Shown piece by piece: positions 1 to 64,000 of a DNA stretch of 64,000 nucleotides. A program made the translations under genes and the position numbers. The DNA is from Rozella allomycis CSF55. Its lineage: Eukaryota. The stretch covers positions 1 to 64,000 of the forward strand of contig KE561096.1 in NCBI GenBank assembly GCA_000442015.1. Reading direction: 5' to 3'. Every line of letters begins with the position of its first letter. The first letter of the stretch is position 1. The notes under the pieces were generated by a model. The model saw only the letters and a list, made by a program, of their open reading frames with translations. It did not search any database and had not been told where the DNA came from.

Positions 1-40
1 GATGCTTTGTGAAAAATCACGGACATATTTATTTTTTTAA

Positions 41-68
41 TGCGAGCGAAGCGAGTACAACCGCTAGT
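41..68 (+). mobile_element. Possible Helitron-like 3' terminus (subterminal hairpin + CTAG|T)
   Basis: TGCGAGC-GAA-GCGAGTA (41-57) can form a GAA-loop hairpin with tandem G.A pairs. CTAG follows at 64-67, then T, matching the Helitron 3' end layout. The element body would lie upstream of the window. Confidence 0.4.
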
Positions 69-307
69 GACATTATAAACTATGACAAGTCTCGCAGTGC
101 TCGTTAAATCGGACGGGGAGTTAATTAAGAAATAAAAACAAATTTCTTCACAATACAACTATTGTTTATGCTTTTATGAGTAATNATTTTATATTAAACC
201 CGAAACTTTGTAGTGTTGTTTCGTGGTTCTTGTTGGGCCTTCCCAAAAGGTGGGGGTCCGGCATATTCCTTTCTGCCCACCCTTCAGCAATATATGTGAG
301 AACAAAT

Positions 308-478
308 ATGATAAAATTTTTATTGAGATGTCCGTTAAATGTTAATAACTTGAAAATTCCAAAATGTATTAAAATAAGAGATGAAATATGTGATGTTTTG
401 AATTCGACCGTATGTTCATATTGTAAAGAGAAAGGTCATGTGTTGCAAGAATGTAAAAAAATTGGAGTACTGCAATGA
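308..478 (+). pseudogene. Short CCHC zinc-knuckle ORF, probably a retroelement gag/ORF1 remnant
   Basis: CSYCKEKGHVLQEC = CX2CX4HX4C at the end of a 56-aa ORF; no RT nearby. Confidence 0.4.
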
Positions 479-595
479 TTGTAAACGCGTTTTTCGCAAA
501 ACAAAAAAACATGAATTNTATTAATATAAATTAATAAAACATTTAACTTGAACAACTATGAAATTTGATACATTTATTTGTAATCTACTAATCTG

Positions 596-3500
596 TTAGA
601 TAGTGGAGGTAGTTCTAACAAGTTCAATCAAATTGTCATTCTTTTTGGGCAGACCACCGAGATAACCTTTGCTGAGAATGATTGAAAGAGGATACCCCAG
701 ATTTGTAGTTGTTTTCTGAACACTTCAAGAATAAAGTAGATTATTCCTATTCCAAAGGAGGCCAAGATGCAATAAATGCTTACATTGCCTGATCCTATTT
801 ATGTTTAGAGTTGTGAAGGAATACCTAGACCTTCTTGAACGCCGGGAGTCCAAATAATGAAGGAACCAATCAAAGCGCCTACTGGAATGAAATGATGATT
901 AAATACCTATAATGAGATGAAATGATTATTAAATACCTATAATGAGATGAAATGATGATTAAATACCTATTATCTCATAACAATTCTTTCTACTTACCTA
1001 TTATCTCACATTACTTGCTCAATTACCTATCTAAGTTTTATCTTTAATAGTTACCTATGTAAATCACCCATTAATAGTTACCTATGAGAATGCCGTATAG
1101 AGAATATTTATTTTTGAATATAGATTTGGTTAAAGGCAACTCGAATCTCTTTTTGCAGAGATAGAGAGTAAACCATTGCCCAATAATAATGGCAGCAAAG
1201 TAAGCCGCCTGACTTTTATTTAAAATTTGTTTTTGTTGGACTGCATTGAATGACTTTCCATTTGACGTTAGAACTGGAGAATCAGAGTTGAAGTATTTAG
1301 AGCCAAGACCAATGAGATTCCAAACATCTAAACCATCTAAATAGAGAGATAAAAGATAAGAAATGAAACAAGAAAGAGTGATGATTCCACCACCGAATAA
1401 ATAAGACCACAAAAGTAATTCATTGTCGACTAGAACTTCACCTGTTTCATTTCTTTTGAACATTTTGTGTAGAAATGATAATTTTTCAAAAGAAGAATTT
1501 GACATTTTCTCTGTGCATAAAACTTTTCTTGGTGGGAACAACATTAAATCTCCATCTGATGGTTCCCAAGCATAACTCAGTGCAGGCAGCAATTCAGTCC
1601 CTACTAAAGTAGGTATTATACTTGTTACCTAGATCTATAAATAATATTAAAACAGATGACAATGGCAAGGGTATTTGAAAGATAACAAAAAATAGAAAAG
1701 AAGCAGCTTCTGGGAATATATGAGTTAGAGTGTATTTGATAGATTTCTTTAGATTTGAAAATATTAATCTTCCTTGGGCAATGCCAACTACAATTGAAGG
1801 GAAATTATCATCTAACAGAATCATTGCTGCAGCTTCTTTAGAAACATCACTTCCTGTCATATTCATACTAATGCCTAAATCAGCCTTTTTCAACGCTGGG
1901 GCATCATTCACTCCATCTCCACTAACACCTACTATATGTCCTTTCAATACTTTTAAATTTATTTACCTTTTGCTTGACACTTCTCTACAATTAATAGTTT
2001 ATGATGTGGAGCTGTTCTTGCAAACACTATTTCCTTCTTTGATAGGATTATATCCCAATCATTGGCACTCAATGCATCTATTTTATCTCCATGAATCACA
2101 ACTGCATCATATTCACTTTCACTTATCAATTGAATTGGTTTCTTCAATCTATTAGCAGCCATTGCAGCTGTATCACCTTTACATTGCAACTAGTCAGAGT
2201 TTACCTTGTAAGAACTATTACTACTCTTTTACCTAGTAAGAGTTACTACTAATCTGTTACCTTGTAAGAGCCATTACTACTACTCTATTACCTTGTTATA
2301 CCCACTACAACTAGTTTANACCCACTACGACTAGTTTACCTTGTTATGCTCCTTAATATTCTTCTACCTTGTTATACCCACTACAACTAGTTTACCTTGT
2401 CAACGCCTTAATACGCTTATACCTGATAATAATCCAATCTTTCTTGCTATGGCTTCAGCTGTCAATGGATGATCACCTGTAACCATCACAACTTGAATCC
2501 CTCATCTCAAACAATCAAATAATCTACCCGCATTTCTACATGACGTAACTGCTTTTCTAACACCCTTCTTTGGTGGATCCATCAACGCTATCAATCCAAT
2601 AAACGTAAAATTATCAATTGGATAATTCGGTGGTTCATTCACAAACTTGAAATTAACTTCATTGTCTATCAAACATTCTGCAAACGCCAACACTCGTTGC
2701 CCTTGACTAGCAAATGTTTCATACGCTACATTAAACTGCTGTGTATGTTCATTGTTCCATTCTTCTATTTTATCATTTATTTTAATGTATTTGCATTTCT
2801 TTATTATTCTCTCGGGTGCTCCCTTTAAATAGACTGTCAGTTCTCCCTTGTCATGTTTTCTTTTGTGCACAGTCATATGCCATTTATTACTACTATTAAA
2901 CGGTATTTCAAACACCTTTATTATAGATAGTAGACTGCTTTACCTATATAGAGTCATTTAAACTTGTTTACCTATCTCAAGTTATTTAAACTTGTTTACC
3001 TTTATCAACACATTTAAACCTGTTTACCTTGGGGTGTTGACTTTGCAACTCTTCTACTTTCACATGACTCACTGCATATCTCATCAATCCAGTCTCCGTT
3101 GCATCTCCAATAATTCTTCTCTTTTCAATTGGACTAGAATCACTCTCATCAAACCTCGCTTTGGAACACAAACAACTAATTTCTGTCAACTCTTTCAAAT
3201 TGGGAACATTCAACTGAACACTCTTGCCATCCTCTTCATGATACTCCAACTCATTCACTTGATGCACACTCAAATTCAAATAACATCCAACAACACTCAT
3301 CTTATTCTGCGTCAACGTCCCTTTCTTTTCAAAATGATTTAAATTACCAGTCTTATCAGACGCCAACAATGTTATCCCTCCCAACGTCTCCACACCCTGC
3401 AAATCTTTAACAAGAACATTCATCTTGGACATCTTCTTGGCTGCTATAGTCAACAACAACGTAACTGTCGCCGGCAATCCCTGCGGCACAAACGCTACCA

Positions 3501-4585
3501 GAATGCCAATCGCAAACGCAAAGTTAGTTGAGATCGCTTTGGGATTAGTCGCCATCCCAATTATAAAGAATATTATCGCCAGTGTAATGGAAACACCAGC
3601 CATCTTCTTCACAAACAAATCAATTTCTCTAGACATCTGAGACGGCCTCTTCTCTTCCTTGCACGTCATTGACGCTATACTCCCCAACACAGTCGCATCT
3701 CCAGTTCTTATCACTACCCCATACCCCTCGCCATTCACAACCAACGTTCCAAAGAACATCAAGTTACTCGCTTCCAAATAATTGTTATTCCCCTTCAACA
3801 AACTTCTCTCTTGTGGCTCTGACTCTCCAGTCAGCGATGAATTATCAACCTTTCTTTCATTAAACATCATCTTACTTTAATCTCATTACACGATATCAAT
3901 CTAATATCAGCTGGCACCTTGTCTCCAATCTTAACAATCACTACATCCCCAGGCACCAGCGTCTCACTCGCAACCTCAACCATCTTCCCCTCCCTAATCA
4001 CCGTCGAATTACTAGGAATCATATTCTACATCAAACCCAACAAAAATCCCCACCAAAAATGACTCCAAAATACTCTGGCTCTTGTACTCTTGGAAAAACT
4101 CTATAAACGCATTCAACAAGGTCACAACAATCAACACAATCCCCAATATAATCTACCCACAACACAAAAATTTCTTACATTCTCCTGCCCTCCAACCAGA
4201 AAATACAACACAACACTCAATATCCCGGCCACCATCAGCAACACATTAAAAAGACCAGTCAGAAAATGCAGAAATCTCTTCAACAATGAATCCTTTTTAG
4301 GTGGCGTCAATGTGTTCCTGCCATACTGGACCAACAGCTCTTTCGCCTTGTCTTCAGTCAGCCCCTATCTCAATCGCAACACTTTTTTACCTAGATTACT
4401 GGCTAAATGATTAATTACTCTTGATCGAGTCACTGATTCTTCATCAACACTCGTTTGGAACCGATCAGCTACCTCTTTGATCGATAACATGTGTTCATCC
4501 TTTTATGCTTGTGTTGGTTAATTACTATGAAGGGCTTCTTGCTGGCACTCGTATCTGTGCGCTCTAATGGGATTGCTGGATCCAT
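596..4585 (-). CDS. P-type ATPase, P2C (Na+/K+ or H+/K+) alpha subunit; multi-exon
   Basis: [29 protein letters not shown] (split by intron 3321-3347), [41 protein letters not shown]. Start ATG at 4585 (MDPAIPLE); stop at 596-598 after a 29-nt intron (667-695). Confidence 0.95.
879..1081 (-). other. Composite intron: 7 back-to-back GT-AG units
   Basis: Units 879-906, 907-936, 937-966, 967-997, 998-1026, 1027-1054, 1055-1081 (27-31 nt), each GTA...TAG on the - strand. Removal joins ILI-G|ALIGSF. Confidence 0.9.
2177..2422 (-). other. Composite intron: 8 (probably 9) back-to-back GT-AG units
   Basis: Units 2177-2204, 2205-2232, 2233-2260, 2261-2291, 2292-2339 (48 nt, contains N), 2340-2367, 2368-2395, 2396-2422. 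Removal joins IGLLS-G|DTAAM. Confidence 0.9.
2916..3027 (-). other. Composite intron: 4 back-to-back 28-nt GT-AG units
   Basis: 2916-2943, 2944-2971, 2972-2999, 3000-3027. Removal joins [12 protein letters not shown]. Confidence 0.92.
4365..4418 (-). other. Composite intron: 2 back-to-back GT-AG units (26 + 28 nt)
   Basis: 4365-4390 and 4391-4418. Removing both joins VTRSR|GLTEDKA; removing only one shifts the frame. Confidence 0.8.
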
Positions 4586-4814
4586 TGTTAATGTATTGCT
4601 ATGACAGGGGTCGGAAATGGATGGATGGCCTTTTAATGGGTCACAATAAGAGATAAGAAATTAAAAGTGGAAATTAAAATTAAATTCTGTGTTGTAATTA
4701 TGAAAACTTGGAAGGAAGTAAACGGACGACGCTAGTCTTTCAGCCTTAGTAATGCACGTCATTTAGTAATACTATGAAAAGAATAATAAAAAATTAAAAT
4801 ATTAATAATTTGTG

Positions 4815-6351
4815 CTAATTTAATTTCTTCACAACTATTGAATCGCCATAGTTTAAAATGCACTGTTCAATTGAATTTACACATACGTCGACAATACCTA
4901 CACATTTATCGCGGAATAAGAATTCCAAATTGCGATCAAGTATCATTAAAGAATCCTGACAGCAAACATAAATGTTTTCATTCTGCAATACCAAACTTTT
5001 GAATTTGTGATCCAAAGAGAAGCTCTTGTATTCATTAGGCTACAAATAAAAGCTTTATATATTACATCCAGTACATTTTGCTTGATTATCTCATAGGGAG
5101 TAACTATAATCACATGCTTCGATGAAAGGTAATGAATCGATATCGCGATTTTAAACACCTTGGACAATTTCGACTCGATTTGCTCTTTTCTAAAGAATAA
5201 TACTTACTTTTTACCTTGCAATTCATAAGAGAATATATGGCCACCGTCAGTAAGCGTATGAATGATGCTATTCGTTTCATTGAACGAAACCGAAAAGACT
5301 ATTTCGGATCGCGGAATCCTTTACTTTCTAAGTTGAGATTCGTATCGTGATTCTTGTAACAATCTTTTAGTTTATATTGTTTCCTTTTATTAACACGAAA
5401 TAGACATACACCAATTTGACTTGGTTTTCAACCACTTGACACAAGCAAATTTTCCCGCCTCTACACGCACTCAAGATCTTGATGAAAATGCCAATTAAAT
5501 CTTACTTGCGCACCATTCTTTAACCATGCAATCTAATAAAGCATAGTAATTGTCACTTACTTTGATAATCGGCGACTCGTGAGGAAATTCAAGGAATTGT
5601 TTTGACCAATAGTTTGCATTTGGGGCATTTTCTTCAAAGTTGCATAACACAAGATCACCTTTCACTCCTATGCATGATTAATACCTTGCTTGGATCCAAC
5701 AGCAACCTGATGGTGGTTTGTAGGATTTACTGCCATATTTAGAGCATCAATTTGAATCACTAATTGGCTTTTCAAAACTATAGTGTCTCCTCGTATCACG
5801 AAATAAAGGACTAGTCTGTATTGTCCCAAAACTGTTACTTTTTGACATGTTTGAACTTGAAGATTGGTTTGAAATCGCATAGAATTGATAGTTTCCGCAC
5901 CAGCAAATGTAATTTATATAATCTTGAGATTTATAAACCAAATCTTGGTCTTTATCTTCCATTTCTACCTTTCTTTCAGGGAATATCGCGTTAAAGTAGT
6001 CTTTAAATATCGCTTGTCATAATTACTTGAAAAATTCTCTTGTGTCTTTATATTGTCCAGTAATGCATCTGAAAACTTTGACTCTATTTTATCCAGAAAC
6101 TCAATCAAGCTTGATTCATTGTATTCTGCAAATGACAAGGAATCGTTTTGGGAAAATTGGACAGGATCGACTTGTATCTGTAATTATTTGAAATATCAAA
6201 GTACACCAATTGCGCATGGTTGTTCGACTTGGGTAGAATTAGTCGATTGTTTTAGCTCTTCACACTGAATGTATTTTTCCTGCGCATTGATTATACTTTT
6301 GCCATTAGATTTGCGCAATATATGAAAATCCGTCGAGAAGTCTTGAAACAT
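4815..6351 (-). CDS. Hypothetical multi-exon protein, possibly a degenerate WD40/beta-propeller
   Basis: Chain of - strand ORF fragments (5747-5962, 5668-5880, 4946-5167, 4815-5015) with short GT-AG introns; WD-like segment MAVNPTNHHQVAVGSKQG. Boundaries approximate. Confidence 0.45.
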
Positions 6352-6517
6352 TCCCTATTGGCCGAAGCCACCAATCTTCTATGTTCGCTATTATTCGATC
6401 AAGATAAAATGGGAAAAGTCATGCAAGAAATTAGTTTTATTTTGCCCTGATAAGAGCTTTCAGATCAGTGTGACTGCTCTTAATGTAGACATTGGTCAAA
6501 CCATTAACCAAGCCATC

Positions 6518-8632
6518 ATGAATGAAAAGGTTACTTTATCATATACTCTACCTCTACCAAATGAAACTTCATTTCCATGTCTATATAACAATGTTTTGAA
6601 AAAGGATCAGAGTGGAAATTTATGGTGTGGAAGTAGGGATGGAAATCTCTATAACTTGACACAGTAAACTTGCCGAATCTCCGTCATTAGAAATCACGTT
6701 TATTCAAAGCATTCAGAATGGATTAATGATTTTATATTCCTTGATGGGTCCAGTAAAATGGAATTATATTTCAAATTGAGATGTTATTTCATGTTCGTCT
6801 GATACAAGTGTTATAATTTGGAATATTGAAAACCAAACGCCATATGTGTTCTCCAAACATAAAGATTATGTGAAAACTCTGTGTGAATGGAATTCAAGTC
6901 AATTTGTATCCGGAGGATTGGACAAGTCTTGTATGTTGTGGGATGTGGAAACTGAAGATTCAATTATGGCTATTGTGGATACATGTATAACGACCAGTAG
7001 TGGGATATATGCCATGGCATCTTTACCTTTACAATCTTTGATAGCTGTTGGATGCAATACCGAAAATGTAAGCCGTGTATCTTTAACTAGTTGAGGTTAT
7101 TAAACTCTATGATGTCAGATCGGGAAAACATGAATCCAGTCTAAAGGGGCACTCGGATAATATAAAAGATATTTTGATAGTAGATGAATTGGTAAATTCC
7201 TTTGATGATCATTTAAAGATCTTTAGTGCCAGCGCAGATGGGACTATTAGGAAATGGTCTTTGAGTAATCATCGATGCATTGAAACATTTGATCATCACG
7301 AAGATTGTAGTGTTTGGAGATTGAAAGTAGATTCAAAAGGGAATATCTGGTCTAGTGATAGAAATGGTTCCATTTATAGTTTCAGCAGCGCCAATGATGC
7401 CAAACTTCGATTGGAATGTCCTGGAGGTGTTTTAGATGTAATTTTAATCTATTTAGAATAAAAGTTTCTCGTGGATGAAACCGATGGAAAACTTTTAGTT
7501 TCTTCAATGGATCCGGCTATTCGGGCTTACGTAAATTAAATAACAAATTCTTGAAAAGGATCTCGACACAAAAGAAAAGATTTTTGATTATCCAAGTACC
7601 AAAATTTACTATGAAAATAGAAAGGCACTCCAGGTATAACGAAATTCCGATTGCTGAACGATCGACAACACTTGGTGTCGCAAACTGTGGATAGAAAGAG
7701 TCAATACTGGGACATTTTAACAGGACAAGTTTTGCAAGTGAAAGAAAAAGACACAAATTTTGAAGAATATGTAGAGGAAAAACAGATGGACACTTGGTGC
7801 AATAATTGGTGTTCCATTGATATCCGTACAGGGGTAATTATATTGATCTATTATAATCTTTTAGAGATTAAGAATGAAATTAAAAGAAAATTTTTGTTTC
7901 TCATCAGATCTTTATCTTTCCGATGTGAAATATCCAAAGATGCCTGAAGACTCTGATTACCGTGGAAATATCGGTTTGATAATTATTCATTCGCTTCTTT
8001 CTAATTATGTTCAACCATTGAACGTAGAAAGCTCGCCTGCCACTCCTGGAAATTCCAACACTGATTATTTGAGCGACATTGATTATTCTTTTTTCAAACT
8101 ACCTTCATCAACCAAAGTTAGATTCGATTCTGAGCCCGATGGTTATTTAGCCACACATACCTTATATTCTTCTACGATATCCGAAATTTCAAATAGAAAA
8201 GATGATATTTCCCCGATCATGCCGCGATGGATTGAACACGCACTACTTTACGTAAGGGTCTTTATGGTATTTATTAGAATCAAATTCCAATCAAATCAAC
8301 TACCAAAATACCAGTTGAGTTGATCAACTTGACAAATAAAGCGGCAACTCCAGATTCCAATACCAATTTAACAATCCATCCCATGGTCCGTATTCGCAAA
8401 TTAGGAGAATTCTTAAAAAAGGAACTTTGCTTAAAGGAAAACGCAGATGTTAAGTTTTATTTAAATGACGTGGTAAGTTTTTTGATTTTTTTTCTAATAG
8501 CTATTAGATTCAAACATAAACATTGGCACACTGAAGATGATTAAATGGAAAAAGGGCGGAGATATCCCATTGGGATTTTATGTAACCGATCAAAAGAATG
8601 AAATTGATCAAGGGAATGATCACGAAAAATAA
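6518..8632 (+). CDS. WDR48: WD-repeat protein 48 / UAF1 (Duf1)-like deubiquitinase cofactor
   Basis: LSYTLP N-terminal motif, CGSRDG, KHKDYVKTL, SGGLD, GHSDNIK, WCSIDIRTG, NIGLIIIHSLL and C-terminal KWKKGGDI. Confidence 0.75.
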
Positions 8633-8767
8633 ATTATTCACCTACATCTTTTTTATGGGTTTCTTCTTCAAAGTGACACATGTTAGACACCCCGCGAAAA
8701 ATGTCATTTTGTAAATTTCACGAGTCGATTGTTGTAAAGTTTATATTTCGACCCTGGTTCTCAAACA

Positions 8768-9779
8768 ATGCAAGCGGAAGCACCTTCAAGTATGGAGGTG
8801 TTGTACCAACAGGTTCGTGAACATGTCAAAGAAATGAATGGTATTTGGGGAAACGGATTCGACAAATCCTGGAAAGTGGTTTTACTTCCTGATCGGTCCG
8901 ACCCAAGAAAGGAGCCACATGTAACTCTTGTAAGATGGATTAATTTAGAATATGCCGCCAATATTGAATGTCATCGATCTTATGAGAATGGATGAAGAGG
9001 TTGTTGACAAGTATCTTTCCTTGTATAAAGCCAAAGTACCAGAGCACATTAGTAGACATCAAAAATTGATTTTGCTGGCTAATGAGATTGGAGCCTGTGG
9101 TGCATCCTTTCTTTCTGATGTTAACCCAGTGTATCGCTTGTTTGCAATATCCAAAGAACTCTGTCAAGAAATTGTTGCAGAGCAGATTGATTATTTGCCA
9201 TTCTTGAAGTTATTTGCTCCTGATCGTATAGTCGAAGCTGTTCAGAAAAGACACGATCAAAAAAAGGGTTTATCTTCTAAACCACCCTCCAAACCTCCTT
9301 CCAACTATGGCGGTGACAGCAACAAACAAAGTGAAAAGCCAAGGAGAAAGTTCTTGTTTGAAAACGATCAAGAAGAAAACAGATCGAGGAAATCTAGCCA
9401 GGGATCATATGGAAATAGAGGCCAGGAGTTCGGTCAAGGTGACAGTAACAATGAAGGAAGGAGCTATGGAGGTTATTCAAATGGGAATGATTCAAGATCA
9501 TCAAGAAGAGCTTACAGTGTAGGATCTAAAAATAATGAATCTGCTCAAGGAACGTCGTGGAATAATGAACCTTCTCAAGGAACGTCGTGGAACAATGAAC
9601 CTGCTCAAAGCTCTTCATGGAACAATGAACCTTCTCAAAGTAATTCATGGAACAACGAATCTGCTCAAAGTCAGCCCCAACAAAATCAATCTAATCAACA
9701 AGAAGAATCTAGCGGTTGGGGAAAAGAAGATACGTCTGGTTGGCGCGTGTCTAATGAAGCTGATGATTGGGGTTCCTAA
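8768..9779 (+). CDS. Hypothetical protein with low-complexity Trp-repeat C-terminus
   Basis: Exons 8768-8920 and 8949-9779 joined by a 28-nt GT-AG intron; tail has SWNNE x4, SGWG, SGWR, DDWGS. Confidence 0.75.
9531..9671 (+). repeat. 30-nt coding tandem repeat (about 4.7 copies)
   Basis: aataatgaatctgctcaaggaacgtcgtgg-like units at 9531, 9561, 9591, 9621 and 9651 (partial). Confidence 0.9.
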
Positions 9780-9837
9780 ACAATTAAATAAAATACTGCA
9801 GTGATGAAACAATATTTATTTTGTCTACTTGATGTAT

Positions 9838-10475
9838 TTATTCAATAGACTTTCCTACTGATTCACTTTCTTGTGATATTCTCAAGTTCTCCATTAAATG
9901 TGATTCCAATGAAGCGTACAAGTGCGCTGGCGCTTTAAGTTTCTGCCACTCGGCCAGTTTCCCTCTACATTCTTCAAGTTCGATATCCTTCTTTTCTAGT
10001 TCCCCATCCTTCTTATCAACCCTTTCCTTTAATTCTTTAATCTCTTCCGTTTTCTTTTCCAACTCTTTACTAATCCTAGCAAGTTTTTCTTTCAATTCTT
10101 CAAGTTCACATTCCTTTTTATTCATCTCCCCCAATAGATTATGTTCATCAGATCTTTTGTTTTGCTCAGTTGACGTGGCAATTTTTCTTTCAGTGATTAA
10201 ATTTGAAATAGGTGATTCTCTTCTAGTCACCAAAACTAAGGGCATCGCTCCCCCATTTAGACGAGATAGTTGTTCTATTGTCGCATTTTTGGAATTTGGA
10301 TTAGGTACAATAGATACCTCATACTCGCTTGGACTCAGCTTGAATTTTCTTTGATAAATCTTGGAAAGAGATTTGACACAACATCTTGGACTTTTTCATT
10401 CTTTTTGATAATAAATTTGTGTGCAAGCGCTGGTTCTGAATAATAAAATACTATTCCAGTCTCCGTTTTAGTCAT
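9838..10475 (-). CDS. Hypothetical coiled-coil protein
   Basis: ORF 9838-10245 with an E/K/L heptad-rich stretch; an upstream ATG at 10475 can join via a 32-nt GT-AG intron. Confidence 0.55.
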
Positions 10476-10639
10476 CGTAAAGGTAAATAAGGTACGAAAA
10501 AATTAAGGTGGCGGTGTAAATTCCAGTTACAATACTAACCGGCATATATCTCTCTGTCAAAATATATTATACTGAATATAGCAATATTTGATGATTTTAT
10601 GAAATGTACTTTTTAGCTTGGCCAAGCCATCATCAAATC

Positions 10640-12462
10640 ATGAAATGTCCAGTTTGTGACAAACCAAGGACTTTTGAAGCCTTACAATGCCAGCTTTGTA
10701 ACAAATGGTTTTGCTTTTCATGTTTGAATCTACGGAATCCAGTTGATAACCTCATACCATTTTTGTTAAATTATTCATACAGTTGTCATACCTGTCTAAA
10801 TTTGCCTAACAGTGTTTTTCAAACAATACCATCTACATGGAAATTGAAAATATCAGCTGCAGTAGCAAACATTGTGTATTCGAAGAAATCTCACTTTGTC
10901 ACACCACAAGAAATTATTGATTTTACAACATACAATTGGAATATTCTTAGTGGAGAAGACAAGAAACCTTTAAATTTGACAAACAAGATATCAGCTGCTG
11001 GTTTCAGATTGTACAATAGATTACAGGAAGGAAGATATTTCATCCCTGACATTGTATTTCATGAATTGCATCCCGAGTCAACAGAGTGTGCTTTTAGTGA
11101 CAAGGAAGACGAAGAAAACTTAAAATTCACTTATTTAGACTTTTTGCCAGAAACAAAAAAGAAACAGCCAATCGCTTATTCAGTTCCTGCAGACGAAGAG
11201 CTAGAAATTGAAATTGAAGTGGAAATGATAAAAGACCAAGAAGAAGACAATTTGAAACGTAGAAAGTCGACAAGAAAAAGAAAAACAAGGAGTGCAAAAG
11301 AGATTTTGGTGGATAATGAAAATGATGAAAATTCTCTCGCTAGAAAGAAAATTTATCAAAATGCGACGTTGGAAGACTATTTTACTAATCCATTTGCACT
11401 CTGTGTATCCAACGACCATCCCTTTGATAATGATTTATTCATTTACAAGCCTTGCGAAAAAGACCCAGTCCTTTCGTTCATTTATCGTCTAGCATATCCA
11501 GTTGAAGGCCCACACCTTTGCTCTGAACATTCAAGTCCGAATTTGTGCATCGATAAGTTCATTCGTTGTTATGCCCATTCCCCCAATTACAAATATCGTT
11601 CTGTAATGAGTAATTATGGCGTTTCTTCTGGATCATATTACTTTGAAGTTTGGTCTAACGGACTAGGAAATTTCAGATGTGGAGTGGGAAAATATTCAGG
11701 TAGTTTTAATACTTTGAACTCATTTAAGCTTGCTTACAGGCCCCAGTTGGATTTGATGATGTAAGTTACGGATTAAGAGACGTTGATGGCTCTAAGATTC
11801 ATCGATCTGTGAGAACATCATATTCTTCACCAATCAAGGCCAATGATGTAATTGGCATTTTAATGGAATTTGAACAAGGTAATTTTTGACTTAGGCACAT
11901 GATAGATGAACCCATCGATCAATATCGATCAGTTACACAATCAAGAATACCAATCAAGGTTAGGGGTCTTTTCTTTTTTGAAGAAAAAGTCGTGCCTCAA
12001 ACTAAATCAGAAAAAACAAAAAGTCTAAAAATAACATTTTTCTATAATGGGAGATCTGCAGGCGAAGCTTTTAAAGTCGAGGTAGATAAAAATGACGTTT
12101 ATCATGCAATGATATCTGCTTACGGTGGAGCTACCGTTGCCATTAATGCCGGACCTGTTTTTGTTTGCCCTCCTGAGAATGTTCTCTACAAACCATTAAG
12201 TGATGTGTCAACCGACATTCAAATTGATGAAACAATCAACGATATCATTTGCGAATTAGAACATTTAGACTTAATGGAAAAAGAACGCATAAGGAAGGAA
12301 AAAGAAGAAATGGAAGCAATTGAGCGTCAAAAGGCTTTGGAACGAGAAAGGCAACAAGTTCTTAATAATCAATTTTTATATTCCCAGAAATTCGTTTTTA
12401 CGGAACCTCAAAATGTACAACATGATCTAATCAATTTTTCATCTAATTTAATCTATAAATAA
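10640..12462 (+). CDS. ASH2: ASH2/Bre2 COMPASS subunit (PHD-like + SPRY)
   Basis: CPVC...QCQLCNKWF...CHTC N-terminus; SNYGVSSGSYYFEV, PVGFDDVSYGLRDVDGSKIH, ISAYGGATV. Confidence 0.85.
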
Positions 12463-12547
12463 ACTTTTCAGGTGGTATTTTTGTTTCTGAAAGCACATGG
12501 GACTGCGCCACGTCACTTTTTCTTTCAACCGTATTTAAATCTGATTT

Positions 12548-13249
12548 ATGAATAACCTTAATAGATCTCCGATGGATTCCTTATCTACAGCAGCTTTAAC
12601 CCTCAGATCTCAATCTCCAGTTACACAAACCCAAGATTCTGAAAAAGTTGTACTTTGCGCAAACTGTTTTACTGAAAGTACTCCTTTATGGCGGAGAGGG
12701 CTTATGGGCGAGCATTTATGTAAATATTATGCACATCATGTCATCTAGGTAATGCCTGCGGCCTATACGTTAGAAATCACAAGAAGCAGAGACCGATATC
12801 GAGAGCAGATTCGAAACAAAGAAATAGAACTAGAAAGTCTGAGGATGAAAAAATATTTTTAAGCACACCTGATCGTATTTCCCATCTACAGCATCCCCCA
12901 GTCCAGCACCAGCCTAGACCCATTTCCTTTACAAGAAATAGTTTCCAGGATATTTTAGAAGTTGGAGACTGTGTTGTTATAAAAGACTGGTTTGCCCCAG
13001 ATAAAACCTATTTCGTGATGATTAGAGAGGTTTTACCCCCGAATAAAAGTTGCGCAAAATTTACATGGATGCGTTTAAAGGAAACAAGTAAACATAAACC
13101 AGAATTACAGTTGAGGGACACTGACTTTATTTTTGGTATAAATTATTTATAGATTTCTAATAATAGGTCCTGATGACGAGTTATTTATCCCGCTCCATTT
13201 AGTGCTTCGGCTGTTACCTTTTAAAGGACCTATTTACAATTCCCAATAG
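12548..13249 (+). CDS. GATA zinc-finger protein, GATAD1-like
   Basis: CANCFTESTPLWRRG...LC|NACGLY across an intron; C-terminal VGDCVVI...FTW...FIFGPDD segment resembles GATAD1. Confidence 0.8.
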
Positions 13250-13309
13250 ATTTAGAAATATATAGACGAAACTAGAATAACCTTAAATAAAATTTATTCA
13301 CTTTTGTGT

Positions 13310-15562
13310 TTATTTATTTCGACGATCGAATTCTGCTGCTGCTTTGAGAGATCTTCCAATGTTATCCAATTCTTTAACCTTGAAAATACGAACAATGAGA
13401 TTCTTTGAAGAAAATACTTCTTCTAAAACTGACAAGGAAGGATCTTTGGAAGGTAATTTTTGATTGCGAACCCTATCAAATGCGTGACCTCTTTGAATTT
13501 CATTTAGTCGATAGTAAGACATTTTGTACATTAAAGATTCTTTCATCGTCTTTGAAGCAGAATCGCCAACGCTGTACTCACCAGCAGAGTTGTAGAAGTC
13601 TTTCTCTTTCACAAGATTTGGATAAATTCCTTGAGCGATTCTGACCATCCATAGAAATTTGTTAATGTCATCGCCAGAATAGCCAATGAGACCACCGTAG
13701 ATAATCAATACATAATTTACATCATGCTTTCTCATAACTTCGTACGCAGTTTCTTCGTTTGAAGCCAAAACTAAGCCAACAGTCGCAATGTGGGTATTGT
13801 TCCAGGTATTATTGTCAACTAGCGTCGTTCTATTAGAGAAACCAGCAATTTGATATCCATAATCCCACCAAGAAAGAATTCTTGAATCTGGTGGCGTGTT
13901 TTTTCTTAGCCAATAATAAGAATCTCTAAAGTCATCAATAATCACCTGGCGTCCAGATTGATCCCTTGACGCTAAGATTACAGACGGAGAAGAATAAGCA
14001 GAAGAAGTAATATACGTGCAATGTTGAATAAAGAACCATAGAAAATACAAACTAAGTAAATAAACAAGTACAGTGGAAACATAACTGTGGATAGCAGGTG
14101 CATTAGGGGATGTTTTGCTTTCAGAATTTCTGAATCGTTTCTTTTGAGGCTTTGGACTCTCTGCAGTTTCTCTAGAGAACTTTTCTAGAAGATTTGAAAT
14201 CGCTAATGCAGCAGCTACACAAACGACAGGGGTAAGGGTCAAAATCAATCTAACCATAACTCCAGCAAAGTATGACGCTGTAATGGAATACAAAATCACA
14301 AAAATGTGCTCATCTCTCCTTTTGGAGAAACAATAAAATACTCCAGCTGGGAATAAAGTCAATGCCAAATTCATGTCCATGAAAAAGGAACTCCATGTTG
14401 TTGGTTGATGTTCAGATACAGATGCAATGATTGGAATATATTTTTTCGCATAGCCAGTATCCCACAAGGAATAAAATCTTCCAGTAAAGGGCGCAATGAC
14501 CCCTGTCATAGTTAAGCCAATCAAAGTTGCAAACATCAATAAAACAACAGTTGCTACTCCGTAACGAATGAAGGATTTGAATTGATTATCTGTTGTATGA
14601 CTGCGAATAACATTAGCAAATGCAAAAAGTTGAATCAAACCAAACACACCTGTTCATGAATGAAGAATCTCATTACCCAGAGCAGCCATGTGTTCAGATG
14701 TTTTAGTTGGTTGAAAACCGACAAATGGAATTGTCATAGATGCTAATGTCCCCAACACATAAAAAGTAGAATAAGAAATATATATTCTCTCTGAAAACCT
14801 TCCCTGTTTTCAAACCTAAAAAACTTTGTACCATTAATATCAGAACGAATACATGTAAAGGAATCAAATTAGTGATAAAAACATAACCTCCCCATGCAGA
14901 CACCATGTAGTAATAAAACATTGCAGTCATCGCACCATAAAACGCTGAGCCAGTCTTAACAGCCTTTATCCACAAATAGAATGTAAACATTAATAAAAAT
15001 ATCGCAATCCCTTCATTATCGTAAGACCCCGCCACAGATCGAGATATATACCCTATCACAAACCACATTCATTTTATTACCAGGTGCAATACCGATAAAC
15101 AACGCGGCAAATAAACCAGATGTTACTCCTTTTAATTCTTTGGTAAACATAAAAGCAGCAAGAGCTGTAAAACCTGAAAACATCGGTGCGAGAAACACAC
15201 AAATATCTTTTATGTCAACAGGTATTCTAGCAATGTGATTTAGAACATAATAAATTGTTGCTGATGTGAACATAATACCAGGATAAACGCTATCTTAGTT
15301 TCTTTGATCCATGTTACGTTCCACCAACAACCCTTCCTAATGGGTACCATGAACTTTCGTCAAACCAATTCATAAACTCATAAAAGCCATTTTGAACCAA
15401 ATATTTTGTACTTCTAAAATTGAACCAAGGATCAAATTCATGAATAATCGATTCAAACCGAATAACAGAGAAAAGGCGCGTAAAAAATGAAATCAAATAA
15501 ATTAAAAGCAACACTACAACTGCTAGCCATGTTCGGGTTGATTCTTTGGAGAAACCAAACAT
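13310..15562 (-). CDS. STT3: Oligosaccharyltransferase catalytic subunit STT3
   Basis: [33 protein letters not shown] motifs. Start placed at the first in-frame ATG (uncertain). Confidence 0.97.
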
Positions 15563-15607
15563 GTTACCTAACAATCGATGACCAGGGTTCAACGTGCCAA
15601 CTGTGAT

Positions 15608-16791
15608 TTATTGTTTAAAATCAAATTCAGGAATCTTTAACGAGTGCCTATTGATAGGATATGGTTTTTCATTAAAAAATTCATGATCTAACGCATCAGC
15701 TGCTGTTATTCTTTTTTTGGGATTATAAGTCAAAAAGCTCATTAAAAGGTTAACTGTTTCTTCAGTGGCCTCAGGGAACCTAGCTTTAAGCATATTATAC
15801 CTATTTAAAAACAAGATTAATTTTTACGGTTGATCTTTAAATCTTACCAATCTAGAGTACGGCAAGTCAACAATTTCGGGCCAAATTTTCGGATTGGGAC
15901 AACCAAGAACATCAATGTACATGTCTAGTTGAGCTTGTTCAGTCTCTCCAGGAAAGAGTGGGGAGTGCTTCATCCATTCACCCATTACGCAACCTGTTGA
16001 CCTTGAATAACAATTGCATTATAAAGATACCAAAGATCTACAGCCGTAGTATAATCATCTTCACCTAGAATTAACTCTGGCGCTCTGTACCAAAGTGTCA
16101 CAACTTTCGGTGTCATTTTCAGTTTCACATCTGAATAGAGACGAGCAAGACCAAAATCGGCTAAATTATAAATTATGCCCATTTGGTACCGATTTTCAAA
16201 ACACCATCCGTTGTCAAAAGTAAGTTAGACAATTTGATGTCTCTGTGAATTACTTTTCTCTGGTGACAATAATCTAAACCCCTCAAGAGCTGTCTCAAAA
16301 GACATTTTATTTCTCTTAAATTCCATGGCTTTGTAGAGTTGTCCATGATGTATGCAAGGTCATACTCACAGTACTCTAGCACAAGATATATGCTATTCAA
16401 GGGATTTCCAACGACCACATCCTTCACAGAAACTATATTCTCGTGGTTAAGTGAACAAAGCAGCATTATTTCGCGCAAAGATGATAAAGGAACGCCGTCC
16501 GATTCATTGGTCAGTCTAACCATTTTCAATGCCACAAAATAGTCTGTTTCCTTGCCGTCATCATTTTCTGATACTTTTGATTTCTTTTTATCGCGTGCCT
16601 TGTCTTTTGTTAATAGAAATGAACAACTTACACACAATTCCGTATGTTCCTTCACCTATTCTATGGATTTTTTCGTACCTATCTACACTAGAGCAGGTTC
16701 CCATGAATGGCAATTTTATTTCAGTGGGATTTTTATCTAGGAATCCATACAGTTTCACGGGAGCAAGCTCTTCAGCTTCTGAAATTTCCAT
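15608..16791 (-). CDS. CDK10: Cyclin-dependent kinase, CDK10-like
   Basis: GEGTYG, PLSSLRE cyclin-binding helix, [24 protein letters not shown]. Confidence 0.85.
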
Positions 16792-16883
16792 TTAGAAATA
16801 TGCGGGGAAGTTTAGCATTTAAATAAAATATATTAAATTATTGATAAACAATAATTATGTTAATCAATTTAAGATTTTTCTGA

Positions 16884-18499
16884 ATGTCGTCAGATACAGA
16901 GACTGAATCGATTGGGGCTCATTTAGTAGATTTTTCTCAATATGACTCTACTTTTTTCATTCAAAAAATGGATTCAGCCGACATTTTATATCTTCCCCAA
17001 CAAAAAGAAGCAAAAATGGTTGGCCAGTACCTTTTGGGGGATGCAATTGGTGAAGGTTCGTATGGAAAAGTGAAGGAAGGATTCGATTCAGACACATTAC
17101 AAAGAGTGGCAATTAAAATTATGAAGACGAAAAAACTGAGAAAAATTCCAGGGGGAGAGGAGAATGTAAAGAGGTATTGAATTGTTGGTGCATGAATTTT
17201 AGAGAAATATCTCTATTAAAGCGATTAAAGCACAATAATATTGTAAAACTTTTGGAAGTTTTGTATAATGATGAGAAACAGAAAATGTACGTTGTGCTGG
17301 AGTACTGTGCCGGTCAACTTCAAACAATAATTGACAAAGCGCCAGAAAAGAAGCTACCTTTAAGTCAAATACAACAGTAATTTAATTATTTACTTATTAT
17401 AGTTATTTAATACAATTAGTAGAAGGAGTTGGATATCTTCATTCAAAATCTGTCATTCACAGAGGTAACGCAATTGTCACGACTTTATATAGACATTAAA
17501 CCACAGAATTTGTTAATAGCAGTTGATGGCACATTAAAAATATCAGACTTTGGAGTCGCAGATGAATTAGATATGTTCTCCCCTTCTGATATTTGTGGAG
17601 CAAGTGCGGGTAATACATTTGGACCCACATAACAGGTACGCCGGCGTATCAACCACCTGAAATCGCAAGTGGAAAAGATGAATTTAGCGGAACAAAGGTA
17701 GATGTGTGGTCAATTGGAGTGACATTGTAATTTGGTAATTGAAAGCGTATATAGTTATCATATGCTCACAGGCAAGTATCCATTCGAGGGTGAAAATGTT
17801 TATACCTTGTATGAAAATATAGCCAATTCGCCATTAGTAATTCCCACAGAGTTTGATTCCTTAATTACTAGTCTACTGGCTGGGATGCTGAACAAAGATC
17901 CCGATAGTAGAATGAGCATTAACGATCTTGCAAACCATCCGTAAACAGATAAATACCCGCTAATTTTTCAGTTGGCTAAGAATAACAATACCAAAATCAT
18001 TAAACGAGATTCCTATTTACAACGCCTGTGTTTACAAATCATCAGACTTTTTAAACTCAGAATCCGTCATTTCAGATACAACGGTTATCCCATACTTACG
18101 GAAAATATTCCCTGACATGAAGAGTGCAGTTGAAAAACCAACTTTAGCTGTTATACCTGATATGAACGAAGACGATACAAATGGTGAATACACACTAACC
18201 ACTTCTGAATCAAAAGATGAAAGGCTGCATTCTGGAATACTATCCTATGAATCAATAGCTGTTTCAAAAAGAAGTAAAGTAACGTTAATATTACATAAAT
18301 TAAACAGTCAAATCATTCATTACGGAAGTTGCGATCCCTAGAAAAGCAACCGCCAGAAGATCATTTAAAACTTGACATATCAAAGAATAAAAGTAGGCCA
18401 TCTTCTGGATATTGGTCATTCACAGCTTCAAAGTCCCCATCAATTGCATCACCGGAATTCGAAAAGTCAAAAACAACTGATAAATGCAAAATACAATAA
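16884..18499 (+). CDS. STK11: LKB1/STK11 serine/threonine kinase
   Basis: [72 protein letters not shown]; ends in CaaX motif CKIQ*. Confidence 0.9.
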
Positions 18500-18540
18500 A
18501 TAATAATAGATTTAATTTTAATAAGATTTAGATGTTTTTA

Positions 18541-19943
18541 TTAGTCTCTTTTAGTATTATCAATTAATGCAGGTGTTATGAACTGCGACAGATCTATCCC
18601 TTTCTCGATTAATGCTGCTTCTGCGTGTGTTGGAATTATTTTTTTATTTAATGATGGCTTTAAAGCAAGTTCTTTGATATGAAAGTTGTAAGGTTACCCT
18701 GTGTTGTGAAGTCAAACAATGGCGGCAAATCTTTCCCGTTAGCTAGTTTTGTTTCTGGTAGGCGTAATGGGTCAAAAAATGGATGTGCCAAAGCTTCAAC
18801 TGGAGATATTCTGGCTGTAGGAATGTATTGTAATAATTGAGAAATCAAATCTAAACATTCTTCACTAACTGTTTTGTTTTGAAAGACTCTTGACCATGGA
18901 TTAGCCTTAATTTGAGGGAACTTGAATTCAGTGTAATGCTGATTCATTGCGTGAATCTGTTCTTTGGTTGGAGTGCCCAGCACTTTTATTATTTCTACAA
19001 GTTGATCAACGCCAGATTCACCGGGGAAAATAGGCCTGCCCAAAATTAATTCCGCCATGACGCATCCTGTTGACCATAAATCTTTTTCTTTAAGTATCTT
19101 AGATAGTACCTATTGATGTTGTATAATCGGTTGCCCCAAATATCAACTCTGGGGCTCTATAATAGCGGGAGCAAATATACGACACGTTTGGTTCGCCAGC
19201 GACCAATATCTTAGCACAATTGAAAAATAAAATCATCTTTTACCTTCCAAAATCGCATAATTTAAGGATTCCGGTAGTTGGATCTAGCAAAAGGTTTTGT
19301 GGTTTAATATCTACTTTTAATACGTTTCAATTAGTACCTCTATGACAAATTCCTAGCGAATGGATGTAAGCTAATGATCTAAACAATTGGTACATATAAA
19401 GCTATAAATACAATGCAGATTGCTATTCTACCTGTATTTGTAAGACTGGCATATTCTGTTTGCTCTTTGAATAGTGCCTGCTGGCTCTATAAACTGTTTC
19501 CGGCACAAATTCTAAAACTAAATTTAAATAAACATCTTCTGTCTGATTTAATTTATACTTTTCAATGATTACTTTTTCGTCGTTTGTATAAAAGAATTCC
19601 TTTAGCGACACAATATTCGGATGTGAAACTAATCGCATTATTTGAAGCTCTCGATTCAATGGTTACAACAAAATCTATTAATTACCTTGAATCTCTTGTC
19701 CTGTAAAACTTTTTTTACAGCAATAACTTCATTAGTGGGTACAACTTTGGCTTGAAATACGACACCAAAGGATCCATTGCCAATTATCTTGGCGTTTGTG
19801 TAGCTGAAATCATGCGCTTCACCGGTTTTGCCATTATTAGCTGTAACAGTCACAATTTTTGCTGGATCAAGTTCTATGAATTGAATATAATAGAATTATT
19901 TACCAAGTTTTATGCCATTTATCGTCGTTGGTTTTGAAGTCAT
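18541..19943 (-). CDS. GSK3: Glycogen synthase kinase 3
   Basis: [65 protein letters not shown]. Confidence 0.97.
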
Positions 19944-20088
19944 AAGCGGGGTAGCTGGGCAAACTTCAGCAGGTAATTGTAAACAAAACAAATTGTAAAT
20001 TGGATCCACAACTAAGAAATTTTATAAAGGTCTAAAAGGCGCCAAAAGCAATAATATTTGTAAATAATGGGATAAATTTTAATAATAA

Positions 20089-20916
20089 TTAATATCTGAC
20101 AGTTTTTATTGAAACCTTCTTGCCATACACTCTGAGCAATACCATGATCCCTTTGGAGGAGTGCTCAGACCAACGCACACATAATGAAACCAGTTATATT
20201 TGCACAACTAAATAATCGAGCCAATTTGATAATTACTTCACCGCCATCACACTCTACCATGTCACCAAAGCTTACTTGCCTACAGAAACAATAAAGAGTT
20301 TCATCGGTAGTAGTTTGATTAACACTAGCTTCCTGATTAGATTCATTAATATTTGAAACATTCTCTTTATTTTCTTCTGAAAATGTAAATCTATGTAAAC
20401 GACATCTTTGAATTACTTTCTTGGCTCAAAAATTTTCTCATGTTCATTTACTACAACTTCAAAATTTTCAATGTCGTGATCTAATTGTTGAGCATACTTT
20501 CTGATCTTTGTGAAATAATGGCATCTATTTTACTAAACTCTTTAATTTCTCCCCCAAAGTAATTTTTGTAGATATGCAATCATTAGCCTTAATAAAATCT
20601 TCCCTAATCCTGGAAAGTCTAGATTCGTTTTCTGCATCAACTTTGTCTCTGGGCATGTTTCTTATTAGAAAAAATTCATCGTCGTCAGAGTCCACGTCTA
20701 TTATGCTATAATCGGGGTTTAGGTGTTTCTGTTTCATTAAAGCTTTTTTGTTGGCAAAAATATCCAAGCGCAAGGACTGTAGCCGAAGTTCTTCTTCACG
20801 CATTTCTTGTAATAAGGTAACGAATTCTAAAGGCAGCGTTTCAATATCTAATAATATAATAATATGATATCTTTATTACTGTCAATGATATCTTCAAAAC
20901 ATAGGGAATTAGACAT
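20089..20916 (-). CDS. ING-family PHD finger protein
   Basis: N-terminal IETLPLEF ING helix; C-terminal YCFCRQVSFGDMVECD...WFHYVCVGLSTPPKGSWYCSEC. Confidence 0.88.
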
Positions 20917-21117
20917 GAAATAAATCTGTCAAAAAACAGGGGTCCGAAAGAAATCATCTAAAGAAAACAAAAACAAAAAAAACTAATGTGGTATATACAG
21001 GCTCAGATTAAAGATAAGTTTTATTAGCAAAAAGGATGCATCAATGATTCTGAGAAGACTGAAGAATGGCATAAATACTTAAATAAAATAAAAATTATCA
21101 AATGGCAATAAATTTAT

Positions 21118-21822
21118 TTAAAACTTCATCAAGTGTGGAGCTTGACCATTTGTCAAAGAAAATGAAGCATTGAGATATGCAGAGAGTCTTGGAACCTTCT
21201 TAACTGAAGCGATGATCTTGGCGTCAATTTCTTTTTGAGCGGCAATCTTGGCTGGGTTAATTTCTTTCTTGGTTTCTTTTTCACCGAGAAATTCTTTCTT
21301 CTTTTCTTCAGCTGAGCGTTTGAAAAGAGAGTCATCAATGTTTTCAACGTTAACACCAGCGATGTCAACCTTGGTAGATGTAGCAATGACGTATGATTGA
21401 TTAACACGCTTCAATGGAACACCGTTGATTTTGTATGGTCCAGTAACCAACAATAAACCTGAAGAAAGTTGCTTCAAGAAAACAACGCGCTTGCCACGGA
21501 AACGTCCAGCTAAAAGAATCAAAACAGTTCCTGGAACAATAGTTTGACGCAATTTGGTCATTCTAGCGGTCTTTCTAACTGGTAATGGCTTCTTAATATC
21601 ATAAGCTGGATAGTAGCGGGATTCTTTCTTGATAGAAACAACACGGGTCTTTCCGTTCTTTTCTCCACCGATAGGTTTTGTAACAGTGGTTGGTTCAGCA
21701 GAAGCAACCTTTGCTTGAGCATTTGCTCTAGTTCTCTTGAAACATCCCTTCATCTTGTACATCTTGCTGCGGGAATACAAAGTAACACCAGCAACGGTTT
21801 TATTACGACTTTCGGAAACCAT
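21118..21822 (-). CDS. RPL6: 60S ribosomal protein L6 (eL6)
   Basis: PGTVLILLAGRFRGKRVVFLKQL, TGPYKINGVPLKRVNQSYVIATST. Confidence 0.97.
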   Translation of the reverse strand: MVSESRNKTVAGVTLYSRSKMYKMKGCFKRTRANAQAKVASAEPTTVTKPIGGEKNGKTRVVSIKKESRYYPAYDIKKPLPVRKTARMTKLRQTIVPGTVLILLAGRFRGKRVVFLKQLSSGLLLVTGPYKINGVPLKRVNQSYVIATSTKVDIAGVNVENIDDSLFKRSAEEKKKEFLGEKETKKEINPAKIAAQKEIDAKIIASVKKVPRLSAYLNASFSLTNGQAPHLMKF

Positions 21823-22102
21823 TTGATCTTAAATTAATAATCTGTAACAGTTAAATATTTGTAAAATGATATATTCAATACAAAACCAAACTAAATGGTG
21901 AAATACTTACCGAATAGTGCAAGGGTCTAGAAAAAATTTGTTGGAAATTTCATAATTTTGTGAAACTATTTTATTTGGTAGTTCCTTTTGTTTCAAATAC
22001 GATAAAATACAATGACTTCAATGATTTGAACATTTGAGAGGTTTTTTATGATTATTCCATTTTATCCCAAGTAAGGTACCAAGCCACTCGAATATCATCG
22101 AA

Positions 22103-22680
22103 ATGACTGCAAGGTAAAGTCAATATTATAGCAATAGCAGTGAAACACTTTTACCTACAATTCTATGGGCGCAAAGAAAGAATATCGTATACGTGACAGT
22201 TGAAATCAGTGAGCCAGAAGCCCCAATAATTTCCCTTTCTGAGGAAGTTCTTTCTGTGAAAGCAAAGTCCTCTATGTCTGGTGCAAATTATGAGGTCGAC
22301 ATTAAGTTTTATGAACCTATTAAAAAAGAGGTATATTTATGTTTTCTAATACAACAGGATTCAAAATACCATATCAGCGATAGAAATATTCAATTCATCT
22401 TGAAAAAACAAAATGAAGGTCCTTATTGGCCTAGGCTATTAAATGACAAATCAAAGAAACATTACATAAAGACCGACTTTACCAGATGGGTTGATGAAGA
22501 CGAGGAGGACGAAAAGACTGCTCCACCCCAAGATTTTGATTTCTCTAACATGGACTTTTCACAATTCGCTCAACAAGCAGGTGTCGGCGATGAAGCTGAT
22601 AGTGACGATGAAGAAGGTAATTGAAACAGAGTGGATGTAAAATAGATTCACAAAAAGAAGTCGAGGCAATTTCCGCTTAA
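22103..22680 (+). CDS. SBA1: Hsp90 co-chaperone p23/Sba1
   Basis: ILWAQRK, YWPRLL, IKTDFTRWVDEDEED; three short introns. Confidence 0.92.
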
Positions 22681-22754
22681 TTATTTGAATAAATTTAAAT
22701 TGTCGCATTATGTTTTTTCACATTTTATTTCATGATTGACCGGGGTTAAACGTT

Positions 22755-23371
22755 ATGTTGAATGTGAAAATTGGAGATTCCTTCCTAGGAGGAAAACCAG
22801 TGCAAATATTTCGCAGTATGTACCATGTTTTCTTTAATTTTTAAAGTTCCATTTGTTCCTGACTCTGTTTCAACACACCTCGGTGAACTAGACAACAAAA
22901 GTGGGAACGTTACTATTAACTATCCAATTAAGGTATGTTATACTTTTAAATTTTACTTTTTTCTATAAAAAAACCTCTTAAAGTGAAGGTCTGTATTACG
23001 ATCCCTACTTTTGAAATTGAGGTACATTAAAAATTGTGAGCTCAGGTCTTTGTTAACAAGTATTTAAACGAAAGAAGTTATATCACAAACAATTTGATTA
23101 ACAATTTTTTTCTAGGCTATTTGAACATCTTTAATTCTAGGGAAACTCTGAAGAATCTCAAGAGTTTAAAGGGAATAGTATAGCCTTGAAAGATGATGAG
23201 TATTTGGTAATACAGGACCCTCAAACACAAGAACTTACAATTGAAAAAATAGGCGCTGTCTTTAATGTTAAGAATAAGGGCAGGGTAAAGAAGGTTGTAC
23301 AAATGGTGAATGCTAATGATGATAATAGATCGATTTGCTCAGATGATTTTAATATAACGGATTCTGAATGA
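22755..23371 (+). CDS. ELL-associated factor (EAF)-domain protein
   Basis: Exons 22755-22815, 22847-22932, 23141-23371 give FVPDSV...FKGNS...KDDEYLVIQDPQTQELTIEKI, an EAF-like pattern. Confidence 0.65.
22972..23094 (+). ncRNA. Intronic box H/ACA snoRNA candidate
   Basis: Hairpin 1 closed by ACCTC/GAGGT (22973-23023), H box ACATTA (23024-23029), hairpin 2 closed by TTGTGA/TCACAA (23034-23088), ACA at 23089-23091; lies in an unusually long (208-nt) intron. Confidence 0.75.
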
Positions 23372-23451
23372 AATAATAATTTATCATTTTTTAGGCAATG
23401 TCGATTTCTCCAACTTCTTAAACTCCCTCTAATAAAATAAATTTTTGCTAT

Positions 23452-23946
23452 TTACTCTAAAGCTTGAATTACGTTATCAGAGTCTGTTTCACATATTATT
23501 CCACCGCATATCATTTCATTAATGACCGACGAAACTTTTTCAAAGTTGAAAATTACGTCGAGCTCACTTACATTGCCAAAATGTTTGTCCAGAGTCTCAA
23601 CCAAAATTTGTATAAAATCAAGAATAGCCAAGTGATTCTCATTTCCATCAACAATGACCACAATGTAAAGCGTTGCAAAACTTCGATAAACTATTGTCGC
23701 ATGATCATCATTCAGAATGCTAATTCGTTGATAATCGATTAATTTACATGTTTCCATTTATAAAATTGCAACAAGTTTCTGATCTTTGAGATACTGCATT
23801 GTACACAGCTTGAAATACATTCTTTTCATCCCATTTTTTGTCTTTCTATACATCAATTTCAATTGTTAATTAAGTACAAACGCTTTAGAAAATAATGTAT
23901 ATCTTGGTTTTCCTGCATTATTAAAGATTAGGAGCGAATACAACAT
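23452..23946 (-). CDS. APS3: AP-3 adaptor complex sigma subunit
   Basis: LIFNNAGKPR, IVYRSFATLY, AILDFIQILVETLDKHFGNVSELD. Confidence 0.88.
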
Positions 23947-23970
23947 TTAGGAAATTTCGAGTTCCGAATA

Positions 23971-24701
23971 ATGACAAAAGATTCAGAAATCCCTCAGCTA
24001 AGCAGATTTCAAAAATCTGACGCAATGTTGAAGAAGGCGATCGATAGATACATATCAGTATGTGAGTAATAGACATTGATAGTTTTAAAGTAGCATCGAA
24101 AAGTTGTGCAAGATATTTCCTTCCGTTTCACCAAGCAAAATAGAAAAAGGACAGAAAGAGATGATAGATTATCTTTATAAAAGCATACATGTAACTGAAA
24201 CAAAATAAACAAACTCAAGGATGACGTTGAGAAAATTTATGAACGATACGATTTGAAAAACAAGCTAGATGAACTGGACAAAATGTGTCAATCAAAGTAA
24301 TAATAAATATCCAGTGTTAGAAGTGATAATTTTGTACCTCCGCCTACTCCAGATGATATTGAAGACAAGGTTATGCGTTGCGTATCATTTGAAGAATTTG
24401 ACCAATTGAAGGATAGTTTATATAAGGTATTTTTGTGATAAATTATTAATTAGCTCCGTCAAGACAAGAAAATTTTGGAATCAGAGATTTCTTCTCTTTC
24501 AATGTCGCTAAAGAAGGAATGCAACAAGGTCACCAACACTATTAAGAATCTAGAGAAAGTAATTCTATATGTCTTAGTTTAGACTAGCTAAACCAAGTTA
24601 CTACAGAAAATGCTATAGATAAAGAAAGGTTAAGGAAATTGACTAAAGAAATTGTTGAGCATCCCACGATACCTTTTTCACAATCGACTCCATTTTCCTA
24701 A
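23971..24701 (+). CDS. Nnf1/PMF1-like kinetochore (MIS12 complex) protein
   Basis: Spliced reading CSIEKLCKIFP...DLKNKLDELD followed by a coiled coil; several roughly 28-nt introns. Confidence 0.55.
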
Positions 24702-25014
24702 TCTTTTGATCGATAAAACCGTTATAAAAAATAAAGCTTTTTTGGTTTCTTAATTGCTGATGTTTAAAAAATCATCATGTTAACGTTGAAATGACGATAA
24801 AAGCAAAAGGCATAAGAAAATTGGAAAAGACTGATGTTTATATTCATGGCATTGATATTTTACTATTTTTCATTTCACTAAATGTAACGCAAACCAAATT
24901 CCATTTTGGGCTGTTCATGTACCAGTTTTACATTAGTATTACATCGGTAAAAAGATTCGTTTTTTTTCAAACTTTAATACTATACATTAAAAAAATTAAA
25001 TGAATAGATTCAAT

Positions 25015-27729
25015 TTATTTATTTATTAATTGATTGATTTTACCAGTATTTTCGGGACGTAAATAGGTATTATACCGTGACATAATTTCAAAGAGAAGAT
25101 CATCTCGCAATTCTGAGTCGAGTGAATTAAAAAGATTATCAACCGCAGAGTTAATGATTATTCTAGGTTGTATACCAAAATCATTTAAGAATACAATAGC
25201 TTTAATGTTGTTAAAGGCAAGTGCAATGCAATCTATTTCAATGCAATGTGGATGTTCAATTTTGATTAGTTCTGGAAAGACTTGATTAAAGACAAATTGA
25301 ACATTCTGCTTGTTTAGTTTTGTTGTCAGTCCAGTTACAGCCGTTTCAATGACGAATTTGATATCGGAATAGAAAGTAGCTGCAGATAAAGATGTTAAAA
25401 ACTGGAATAAAGAATTAGTGTAGTTTTGATTATCGTTTAAATGATGGAGAAAGGTGTATGAAAGAACATGGTAATCCCTATTTTTCATCATTTCAATATA
25501 AGCTCCCGTCAATCCTTTTTCACTATCGACATTATTTGTTGTCTCAGACTTTATTGGGTCTGAATAACTTCTTTTGTGCCTTTGCACAGTAACTTTTTTA
25601 TTGATTGAATGATCATCAATGAGAGGAATGTTTAACGCCTTAACCCTGTCATTTTCTTCATCATCAGAAGCATTCGACCAATCAGTCAAGGAATAATCTG
25701 AAGCATCAATACCATTCACTTCGTCAAAAGGTAGCCATTCTCCAACATCATTTAATTTTTCACTCTCAGGACTTGTCCACACTTTAATAGTATCTGCAGT
25801 AATCATTCTACTTTTCAAAGGTAAAACTTTCTTTGGCTTCTTTTGCTTTAATGCTGATTTAGAAGAAGTTGAGGAAGAAGTCGATAATGATGAAGATGGT
25901 TGCGCTGTGTCCTTTTTCATTACAATTTCTTGTTCAATTTGCCCATTGGAATGGATATCTTCGATTGGCTCGCTATTGCTATGAAGTTTATCATCTAAAG
26001 GTTCACCTGGAAGAGGACTCTCACTGTTAGTTGCTTTATTTGCACGTTTCTTTTTCTTTTTCCTTTTTTGTTTTGGTGAAAGGGACTCTGATTCATTTTC
26101 AAATTCCTTTAAAATTTCATTCACGAGTTGCTTTTTGTAATCTTCAATCAAACTTTCAATCTGTGGCTTAGAAACCCTTAAGATGTCATAAGAAGATACA
26201 AAGTCCAAAACAGTTTCACCAAAGACATTTTCTTGTAAAATAGATTCAGGAATCAACTCATAAACATATTTAAAGAGGCGGTCATTTAAAGATAAAGAGT
26301 TACAGGCAACTAGAATAAGGGGACTATGTAGATACGGCCTTTTCATTTGCAAAGCAGATTTCAATTCGTTTCGATCAACAGAATAGATGATGTTTTCAAT
26401 GTTATATATTAACAAAAGATCGGCAACAGTGTATCCTTGTTTTACTCTGTAATTCAATGGAAACAAGCCTGAATTGATCAATGTTTTAACTATATCAGTA
26501 GAGCAATAAATTATAGAATATTCAATCAAGGAAACTTGAAATCGATTAAAAATTCTGGCAAATTCGTAATATTCTGGTTTTAAATGCTTGAAAATGATTT
26601 TAAGAAACTCAAAGTCATTTGAAAAGATTGCTGAAGATAACATGGTGTTGCCATCATCATCGTAATACATGAGCATATCAGGAAAATCAGTAAAAATCAA
26701 ATCCAACAGTTTATATTTGTTTTCATGATCCATTTTTGATACCAATCCAGACAATGAACAAACTATTGTTTGATTTTGGCCTTCTGGTATGTAAGTGAAA
26801 ATTAGATCTTTTGCTTCAAACTCATAAAGAGACTTTACAATAGAATACAAGTCAAATGCATTCTCTTCATCGTCAAACAAGATAAAGATTAAGTAATGCG
26901 CTGTATTTTTTCTTGATATTCCTTCGCTTATTCCCATCTGAAACATTTCACTAATATTCTCTTTATTAAATTGTTTAAACCCTTTTTTGAGATTGTCAAT
27001 CTTTTGCAATATTGTATTGTCATTAAAATCTAATTTAATCCCGTCAGATGGGAACAAATCTCTCATATAAAAATTGGTTTGTAATTCCAATTCCTTCCAT
27101 TCATTTGCGTATTTTGGTATTCCTAGAATAAATTTTGTCAATTTGGGAAAGAAATGATTTCGTTTCAGAATATTGCTATCAAGTAGTCCGTAATAGTAAA
27201 CTTGCCTTAAAGAAATCACATTTTTCCTTAAAAGATATGCAATAAAATGAAATCTTTCTCCAATAAAGCTATAATCAATAATATTATCAAAGGCAGGTCC
27301 GCTTGAAAGCAAGACCCAACGATCCTCCATTTTTATAGAATCAACAATGAATTTGAATCTCTTATAATTGCAAACCTTGTGAGTGCATGTAAAGGTTATG
27401 TATGAAAATCCTCCCGTAGAAGTTGAAAATACCCAATCGTAACCAAATTTGAATACCTTTTCCAAGAATGGATCAGTATTATCTTTCATGATCAATATGG
27501 CCAAAATATCTGGAACTATTTCATTTTGCGTTGGTTTTAATGAAATTCTGGCAAAACGATGCACGTCAATAGGATTTTTCTGCGAGGCCGATTCAATTTC
27601 TCGATATAGCAATGCAGAAAATGGACTTAATGATTCATAGCAGGTGGGATGAAGCAATTGAGGTATAAATGGATGACATTGAATGCAAACAAATATTAAA
27701 AAGGCAACCTTGATACGCGTAAACTTCAT
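25015..27729 (-). CDS. Intronless 904-aa putative secreted ankyrin-repeat protein
   Basis: Signal-peptide-like MKFTRIKVAFLIFVCIQC; ankyrin-like DDDGNTMLSSAI, DIVKTLINSG, NVFGETVLDF; basic KQKRKKKKR. Confidence 0.8.
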   Translation of the reverse strand: MKFTRIKVAFLIFVCIQCHPFIPQLLHPTCYESLSPFSALLYREIESASQKNPIDVHRFARISLKPTQNEIVPDILAILIMKDNTDPFLEKVFKFGYDWVFSTSTGGFSYITFTCTHKVCNYKRFKFIVDSIKMEDRWVLLSSGPAFDNIIDYSFIGERFHFIAYLLRKNVISLRQVYYYGLLDSNILKRNHFFPKLTKFILGIPKYANEWKELELQTNFYMRDLFPSDGIKLDFNDNTILQKIDNLKKGFKQFNKENISEMFQMGISEGISRKNTAHYLIFILFDDEENAFDLYSIVKSLYEFEAKDLIFTYIPEGQNQTIVCSLSGLVSKMDHENKYKLLDLIFTDFPDMLMYYDDDGNTMLSSAIFSNDFEFLKIIFKHLKPEYYEFARIFNRFQVSLIEYSIIYCSTDIVKTLINSGLFPLNYRVKQGYTVADLLLIYNIENIIYSVDRNELKSALQMKRPYLHSPLILVACNSLSLNDRLFKYVYELIPESILQENVFGETVLDFVSSYDILRVSKPQIESLIEDYKKQLVNEILKEFENESESLSPKQKRKKKKKRANKATNSESPLPGEPLDDKLHSNSEPIEDIHSNGQIEQEIVMKKDTAQPSSSLSTSSSTSSKSALKQKKPKKVLPLKSRMITADTIKVWTSPESEKLNDVGEWLPFDEVNGIDASDYSLTDWSNASDDEENDRVKALNIPLIDDHSINKKVTVQRHKRSYSDPIKSETTNNVDSEKGLTGAYIEMMKNRDYHVLSYTFLHHLNDNQNYTNSLFQFLTSLSAATFYSDIKFVIETAVTGLTTKLNKQNVQFVFNQVFPELIKIEHPHCIEIDCIALAFNNIKAIVFLNDFGIQPRIIINSAVDNLFNSLDSELRDDLLFEIMSRYNTYLRPENTGKINQLINK

Positions 27730-27845
27730 TTACACACACGTGGAGGCTTTCTTGCCGTTGGATGAAATTGGAAAGTAATTTTAATTCAAAATTTTCGAAT
27801 ATTCTATATTTAGAATGTGATGGAATAAACTTTGAATATTTTTAT

Positions 27846-29322
27846 TTAAATATCCTTCAACTTTTCTTCTATAGCAGCAATGCTATGTGTGTCAACTCTG
27901 ATGATTTCCTTTCCAAAGAACTTTTGAATTTCAAGTAAATTTTCAAGAGATTTATGATCGTGAACAAAGTTGATAGCCACACCAGATCTTCCAAATCGTC
28001 CAGTTCTACCGATTCTATGAAGATAAGTTTCAGGGTCAGGTTGAAAGTTTGCATCCAAGGGAATATCAAAGTTTATCACAAGCGAAACCTGTTGAATATC
28101 AATACCTCTCGCTAACACATTTGTAGTAATTAAAACTTTGGTGACACCCTTGCGGAAATCGTTAATAATTTTGTCTCTTTCGCTGGGTTCCATCCCACCA
28201 TGAAGCAAACACGTTGAATGACCCTGGTTTCTCATGTAATCTTGCAATTCATCGGCAGTTTTCTTGGTATGAACAAAGATAATACTTTGCCCAATTGTCA
28301 ATAAACCATAAAGAGCAGAAAGTACTTCAAATTTGTGTCTAAAGTTTTTGCAGTCCATGTAGAGTTGTTTAATGGCATCAACGCTCAGCTCTTCACGCTT
28401 CAAAGTAATTTCATTTGCGTCTTGAGCGATTCTCTTGGCAAATTCTCTCACGTCGTCTCTAAAAGTAGCAGAAAACAAAACAACTTGGCATTCTTTTGGA
28501 CACAATCTATTTTAAGATCCAATAAAGTTTACTTTCGAACTCTAATTGATTGATCACCCATCCCTTGTTTATCCAACATCACATCAGCTTCATCAAGTAC
28601 GAATATCTTCACATTAGAAACATCCAAAAGTCTCTTTCTAACCATATCAATTATTGTCCCAGGGGTTCCTATCACAATATGCGCATTAACCGCTTCCCTA
28701 TTCACTCCAGTATCTTCTTTAACTGCAAATGCATAAGTGCATTGAGTAAATTGCCCCATTTGCTTAACAACATCCATAATTTGAAGAGCCAATTCTCTGG
28801 CTGGTGCTAAACAAATCGCTTGAGTTTGTGGTAATGAAGGATCCACTCGGCTAAGCATTGTAAGCGTAAATGCTGCAGTCTTCCCTGTTCCAGATTGCGA
28901 TTGAGCTACCATGTTTTGTGGCCTTTTACAAATTATGTTGTTTATTACGGATCCCTCAAAAGTAAAGGCAACGCCTTCTCTTGAACTTTGGATGGCTTGA
29001 CAAATTTCATAGAATATATTCCTTTCAGTAATTCTTCCGACAAACCTAAATCTTCAAATCGTTGCACTGAAAACAAGGGTGAACTTTCATTTGCTTGAAT
29101 TTGAGCCAGTTTCACTTCAACTGTATGCGCACTTTCGATAAGTCCTTTCACATTATCTATTTCAATAATAGGATCTATTAAAAATATTCTCAAGCTATTA
29201 CCATCTTCTTCTTCGGCTACCTGCTCACCTGAAACTCTGAGTATTTTTTAATAGTTACCTTTTTCGTTTAAAGCTTCCAAGGACTCAAAAGGCTCGTTTC
29301 CCCAATCACGAAGGTCAGACAT
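27846..29322 (-). CDS. DBP5: DEAD-box RNA helicase Dbp5/DDX19
   Basis: AQSQSGTGKTAAF, LDEAD, FSAT, TYLHRIGRTGRFGR. Confidence 0.95.
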
Positions 29323-29338
29323 TTTATTCACGAAATTT

Positions 29339-29871
29339 CCTAGTTCAATTGTCCCTCTTGTTGAAATTCTATTTATTAAGAACGTTAATGATATAGATTT
29401 AAAAAGCATATAATGCAACATTTGAACTTTTGAAGATAATAAAACTCATTTTTCTACAACTTTCAGATGTTCAATACCACATGTTGGAAGTACTTTAAGT
29501 CTTTATTATTTTATTTTATTTAATTTAATCGAGAAACATTCAAAGGTTAAGGTGTTCACAAAATTCCAACACCCAATTTCGTATTTTTTACGATATTTCG
29601 AAATTCACTTTCTTGTTTAGAAAATCTACAGACGTTTTACCAGAGAGCATATGTCTCATTATCCACTATTCTAGGATCATCATGGTCTTTATCAAGGATT
29701 GACAAGACAGATGCTCTCTGTGAAACATTTGTAGATTTTCTGGCTATCATCAATAACGTTCCTTCCCAAGGACATCTAATTAGACTTTGTCATAGAGTTG
29801 AGCCTGACTCTGAAGGTGACTTGAATAATCAAAGCATAAAAGGGGTTCATAATAAACTCAATTGGACTAGG
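29339..29871. ncRNA. Candidate structured non-coding RNA or foldback element
   Basis: Termini complementary (29339-29351 / 29859-29871); long internal hairpin 29619-29741; no ORF. Confidence 0.45.
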
Positions 29872-30010
29872 CTAAATGCCACTAAAATTAGATTAAATAA
29901 TTTATTTAATGTTTTAAAAAAGTCAGCGACGTGATTCAATTTCGCGCTGCCATTTTCTTCAACGGAATAAAAAAGATAATCTTTCCAGAGTCTTGAATAT
30001 CACTCACAAG

Positions 30011-30887
30011 TCACTTGATAGATTCCAAACCAGATTCTGTCATTTTGTAAATCTTTCCATTGTTTACATGGGGGTGATCTTCCAGAAACTTTTGATTTGT
30101 AACGAGTTTTGTCTTCTTGGTTCTTTTCTTACCTTTGGAAGATTTGATCTTATAGTAAGAACGTTGCATGTCATTTGTCAAAACCAGATGAATCTTTGAA
30201 TCTTTGGGAACGCGGAGGAGAATACTTTCTACCACTTCCTGACCTAAAGGGCCCTTGTAATCCTTGCATTCCCCCCCAGACATCAATGTCGATATTCCAT
30301 TGTTCGTCAACTTGTCAACGGCAAAATCAATCACATCGTTGTTTCTTGTTCTTCTTAAATTTGCTACATTAACATCATCGGAATCGAACCATGTAGGAAA
30401 GACTTGATTAGGAGGAGACAGAAATGGAATCGTGTAATTTGCAAACTCTTCTGGAAGGTTAATGTTGTCAATGCGCACTCCATTCAATTGATAAAAAATT
30501 CTTGTATAAAGTTAGCCAATCCAGTTCCTTTAAATCCATCAATGTGACTTGCTCCAGTCAAAGCAGCAGTACAACAGGCTTCAAGCTCCATGCCATTGTT
30601 GCTTCTTTGATTGATGTTGTCAAAGAGAATTGCTTGATGATCCCTGGCTTCTTCAAGAGCTTCATGGAATAACTTGCTTTCCCCGTGTATCCATTTCCCC
30701 TCATCAAAGCCATATAGAGAAGAAAATCATCTTTCATCGCCTTGAATGCAACGACGGTTTTCCAGTATCTAAGGTCCTGTTTCGAAAGTCCAGAGCTGGT
30801 CAATAGTTTCGCCCCTTGCCACGTATTTCTTGTACTCATCTCCTTTTTTGGTTCCAGGTTAACACCATCTATCGCTACTTTAATCAA
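30011..30887 (-). pseudogene. Crinkler (CRN)-like effector C-terminal domain, frameshifted
   Basis: Three frames give DFLLYMALM / NQRSNNGMELEA...ASH / IPFLSPPNQ...GECKDY...ILLRVPKDSKIHLV, recalled as similar to oomycete CRN C-termini; two frameshifts. Confidence 0.6.
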
Positions 30888-31596
30888 ATAGCTTGATTCT
30901 TACTTGCTAAATTAAGTTTGCTGTAGACGGCACGTCCCGCTTGGCGCTTCTCCAAGTTCTGCAATCCAATCTTCTTTGATGAAAGAAGAATAGTCCTCAA
31001 ACTCTAGGCCTTTTTCATCAAAGCTCGCTCTCTGTAATCATCTTTGTTTGCAACAAAAAATCACAGGTTCATGTTCACTTGTAAAAATTCATTGGGAATT
31101 TTTTAATATTTTCAAATGACAAAAGAAGACAAAAAATAAGAGGTTTGACAAAAGAAAAATTTTAGTCTAGTACTGGTTTTGCCGTTTTAGTGTCGTCTTA
31201 ATATCGATTCTTTGTCACGAGAGTTGTTGGGAAATGGGATAGTAGATACTGAGCTTCATACGTTTATATTGTCAAAGCTCAGTCGTTTTTTGATCAATAT
31301 ATTCTTTTTTTTGATACCTGCTTTGAATCCACAAAGTTTCTGGACTCTCTCGATTGTTTCCTTCTCCCTTTTGTTCAAATTCCATTTAAAACTTCAAAAA
31401 GAATCCAACGGGACATTCTAGATTCGACAAATTTCTTTGTTTCAAGATTAAGCTTTCAATAAAAACTCGAGTTTTTCATTATCACAATAATTATGCTGGA
31501 AGTTCTTGTTATGTTATTTAATCTATTTTATGTTTGATCAATATGCAAATGGGTAGATATATCCCCAAGGTTTCACAAAATTCTTGAAAATCCAAA

Positions 31597-32575
31597 ATGC
31601 AACAAAGCGCGATCTCAGAGTCACGGGTTAGAATTCTCATCTGATTATATTCTAGTTTAAATATCAAAGTGAAATACAACAAATGATGTACACTTTTGGA
31701 GACGTTCGGCGTTGTTTGCCAGAGGTCAGCAAATTAGTAGAAGACATTGTTCGAGATCAGATAATTAATCTAGTAATAATGTCAAAAACAAATTCAAAGG
31801 CCATTCAGGCGGCAGCTTTAGCCCAAAAAAGGTCCAGTCGTTTTATTTCCTCTGATGATCTCATGTTTCTTGTCCGCTCAGATAAAAGCAAATTAAGCAG
31901 AATTAAGGAATACATTTTCTGGAAAGAGGTTCGAAAAAATATGAAAGGGACTGATGAAGTCGGCCTTGCTGAAGGTGCAGGTAAAATTTGTCGATCAATT
32001 TTGTAGCCCCAGAAAAGAAAAATAAAAGAAAACATATTACTGTAGGATGGAATTTCTTGGAATCGTTTCAGGAATTCGTTCAAGATGAATCTGACTTTCC
32101 AAAAGGGGCAAGTTTAGATGAATCTTTTAAGAAAAGACTGGAAGTAACCATAAATTAGTTTACATTAAAGGAAAACGACAAAGTTACACGTAATATGAGT
32201 AGAGAAGAATACATGGATTATGCTGACTGTCGGTCGGCATCATTCTATGCGAAAAAGTCAAAGAGGTTCAAAGAGTGGATAAATCTTGGGGCTTATATCG
32301 ATGTAAAAGCGAGCGAAGAAGTATTTGAACTATTGGGGTATCTCTGTTGGGAATCAGTAAAAACAATTACAGAAAATGCCTTGATTGTTAAATGGGATGA
32401 GCTCATGGCTGAGAGAAAAAACCAATTAAACAACGTTGATATTGGATTATTCGCTGCTCCATTAGAACAGAGACCTATTCAACCATCACACATCATGGAG
32501 GCGTATAGAAGACTTCAAAAATCCAAAGATGTGTCTGCGCCAAGAAAATGTTTGAAGAGAGTCAGACTCTTTTAA
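31597..32575 (+). CDS. SPT3: SAGA subunit Spt3
   Basis: YQSEIQQMMYTFGD, DLMFLVRSDKSKLSRI, TRNMSREEYMDYADCRSASF. Confidence 0.92.
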
Positions 32576-32797
32576 ATCCAATTATAATAAAATATTTTTA
32601 ATAATAACATCAATGTTTAAAATTAGATGGCATTATGCACAACAGATGAAGTTGATATTCACTAACAGTCAACAGAAAAGACCCAATGTGAAACATTTCA
32701 TTTGTCTTTCATTGAAAAACCAAATAATTTGAGTTAAAAAATGACGTGGATATTTGTATATTTCGGTAAGCATTTTGGCACCCCTGTTAATTCCTAG

Positions 32798-33401
<604 letters not shown>

Positions 33402-33589
33402 ATAAATGGTTTCGAAAAATTATCTTTCATTGTAGCCTTTTTTTGATAAGTTACAAAAAATTAGACTTACGTCTTAATTTAATATATTTATTTGAGAATC
33501 TTATATACATAGACTGTCCTTGACTCCTTTGAATCATTTATTAAAACTAAGCATAATTATGTGCTTTCAAAAATCTTGCGTGGCTTGAA

Positions 33590-34697
33590 ATGGATTTTGA
33601 ATTAGAAAACCCTCCTTCAGACGGAATATCTAGCTTAAACTTTTCAAAATATTCAAATAATCTTCTTTTGGCAACCTCTTGGGACTCTGTAATGATTTTA
33701 TACTGATATTATAATCCAGAAGGCAAGAATTTATGATACAAACGCAAATCAATTGATAAAACTTTTTGAACATGAAAGCCCTTTGTTAGATGGGACTTTC
33801 GTATCTGAAAAAGAAATTTCTTTGGGAGGATTAGGGAAACAACTATACATGTATCATTTTTGACACAACGTTTACTTAGATGGAACATAGAACAAGAAGC
33901 AAGACAAATCGTTGCAACACATCATGAACCAATTAAATCAATAGAATACAATGAATTACACAGTAAATGTTGAGTTGCATGATAATAGAATTACTTGTGG
34001 CAGGAAGTTGGGATAGAACAGTGTCTTTGAACGATCAAAGGACCAAAAGTGACACTACATTTGTTAATGTGTCTGAAAGAGTCTATTCTTTAGATACAAT
34101 TGATAACATTCTTGTTGTTGCCTCAGCCAATAGGTTCGTTGATATATTCGATTTGAGAAATTGCCAAACGCCAATGCAAAGGAGAGAATCATCTTTGAAG
34201 CATCAAACCCGCTGTATAAAGCTGTTTCCTAACTCTGAAGGATATGTCATTAGCTCTATTGAAGGAAGGGTCGGTGTTGAGTTTATTGATGAGTCTTCCA
34301 TGAATAAAAAGTATGCTTTCAAATGCCACAGAGAAACTGTTGATGAAGTTGAAGTTGTTCATCCAGTTAACGCAATATGTTTTCATCCAGTGTAAAAAAC
34401 TACATTTTATTTGTAAAAGGTATGGAACGTTTGCCACTGGAGGTAGCGATGGCACAATCAGTGTGTGGGACAGATTGAACAAGAAGAGAATTAAAGCTTG
34501 GCCTAAATATCCTTCGTCCGTTGCGGCACTATCTATCAGTGCCGATGGCTGCATGATGGCCATAGCGTCTTCATACACTTTTGATGAAGGAGAAAAAGAG
34601 TAATCATTTTTCATTCACTTTTACCAGTCATCTGCCTGACAGCATTTTCATAAAGAAATTAACCGATAAAGACGTGATGCCGAAATCAATGCAATAA
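33590..34697 (+). CDS. BUB3: Spindle checkpoint WD40 protein Bub3
   Basis: [47 protein letters not shown]. Confidence 0.93.
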
Positions 34698-34704
34698 AGT
34701 CGAC

Positions 34705-36004
34705 TTAAAATTTTAGTTTTATTTTAGTTCTTCCTTTAATCTGAATTGGCTTTCTTTTAACTTTGGTATCTTTAACTACAGGGTGCGATCTAAAAGCGGC
34801 GTGTTGTACAACGGGGGAAAACGTGGAAATGGTTTGATTCTTTTTGAATAGATTCATCATTCTTGAAGCCATTATATTTTTCTGTGGGTTTATTACAAAA
34901 TCTGTCGGATGTGTGGGATCGGTGGTCGTTTTTCCTGGAATATCAATGATGGAAATCGTTTCCTTTAAAACTGCCTTTTTTGAAGAAAAGAATAGGTTTT
35001 TTCGTATTTTTTCATTTGGAAATTTTTGAGACAGGGATAATAAGCCCGGGGCTTCGTCTCCTAAAACAATTACTTTTTCTTCTTCGTTAATCAAAATAGG
35101 TGTGTGTATATTCTTTCTATTTGTACCTTGGAAAATGTCTGAATGTATTTCATCGCTCATATCGACGCCAGTCCATCGAATGTATTGATGTCGCCTTTTC
35201 ATGTGCTTCCCAGGAGACAAGTAGATGCGATGAATAATACCGTCTCTTATGAAAAACCCCGATGAATCCTCCATAGAGTCTTTAATTTTCGCCATTGGAA
35301 TATCATCTGTTGAAACTGAGCCATTGTCTGAGCGTAAAGACTGTGCTGATGATTGCCGTCTAATCATCGAGGAGTTTAAATGATTCCTTTGTAAAGATAG
35401 TTCATGAATAATAAAAGGTAATTCTTCGTTGAACAATTGCCTCATTAGCGTTTCAATTTCATATTGCAACAGTCTTTTTATGGACGGAATAGTGTCAAAA
35501 GTTGATGAAACATTGATTTGATCAAGTGGATCATTTTTAAAACAAAAAGTTACTCCTTTTTGTTCACAAAATACAAGAGAAAATATTCCATTTAAACGCA
35601 AGTCACTTAGCCGTAATTCCATCGGTACTACTAACGGCTTATTAGCTGCTATGACGCCGTAATGTGGGTGGAGCCTAAATGATTTTTTCCTTTTACTACT
35701 GCAAACAGGATTCGCTTGCACCTTGGTTTGAAGGACTAGGTGTGCATTCCCATTGTATACCATGCGAAATATTCCTCTAAATTTATCTTTACAAAGTTCA
35801 CCGATTTCCATAATTTCTATTTCAGGGGGCTGCACTAACAGAGACATTTATTCTTACTTGCGTCCCAAGATCCAAAGACTTAACAAGGATGGCATCACAG
35901 ATGTTACCAGGTAATGGGCTCTTATTCAAACCTTTTTCTAAAGCGGCCGTCACTTTATTATAAAATAAACTATCAAAATTTGGCCAGTGAAAACGAAACG
36001 ACAT
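34705..36004 (-). CDS. MDM34: ERMES subunit Mdm34
   Basis: MSFRFHW start, LDLGTQ|PPEIEIMEIGEL, FRGIF, LQTKVQANP, FKNDPL. Confidence 0.92.
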
Positions 36005-36050
36005 TCTGAAATCTCGGAATTGGTTTAAGAAATTTACAAAGTTTTATAAT

Positions 36051-37386
36051 TTAGTTATGGTCCTTATTGCGATGCTTTTTTGCATCAATCTCATGAAAAT
36101 CATCCAAAGAAGAAAGATCGGGTGCTCTTGGGCTCGGCTCTTGAGAAAAATATGGATGTGATAGAGCATCAAAGGCACTAATTCTCTTATTAGGGTTGAA
36201 ACATAGTAATTTGGATGCAAGATCAAATGCTGATTCGTTTAAAATTCTAATTTTAGAATCTTTGATTTGATTACCCAGCAAACCTAGTCTCAAATGTAGA
36301 CGGCCTCACCTCCCTGGGCGAAAGCATATTGTACCAGGGTAGGTTCTTAGCTTCTGGCCATTTATTTAATTCTTCGCTCCCAAAGAGTTCATAAATAGAG
36401 TCTAGTTGTGTAATTTCATCATTGGCGCTGAATAAATTCTTTCCTTCAAACATTTCCAACAAGATACACCTAATACCCAAATAGCATCATATGTACCCCG
36501 TGCTCCAAATATCCACTTCTGATCCATAGCTAGTACCGCCTAAGAGTAGTTCTGGTGAGCGATACCAAAGGGTAATAACTCTATTCGTATAAACTTTCTT
36601 ATTTTTCCACGTAGAAAGAAATCGCGAAAGTCCAAAATCAGCAAGTTTCAATCTTCCTGTTTTATCGATTAACACGTTTGAGCCTTTGATGTCACGATGA
36701 CATATCGAGCGCTCATGAAGAGCATGAAGACCCCGTAGCATTTGCTGGAGAAATGATTTTATATGAGATTCCTCCAATTTAAAATTTGGGTGAAGGATGA
36801 GACCTTTTTCACTTTTTAATGATTTCTACCTGTTAAATCGTAATCCATATAGTCGAAAACCATCGACAGACCCTCTTTTTCAATAAATACGTCAAGGAGC
36901 CGAATGACGTTTACATGTCTCACACTTTGTAAATGCTTAATTTCTCGAGCAGTAGTAACTGATATCTAAACTTCTAAATAGCGATCAATATATACCCCAT
37001 CCTTTTCCATATCTTTTCGTATCTTTTTCACGGCAACAAGAATATTTTGCTTCGGCTCTACTGCTTTATATACTATTCTAGTTGAAATGGCACGATAATA
37101 TATACCCGAATGTTCCCTCTCCAACTGAAGTAATAACCTTATAAGGGCCAATAAATTGATCATTATTTTGATCAGAACGTTTATGGTCATCTTTATTTCT
37201 ATTATAGTTGTTGTCGTATGGTTGGTGGTTCATCTTATTGTAAAACGATGGACGGCTTCCACTATAGGCAGTCATACTGTTAGGTTGACTTCTCTCTCTA
37301 CTAGACTCCCGACTATAGGGAAAAGACATTCGCGTCCTTTTTGTTTGAAAATATTTATCTCGTGGTGACTGAATCCTCTTTGACAT
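36051..37386 (-). CDS. RNA pol II CTD kinase, Ctk1/CDK12-like
   Basis: R/S-rich N-terminus, VGEGTFG, HRDIKGSN, YTNRVITLWYRSPELLLG. Confidence 0.8.
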
Positions 37387-37550
37387 TTTCGTTTTCGAAA
37401 TTTACAAAAAGAAATACGCAAAATTCCCCATGAATTCTTTGAGTGACAAATTATAAAATAATGAAATTTTGTTGTAAAAGAATTTTGATCTTTTTGATTA
37501 AAATTACAACTGTAAACAAACGCCTTCAAACTCCGCTAATTTCAGTCAAG

Positions 37551-37979
37551 ATGAAAATCGCATTTTTCTTTATCATGATAACAATTATATATGCTATTGT
37601 ACCCGGCTCATTGAAAATTGATATTCTTAACCCACCTCGCGGATTTTATTGCTCAGGTGAAGTCATTTGCTATAAAATTGAAGCCATAGGCGTTCCTCCT
37701 AAAGACCCAGTCTTAGGGCAAACATTTATTGAAGTTGAAATTCGAGGAGGAAGACCTGGAAGTGGCCCTAGAGGATTTATTGACATTGCAAGGAAAGCTG
37801 AATTGTTTACAACATTTAAAACTCGTCAATGCGGCAAATCTGAATACAAAATACCAAATAATTTTGGAAACTTTACGTATTTTCTCAGACCAAACTTATT
37901 TTTTGAATCTGAAAATGGCGGATCTTCAAATTTTAGAAATTCCGCTGCTAGCAAACCTTTCTTGATCAAAAATTGCTAA
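37551..37979 (+). CDS. Small intronless putative secreted protein (142 aa)
   Basis: MKIAFFFIMITIIYA signal peptide; four Cys; no recognised family. Confidence 0.7.
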   Translation: MKIAFFFIMITIIYAIVPGSLKIDILNPPRGFYCSGEVICYKIEAIGVPPKDPVLGQTFIEVEIRGGRPGSGPRGFIDIARKAELFTTFKTRQCGKSEYKIPNNFGNFTYFLRPNLFFESENGGSSNFRNSAASKPFLIKNC

Positions 37980-38217
37980 TAAAGCCAACTTAAACTCTTT
38001 CGACTTTCATTGAGGATTGATTTGCATTTCAGAGTTTCTACGTTGGCAACTTGGCTTCAGCATAAGATAAAACGCACAATGATAGTTGATACATCATTAT
38101 CCTTCTTTTTCTGATTATTTTTATTTAATCTTTAATTAAATTCAAATTAAAAAATTAATCTACTTAAATTAGGTTCTGGAGATTTTATAAAAATCATCCT
38201 TTGCCCTATTTGTTACT

Positions 38218-41200
38218 ATGGCTATGACATTCTCAAACTACAGTTATCATAAACTTGAAACAAGTAGCGTTCCAGGTATGGTTTGAATAAGTGTTAGATA
38301 AGTAAATCAAAAACGGAAATGGACCATTGTTCTTCTATTCCTAGTAATTACATTCCTGACATGTGGTGTTTCTTACTGTAAAATACTGATTTATGTATTT
38401 AAAGGGTTTGTATGTTCTTCAAAATCACCATTTTCAAGGCATTCAGCTGAAAAGGTACGACTCCCAGAGAGCATCACTCCCATTCACTATGAACTGAAAT
38501 TGAATGTGAATATGCCTAAAGAATTTTCTTTTAGCGGATTAAATAAGATTTTGGTTAATGTACATACACGCAAATCGACATATAGGTTAATGAGCCGACA
38601 AGAGAAGTATTCTTTCACTCAGTTGACTTGAATATACACAAGGTTTACATTGAAAACACTGAAGGGGAAAAGTTTGAAGCAATTAAATTTGATCCTATTG
38701 ACACTGAAATGATCAAAGCTACATTTTCAAAAGAACTCGTTCCTCATTTAGTAAGTACAACAGTTCCATACGAAAGTACACTTTATTTATTGAATTTTCG
38801 GGCATCATTACGGATCAGCTACGAGGATTCTATAAAAGTTCTTATGAATTCAATGGAAAAACTTACTGGTTGGCTTCAACACATTTTGAGCCAATGGCTG
38901 CTAGAAGAGCTTTCCCTTGTTTCGATGAACCTTTATTTAAAGCAACCTTCCAATTGCAAATTACGTGCTCCAAAGAATTTGTGGCCTTGTCCAACACGCA
39001 GCCATTAGAAACCATTGAGGTAGATGAAGAGTTTAAAGTAAATACAAAAGTTTTCTACTAAAAGACTGTAAAGTATGAAATAACCCCTAAAATGTCCACT
39101 TATTTGGTAACCTATGTCATTGGACCTTTGGAATCTGTAACTGCAATGTCAGGATCTAGTAACATTGAAGAATTAAACCATTTTTAGAAAAAATAAGTGT
39201 TTGGACGCGAATCGGTGACTCTCATCGTGCCAACTATGCATTAAACTGTGCCAAGGGAATATTGAAATACTATGAAGAATTGTTTGGCATTGAATTCCCA
39301 CTTTCCAAAGTTGATCTTGTGGCCATTTCTAGTTTCGCTATGGGTGCTATGGAAAATTGGGGATTGATAACATTTAGAGATACCGCATTGTTGTATGATG
39401 AGAAGGAATCATCAGAAGCGAACAAACAAAGGGTAGCAGTTGTTGTAGCTCATGAATTGGCACACCAATGGTTTGGAAATTTAGTAAATCTATTTTATGG
39501 CTTTGAAAGGTGACTATGAAATGGTGGAACGACCTTTGGCTAAACGAAGGCTTTGCAAGTTTCATGGAGTATTTTGGAGTGAATTCAGTAGAACCTGATT
39601 GGCAAGTATTATTTATCTTAATAAACTTTACAAAGATGTTTGATCAAATGCTTGTTGATGCGGGGTATGGCGCGTTTAGTATTGATGCAAGTTCATATTC
39701 CCATCCAATAGCAGGAAACGTGACTCTTTTAGAAGAAATAGAAACATTGTTCGATTTGGTGTCTTATAACAAGGGGGCCATGATGATAAAAATGCTTCAG
39801 ACATGGGTCGACTCAATTTCACCTGGGTATTTCTTTAAGCGAATTAGATATCATTTGTCGAAATATAAATACTCAAACGCTGATACAAATGATTTGATGA
39901 ATTCTATTCAAACTGATTTGATAAATGTCGATATTGAATCCTTTATGGAAAGTTGGGATCGTTTAACTGGATATCCGATTGTTAAGATTAAAGAAGACGG
40001 GGGCAAAACTATTTTGTCGCAATCAAAATATTTGAATTTTCCTTTTAATAAAAATCTAAAGGAAAGATTAGCGAATGAACTAGGCATTGATCTTCCAGTA
40101 GCTAATAATGCAATATGGCCAATACCATTGACAGGGATCACAAAAGATGGCAAATTATTTACTTTATACTTTGATCAACAAGAAATGGTCTTTAATAATA
40201 CTATCGCTAAATTGAATGTTGGCCAAATGGGATTCTATCGTGTTCTATATCCAATGAAGACTTTGAAGGCTTTGAAGATAAATTTTCATCAATTAAGTAC
40301 AGGCGACAGGGCTGGAATCATTCACGATGTTTTAGCCTTTGCATTATCTGGCCAATTGCACTTTAAGACTGCGATGGATTTCCTCACAGTTTTAAAATAT
40401 GAAAGAGGTATGAAAATTATAAAGCATTTATAGAATATGTTGTCTGGAAATTAGCCCTTTCTAAATTAAGTGAATTCACTCAAATCTTGGATTCTACAGC
40501 ACACATTGAACGTTTCCGTGGATTTATAAAAGATTTAATGCAGCCTTCTATTAATGAGTATCTAACGCGTGTTCTTCAAGGAGATGATCGTTTCACTCAC
40601 TTGGAAGAATTATTCGTTTCTATGATGTTTGAATCTGGGGTCATTCATGGGAACCAAGTACGCCATTTTCATTGTAATAATATAGCCATTAGTGCCTCAC
40701 TTGCTTTCATTGTTTGAAAATTTAAGAGCTGGACGTGTTACAATTGATGAAATTCCTAATCATTCCAAAGGGGCAGTTTACATAACAGGCGCTTTATTCG
40801 GAGATGACCAATCCTACGACTACATTCTTGAAGAATATTTAAAGAGTAATTTCGCTGTACAGCAGCAAAGACTTTTAACTGCCTTATCGTACGCTCCCCA
40901 AGAATACAGAAAACTGCAAACACTTAAACTCAGCATATCAGACAAAGTGCGTACACAAGACTCTGAAATTTTAATGGCTCAAGTTGGTGCTCATTCGTTC
41001 ACTGGTCGTGTTCTAGCGTGGGAGCTTTTAGAGCAAAACCATGAATACATTTACAAAACTATTGCTTCTTCTGGCTTTGATAGATTCATTAAAAACGTTT
41101 GTGCTAAATTTGTGAGCAAGAAGCATCTAGATGAAATCTTTCTCTTTTTTAAACATCATCCTTTGCCTCCTTCAAACAGAGCGATTGCGCAGGCTGTTGA

Positions 41201-41270
41201 AAGTGTTGATGGCGCTGAAAAGTGGTTGAAAGAAAATGAAAAGATGCTAGAAAAGTTTAATTCTCAATAA
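38218..41270 (+). CDS. M1-family zinc aminopeptidase with N-terminal membrane anchor
   Basis: RLPESITPIHY, ARRAFPCFDEP, GAMEN, HELAH...WLNEG, YNKG. Confidence 0.95.
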
Positions 41271-41336
41271 ATTTATTGCTTTAATTCATTAATGCTACGA
41301 ATTATTTTTGCTATCATTATTGCTAGCATTGTCGCT

Positions 41337-41993
41337 TTAAATTATTGATAAAATGTTTTCAAATTCTTCTTCCTCTTTATCAGCAAAAATATTTTCCATT
41401 GCGTTTAATGGAGATCCAGCAACGTCTGACGATACATGACTTTTCACAGTGTCGTAAGATGAACTCGAATCACAGTTTTCATCAAACAAATTTTCAAAGT
41501 TCTTTACTTTATCAACACAATTCCCATTCATTACTTTTTGGCAGTCCCATTCGATTAAAATATCCCACTTCTTCCAATGGCGGTACATACCCTTCCTTTA
41601 CAGCAAACAAAAAGCTATCAATATGGCAAGCCAGTAGATGTTTACACTACTTTACAAAAAAATACACTCATTACAAAAGGACTCTCAAATTTTATCATTG
41701 TATCATTCTTGAACGTTTCACAAGTGCAAAAATTAATGTTCGGAAACGTTAAAACATGTCCATCCGGATAAAAATAAATATCCTTGTATTTCCTGCATTC
41801 TGTATTTTCAATCAACCCTATAGCTTCCATCAAAACATCACGGCCAAAAATCTCGAGTCTATATTACTCAACCCATCCCTTTACATTAAAATTTTCTGAT
41901 AGACATCCAAAGTATTGTTATCTACACCATTTAACAATCATACTTACCAGCAAGATTGCGGAAAAAGCTGTCAAGAGCTGATACCGATGTCAT
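41337..41993 (-). CDS. SWIM zinc-finger protein, Sws1/ZSWIM7-like
   Basis: Spliced FCTCETF...CKHLLA (CxC...CxH); acidic tail after a 28-nt intron. Confidence 0.7.
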
Positions 41994-42022
41994 GAAATTT
42001 ACAAAGTCAGAGTAATTTGTGG

Positions 42023-42928
42023 ATGATTCCGATAATCGCCGCGGACAAGGATATCGAATCGATTGAACAAGTCAGACTGCAGTTGAACAACCTGGTAACA
42101 ATAAGTTGTAGGATCTATTAGAATTTGGCAAACGCGACACGCCATGACATGCCCGCAGAGCAATGTCAAATCACGACTCGGCAATTCGAGCTAGTAACCA
42201 GTATTTATTAGAAAAACAAGCTTGACTGGCACGTAAAGAATGCGATTCAGTTTTCATTGATACCATTTTTGAAAAAGGATGACCCGTTTTCGCAATACTT
42301 TAATGACATTGACTGTGACAGACTGCAGATGCAGTTGTTTGATGACGAAATTTCTAGTTTGCTTGGAGCGTTTGTAGGAAATGTTCGGCTGACTAGTGTG
42401 ATTAATCAAGGCGATTTGAGTAAGCTGAGGACTAGGTTGAAAGTCAAGTTGTTGATGTCGCAAAAATTGAATTCGTTTAATCGAGAGTGTTTAGAGGTGT
42501 TTTGTGGGAGGTTAGAGTGTTTATTGAATAGGGAGCAGGGCTGGACGGTTGTTGATTTGGTGAAACTGTTTAATGGGGTTATAGAGGGGAAAGTGAAGAA
42601 TAATGCGTATGGAATGGATTTGCAGGCCAAGAGATGGATAGTTTCGTGGCTGATTTCGCAGATTGTCAAGTGTTTGCCCTATTTGCTAAAGGAGGATGAT
42701 GTTGGAGTGAATAGGGAGGCAAGGAAGAGGAAGCAGTCGTTGATTACTAAAGAGTCTATTTATACATGTTTTTTGGATTTGTTTAAAGAGTTTCTCAAGT
42801 CGGGGATGAATTCAGCTTTGATGAAGAGGGAAGATGTGGTGGAGTATTTGGAGTTTTTGTTACAGCAACTTGAACAGGAAGAAGAATCGATTTATTTTGC
42901 ACCGAGGGATGTTTCTGGGGCGGTGTGA
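42023..42928 (+). CDS. Hypothetical protein
   Basis: 223-aa ORF 42257-42928 plus probable upstream exons from ATG 42023; its 3' end runs into a duplicated piece of the next gene. Confidence 0.5.
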
Positions 42929-43050
42929 GGTGAAGATTATGAATTTGAGATTGCGAGAAACCAAGAGATGGATGCATTGAATGATTTGATTAAAGGAATA
43001 AATCAGCTTCAGAGAATGCAAGTGATGTGGAGGCAGTGAAGCCAAAGAGA

Positions 43051-46000
43051 ATGTCGTTTCTATCTAGAATAGAAGAGATAGACTATGGCAAGCAACTGGA
43101 GGATGTGTCATTTGTGTTAAGAATAAAAGAAGCGCGAAATTTGTACCCGAAAGATGAAAACATAACGAGCGATCCATACTGTACGATAGAGATTGGCGGC
43201 CAATTCTGGCACACGCGTGTAGTGTATAGCGAGTTGAATCCTCGCTGGAACGAAGAGATAGTATTTCCATTTGAGAATTTCACCAAGAATGTTGTGATTA
43301 ATGTGTGGGACAAGGATGATAAAAAGTTTGAGGCGAGTGATCTATTCAAGGCTCGGTATTGGCGGGATGAGAGGGATCAGTTTCTGGGGCGGTGTGAGGT
43401 GAAGATTATGAATTTGATACCCATGTTGATTAGAAGGGGTGAGAATGGGGGGATTGAATTTGCAGCTGTGGAGAGATGGGTGCCTTTGGAGAAGAGATCA
43501 AAGAGGAGCCGTGTTTCTGGGGAGATTAAGATTGAGATTTGTATTGTTTGTGATAAGCTTGTAAGAATGATTTTGTCAAAGAATAGAGTGTGATATTCGA
43601 AAGGGTTAAAATGGGGGTTAGAGTAGAAAGGGAGAGAAGTGATAAAGTTAGAGTTGAACATTTTGATAATCAATGCAATAAAATCTCCAATAAAATCTCA
43701 CATCAGACTTATGGTGAAGTAAACGTACTGCTGACTGTGTTGATTAATAAAATTTTAGAGAGAGAAGATAATTTGCTGGGGGTTGTAGAGATTAGATACA
43801 TTTTGATAGAATTATGTTTGAGATGGAGAATATCGTTTGGATCTTTTAAATTAAAGTAAAAATAAAAATAGATTGAAAAAAAGATTAATTTCAGAGATTG
43901 TGAAGAGAGAAAATTTCATGTTGAATCATGCGAGTCAAGTGTTGTATGAATTGACAACCCTTGAAAGATATTTAAAGAAAGATTCATTTAAAGTAGAGAA
44001 TTTAAACTATTATTTTTGATAGATGAGAAAATTTGAATTTAATTTGGAGATTCTTTGTGAGAATTATTTAAAGTTTGTAAAGAATTACAAGGATTGTTTT
44101 CCATTCAACACGCCAATTGGAGAATTAGACGCGAGTGTTTCTATTTTGCTTTTTATAGAGAAAATCAAAGGGAGGGTGATTAAAGAAGTTGAGGGTAAAA
44201 GGGTTAAAGGAGGGAGAGTGGGGAGAGTGGGGAAGCATCATAAAGAAAACTACATGAATGATACTAATCCTTTTCAAACAACTAATCCCTTTCAATCAAC
44301 TAACTCCTTTCAACCCCCTCAACTTCAACCCCCTCAACTTAAACCTATTCACCTTCCAATTCAAATTGCTTTAAAGGAAGGATTGTTGATGAGATCAATG
44401 AAGTTGAATGAACTTTGCCATCCATTAAAGAAAAATGATTTATTGAAATGTTTAATGTTGACTGAAATTTTGATTAAAGAATTAGATCAAGACATTAATC
44501 TATATTCAAGATCTTTCCCCTTGTAAATAAAATAATAAAATTTAATAAAAGAGAAATAAAAATGATTGAAATTGCAATTCAATCTTATTGGATGATTTTG
44601 TCTCTTGAATATGAAAATTTATTACATTCTTTGGATGAAAAATCTATTTCTCATCTAATCTTTAAAATATTTTTAAAAGCAAATGAATTTCTATCTAAAT
44701 CTAGTGAATTTTATTTGTAAATTATATTATTTGAATTTAAAGAATTTCATTCAATGTTGAAGAATGGTTTAATCCAATTCTAAACAAATGGTTGAATTAT
44801 CTCCAAAATGAATTAAACCGCTGGACCATCAACGCGTGTGAGGAGAGAAAGAAGGGTGAGACAGGGAAGGGAGAGACAGGGAAGGGTGAGAGTAGTAAGG
44901 GTGAGACAGGGAAGGGAGAGACAGGGAAGGGTAAGGGAGAGAGTAGTAAGGGAGAGAGGTGTAAGGGAGAGAGGTGTAAGGGAGAGAGGTGTAAGGGTGA
45001 AGGTATAAATAGAACTAGGTGTTAATTATAATACTGTTACTACCGCTACTCATACTGCTGCTGATACTAATCATACTAAATACTTTAATGAAATAGTTCC
45101 AGTTGAATCACTTCAATTGGTGGTGGATATGTTTGCTGCTTATAAACAAGTACATTCAATCTCTTTATAATAAAAAAGATGTTTGATTTGTTGAATGGCG
45201 TTTACATTAAATGGGAAAATAAATTGGATTTCTTTAACACAAAATTTACAAAATATTTGCAAGTAAATCTATTCAAATCTATTAAAAAAGATGGTTCATC
45301 AATCTTTAAATTTATTAATCAAAAATCAATTAAAAGAAATTGATGAAAGTTTAACAAGGGTTGACACCAATCTATTTACAAGGGTTGACACCAATCTATT
45401 TACAAGGGTTGATAATAAAGATCTAATCTACAAATCAAACAAAAATGTAAACATTTCATCTTTCAGTAAAAGTATTTAGATTCAATTATGCTCTTAAATG
45501 AAATTTATTCAAAATATCACGAATTTTACAATCTATTCCCTAAAGATCAATCTACACAAAATTCAATTTTTTTTTCTTTAAAGTTTTCAAATTTTAAAGA
45601 AATCAATCCCAGAAAATTTCCAATCTATTTAATCATTGAAACTGAAGGAGGGAAAGCAAAGAAAGAGTTAGAGAAAGAGAAAGAGAAATGTATTCCAAGT
45701 GAAAGTATTTATAGAACACACTGCTTAAATAATTCTTTAGATGAATTTAGTTTAATTGTTGATAAATCTCATTGTCAATCGTTAACTTTAAAACTCGTAG
45801 AAAAATGGAATTCAAAACCAATCGAAATTGGAAAACTCTTTTTAAATGAATTAAAACAAGGGAATTCAACTTTAACATTCAAAAATCATCTTTCTTTCAA
45901 TCTAAATGTTACACAACCACCTCTAATAAATCAATTGCAAGTTTTATCAAATTCTTTTCTTCACTCCCTAAATTCTAAAATTCTAGATCTATTCGATTCA

Positions 46001-46495
46001 ATAGATTACAAGGTTTGTTCATAACATTGAAATAATCTAGATCTCTGTTCCCATTTCATGGCTCATTGAAAAAAGTTTGGAAAATTCTCCCTTGATGGCA
46101 ATCAAATCTCTGTAATTCAATTCTATCCCTAACAAAGAATCAAAGGCAAAGAAAAAGCCAAAGGAAATGAAAGAGAAAGAGTTGTACATGACGATCGATT
46201 CGATTCACTGCTTTTATACTTGGACGCTCTCCTCACTGAATGGCGCTTCATCTTGTCACCTTCATTATTCAACAATTCACTCAAACGCCTGTGGTCACTT
46301 GTCTTGTCGTGCATTGAGCTGCATTGCACATCTACAAGCAAATTCAAATCTAAATCTGCAAACAATATTTCAAATCTACTCTCCTATCTCGTTCAATTCT
46401 TCAATGCTGGTGATGAAGGACTTTCACTCGATTATCTCTATTCTTCTCAGTATGAGCAAATAGTTGGCATCATTTCAATTTCTGACGTTAAATAA
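43051..46495 (+). CDS. C2-domain / MUN-domain (Munc13-like) protein, divergent
   Basis: EARNLYPKDENITSDPYC...LNPRWNE...VWDKD C2 domain; WVPLEKRSKRSRVSGEI; downstream helical MUN-like exons. Exon structure approximate. Confidence 0.65.
44850..45000 (+). repeat. 15-nt purine-rich coding repeat (KGETG/KGESS/KGERC)
   Basis: About 10 copies of aagggagagacaggg / aagggagagaggtgt. Confidence 0.85.
45353..45412 (+). repeat. 24-nt tandem repeat (TRVDTNLF)
   Basis: acaagggttgacaccaatctattt x2.5. Confidence 0.85.
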
Positions 46496-46625
46496 ACCAG
46501 AAATTGAAATTAATTGAAATTGATATTAGATTGAGAAATTGATTAAATTGAAATTATTAATCTTTATCTTTCGACTTTAATAGCTTTATTAATTTCATGC
46601 ATGTCAATCTTGTACAATTGCTTTG

Positions 46626-48317
46626 ATGCCTCATATCCCCCTAATAATGCTCATCATCTGGTATCTCCTTTCACTCACCCTAGCATACAAATACATCACC
46701 TACGATCCAGCCTCCGACTCATACCTTCTCACGCCATTCCACTGGGGCCGCCTGAAATTCAGATACCCAATGCCGCTCTGTCCCAACATGCGCATCCTCT
46801 ATCCATTCACGCACACAACACACACAGTATCCAGCACCGGCATTACAATCCCATTCATCACAGGAAACGTCCACTATCCAGCCACCGATCCATGCTTCAA
46901 ACTCGTTTGCGATTTCGCTGATTCTCAATCTATAATGATCCGCATCATCTTTAAAAAAACAACGCAGCTGGGAACGCCAGAGTTTCCAATCTTTGTCAGG
47001 GAAGGTAATTCACGCAATTTCACGCTGGTGTCGGATGGAATGCTGTGTGGTGATAATGAAATGCTGTTTCATGTTAAGACTAGAAGCGATGTGGTTGCTG
47101 TTTATGATTGGAGTAAGTCTTCTTATGTGCATTTAAACAAAACTGGATGCAATTCGAATTTTATATTTTATTCTGTTGGCAGGGATTCGGAAGTTTTTGA
47201 TGGAGTCAAGGGAATAGATCGTCGTGGAATAGAACATCGGGATGTGGGAGAAAGGAAATCAAGCAAGAATAATTTAAAAAAGAGAATTAAAGAAGAAAAA
47301 TTGCCTGTACGTGAAGAAGTGAGTGAAAGCAAGTCAGATTGGAAGGCCGATAATTTTATCAATGTGAAAGATTCTCTTGAAAATATCCGTTTCAAAGATA
47401 CATCAAATCAAGTTCATTTTCAAGATTCATTAAAAAATGCTGATTTAAAACATCCACATTCATTTGATGTGAAACAATCTTCAGAAGAGTTTGATATTCG
47501 ATCGGTACTTGCTTCAGAAACTAATTCAAGAGACAACAAAATCTTTGAGTGGCCGCCCACAACAAACAAAATTGTAATAAAACCAACAACAGAACATGAA
47601 ATGGACAATGAGAGCGAAATATTGCATAAAGGTCAAAACTTTAGAACGTCACTGTGGAAAGGCGAGAGTATCAAGGAGATTGAAGATCACGAAACTACTG
47701 AAATTGCCGTGGATGATCATGGAGACGATGGATTTGACTGGCCTCCCGTTAATGATACCATGTCAAGGAAATTGAAATCCAAGGCCGTTAAAGTATCTGA
47801 AGAAATTCATGTGATTAGTTTAAATGTTTCCGCCTCTGACTCACCAATTTTTCCTATTGATTGGCCTCCAGAGTTGATTAAAGAAGAAGAAATTAGTGAT
47901 GTTGTGGAAAATGAAAAACATAGTCACGAGTTCCATGAAAATGACGGCCATGATAATCAGGGACAACAAGTAGTCTCCGAAACACTTTCTAGAGATACTC
48001 CTACATCAACAGATAAAAGCTCTTTCAGAGAAAAAGTATCAGACTCTGTAATAAACACCATTGGGGTTGAAGCACACAATCTACGAAACAAGAGCAAAAT
48101 GAGCGATTCCTTATCTGCACCAAAGATTGTTGACAGCCAAAGTAATGATTGGGCCATTATTGTTTGCGCCTTGTTTCTCCTGATATTGTTTACCCTCACA
48201 CTTTCAAGTATTCGCTATTTCAAAAGGGGAAAAGCTAATTTGACTCCAAAGCAATCCTTTGTAATTATGAACAATGAAACCGATGAAAGCCCTGTTTTGT
48301 ACCAAATACAAGAATAA
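46626..48317 (+). CDS. Intronless type I membrane protein, unknown family
   Basis: Signal peptide, Cys-containing N domain, disordered stalk with (E/D)WPP x3, TM helix WAIIVCALFLLILFTLTL, tail PVLYQIQE. Confidence 0.8.
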   Translation: MPHIPLIMLIIWYLLSLTLAYKYITYDPASDSYLLTPFHWGRLKFRYPMPLCPNMRILYPFTHTTHTVSSTGITIPFITGNVHYPATDPCFKLVCDFADSQSIMIRIIFKKTTQLGTPEFPIFVREGNSRNFTLVSDGMLCGDNEMLFHVKTRSDVVAVYDWSKSSYVHLNKTGCNSNFIFYSVGRDSEVFDGVKGIDRRGIEHRDVGERKSSKNNLKKRIKEEKLPVREEVSESKSDWKADNFINVKDSLENIRFKDTSNQVHFQDSLKNADLKHPHSFDVKQSSEEFDIRSVLASETNSRDNKIFEWPPTTNKIVIKPTTEHEMDNESEILHKGQNFRTSLWKGESIKEIEDHETTEIAVDDHGDDGFDWPPVNDTMSRKLKSKAVKVSEEIHVISLNVSASDSPIFPIDWPPELIKEEEISDVVENEKHSHEFHENDGHDNQGQQVVSETLSRDTPTSTDKSSFREKVSDSVINTIGVEAHNLRNKSKMSDSLSAPKIVDSQSNDWAIIVCALFLLILFTLTLSSIRYFKRGKANLTPKQSFVIMNNETDESPVLYQIQE

Positions 48318-48404
48318 GAATAAAAGTACTATTTATTTATTTTTTTCGAAATTAAATTGGCGGAGTTTGACGGAGTTTCAGGCAATTACAAAAGGACACA
48401 TCCC

Positions 48405-49526
48405 ATGCTATATGCATACATGTCTGTTTACAATACCCTACTATTAATCTTGCATTTCAGTATCATAGCCTTTGCAAACAACATTTCCCCATTCTTCCAT
48501 GCAGTCACTGATGAAAGAGGCGGGATTTTAGAGTATTCATTGAAAATCACCCCAAAGCGTACCAACCCATTTCCAATATATCCGAATCTGCTAATACGAT
48601 TACCAATTCATCATCTGGTTTCAAATAAGAAAAAAGAAATTCGCATACAGTCTGGATCAGGTTTCGTGAGACTTGGAAACAGAGTTTTTGTTGTAAATCC
48701 AAATCCACCTTTTTCTTTCAAATGTCAAAAGTTTTCAAAACACGATGATAATTTATTTGTTGAATTGGATGTGCTGATTGTCAATGCACACATAGACACA
48801 CCCTTCCCTTTGTTTGTGCACGCTTCATCAAAAACATTTGTGGCGATAGTTGAAAGATCAAAGTTAAATTTAAAGGTGCAAAGTAATACGTTTTATGTGT
48901 TCGATTGGTCTAACAGATACAAATATACAATTGATTTAGAGCGACTTTGTTCCACAAAAATGAACAAGCTAGATAATGAAACAGATAAAATTGATGTCTC
49001 GGATCATAAAAATGAAAACACTGCATTGATACCAGAGCTTGTAATCTCCTCTCCATCAAATTCCACGAATGACATTTTGGATCTCATTAACACTACCACA
49101 AACGGAAATTTAAGTGGGGTTATAATTACTGCACCAGAAGCAATTAACGAAGCGACAAAACTTAGTGGTATTAATATTCAAGAGAAAATTAACAGCTTGC
49201 CGCCATTAAATCTTGCAGAAAAGAAAAACGAAAAGCCTCAAAAGCCAAAACCTCAACAAGAAAAGCCCGCGGACTTACCTAACATCTCAAAATCCACGGG
49301 TAAAGTGCAAAATACATCTTCTAATCTGGGTTTGGACCCCAAACAAAACATCGGATTTATTTTGGTTTCAATTTTAGCAATAACGTCAATTTTAGGCGCA
49401 TGTCTTGCACTTTTATTTAAGTACAACAAGAATGAAGGCATTAAACTACGAAGATGGACAAAAAGAAACAGACTGCCTGAATCGATGGACACATCACAAG
49501 CTGTGTTGTACCAAGAAAATGAATAA
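48405..49526 (+). CDS. Intronless type I membrane protein, probable paralogue of the upstream gene
   Basis: Signal peptide, VFDWS motif, TM IGFILVSILAITSILGACLALLF, tail AVLYQENE. Confidence 0.8.
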   Translation: MLYAYMSVYNTLLLILHFSIIAFANNISPFFHAVTDERGGILEYSLKITPKRTNPFPIYPNLLIRLPIHHLVSNKKKEIRIQSGSGFVRLGNRVFVVNPNPPFSFKCQKFSKHDDNLFVELDVLIVNAHIDTPFPLFVHASSKTFVAIVERSKLNLKVQSNTFYVFDWSNRYKYTIDLERLCSTKMNKLDNETDKIDVSDHKNENTALIPELVISSPSNSTNDILDLINTTTNGNLSGVIITAPEAINEATKLSGINIQEKINSLPPLNLAEKKNEKPQKPKPQQEKPADLPNISKSTGKVQNTSSNLGLDPKQNIGFILVSILAITSILGACLALLFKYNKNEGIKLRRWTKRNRLPESMDTSQAVLYQENE

Positions 49527-49544
49527 AACTATATTTATTACTTA

Positions 49545-51118
49545 TTATAATGTTCTGTATTGTAAAGATGGAAATATTTTAGCAAGAGCATCTGATTTTT
49601 CTAAATATGCAGATTTAACGGAATGATCCAAACTCTGCAATAAATTTTTGCATTCATTGATTGGCATATCATAAACCCAAGTCATTTTAAAGTCTTTGTA
49701 CAATAAAGGAGCACAACCAAAACGTTTCATGAATTCATAACTTCTACGGGCTTTAATCTTTGTAAATTGAGTGTTTGGAAGCACGCTTTTGAAAGCATCA
49801 GGGGCGCTGTTGTAAAGGCCATTCTCTGAGAAGAATTTGTTCTTGTGTAACTTTGCTAATATAATAATATGGCAAAGAGCATCACTTTGTTAAAGTTTGA
49901 ATAATAAAATACTTTTTCAGGGCGTCAATGTAAATAGAGGCCAGTTCGGAAGAAGATTCTGTAATTTTCGAAAGTATCGGTGCATATTCATCGATATTAA
50001 ACGATTCATTCAGATGATCGTAAAACCAACCTTTTATTTTGTCCATTTTATTAGAGTTGGAACTTTCATGAAAATGATCTTTATTTCCTACCTTGAAGCA
50101 GAAAGTTGCACAGATTTTTCAATCACTTCAGGGACTGGAACAACTTTAGGTTGGCTAGAAGAAACACTGACTTTCCTTAAAACTTCGTTTTCATTGTTAA
50201 CTATAAAGACTTCTGTATTAGACGTGATCTTTATTTTAATCAAATTGTTTTCATCGCGCACAATAACAAATGTTTCTTCGCTTTCGTTGAGGCTGTAATT
50301 ATTTAAAAGAAAAAACATTACGCTTCAGTTTCAGCAGTAGATACCCTGGTCTTTTTCCTAACCGCTTCAGCTTTCGTATCAAGACTTTCTCTACTTCTTT
50401 TATTTAAGAGCTTTTGGTTATCATCTTCAGGCGAATCGGGAAGCAATTTATCTTCGACTTCATCTTCAAGACCCGCGTTTTCTTCTTCCAGGGATGATTT
50501 ACTTTCAGTAGCCGGGGAAAGTTTCTTCTCTTCAATCTCTGAATCCACTAAATTTATAACCTTTGCTTCTATTTTATTGGGTGTGTTGTTTATTAAATTC
50601 ATCAAATTCACATTCTTGGGACCGTTCATTTGTGGTGTACTCTCAGTTGGGGGTTTGTAGACAATAGGACTTTCTTTAGTCTTCTCGACATTTGTTTCAA
50701 CGTAGCTTAGCTTCGAAGGAGTATTCTTGGCAACGGTATTTCCATTCGCTCGAGGTGTAACTGGTGTCGGTTTGACTACAGAAGGGTAAACTTCACTAGT
50801 CCTTGGCGACTCTGGCTTTTTTGCTTTTGGCATCGGTATTATTTTTATTCCTTCCACTTTATCGCCACCAACGTGATTATTCATCTTTTTACACCGAATC
50901 CATAACGCAGACGCTATTGTACGAACACTGTCTAATAATTCTTCGTCTTCTAGATCAATCCACTGGTCATTATTAGCAGAAAAACATATTTTGTCAATAT
51001 AGTATACTCCCTCTAAATCCAATCTCGTTATTAAAACTTTCTTCAGTTCTTTGACGATTTTCACATTTGGACTGATGCGAATTTTAATTCTTTTTGCTTC
51101 AGGATTATCTTCAAACAT
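49545..51118 (-). CDS. Hypothetical multi-exon protein
   Basis: ORFs 50318-51193, 50088-50318 and 49545-49784 are linkable by short introns; no family recognised. Confidence 0.6.
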
Positions 51119-51247
51119 GATTGTGCATCGTATAAAATGCTCCTGTGCGTTTGTTGTCATAAAAACACAAAAGTGGCTAAGTCCTTTAGGCACAAAACTA
51201 TGTGAGAAATCATGACTACAAGCAAAAGATAAACATATACTGTTTAT

Positions 51248-51949
51248 TTAACTGGCGATTTCGGCGCTATCTAAAGAATCTTTTTCAATATTTCTAAGTG
51301 GCAGCAGTGCCTTGTCTGATTTTCGGTAGATGAACTTCAATAGTAACTGTACACTTGCAGATAAGCATCCTACAAAATTTGGGCCATAAACAAATGCGTC
51401 TTGAATTGCAATGCCATAAACAGTCCAGAGCAACCCATTAACCAAAGAGGCAACCGACAATCCAAAATGAATTGACACTGCTGATTTTTCCTTTACACAA
51501 TTTGCGAGAGTTGACAATGGAGAAATATAGAAGAATAAAAGCATGATAATACACATGTAACCCGCCATGGTTTGTGCTGCTGCTACATCTAACAACTGAG
51601 GAGCGATAGCAGAGTCAACAAGTAATATCAGAAATATGCCCAGAACAAGAATCGCATCGTAGTATTTTCTTTGTGGATTGTTTGCCACTCCATGGTGGTA
51701 AACATTGACAGTATACCACACACTTAATGTTAGGCCAGGTACGTTTGGAGTAATAATGTATATGTCTTTCACAAAAATGCCATAGAATATCCATGACAAG
51801 CAATTAAGAATCATGGTAATAGCAGCCAATGGATTAAAGTCATATTTGGTTGAGTGCACCATAAACGCTTTCATAGGGCTTAGAAATAAAAATATGCTAA
51901 TACACGCTCCTAGTGCAGGAACTATTTGACCTAAGAGAAAATCCGCCAT
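51248..51949 (-). CDS. SWEET (MtN3/saliva) sugar transporter
   Basis: 7-TM pattern with FLSPM, NCLSWIFYG, ITPN, YISPL, NGLLWTVYG, GPN; intronless. Confidence 0.92.
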   Translation of the reverse strand: MADFLLGQIVPALGACISIFLFLSPMKAFMVHSTKYDFNPLAAITMILNCLSWIFYGIFVKDIYIITPNVPGLTLSVWYTVNVYHHGVANNPQRKYYDAILVLGIFLILLVDSAIAPQLLDVAAAQTMAGYMCIIMLLFFYISPLSTLANCVKEKSAVSIHFGLSVASLVNGLLWTVYGIAIQDAFVYGPNFVGCLSASVQLLLKFIYRKSDKALLPLRNIEKDSLDSAEIAS

Positions 51950-54900
51950 GAGACAAAGAAAGCAATTTACGAATTCGAAATTTTTTTGATCTTCAAATAA
52001 AGAATACTTAAAATTTACAATTTATTTTTAATGTTCAGTTGTTCATGTTAATTAATAATTGATCTCTGTTAATGACTTAATGTTTGAAATCCTACGTATA
52101 ACGTACCTACGTATTAAATAGATTAATAGAATAGAAATAATTGCTGCTTGCTGCCTTCATTGAATATACCTTGAAAAAGTTCGAATCAAATACATGTTCA
52201 CGAGATCAAATATTGCTCTCCTTGGCCCAAAGGGGTTTGGCTTCATCTTATCTACTATATCGAGTGGCTTGGTCGGACCATGACATATAGAAAGTATAGG
52301 TAATCAGTGAAAGGTTCCAAATATATTCTTAAAACATTAATAATCCATATTCAAAATAGCGTTTTCAAGATAATTAAAGAGCAGTGATACGAACTCTTTA
52401 ATTCAGGAATTTTATATGTCTTTTCATTTAAAAGGTTCTCTTTATATCCTCTAAAGCTGTCAAAGAGAGGGTTCGAACCATGTCATTAGCGGGATTTTAC
52501 ATAATCTGACAATAATTCAATAAGTAAATCAAAGAACGAATTTGATTAATTTATCAACTAACTCAAAAACGTTTCTTAATCGAATGATGAATCATGGTTA
52601 TTAGGGCTTCACATAAATTAATAATTTCTATCACGTATTACGAAAGTATACCTTTAAGCTAATGAGTAACCTAAGCATCCTCTGGGCAACAAGCGCACAT
52701 TTAAGTTGCTAATTGGGTTCGTTCCAGTGCATCCAATATAAAGATAAATACCTGTCGAATGTCACTGCCGAATGTCAAGTTTGTGATGCACGTTAAAGAT
52801 CGCAACACATTTTTGCGTGAGTGGTATGACTTTCGTATCTACGTATGGCCTTTCGTCGAAATAAATTCGTATGTTGCTAACAATAACCGTGCCGCAATAC
52901 TTTAGAATTTTATGCCTAATTTGTAGGACCATTCGTTTATTGGCTACGCCATATAATCGACTACAACCGCGCATTTTTATTGTTATCATTAAATGGTGTT
53001 TTAGTCCATATTGTCTGTACTGTACTATAATAAGGACATTGGCATCACATGAATGTATCTAAATCAATACCTGCACGAATAGCCACAACAACAATCAGAT
53101 ACGAAATATCATTATGTTTATATTTCCTTTAGATATGGCGTTGTGCCAATTATTATAAAAGATTATTTAAATATCATGCCTAACGTCGAGACCTTAAAAA
53201 TATTGGACAAAATTACCGTTGGTTATGTCGACGCGGCGTGCCGTCGCCTGTCTCAGCTCATGAAAGCTATAAATAGCGGTTTTGCAATGCGTAGAATTAA
53301 CTAACGTGTTGTCTCCGGGACCGGACATTGTGATGACATTTTGTACCGGATACAAACAGACCCATTCTCCCGTGATTAAAAGTCTTACATGTTTTTTGTT
53401 TGAATGACAATGACCCAAACAAGTTGGCAGCCTGTTTGTATTCACGCGATATAATTTCACATGTTCATACATTTATATGGCAATGTAAGGAAGCGAACGT
53501 CGCGCCGGCGACAGCACTTCACAATTTGTTTTAGTTTCGCCGACTTCGGGCCTCCGCAAACAACTTAAATCCAAATAATAGATACACTCTATGCAGGACA
53601 TTTGGCACAACCTTTGTCTCCACTTTCTTGTATATCCCATATTAACATGGCAATTAATTTTGTATGCTCGAAGTTAACGACATATTTTTCTTAAGCCCGA
53701 ACATAAGTACTGCTAAAACCATAATTCATGTGAACCAACTAACATAATTCATATGATGCCAACGAAGGACTTGTTGGCATAGACACACGAACCATTGAAG
53801 GCCTCGTATGCATCCATACGACCGCGTGTATAGCAAAGCAAAACTAAAGGGGTATATGGACTGCCCACGTGTGCACGACTACCATACATGGCCCACAATC
53901 TAACAAAAAAACAATGCCAACCACCCACATGAGTTATGTCAGGGACCGGTCTAGTTATGTATATAAATATGTTGGCCATAGCCGCCCGAGGCTTTATATA
54001 CGTCTTAAATGCATACAGACTGCAAAAAGCACCATATGCATGCCCCGTCATCATTTCGACGACAACGCACGATAACGGTTCGGTATGTAATGTCCTCATG
54101 CGGGCGAAAACAAATGGTTATTTGTCGCCGCATCTATATGGCGGCGTAAACGCAAGAAATGTTAGAATAATTATGCCGCTTTGAACAACTTTATTCAGTT
54201 GTATTCTGGGAACACTATTAGAATGGAAATAGAATCTTTTTTAAACTACAGTCACCACAAACTTTGCCGGGACATTCCAAACGACATATTTAGTGTTCAA
54301 TATTACTTGAATGCATGTGTGCTTTTTAATTTTAATCCTTGCACATAGTCAAGTATTGCCAGTCTCAAGGCTACAATCCGCAGACAAACCTCAATTTCAA
54401 CGGTCGTGTATCGGTCATTAGTAATGTGTTGGTTTAATGTACGGCCGAATACAATAAATATTCAATATAGCAATCACTCGTTGGCTCACCAACAGCCCGA
54501 CATGCGACATGGACATTTGTGAAGCTATGGAAACTGATGATATGATGCTTTGATGTTCGGCATAACTTGTTTCCATATTTCATGTATACATTCATTTGTG
54601 TTGCGTATATCCATAATATCCACGTGCCAGTGAAATTTGCGTCCACACATGATGACGCCTTTGAACAATCAATCACGCAGTTTAAGATTTGGAGTCGTTT
54701 CCCGTTGCAAGTCAATAACAAAAAGTCTACACGCATCTACACATAGTTAATCACTCACAATTGGATTTATAGAACGTATTCTCAAGCATGATTTTGCTGA
54801 ATTAAAGTCACACTTAAAACTGCGTTCATCGGCAACTAAGTTTATTAGTTAGTCTTTGTCTCGTTATGCAAATTCTAGTTAGGATTAGATATTTAGTGTT

Positions 54901-54975
54901 TTTGTATTTAGCCGTAAGCAAAATGGAAATTTCTTATAAGAAAACGCCGCCTCAGCCCTTGTAATAGGCACCGGC

Positions 54976-56055
54976 ATGAACAGAAATACGGAAATGTTAA
55001 TCAAGTGTAATGTAGGGAGAACCAAAAATGAACAAATTTACAATTTTGAAAATTCGACTCAACAAAAACCAGGATCGAGAAGTGATAAGGAAAGAGTATT
55101 TGATAGTGAGGATGAAAACTCTGGACGAAATTCTACTGAAACGGATCCTTCATGTGATAGTGAATTCGATGATGATAGTTATAGCGGTCGTTCAACGAGT
55201 GAAAAGGTAAATGTACCTGCAGTTTACTCTTCTTTAAATAACGAAAGGCTGTTACCAGATACTCTGTGCCTAGATATACCGGCCGTACCCGTACCCGTGA
55301 TCAATAGTAATTTACCTGACAAAACTAAGCGCCGCTTATCTAAAGATGAATTTAATTGTTATGTATACTCTAGAGATGGAAAAAATAAATTTTGTTTCAA
55401 CAAGCTCCGATATGAAGGTGAAATCTACGGCGTTGATGATATTGTTTTCCTCCAACCTCCAGAAGGGGAACCTGCATACATTGCGAAAATTAAAAGGATA
55501 TATGTGAATGATCTTGATCAACTTGAGCCTGATGGAAAAGGTTTTCTTGTGTCTTCAAAATCATTGATGATAGAAAACCATTGGTATTTCAGGCCTTCGG
55601 ATTTACCCAAAGAAATTGATCAAAAGAAATATCATGTGAATCAAGTAATAGACTTTAAATTCCTATTATAGTTTGAAATATTTGAAAACTTGGAAGTTTC
55701 GAGTAACTCAGTGGAATGTATTATTTGCCGCGCTAATGTTTGGTCCCTTGATAAATTTTGTAGATACCAATCATATTTAGCCAAAAGAAAATATTTTAAT
55801 GAATTGAGGCAAATTCCACCTTCATTCACGACAATCCCTCCTAGAATAGAGAGTTATCACTCAGACGAATTCAACGAAAACAGTCTTAAAATTACCGTAG
55901 ATCCCGAGTATCTGGATGTTCTGAATGGAGATCACGAGAAGATATTCTTCTGTCAGAGAGGATATGATACTAAGAAGCATTTGATAGTGAACTTGGATTC
56001 AGTTAGATCCCAATTTGCCAAGCGAAGGCAATGGATTTCATTGTTAACTTACTAA
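54976..56055 (+). CDS. BAH-domain chromatin protein
   Basis: YGVDDIVFL...AYIAKIKRI...WYFRPSDL, then IFFCQRGYD in the next exon. Start uncertain. Confidence 0.8.
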
Positions 56056-56454
56056 ATAAATTAATTAACTTTTTGACTAAGAATTCTTATTAAATGAAGT
56101 CGAAGATCTTTTTTATTAAATCTGTCTTCGTTGTAATCAATTATTTCTCAAAGAAGTAAAATATTTTATTTAATTCATTAAAATATTTATTAAGACCTCA
56201 AGCGCGTAGGAATTTGTCATCAGGATGTCTATTTCTAAAAGCCCTTGGGCCTTGGTTCAAGTGTCAGTAAATTTAACAAATGTTGATAAACTCGATTCTT
56301 TCATAATGAGGCTCACCATTACGGCTTTATAATTCTAAATAAGTGAACTAGAAAGACGCTTGGTTAAGAATGAAACACACAACAGTCCGACAGTCAGTCA
56401 CTTACACAACTACTCCCTCCACAGCTACTCAACTCATCAAAACGACGGGACAAA

Positions 56455-56735
56455 GCATTTCATAAAACTCCATGTGATGTGTTCATAAAGAAAGTAATGC
56501 AGGAAAAGATCTACTCTCTTCCGCGGTATTCCTTTCCTCAGTCTCCGCCTGAGGTTTTACCGGTGCCGCCTATGATCCGTCACTCTGACGGAATCAGTCT
56601 ATAGGTGATTTGCCCATGTACATGGCAATCGCGATCTGGAAGATCCATCTTTGAATGGTTAACTGGATTAGGTGTGACAGTTCTCCTCAGAACTCAGTCA
56701 CGTCCAGACATGGTTGCATTTTATGGTTATGCTGT
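56455..56735. ncRNA. Candidate structured RNA or element (hairpin cluster)
   Basis: Hairpins CCTCAG/CTGAGG, TCCGTCA/TGACGGA, TTGCC/GGCAA, CTGGA..GTGAC-AGTTCT/AGAACT..GTCAC..TCCAG, plus a closing stem. Confidence 0.35.
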
Positions 56736-56744
56736 TTTGATACC

Positions 56745-58690
56745 CATCCATAATGACCATTATGGATCCATAATTATAATTCTAAAACTAATCCTTTAAT
56801 GCAAAACCAGATTTTATTTGTCGTTTTTCTTGTGGCGTACGATCTGACTGACTTCTTTAAAATTCCACATTGACCGATTTAGTTTCAAAAACATGAGCAT
56901 TTCCAAATTACGTGGAGTCATTGCATTACCCAAATTCAACTTGCATTGGCTGAATAATCGTTCACATTGATTGGATGTTGGAGGAATAAATGTCAAAATC
57001 TTCATATTCGCTCTCATCGCGTTTCCGTTTTTTGCTTGCTGAAGTTTTGCGGCGGCAAACCCCAACTGCTTTTCCTCTTCAGGAGTGAGTTGAATTAAAG
57101 CACGACTAAATGGTACCAAAGTCTCTTTTTCTTCCATCGTGAGCATCTCTTCCTTTTTCCAATCACTTTCACTAGGGCATTCTCAAATGCAACATTGTGA
57201 ACAATCTCCGCGTCAGTAGCCAAATAACCCCGCGTAGAAGGAAATTCTTCAATGACACTGTCAAAGAGAATTCTCACTTCTTCCATTGTCACATCACCTT
57301 GTAACGCGTTGGTGACAGAGTCCAATTTTGCCATTACTTCTTTCATTTCTTGAATAACAATTTGCTTTTTTGGAGAAGGCAAACAATCAAAAAGATCTCG
57401 ATCCATTTCATCAATAAATTCTTTTAGCTGAATATATACCCTGGCCATTGTATATTTTTCATTCCATCTTGTATCATTGTCAATAACAGGACTTAGGTTT
57501 GTCTTGTGTCTCAATTTTCCCCAATGCTTCAAACGTTTCAGTCTTTTCTCAAGTAATTTAGAAGAAAAACTAATAAATAAACTCCTAAGAGCAGTGAAAA
57601 ACTTTTTTATTTTATTCAAGGGTCGCATTTATACCCCGACCCTGGCATCTCACTTCTTTCCCCAAATTTCCTTCACCTTTTGCGGCTGTGTTATACCAAT
57701 AACATCGATATTTTTGCTAGATCTCTTGACTACCTCACTAAATAATAGGCCGGAAGTGAGAGCAGCCGGATTGCTAACTCTTCCACTTCCAACATTATTA
57801 ACTCCTTTAACTTAACCATAATTCCAGAATATCTTTGGTCCAGCAGTTGTTGGACTGCAAGGTTGAAGCGGTGGGAGACACACCCCAATGAAGGTACGTT
57901 GAAGGCGTTGGCTATTGATTTCATGAGATCACAATTTACCCCAACGTCACAATTTACCCCAACGATAAATTGCACAAAGTCACGCCCTTTCCCATAGATT
58001 TCAAGAGTGGCCTCCAAAAATGCAAAATGACTTTCCGTATCCAACGCTTCTTCATTCAGTAAGGGAGCCAAGGCCAAAAGCGTCAATGGTAAACGCGGTG
58101 TCACGGAAAAAGACCCACATAGTGATTTCCCGAATCTGTCCACTGATCGAACATTAATCCTCCTTTGTCAGGCAATTCTTTACTAATTTTTTCTTCCACA
58201 GACGCTACCAATAAATGTGCATATTGCACTTTTGATCTTTTCTTCCACAGACGCTACCAATAAATGTGCATATTGCAGAAAAGTATCAGAGTCCATTTTC
58301 TTCAATCGTGAATACTGTAGGAACAAAGGGTCTTCGCAAGAGGTATATGGTAGCGTACTTTTTCCAGTCAAAAGATCCAACCATCCAAACACATTTCTTT
58401 CTTTTTCAGTCGAAGATGGTATTTTTATTTCTTCTTTCCAATTCGGATGTTCTTTTTCAATGTGCTGCACAAGATTGGCGTACCTCTTGTTCTTCACTTG
58501 TTTTCGCTCAGATAAACAAAATCTACACTTCCATCGGTCTTCACCCATTGATTCAAAGTAAAACTTCGCTTTTTCACTGTTTGAGTAAGAGAGATTCATT
58601 GACAACAGTTTTTTTCACACCCAACCCTTGTATTATGTAACCGTCATGGGTTGGTCCCAGTCCATTATGGTATGGCCATAATGGAATCAT
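56745..58690 (-). mobile_element. Decayed hAT-superfamily DNA transposon
   Basis: BED finger (WKCRFC...LVQHIEKEHP), CVSHRFNLAV, DTRWN, C-terminal PTSNQCERLFS...LEMLMFL dimerisation motif; several frameshifts; CCATAATG/CATTATGG motifs at both ends. Confidence 0.88.
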
Positions 58691-58793
58691 TATTTTTTTC
58701 GGAACTTCATACGTCGATTATTTGATTTTTGAAAGACAAGAAGCTTAAAAATTACACTTTGCATTTTTATTTTTTTAATAATTGCTCAAGGGG

Positions 58794-59945
58794 TTAACAA
58801 TCACCAAATAATTCGTCTACGTACCAAAGCAAAGGATCGTCAGCGAGAATAGGATACAGAAACTCTGAAGATACAAAATTATCTTTTTCCAGCAGAAAAA
58901 TGTGATTTGTGTTACAATAATGGTCCTTTAGAGTATCTGAATTTTTAAACTTTGTATTGCAAGTAATGCACGATAATTCACTAGTTTTCCTTCTGATATA
59001 ATTGATTAGCTTTATGCGTTCATAAACATCCAAACCTAGTCTGTAAATTTAAGTTTTAATACCTTTTGCAATCACAAATTCTTTAATGTCAAATTTAAAT
59101 TCATCTTTCACTTCCATGATTGCATCAAATGGAGTGTCAAAGTATCTTTGTCCAAAAAGACTCAAAGTTTGAGCTTCCTTTGAATTATCCCACCAATCTT
59201 CCCAAGTTTCCTTTTCACTTAAAATCTCTTGTTCATCATTCAAGTTAATCTCTTTTTTAAGCTCTACATAGTTTCTAAAATAGAATTTATCATAAATTAA
59301 ATTCTTGCTTGAAATTTTAAAATGTTTTTTCTTTCTCAGGTGATTTCTAAGAACAGTAAAACTTGGAAAGGTTTTCTCACAGTAAATACACTTCAAACTA
59401 ATCTCAATTTCATGTCACAATATTTACTCGTCTAACTTCTTTTTTAGAAGACTCATAAAGTCATCAAAGAGAACTATATTGTCAGGAGCACCGATGTTGA
59501 AGGAGTGTTCAATATACATATGCCTCACATATGATCTTTTATTAGTAAACACCTTCTTACAAAAAAGACATTGTCGGGCTTTAGTTTCAATACGTTCTTC
59601 TTCTTGTCTGTGTAGCAGTTTATCTAGTTTCTCTTTGTGTAGTTCATTTCTCAAAATTAAATCATTGCCAGCAGGCCCAGCACCTAGAATTGTGATTTCT
59701 CCTTCAAAACTATCGATTCCTTTGCACTTGTAATAATCTATATATTCTTGAAGAAAAGGTAAAACATCTTCTACATTGTTCACCGCTATTCTATGAATAT
59801 CAAAAAGATGTTTTAGAAAGCCCCAACTTGAATCAAAGCTTGTGTTGTTTTGACAAATTTCAAAGGTACAAATATATTTATCAGAGAAACTTGTCATTGA
59901 AGAGGGTGCCAAATCATAATAAAATGCGGCATTCTCTGAACTCAT
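58794..59945 (-). CDS. C2H2 zinc-finger protein ZNF277-like
   Basis: CLFC...HMYIEHSFNIGAPDNIV, CIYCEKTF...HLRKKKH...YDKFY, YERIKLINYIR. Confidence 0.85.
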
Positions 59946-60188
59946 AAACTATATTTTGATCCTCATGCGCCACTTCAAATCAAGCGTAAATTTCGAGTTC
60001 ACAACGTTTAAATTCTTCTTGGTGTCTATATTACTATCATGATTTGAACTTTGATACTTAGTCCGTTTAATTAAATTGAACATTATCGTAATATCAGGCT
60101 TTGGTGTTGATGAATGGATTGTATAAATATAAAAATATGATAAAATTAAAGCATATATTTACCATCATTTGTTAATTTTGTTTTATTA

Positions 60189-60461
60189 TTAGAGATCAAG
60201 GTCACCAAACTTTTCCTTAAAGGACTTGATATTTTCTGATTCTCCGGGTCCATTTGTCTTATTATCTTTAGTGTTCCAAGTTGGATGATTAAATGAGTCT
60301 TGTGTCAAAATAACATAAGGTTTTAAACTCGAAAGTGATAAAATTTCCATTGTTGCTCCATTTGTCAAAGTAATTTTTTGCTTGAAATGATTGGGGTACC
60401 TGACCTCCACGCCTCTGATTACTTTTAAATACTGACTACCAATACGATTCTGAATAGACAT
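60189..60461 (-). CDS. Mitochondrial ribosomal protein bL31m (MrpL36)-like
   Basis: FKQKITLTNGAT...QDSFNHPTWN...FKEKFG. Confidence 0.7.
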   Translation of the reverse strand: MSIQNRIGSQYLKVIRGVEVRYPNHFKQKITLTNGATMEILSLSSLKPYVILTQDSFNHPTWNTKDNKTNGPGESENIKSFKEKFGDLDL

Positions 60462-60481
60462 TCGAAAATTCCGTTTTAGAA

Positions 60482-61081
60482 ATGTCACATTATCGGTGTT
60501 TTTCATCATTTAAAGTAAGGGGATCTTGTTACGAAAATGTTGTTGCTTCAAAACTAAAAGATCTTAGTTTCGAATTAACGGTTACCGGAAAGTCTGGTGA
60601 CAAGGGAATAGACCTGAAAGGGTTCTGGGCTCTGCAAAGTGAAAAAATCCCAATAGCCGTTCAATGCAAATGCACCTCAAAGCCTATATCTGTTAGTGTT
60701 CTTCGCGAATTTGAAGGGGCTCTTTGTACATACCAAGTTATTAATCCGATAGGTATAATTGCAGTGACTACCAGACCGACGAAAAGTGCCATCGAATATA
60801 TGATGTCTTCCAGGCTCTCATTGATGTATTTATGTATTGATTACTACGGAAATTTCTTTTCTTGTTTAATGAATCCAAAGTTCTGTCAAGCACTTCCTGA
60901 ACTTACAGTTCTACAACCAATCGCCTTTGATTCGAAAGGATCAGAGCCAAAATTCATGTACCGCAATACACTTTTAAATAAATTATCAATACACTGCATT
61001 TATTTCATGCGTAGTATTTTTGTTTACCAACCCCTGTTGTCATTGCAAAATGAGTTCCCCAAGAAGGCGACTAGAGACTGA
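60482..61081 (+). CDS. Rrg7-like restriction-endonuclease-fold protein
   Basis: GKSGDKGIDLKGFW, VQCK, VLREFEG. Confidence 0.75.
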   Translation: MSHYRCFSSFKVRGSCYENVVASKLKDLSFELTVTGKSGDKGIDLKGFWALQSEKIPIAVQCKCTSKPISVSVLREFEGALCTYQVINPIGIIAVTTRPTKSAIEYMMSSRLSLMYLCIDYYGNFFSCLMNPKFCQALPELTVLQPIAFDSKGSEPKFMYRNTLLNKLSIHCIYFMRSIFVYQPLLSLQNEFPKKATRD

Positions 61082-61742
61082 TATGATGAAACTGTAAACT
61101 GATAGAAATTAATTAAATTAGACTTATGAGTGATTACGAAGTATCACTAGTAAACGACAATATGCAAGAATTTTATATCAAGTTTCATGGGCCTGAAGGA
61201 AGTAAATCATGCAGATAATATAAAAGGCAGCCCCTTACTCTGAAGGAGTGTGGAAAATACATGTAGAAATACCAGACCAATATCCATATAAGTCTCCCTC
61301 AATAGGATTCGTTAACAAAATCTTTCATCCAAATGTAGATGAAATGTAAATGATAAAGAGTTTTATAATTATAGGAGTGGATCTGTTTGCTTAGATGTAA
61401 TTAATCAAACCTGGAGCCCTATGTTTGGTAACCATTCATTAAATAACAGTAGATTAGATATGATAAACATTTTTGAAGTATTTTTGCCTCAACTGCTTAG
61501 ATATCCTAACCCAACTGATCCTCTAGTACGTTTTATATTGTTGGTGTAGTTAGAATGGAGAAGCTGCCGCTCTGTTATTGAGGGAACCAAGCTCTTATGA
61601 AACCAAAGTTAAAGAGTATATTAAAAGATTTGCAACAAAAGAAGCAATTGAAGCTGCTGAAAATCAAGCCGAAGAAGGCGGAGACGATGATCTAGAAGAA
61701 GACTCATTTTCGGACGATGATGCTCCAGGAATGGAATTGTAA
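61050..61742 (+). CDS. UBC8: Ubiquitin-conjugating enzyme E2, Ubc8/UBE2H
   Basis: [52 protein letters not shown]; five short introns; absent from the ORF track. Confidence 0.95.
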
Positions 61743-61798
61743 TATAAATTTAAAATCAGTTTTTATTGAATGCGTTGCTTTTCTTCGATGCTTTATAT

Positions 61799-62793
61799 TT
61801 AAATGTCTTCTTCTGTCAAGTCCTTTCTTAAACGTAAGTCTCCTGAACTATTTAAGACATCGATGGGTACTAGAGCGGATTTAATTTCGCCATCATCTGA
61901 GTAGTCTAAATCTGAAAGAACATTTATTTGATAACGAAACACATTCGGCCTCGTTAATTTTTGTTTAATGACATTCCTCAATTTAATTCGAATTAACCTA
62001 GACAACTTGGCGACATCTTTTAATTTTGTTTTATTTCCTATTAGAGATCCTATCCCTATGTCTATAAACGGTTCTTCTGAAAAACAAAATTCAAAAAAGG
62101 TCTGTGACCCAACATTTGCAAAATTTATGATTGCCTGTATGAAATTAAGAATAATTATACCTTCCCCTTAACTTCATTTAGTTTAAAGAATAAAGATATT
62201 GGTAATGTTGCGGAAGAAGCTTGTGGCCAATTCAATATCAATTCTGTTTCTATACCAATATTGGCACAATCTTTTACAGAAAACAAAATTTCGTAGTCCT
62301 ATCCTAAAAACAATCAAGCTCATACAACATTCTTTGTTTCCTTTAGCGTACCAATTTTATCTGGCACTCGAGAACACTCAGATATTTTTTCAATTCTTGG
62401 CGGGCTTTTACCAAATTCCAAATTTGTGATAACAAACCTTCCCAGATAGGATAGTCTTTCATTGTTAAGAATTTCATCCATTTTTTCAATTAGTAGATTT
62501 TGCAACTTGGAAGAAGTTTTGAATCGAAATAAAATTGATCTGACCAAACTATTAAGCCATTCAATGGTATCTGGATTTTCAGTATCATCTTCATTATACA
62601 TGCTGGAATCAATGACATCTGAAACCTGGTTAATCATTCTGAACAAATATACCAAATTACAATCGCGAACTGTTAACCTTTGAGGCCTCTCACGATCAGA
62701 TGGACTAAGGAAAAGATAATGAAAAATTCCTCCTAGTATCATAAATATAAACAGACTCCCAAATATGAAGCCCAGATAAAATTCACTTGTCAT
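61799..62793 (-). CDS. MMM1: ERMES subunit Mmm1 (SMP domain)
   Basis: N-terminal TM (FYLGFIFG), EWLN, LEFGKSPPRI, ETELILNWP. Confidence 0.75.
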
Positions 62794-63793
62794 AGGGATT
62801 TACGGGTTTCTGAATTTTGCAAAATTCTTACGAAAGTGGTTTTATTTAAAAAAAATCCCGTATTCAGTTTCAAGAGGATGCTGTTTATAAAGCTCAATTC
62901 TTTGATAGGTAAAAGTGAAGATCAGGGGAGCCAGGCATGAGCACTTTTTCCCGCCAATTTTAACAACCAATAGAAGTAACTCGCGCCTTATCCCTTCGTG
63001 CCAAAATTTGAATCTGAAATTTCAAAAGAAACTATATATCTATCAATTCTGAAAATTTAATTAATCAATAAAAAATGTTGATATATTTAAAAAAAAATCT
63101 TTTTCGAATAAATCACCGTTTTATTTGAATTAAAGCATTTNCTACTTTGAGATACCCGGCCATACAGCTAGCTACTCAGTTCAAAAAACCATATTACCAG
63201 ATGGCTGATCATGAGTCTCGGCATTGATTAAAGATATCTGTGCAAATGGAGAGGTCATTTGATGTACTCCTGAAAGTGGTTTACAAAATATGCCATCCTA
63301 AACGTACACATTTAGGCTACACCACCATTGCCAGCACCGTCGCCGAAAGCTAGCGCTGTAATGGCGTAGAATAAGACAGCATATTCGTACCAAACCAATT
63401 ACACACAAAACACAAAACAATCTTTTTCGCGTCACATTGATGTACTTTAGCCGGCATCGATGCGAGGTCGGTCATTCACTCCTAATTATTCAAAGAATAA
63501 AGTCAGCTAACTCCAACCAGAAATTATCCAGGAGTCCAGGCATACAAAATTTTGACTCACAAGATGGAATTAACGAAAAATTCAATTGCATTTATCTTTT
63601 GACACGCCTTCTAAAGTATTTATATTTCATTTATGAATGTAGTATGTACAACAAGTATAAGTAAAATTTGTGAACATATTTATTTAGGCGCTACAGCCAG
63701 GGTTGCTGTAATTTCCACACCTTTGGAAATTATGGGCGGGATGGTGAGTTTAAAAGACGGGATGAATTATTTCCCCAAGCCTGCCCTTCCTAA

Positions 63794-64000
<207 letters not shown>

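What the first reader, a model, noticed from the sequence alone, without database searches (positions are those of the whole stretch)
879..4418. Stacked micro-introns with zero-length exons: candidate recursive-splicing system in the P2C ATPase gene
Seen: four introns of one gene tile exactly, with no leftover bases, into 21 GT...AG units (7+8+4+2). All 17 internal junctions read AG|GTA. Twenty units are 26-31 nt, the size of ordinary introns throughout this window; the exception is a 48-nt unit containing an N. Interiors are often strongly diverged, yet ends and length are kept. Known: recursive splicing at AG|GT zero-nt exons is described mainly for very long animal introns, and fungal stwintrons are nested rather than tandem. 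Inference: a spliceosome tuned to roughly 28-nt introns removes these stacks one unit at a time, so each junction is under selection. I do not recall this tandem micro-intron architecture being described.
Basis: partly seen in the sequence, partly recalled or inferred. Interest (0 to 1): 0.95.

Follow-up and report, generated by a model that had tools for sequence, protein, structure and literature searches.

The report
Tandem arrays of whole micro-introns
In one ion-pump gene of the fungus-like parasite Rozella allomycis, four intron sites hold 2 to 8 complete 26-31-base introns joined head to tail, and the copy number differs between DNA forms, so an intron here behaves like a minisatellite.

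Summary
The gene is on the minus strand (ATG 4585, stop ends 628). It encodes a P2C-type ATPase, 100% identical over exon 5 to a Rozella allomycis CSF55 protein. It has 13 intron sites. Nine hold one 26-30-nt intron. Four hold 2, 4, 8 and 7 abutting GTA...AG units, and all 17 inner junctions read AG|GTA.

Removing each whole stack gives a protein that aligns with six fungal homologues without gaps at the stacks.

Chains of 4 or more units occurred in 0 of 200 shuffles. Ends varied in 0 of 40 alignment columns, interiors in 67 of 192.

DNA contigs of three runs show other forms. One lacks exactly two units of stack A, through an 8-nt junction microhomology. One lacks 78 nt of stack B, replacing the odd 48-nt unit by a 29-nt unit.

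Best reading: copy-number-variable minisatellites whose repeat unit is a complete ultra-short intron. They are most likely removed by several ordinary short splicing events. That step is inferred, because no RNA data could be found.

I found no description of this in seven literature searches. It is a new variant of known kinds (recursive splicing, tandem-duplication intron gain).

The parts
628..4585 (-). P2C-type (Na/K- or H/K-ATPase alpha-like) P-type ATPase gene. 14 exons, 13 intron sites, 1032 codons plus stop.
   Evidence: Gene model. Exon 5 hits K-transporting ATPase alpha 2 and Na/K-ATPase alpha structures at E = 5.9e-37. Exon 5 is 100% identical to a Rozella allomycis CSF55 protein. 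The model aligns with six fungal homologues.
4365..4418 (-). Stack D: 2 abutting units (28 + 26 nt), phase 0.
   Evidence: Removing both units joins the frames; removing one alone does not. Covered without any difference by one contig each of X1 and X4 (records 2 and 9). The two units show no detectable similarity (p = 0.74).
2916..3027 (-). Stack C: 4 abutting units of 28 nt each, phase 0.
   Evidence: TRF period 28, 3.2 copies, 84% matches. Units 1-3 are 74-83% alike in their interiors. Both public annotations remove it as one intron.
2177..2422 (-). Stack B: 8 abutting units in the window (27, 28, 28, 48, 31, 28, 28, 28 nt), phase 1. 6 units in the commoner DNA form.
   Evidence: TRF periods 28 and 20. 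EPZ32895.1 removes it as one 246-nt intron. Contig joint 2241->2320 in X1, X4 and X6.
2242..2319 (-). 78 nt absent from a DNA form seen in all three DNA runs. Its loss fuses the first 20 nt of unit 4 to the last 9 nt of unit 6 into one 29-nt GT..AG unit.
   Evidence: joint depth 415 (X1), 308 (X4), 1803 (X6), no shared letters. Linked changes at 2214 and 2215: X1 444 of 636, X4 297 of 434, X6 2854 of 2854. The fused unit was worked out. The window's N (2319) lies exactly at the joint.
879..1081 (-). Stack A: 7 abutting units (27, 28, 29, 31, 30, 30, 28 nt), phase 1. 5 units in a less abundant DNA form.
   Evidence: TRF period 30, 2.8 copies, 96% matches. The C-terminal 74 residues behind it align with homologues. 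Public annotation EPZ32895.1 reads into it and stops.
1027..1081 (-). Units A1 + A2 (55 nt), absent from a DNA form in two runs. The deletion lies between two copies of the 8-nt junction word ATAGGTAA.
   Evidence: joint 1022->1078, 'cut +4' gives CT..AC ends, 8 letters fit either side, depth 245 (X1) and 124 (X4). One search confirms the 8 shared letters and that the exon then abuts unit A3.
4500..4525 (-). Single 26-nt intron.
4153..4178 (-). Single 26-nt intron.
4026..4053 (-). Single 28-nt intron (starts GTG).
3850..3875 (-). Single 26-nt intron.
3321..3347 (-). Single 27-nt intron inside the DKTGT motif. It is in frame and has no stop, and both public annotations keep it as coding.
2501..2527 (-). 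Single 27-nt intron.
1941..1966 (-). Single 26-nt intron.
1601..1628 (-). Single 28-nt intron (alternative acceptor 3 nt upstream).
795..824 (-). Single 30-nt intron.

Best explanation
Each stack is a minisatellite whose repeat unit is one complete ultra-short spliceosomal intron.

Origin. An ordinary intron of about 28 nt was copied in tandem, by slippage or unequal exchange. The junction word AG|GTAA, present at every unit boundary, can serve as microhomology. Once two copies exist, any gain or loss of about one period, at any phase, yields another well-formed GT...AG unit. The array therefore grows, shrinks and makes chimeric units in register.

Removal. The whole array must leave the mRNA; this is shown. 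Every unit keeps its own donor, its own acceptor and the normal intron length, and a short-intron spliceosome pairs a donor with the nearest acceptor. The array is therefore most likely removed by several ordinary ~28-nt splicing events, one after another. Each removal leaves an AG|GTA junction or an exon|GTA donor intact. This works like recursive splicing through zero-length exons. This step is inferred, not shown.

Selection. Any unit that loses a splice site would leave a piece too long or unspliceable, so selection keeps all junctions while the interiors drift.

Function. No function of the arrays beyond being tolerated is needed. I think they are neutral or slightly harmful passengers.
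For: - Complete removal is required. The spliced model is an uninterrupted ATPase that aligns with 6 fungal homologues, with no gap within 10 residues of any of the 4 stack junctions.
- The units look like ordinary introns. There are 21 units; 20 are 26-31 nt, and all are GTA..AG. The window's other introns peak at 26-29 nt.
- The pattern is not chance. Chains of 4 or more units occurred in 0 of 200 shuffles.
- The origin is tandem repeats. TRF finds periods 28 and 30 in stacks A, B and C. Of 56 within-stack unit pairs, 13 exceed the 99th percentile of similarity to introns of other genes. Units share blocks at one end only, as chimeras would.
- Copy number changes in register. DNA contigs lack exactly units A1+A2, between two copies of ATAGGTAA, in 2 of 3 DNA runs. 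Contigs lack 78 nt of stack B in 3 of 3 DNA runs, leaving a 29-nt unit.
- Junctions are kept. 0 of 40 end columns vary against 67 of 192 interior columns in 8 unit families, P = 2.5e-7.
- No fold brings the array ends together. Folding z-scores are 0.67 for stack A and -0.25 for stack C.
- That a short-intron spliceosome takes the nearest acceptor is general knowledge of intron definition, not a result obtained here.
Against: - There is no RNA evidence of any kind, so the order and number of splicing steps are unknown.
- In-register repeat dynamics and recent duplication could keep junctions without selection. The end-versus-interior test is conditioned on units being defined by their ends, and two of the eight 'families' (D1/D2, A1/A2) are barely or not alike.
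- The window form holds a 48-nt unit. If it is a functional copy, an intron well above 31 nt can be removed.
- I could not establish whether this organism has long introns that are not stacks (searches were inconclusive). Both public gene models treat three stacks as single long introns.
- Depth over 668-2668 is 1.3 to 2.5 times that of the neighbouring sequence. The variant forms may therefore be a second gene copy rather than alleles.
- Three single introns of the same gene also have AG|GT at the donor and AG|G at the acceptor and have not multiplied.
Confidence: 0.6

Rival explanations
1. Each stack is one long intron that happens to contain a tandem repeat. It is removed in a single step, from the first GT to the last AG. 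The inner GT and AG are unused. They persist because the copies are young and because repeat turnover keeps regenerating them.
For: - Tandem-repeat nature and in-register copy-number change.
- Some copies are nearly identical: A5/A6 96%, B2/B4 100%.
- Public annotations model stacks B, C and D as single introns of 246, 112 and 54 nt.
- A 48-nt unit exists in the window form.
Against: - Interiors vary in 35% of family columns, while none of the 17 junctions is broken.
- Several units are no longer recognisably alike (D1/D2 p = 0.74, B8/B7 p = 0.56), yet keep GTA..AG and their length.
- Skipping up to 7 good acceptors is not what the nearest-acceptor rule predicts; this is general knowledge, not tested here.
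- No stabilising fold.
Confidence: 0.28
2. The units are independent insertions of a mobile micro-intron into the AG|GT junction of an existing intron. Candidates are an introner-like element or reverse splicing followed by reverse transcription.
For: - Some neighbouring units are unrelated.
- Some units resemble introns at other sites of the same gene more than introns of other genes: 10 of 154 cross-stack pairs and 6 of 189 unit-to-single pairs exceed the 99th percentile of the null. The best pair is C2 with intron 1601-1628, p about 8e-4.
Against: - The best single-pair p does not survive correction for about 343 comparisons.
- No unit resembles introns of other genes in the window: the highest of 630 comparisons is 0.70.
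- Clear local families and TRF arrays point to tandem duplication.
- The observed variants are a deletion between junction microhomologies and a fused unit, not insertions of a common element.
Confidence: 0.05
3. The arrays are functional. The number of units sets a splicing delay or lowers the yield of mature mRNA, so copy number tunes the dose of the ATPase.
For: - All four stacks of the window lie in one gene, at 4 of its 13 intron sites. None is shown at the other candidate sites.
- Copy number varies.
Against: - There are no expression data.
- Nothing is conserved in the interiors, no fold was found and no RNA family matched.
- Clustering in one gene can also come from a locally unstable region. 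A high-copy repeat lies directly beside the gene.
Confidence: 0.05
4. The stacks are assembly artefacts.
For: - The window has an N inside stack B, exactly where contigs of three runs join differently.
- The near-identical units A5-A7 cannot be counted with 31-letter words.
Against: - Contigs of independent runs cover stack D without any difference (X1, X4).
- One X6 contig covers units A1-A4, B7 and B8 (966-2245, 4 other letters).
- The frame and homology need every stack removed precisely.
Confidence: 0.02

Closest known systems
Recursive splicing at zero-nucleotide exons ('ratchet points') in long Drosophila and vertebrate introns.
   Same: A juxtaposed acceptor and donor, AG|GTA, lies inside an intron. 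Removing the upstream part regenerates a donor at the exon end. The final mRNA carries no trace.
   Different: Here the pieces are 26-31 nt, not kilobases. Every piece also has both of its own sites from the start, so the order need not be 5' to 3'. The sites arise by tandem copying of a whole intron. The organism is an early-diverging fungal parasite. Stepwise removal is not shown here.
Fungal stwintrons (spliceosomal twin introns). Passages read in PMC7138796; abstracts of others seen in the listing.
   Same: Complex intervening sequences in fungi, removed by consecutive standard splicing reactions. Duplication of intron parts is proposed as their origin. Lipomyces starkeyi has abutting donors and a choice between one or two reactions.
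   Different: A stwintron is nested: the inner intron interrupts a signal of the outer one, which forces an inside-out order. Here the units abut end to end, no signal is interrupted, and there are up to 8 units.
Human introns derived from tandem arrays (Zhuo et al. 2007, PNAS). Only the title was seen, in the reference lists; the content is recalled and the paper is not held.
   Same: Tandem repeats whose units each carry splice sites, giving families of alternative donor-acceptor pairs.
   Different: As I recall it, those arrays lie in exonic or untranslated sequence and create new, alternatively used introns. Here a pre-existing obligatory intron is multiplied, in an organism with ultra-short introns, and the whole array must go.
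Intron gain by tandem duplication of an AGGT-containing segment (Rogers' model, recalled). Abstract of PMC2891723 seen in the listing; mentioned in passages of PMC7138796 and PMC13685798.
   Same: A tandem duplication bounded by AG|GT gives a spliceable GT...AG piece without harm to the coding sequence.
   Different: The classical case duplicates exon sequence and makes one new intron at a new position. Here the duplicated piece is the intron itself, the position is unchanged and the process is repeated.
Ultra-short introns of Paramecium and other ciliates, microsporidia and dicyemids. Abstracts of PMC8997360 and PMC5014332 in the listing; a passage of PMC13644364.
   Same: Introns of about 25-30 nt with a narrow length distribution.
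   Different: The passages and abstracts I saw do not mention tandem arrays of such introns. The list of ultra-short-intron lineages in PMC13644364 does not include Rozella.

Membership tests
Recursive splicing (zero-length exon) | Acceptor directly followed by a donor (AG|GT) inside an intron | tested here: met
   17 of 17 inner junctions read AG|GTA.
Recursive splicing (zero-length exon) | A donor is regenerated at the exon end after the first step | tested here: met
   By sequence: every unit starts GTA, so the exon joined to the next unit again reads exon|GTA.
Recursive splicing (zero-length exon) | Stepwise removal seen as RNA intermediates or several lariats | not testable with these tools
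   No RNA run holds the gene. The RNA run X9 gave one 50-nt piece at 13830-13870 only.
Stwintron | An inner intron interrupts the donor, branch site or acceptor of an outer intron (nested) | tested here: not met
   The units abut. Each has an intact GTA start and AG end, and none lies inside another's end signals. Branch sites could not be placed with confidence.
Minisatellite (variable-number tandem repeat) | Head-to-tail repeats of 10-100 nt | tested here: met
   TRF periods 28 and 30 in stacks A, B and C. Unit families shown. Stack D shows no repeat similarity.
Minisatellite (variable-number tandem repeat) | Copy number differs between copies of the locus | tested here: met
   A 5-unit versus 7-unit form of stack A and a 6-unit versus 8-unit form of stack B in DNA contigs. 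Whether these are alleles or a second gene copy is open.
Introner-like mobile introns | Many near-identical copies at unrelated sites and genes | tested here: not met
   The highest interior identity to 30 introns of other genes is 0.70, over 630 comparisons. Only this window could be searched, since no genome is held.
P2C P-type ATPase (Na/K- or H/K-ATPase alpha type) | Best sequence matches are P2C alpha subunits, and the phosphorylation motif DKTGT is present | tested here: met
   Exon 5 hits the K-transporting ATPase alpha 2 chain and Na/K-ATPase alpha at E about 6e-37, against Ca-ATPases at 1e-20 or weaker. DKTGT is contiguous once intron 3347-3321 is removed. Ion specificity and a beta subunit were not tested.
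Spliceosomal GT-AG intron (each unit) | GT start, AG end, a length within the organism's range, and removal needed for the reading frame | tested here: inconclusive
   Ends and length are met for 20 of 21 units. The frame proves removal of each whole stack, not of each unit separately.

The most novel reading that the evidence does not exclude
In Rozella the spliceosome is confined to introns of about 30 nt. A multiplied intron can then survive only as a chain of complete units that are removed one at a time through zero-length exons. Intron number at one site thus becomes a fast-mutating, heritable variable (an 'intron minisatellite'). Exchange at the AG|GTAA junction word copies and deletes whole introns precisely, which would be a direct, observable route of intron gain and exact intron loss.
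Probability: 0.4. Interest if true: 0.8.

Novelty: new variant of a known kind. Interest (0 to 1): 0.65.

Why it matters
- If the units are spliced separately, this is natural recursive splicing outside animals, and at the smallest possible scale.
- It would give a simple experimental handle on the upper length limit of an ultra-short-intron spliceosome.
- It shows introns being copied and deleted precisely at AG|GT junctions within one species, a step that models of intron gain and loss mostly infer.
- Practically, gene predictors mishandle the stacks. One public model of this ATPase stops inside stack A and lacks the last 74 residues. Both public models keep a 27-nt intron inside the catalytic DKTGT motif.

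Tried and rejected
- RNA evidence: no RNA holder was listed for the gene. The RNA run X9 laid on window 1-20000 gave one 50-nt piece at 13830-13870 and nothing on the gene.
- Genome-wide census of stacks: no genome is held for this window. Earlier findings of the scan gave nothing (one search was a wording error).
- Relatives: a metagenome scan with an alignment of 12 ATPases found that 573 of 592 matched stretches encode relatives. The best segment is 52% identical, so no close relative is available for comparing intron sites. The 80 loci kept were not analysed further.
- Long introns that are not stacks: three ORF-joining surveys gave too many chance candidates to decide. The question stays open.
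- Other two-unit chains in the window: none of 8 needs both units.
- A fold bridging the ends of a stack: z = 0.67 for stack A and -0.25 for stack C. Stack B was not folded.
- RNA families and tRNAs in the window: none found.
- Relatedness of units between stacks or to single introns of the gene: suggestive, but not significant after correction.
- A branch-site motif at a fixed distance from the acceptor: the position tables show no clear signal, and the comparison set of 40 introns is impure.
- Comparing the whole spliced protein with solved structures: this was not run. Only exon 5 was searched. A Pfam scan failed on a frame error and was not repeated.
- Papers: seven searches and passages in nine papers gave no description of tandem micro-introns. 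PMC8042348 gives a lowest fungal median intron length of 29 bp, but its Table S7 could not be seen. The Rozella genome paper and Zhuo et al. 2007 are not held.
Full report
**What is there.**
The finding lies in a gene on the minus strand. With the short GT..AG pieces removed, the frame runs open to a stop ending at 628. That gives 1009 residues from the ATG at 4490. With the further upstream exon and intron used by the public annotation, it gives 1032 codons from the ATG at 4585.

Exon 5 (167 residues, given by reference) matches solved non-gastric H/K- and Na/K-ATPase alpha subunits at E about 6e-37. Ca-ATPases match at 1e-20 or weaker. It is 100% identical to 'ROZALSC1DRAFT_16731, partial [Rozella allomycis CSF55]'. 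The next best of 1548 hits are at most 68% identical. The same 90% cluster holds EPZ32895.1 of the same organism. The window is therefore from Rozella allomycis, and 'P2C ATPase' is right.

**The observation.**
The gene has 13 intron sites.
- Nine hold one intron of 26-30 nt.
- Four hold 2, 4, 8 and 7 units. These tile 54, 112, 246 and 203 nt with no base left over.
- All 21 units begin GTA and end AG, so 17 of 17 inner junctions read AG|GTA.
- Twenty units are 26-31 nt. One is 48 nt and holds the N at 2319.

The outer limits are not a matter of choice. The spliced protein aligns with six full-length fungal homologues with no gap within 10 residues of any stack junction. The 74 residues behind stack A align as well.

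Ordinary introns in the window have the same size. Among GTA..AG candidates joining two open frames of at least 35 codons, lengths 26-29 gave 29, 14, 26 and 16 candidates. No other length from 18 to 54 gave more than 12 (examples).

In 200 dinucleotide-preserving shuffles of the window, no chain of 4 or more units occurred, and a chain of 3 occurred in 5.

The window's 8 other two-unit chains are not shown to be stacks. In 7 of 8, removing one unit joins the frames at least as well as removing both, and in the eighth nothing joins. Within these 64 kb the phenomenon is confined to this gene.

**What the units are to each other.**
Tandem Repeats Finder reports:
- period 30 in stack A (2.8 copies, 96% matches);
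- period 28 in stack B (two arrays) and stack C (3.2 copies, 84%);
- a period of 20 inside the 48-nt unit.

I compared interiors only (ends stripped). Of 56 within-stack pairs, 13 exceed the 99th percentile (0.70) of 630 comparisons with 30 introns of other genes.

The families are A5-A6-A7, A3-A4, A1-A2 (weak), B2-B4, B1-B3, B5-B6-B7 and C1-C2-C3 (C4 weak). D1/D2 and B8 resemble nothing.

Several pairs share a block at one end and differ at the other. That pattern is expected if new units arise as chimeras of neighbours.

The 48-nt unit is a copy of unit B2 preceded by a 20-nt duplicate of its own start.

**Independent DNA.**
I laid Logan contigs of three DNA runs (X1, X4, X6, from three samples and studies) and of one RNA run (X9) on window 1-20000.
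- Stack D lies inside one contig each of X1 and X4 with no difference.
- One X6 contig spans 966-2245, that is units A1-A4 and B7-B8, with 4 other letters.

Two joints fall in the stacks.

(a) 1022->1078 skips 55 nt in X1 (depth 245) and X4 (124).
- Eight letters fit either side. Moved by 4, the skipped piece has CT..AC ends on the plus strand.
- That piece is exactly units A1+A2, lost between two copies of ATAGGTAA. The exon then abuts unit A3.
- A single base is also left out at 955/956, at these same depths (245.1 in X1, 124 in X4). This probably belongs to the same contig.

(b) 2241->2320 skips 78 nt in X1 (415), X4 (308) and X6 (1803).
- Changes at 2214 and 2215 are carried by 444 of 636, 297 of 434 and 2854 of 2854 of the depth.
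- This fuses the first 20 nt of unit B4 to the last 9 nt of B6 into one 29-nt GT..AG unit. The commoner form of stack B thus has 6 units of 27-29 nt and no 48-nt unit.
- The window's N sits exactly at this joint. The window's Ns at 185 and 518 also coincide with contig breaks. The window form may therefore be the rarer copy or an imperfect join; the list of pieces was cut and I could not tell.

These joined forms stand in DNA runs, so they are DNA variants, not splicing. Depth over 668-2668 is 1.3-2.5 times that of the neighbouring sequence. The variants may be alleles or a second copy of this part of the gene.

A third joint, 1921->2571 (649 nt, 36 letters on the shorter side, 'between: not known'), remains unexplained.

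**Selection on the junctions.**
In eight unit families aligned with MAFFT, 0 of 40 end columns (GTA, AG) vary, against 67 of 192 interior columns. Fisher one-sided P = 2.5e-7.

The test is conditioned on units being defined by their ends. The fair reading is that a lost inner GT or AG would show up as a tile of about 56 nt, and none is seen. Repeat turnover that always carries junctions along, and the youth of some copies, weaken this argument but do not remove it. Units that are no longer alike at all still have correct ends and length.

**How it most likely works.**
Shown:
- the arrays exist in DNA;
- they are tandem-repeat families;
- they change copy number in register;
- they must be absent from the mRNA.

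Inferred:
- They start by duplication of one ordinary intron. Stacks B and C have AG|GT at both outer borders and stack A has AG|G, but stack D has neither.
- Later gains and losses of about one period give well-formed units at any phase.
- Removal proceeds by several ordinary short splicing events, because each donor has a full intron's worth of signals within the normal distance.

I found no fold that would bring the array ends together. Any in-register donor-acceptor pair leaves a valid shorter array, so all paths end in the same mRNA.

I put 0.6 on this reading and 0.28 on one-step removal with unused inner sites. Mobile micro-introns, a dosage or timing function, and an assembly artefact share the rest.

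**What is missing.**
- RNA is missing altogether. No RNA run holds the gene, and X9 gave one 50-nt piece elsewhere.
- No genome is held, so I could not count stacks genome-wide.
- I could not learn whether long, non-repetitive introns exist. Three surveys within the window were too noisy.
- A metagenome scan found no relative closer than 52% identity.

**Comparison with what is known.**
- The arrays work like recursive splicing through zero-length exons, but at the scale of 28 nt and with both sites of each piece present from the start.
- They are not stwintrons, which are nested (passages of PMC7138796).
- They recall the tandem-duplication route of intron gain and the human 'introns from tandem arrays'. 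Only the title of that paper was seen; its content is recalled.
- Seven full-text searches and passages of nine papers gave no description of tandem arrays of ultra-short introns.
- A 2026 paper listing lineages with introns under 30 bp names ciliates, microsporidia and dicyemids, not Rozella.
- PMC8042348 reports a lowest fungal median intron length of 29 bp, without naming the species in the passages I saw.

**Verdict.**
I rate it a new variant of known kinds, with interest 0.65.

Noticed in passing
window 3321-3347 (minus strand): Both public protein models (RKP17122.1 = P0001 and EPZ32895.1 = P0121) keep this in-frame, stop-free 27-nt intron as coding. That puts 9 residues inside the catalytic DKTGT motif. 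Six fungal homologues have the motif uninterrupted.
   Followed up: yes
window 628-1081 (minus strand): EPZ32895.1 reads into stack A and stops there. It lacks the last two exons (74 residues), which align with the C-terminal membrane part of the homologues.
   Followed up: yes
window 1-667: Summed contig depth is 22,299 in X1, against about 300 for the rest of the stretch, with many loose ends at 33, 68, 85 and 122. This is a high-copy repeat directly beside the 3' end of the gene. The Ns at 185 and 518 coincide with contig breaks. No tRNA or Rfam match.
   Followed up: partly
window 1921-2571: One contig each in X1 (depth 278) and X4 (302) joins 1921 to 2571, skipping 649 nt (three intron sites and two exons), with 36 letters on the shorter side. 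Depth over 668-2668 is also raised. A second, rearranged copy of part of the gene is possible. Unexplained.
   Followed up: no
window 5110-5158, 5731-5867, 9764-9886: Clusters of differences are carried by contigs with about one third of the local depth, in both X1 and X4. This suggests two sequence forms at roughly 2:1, so the material is not a simple haploid clone.
   Followed up: no
window 2500-4400 (and 42000-44000): The coding strand shows a strong excess of G over C in the 5' two thirds of the ATPase gene: exon GC skew is 0.29-0.57, falling to about 0 in the 3' exons. A similar skew of +0.43 occurs at 42-44 kb.
   Followed up: partly
window 879-881 and 1601-1603 (minus strand): Tandem acceptors 3 nt apart (CAG|TAG at the end of stack A, TAG|TAG at intron 1628-1601). 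Either keeps the frame, with one residue more or less.
   Followed up: partly
window 1601-1628 versus units C2, C3, B6, A2: This single intron resembles units of three stacks: interior identity 0.70-0.78, best pair p about 8e-4 by shuffling. This is not significant after about 343 comparisons, but it hints at exchange between intron sites of the gene.
   Followed up: partly
window 9534-9670 and 44851-45008: Further tandem repeats: period 30 (4.6 copies) inside an open frame on the plus strand, and G-rich period-15 arrays. Not examined.
   Followed up: no
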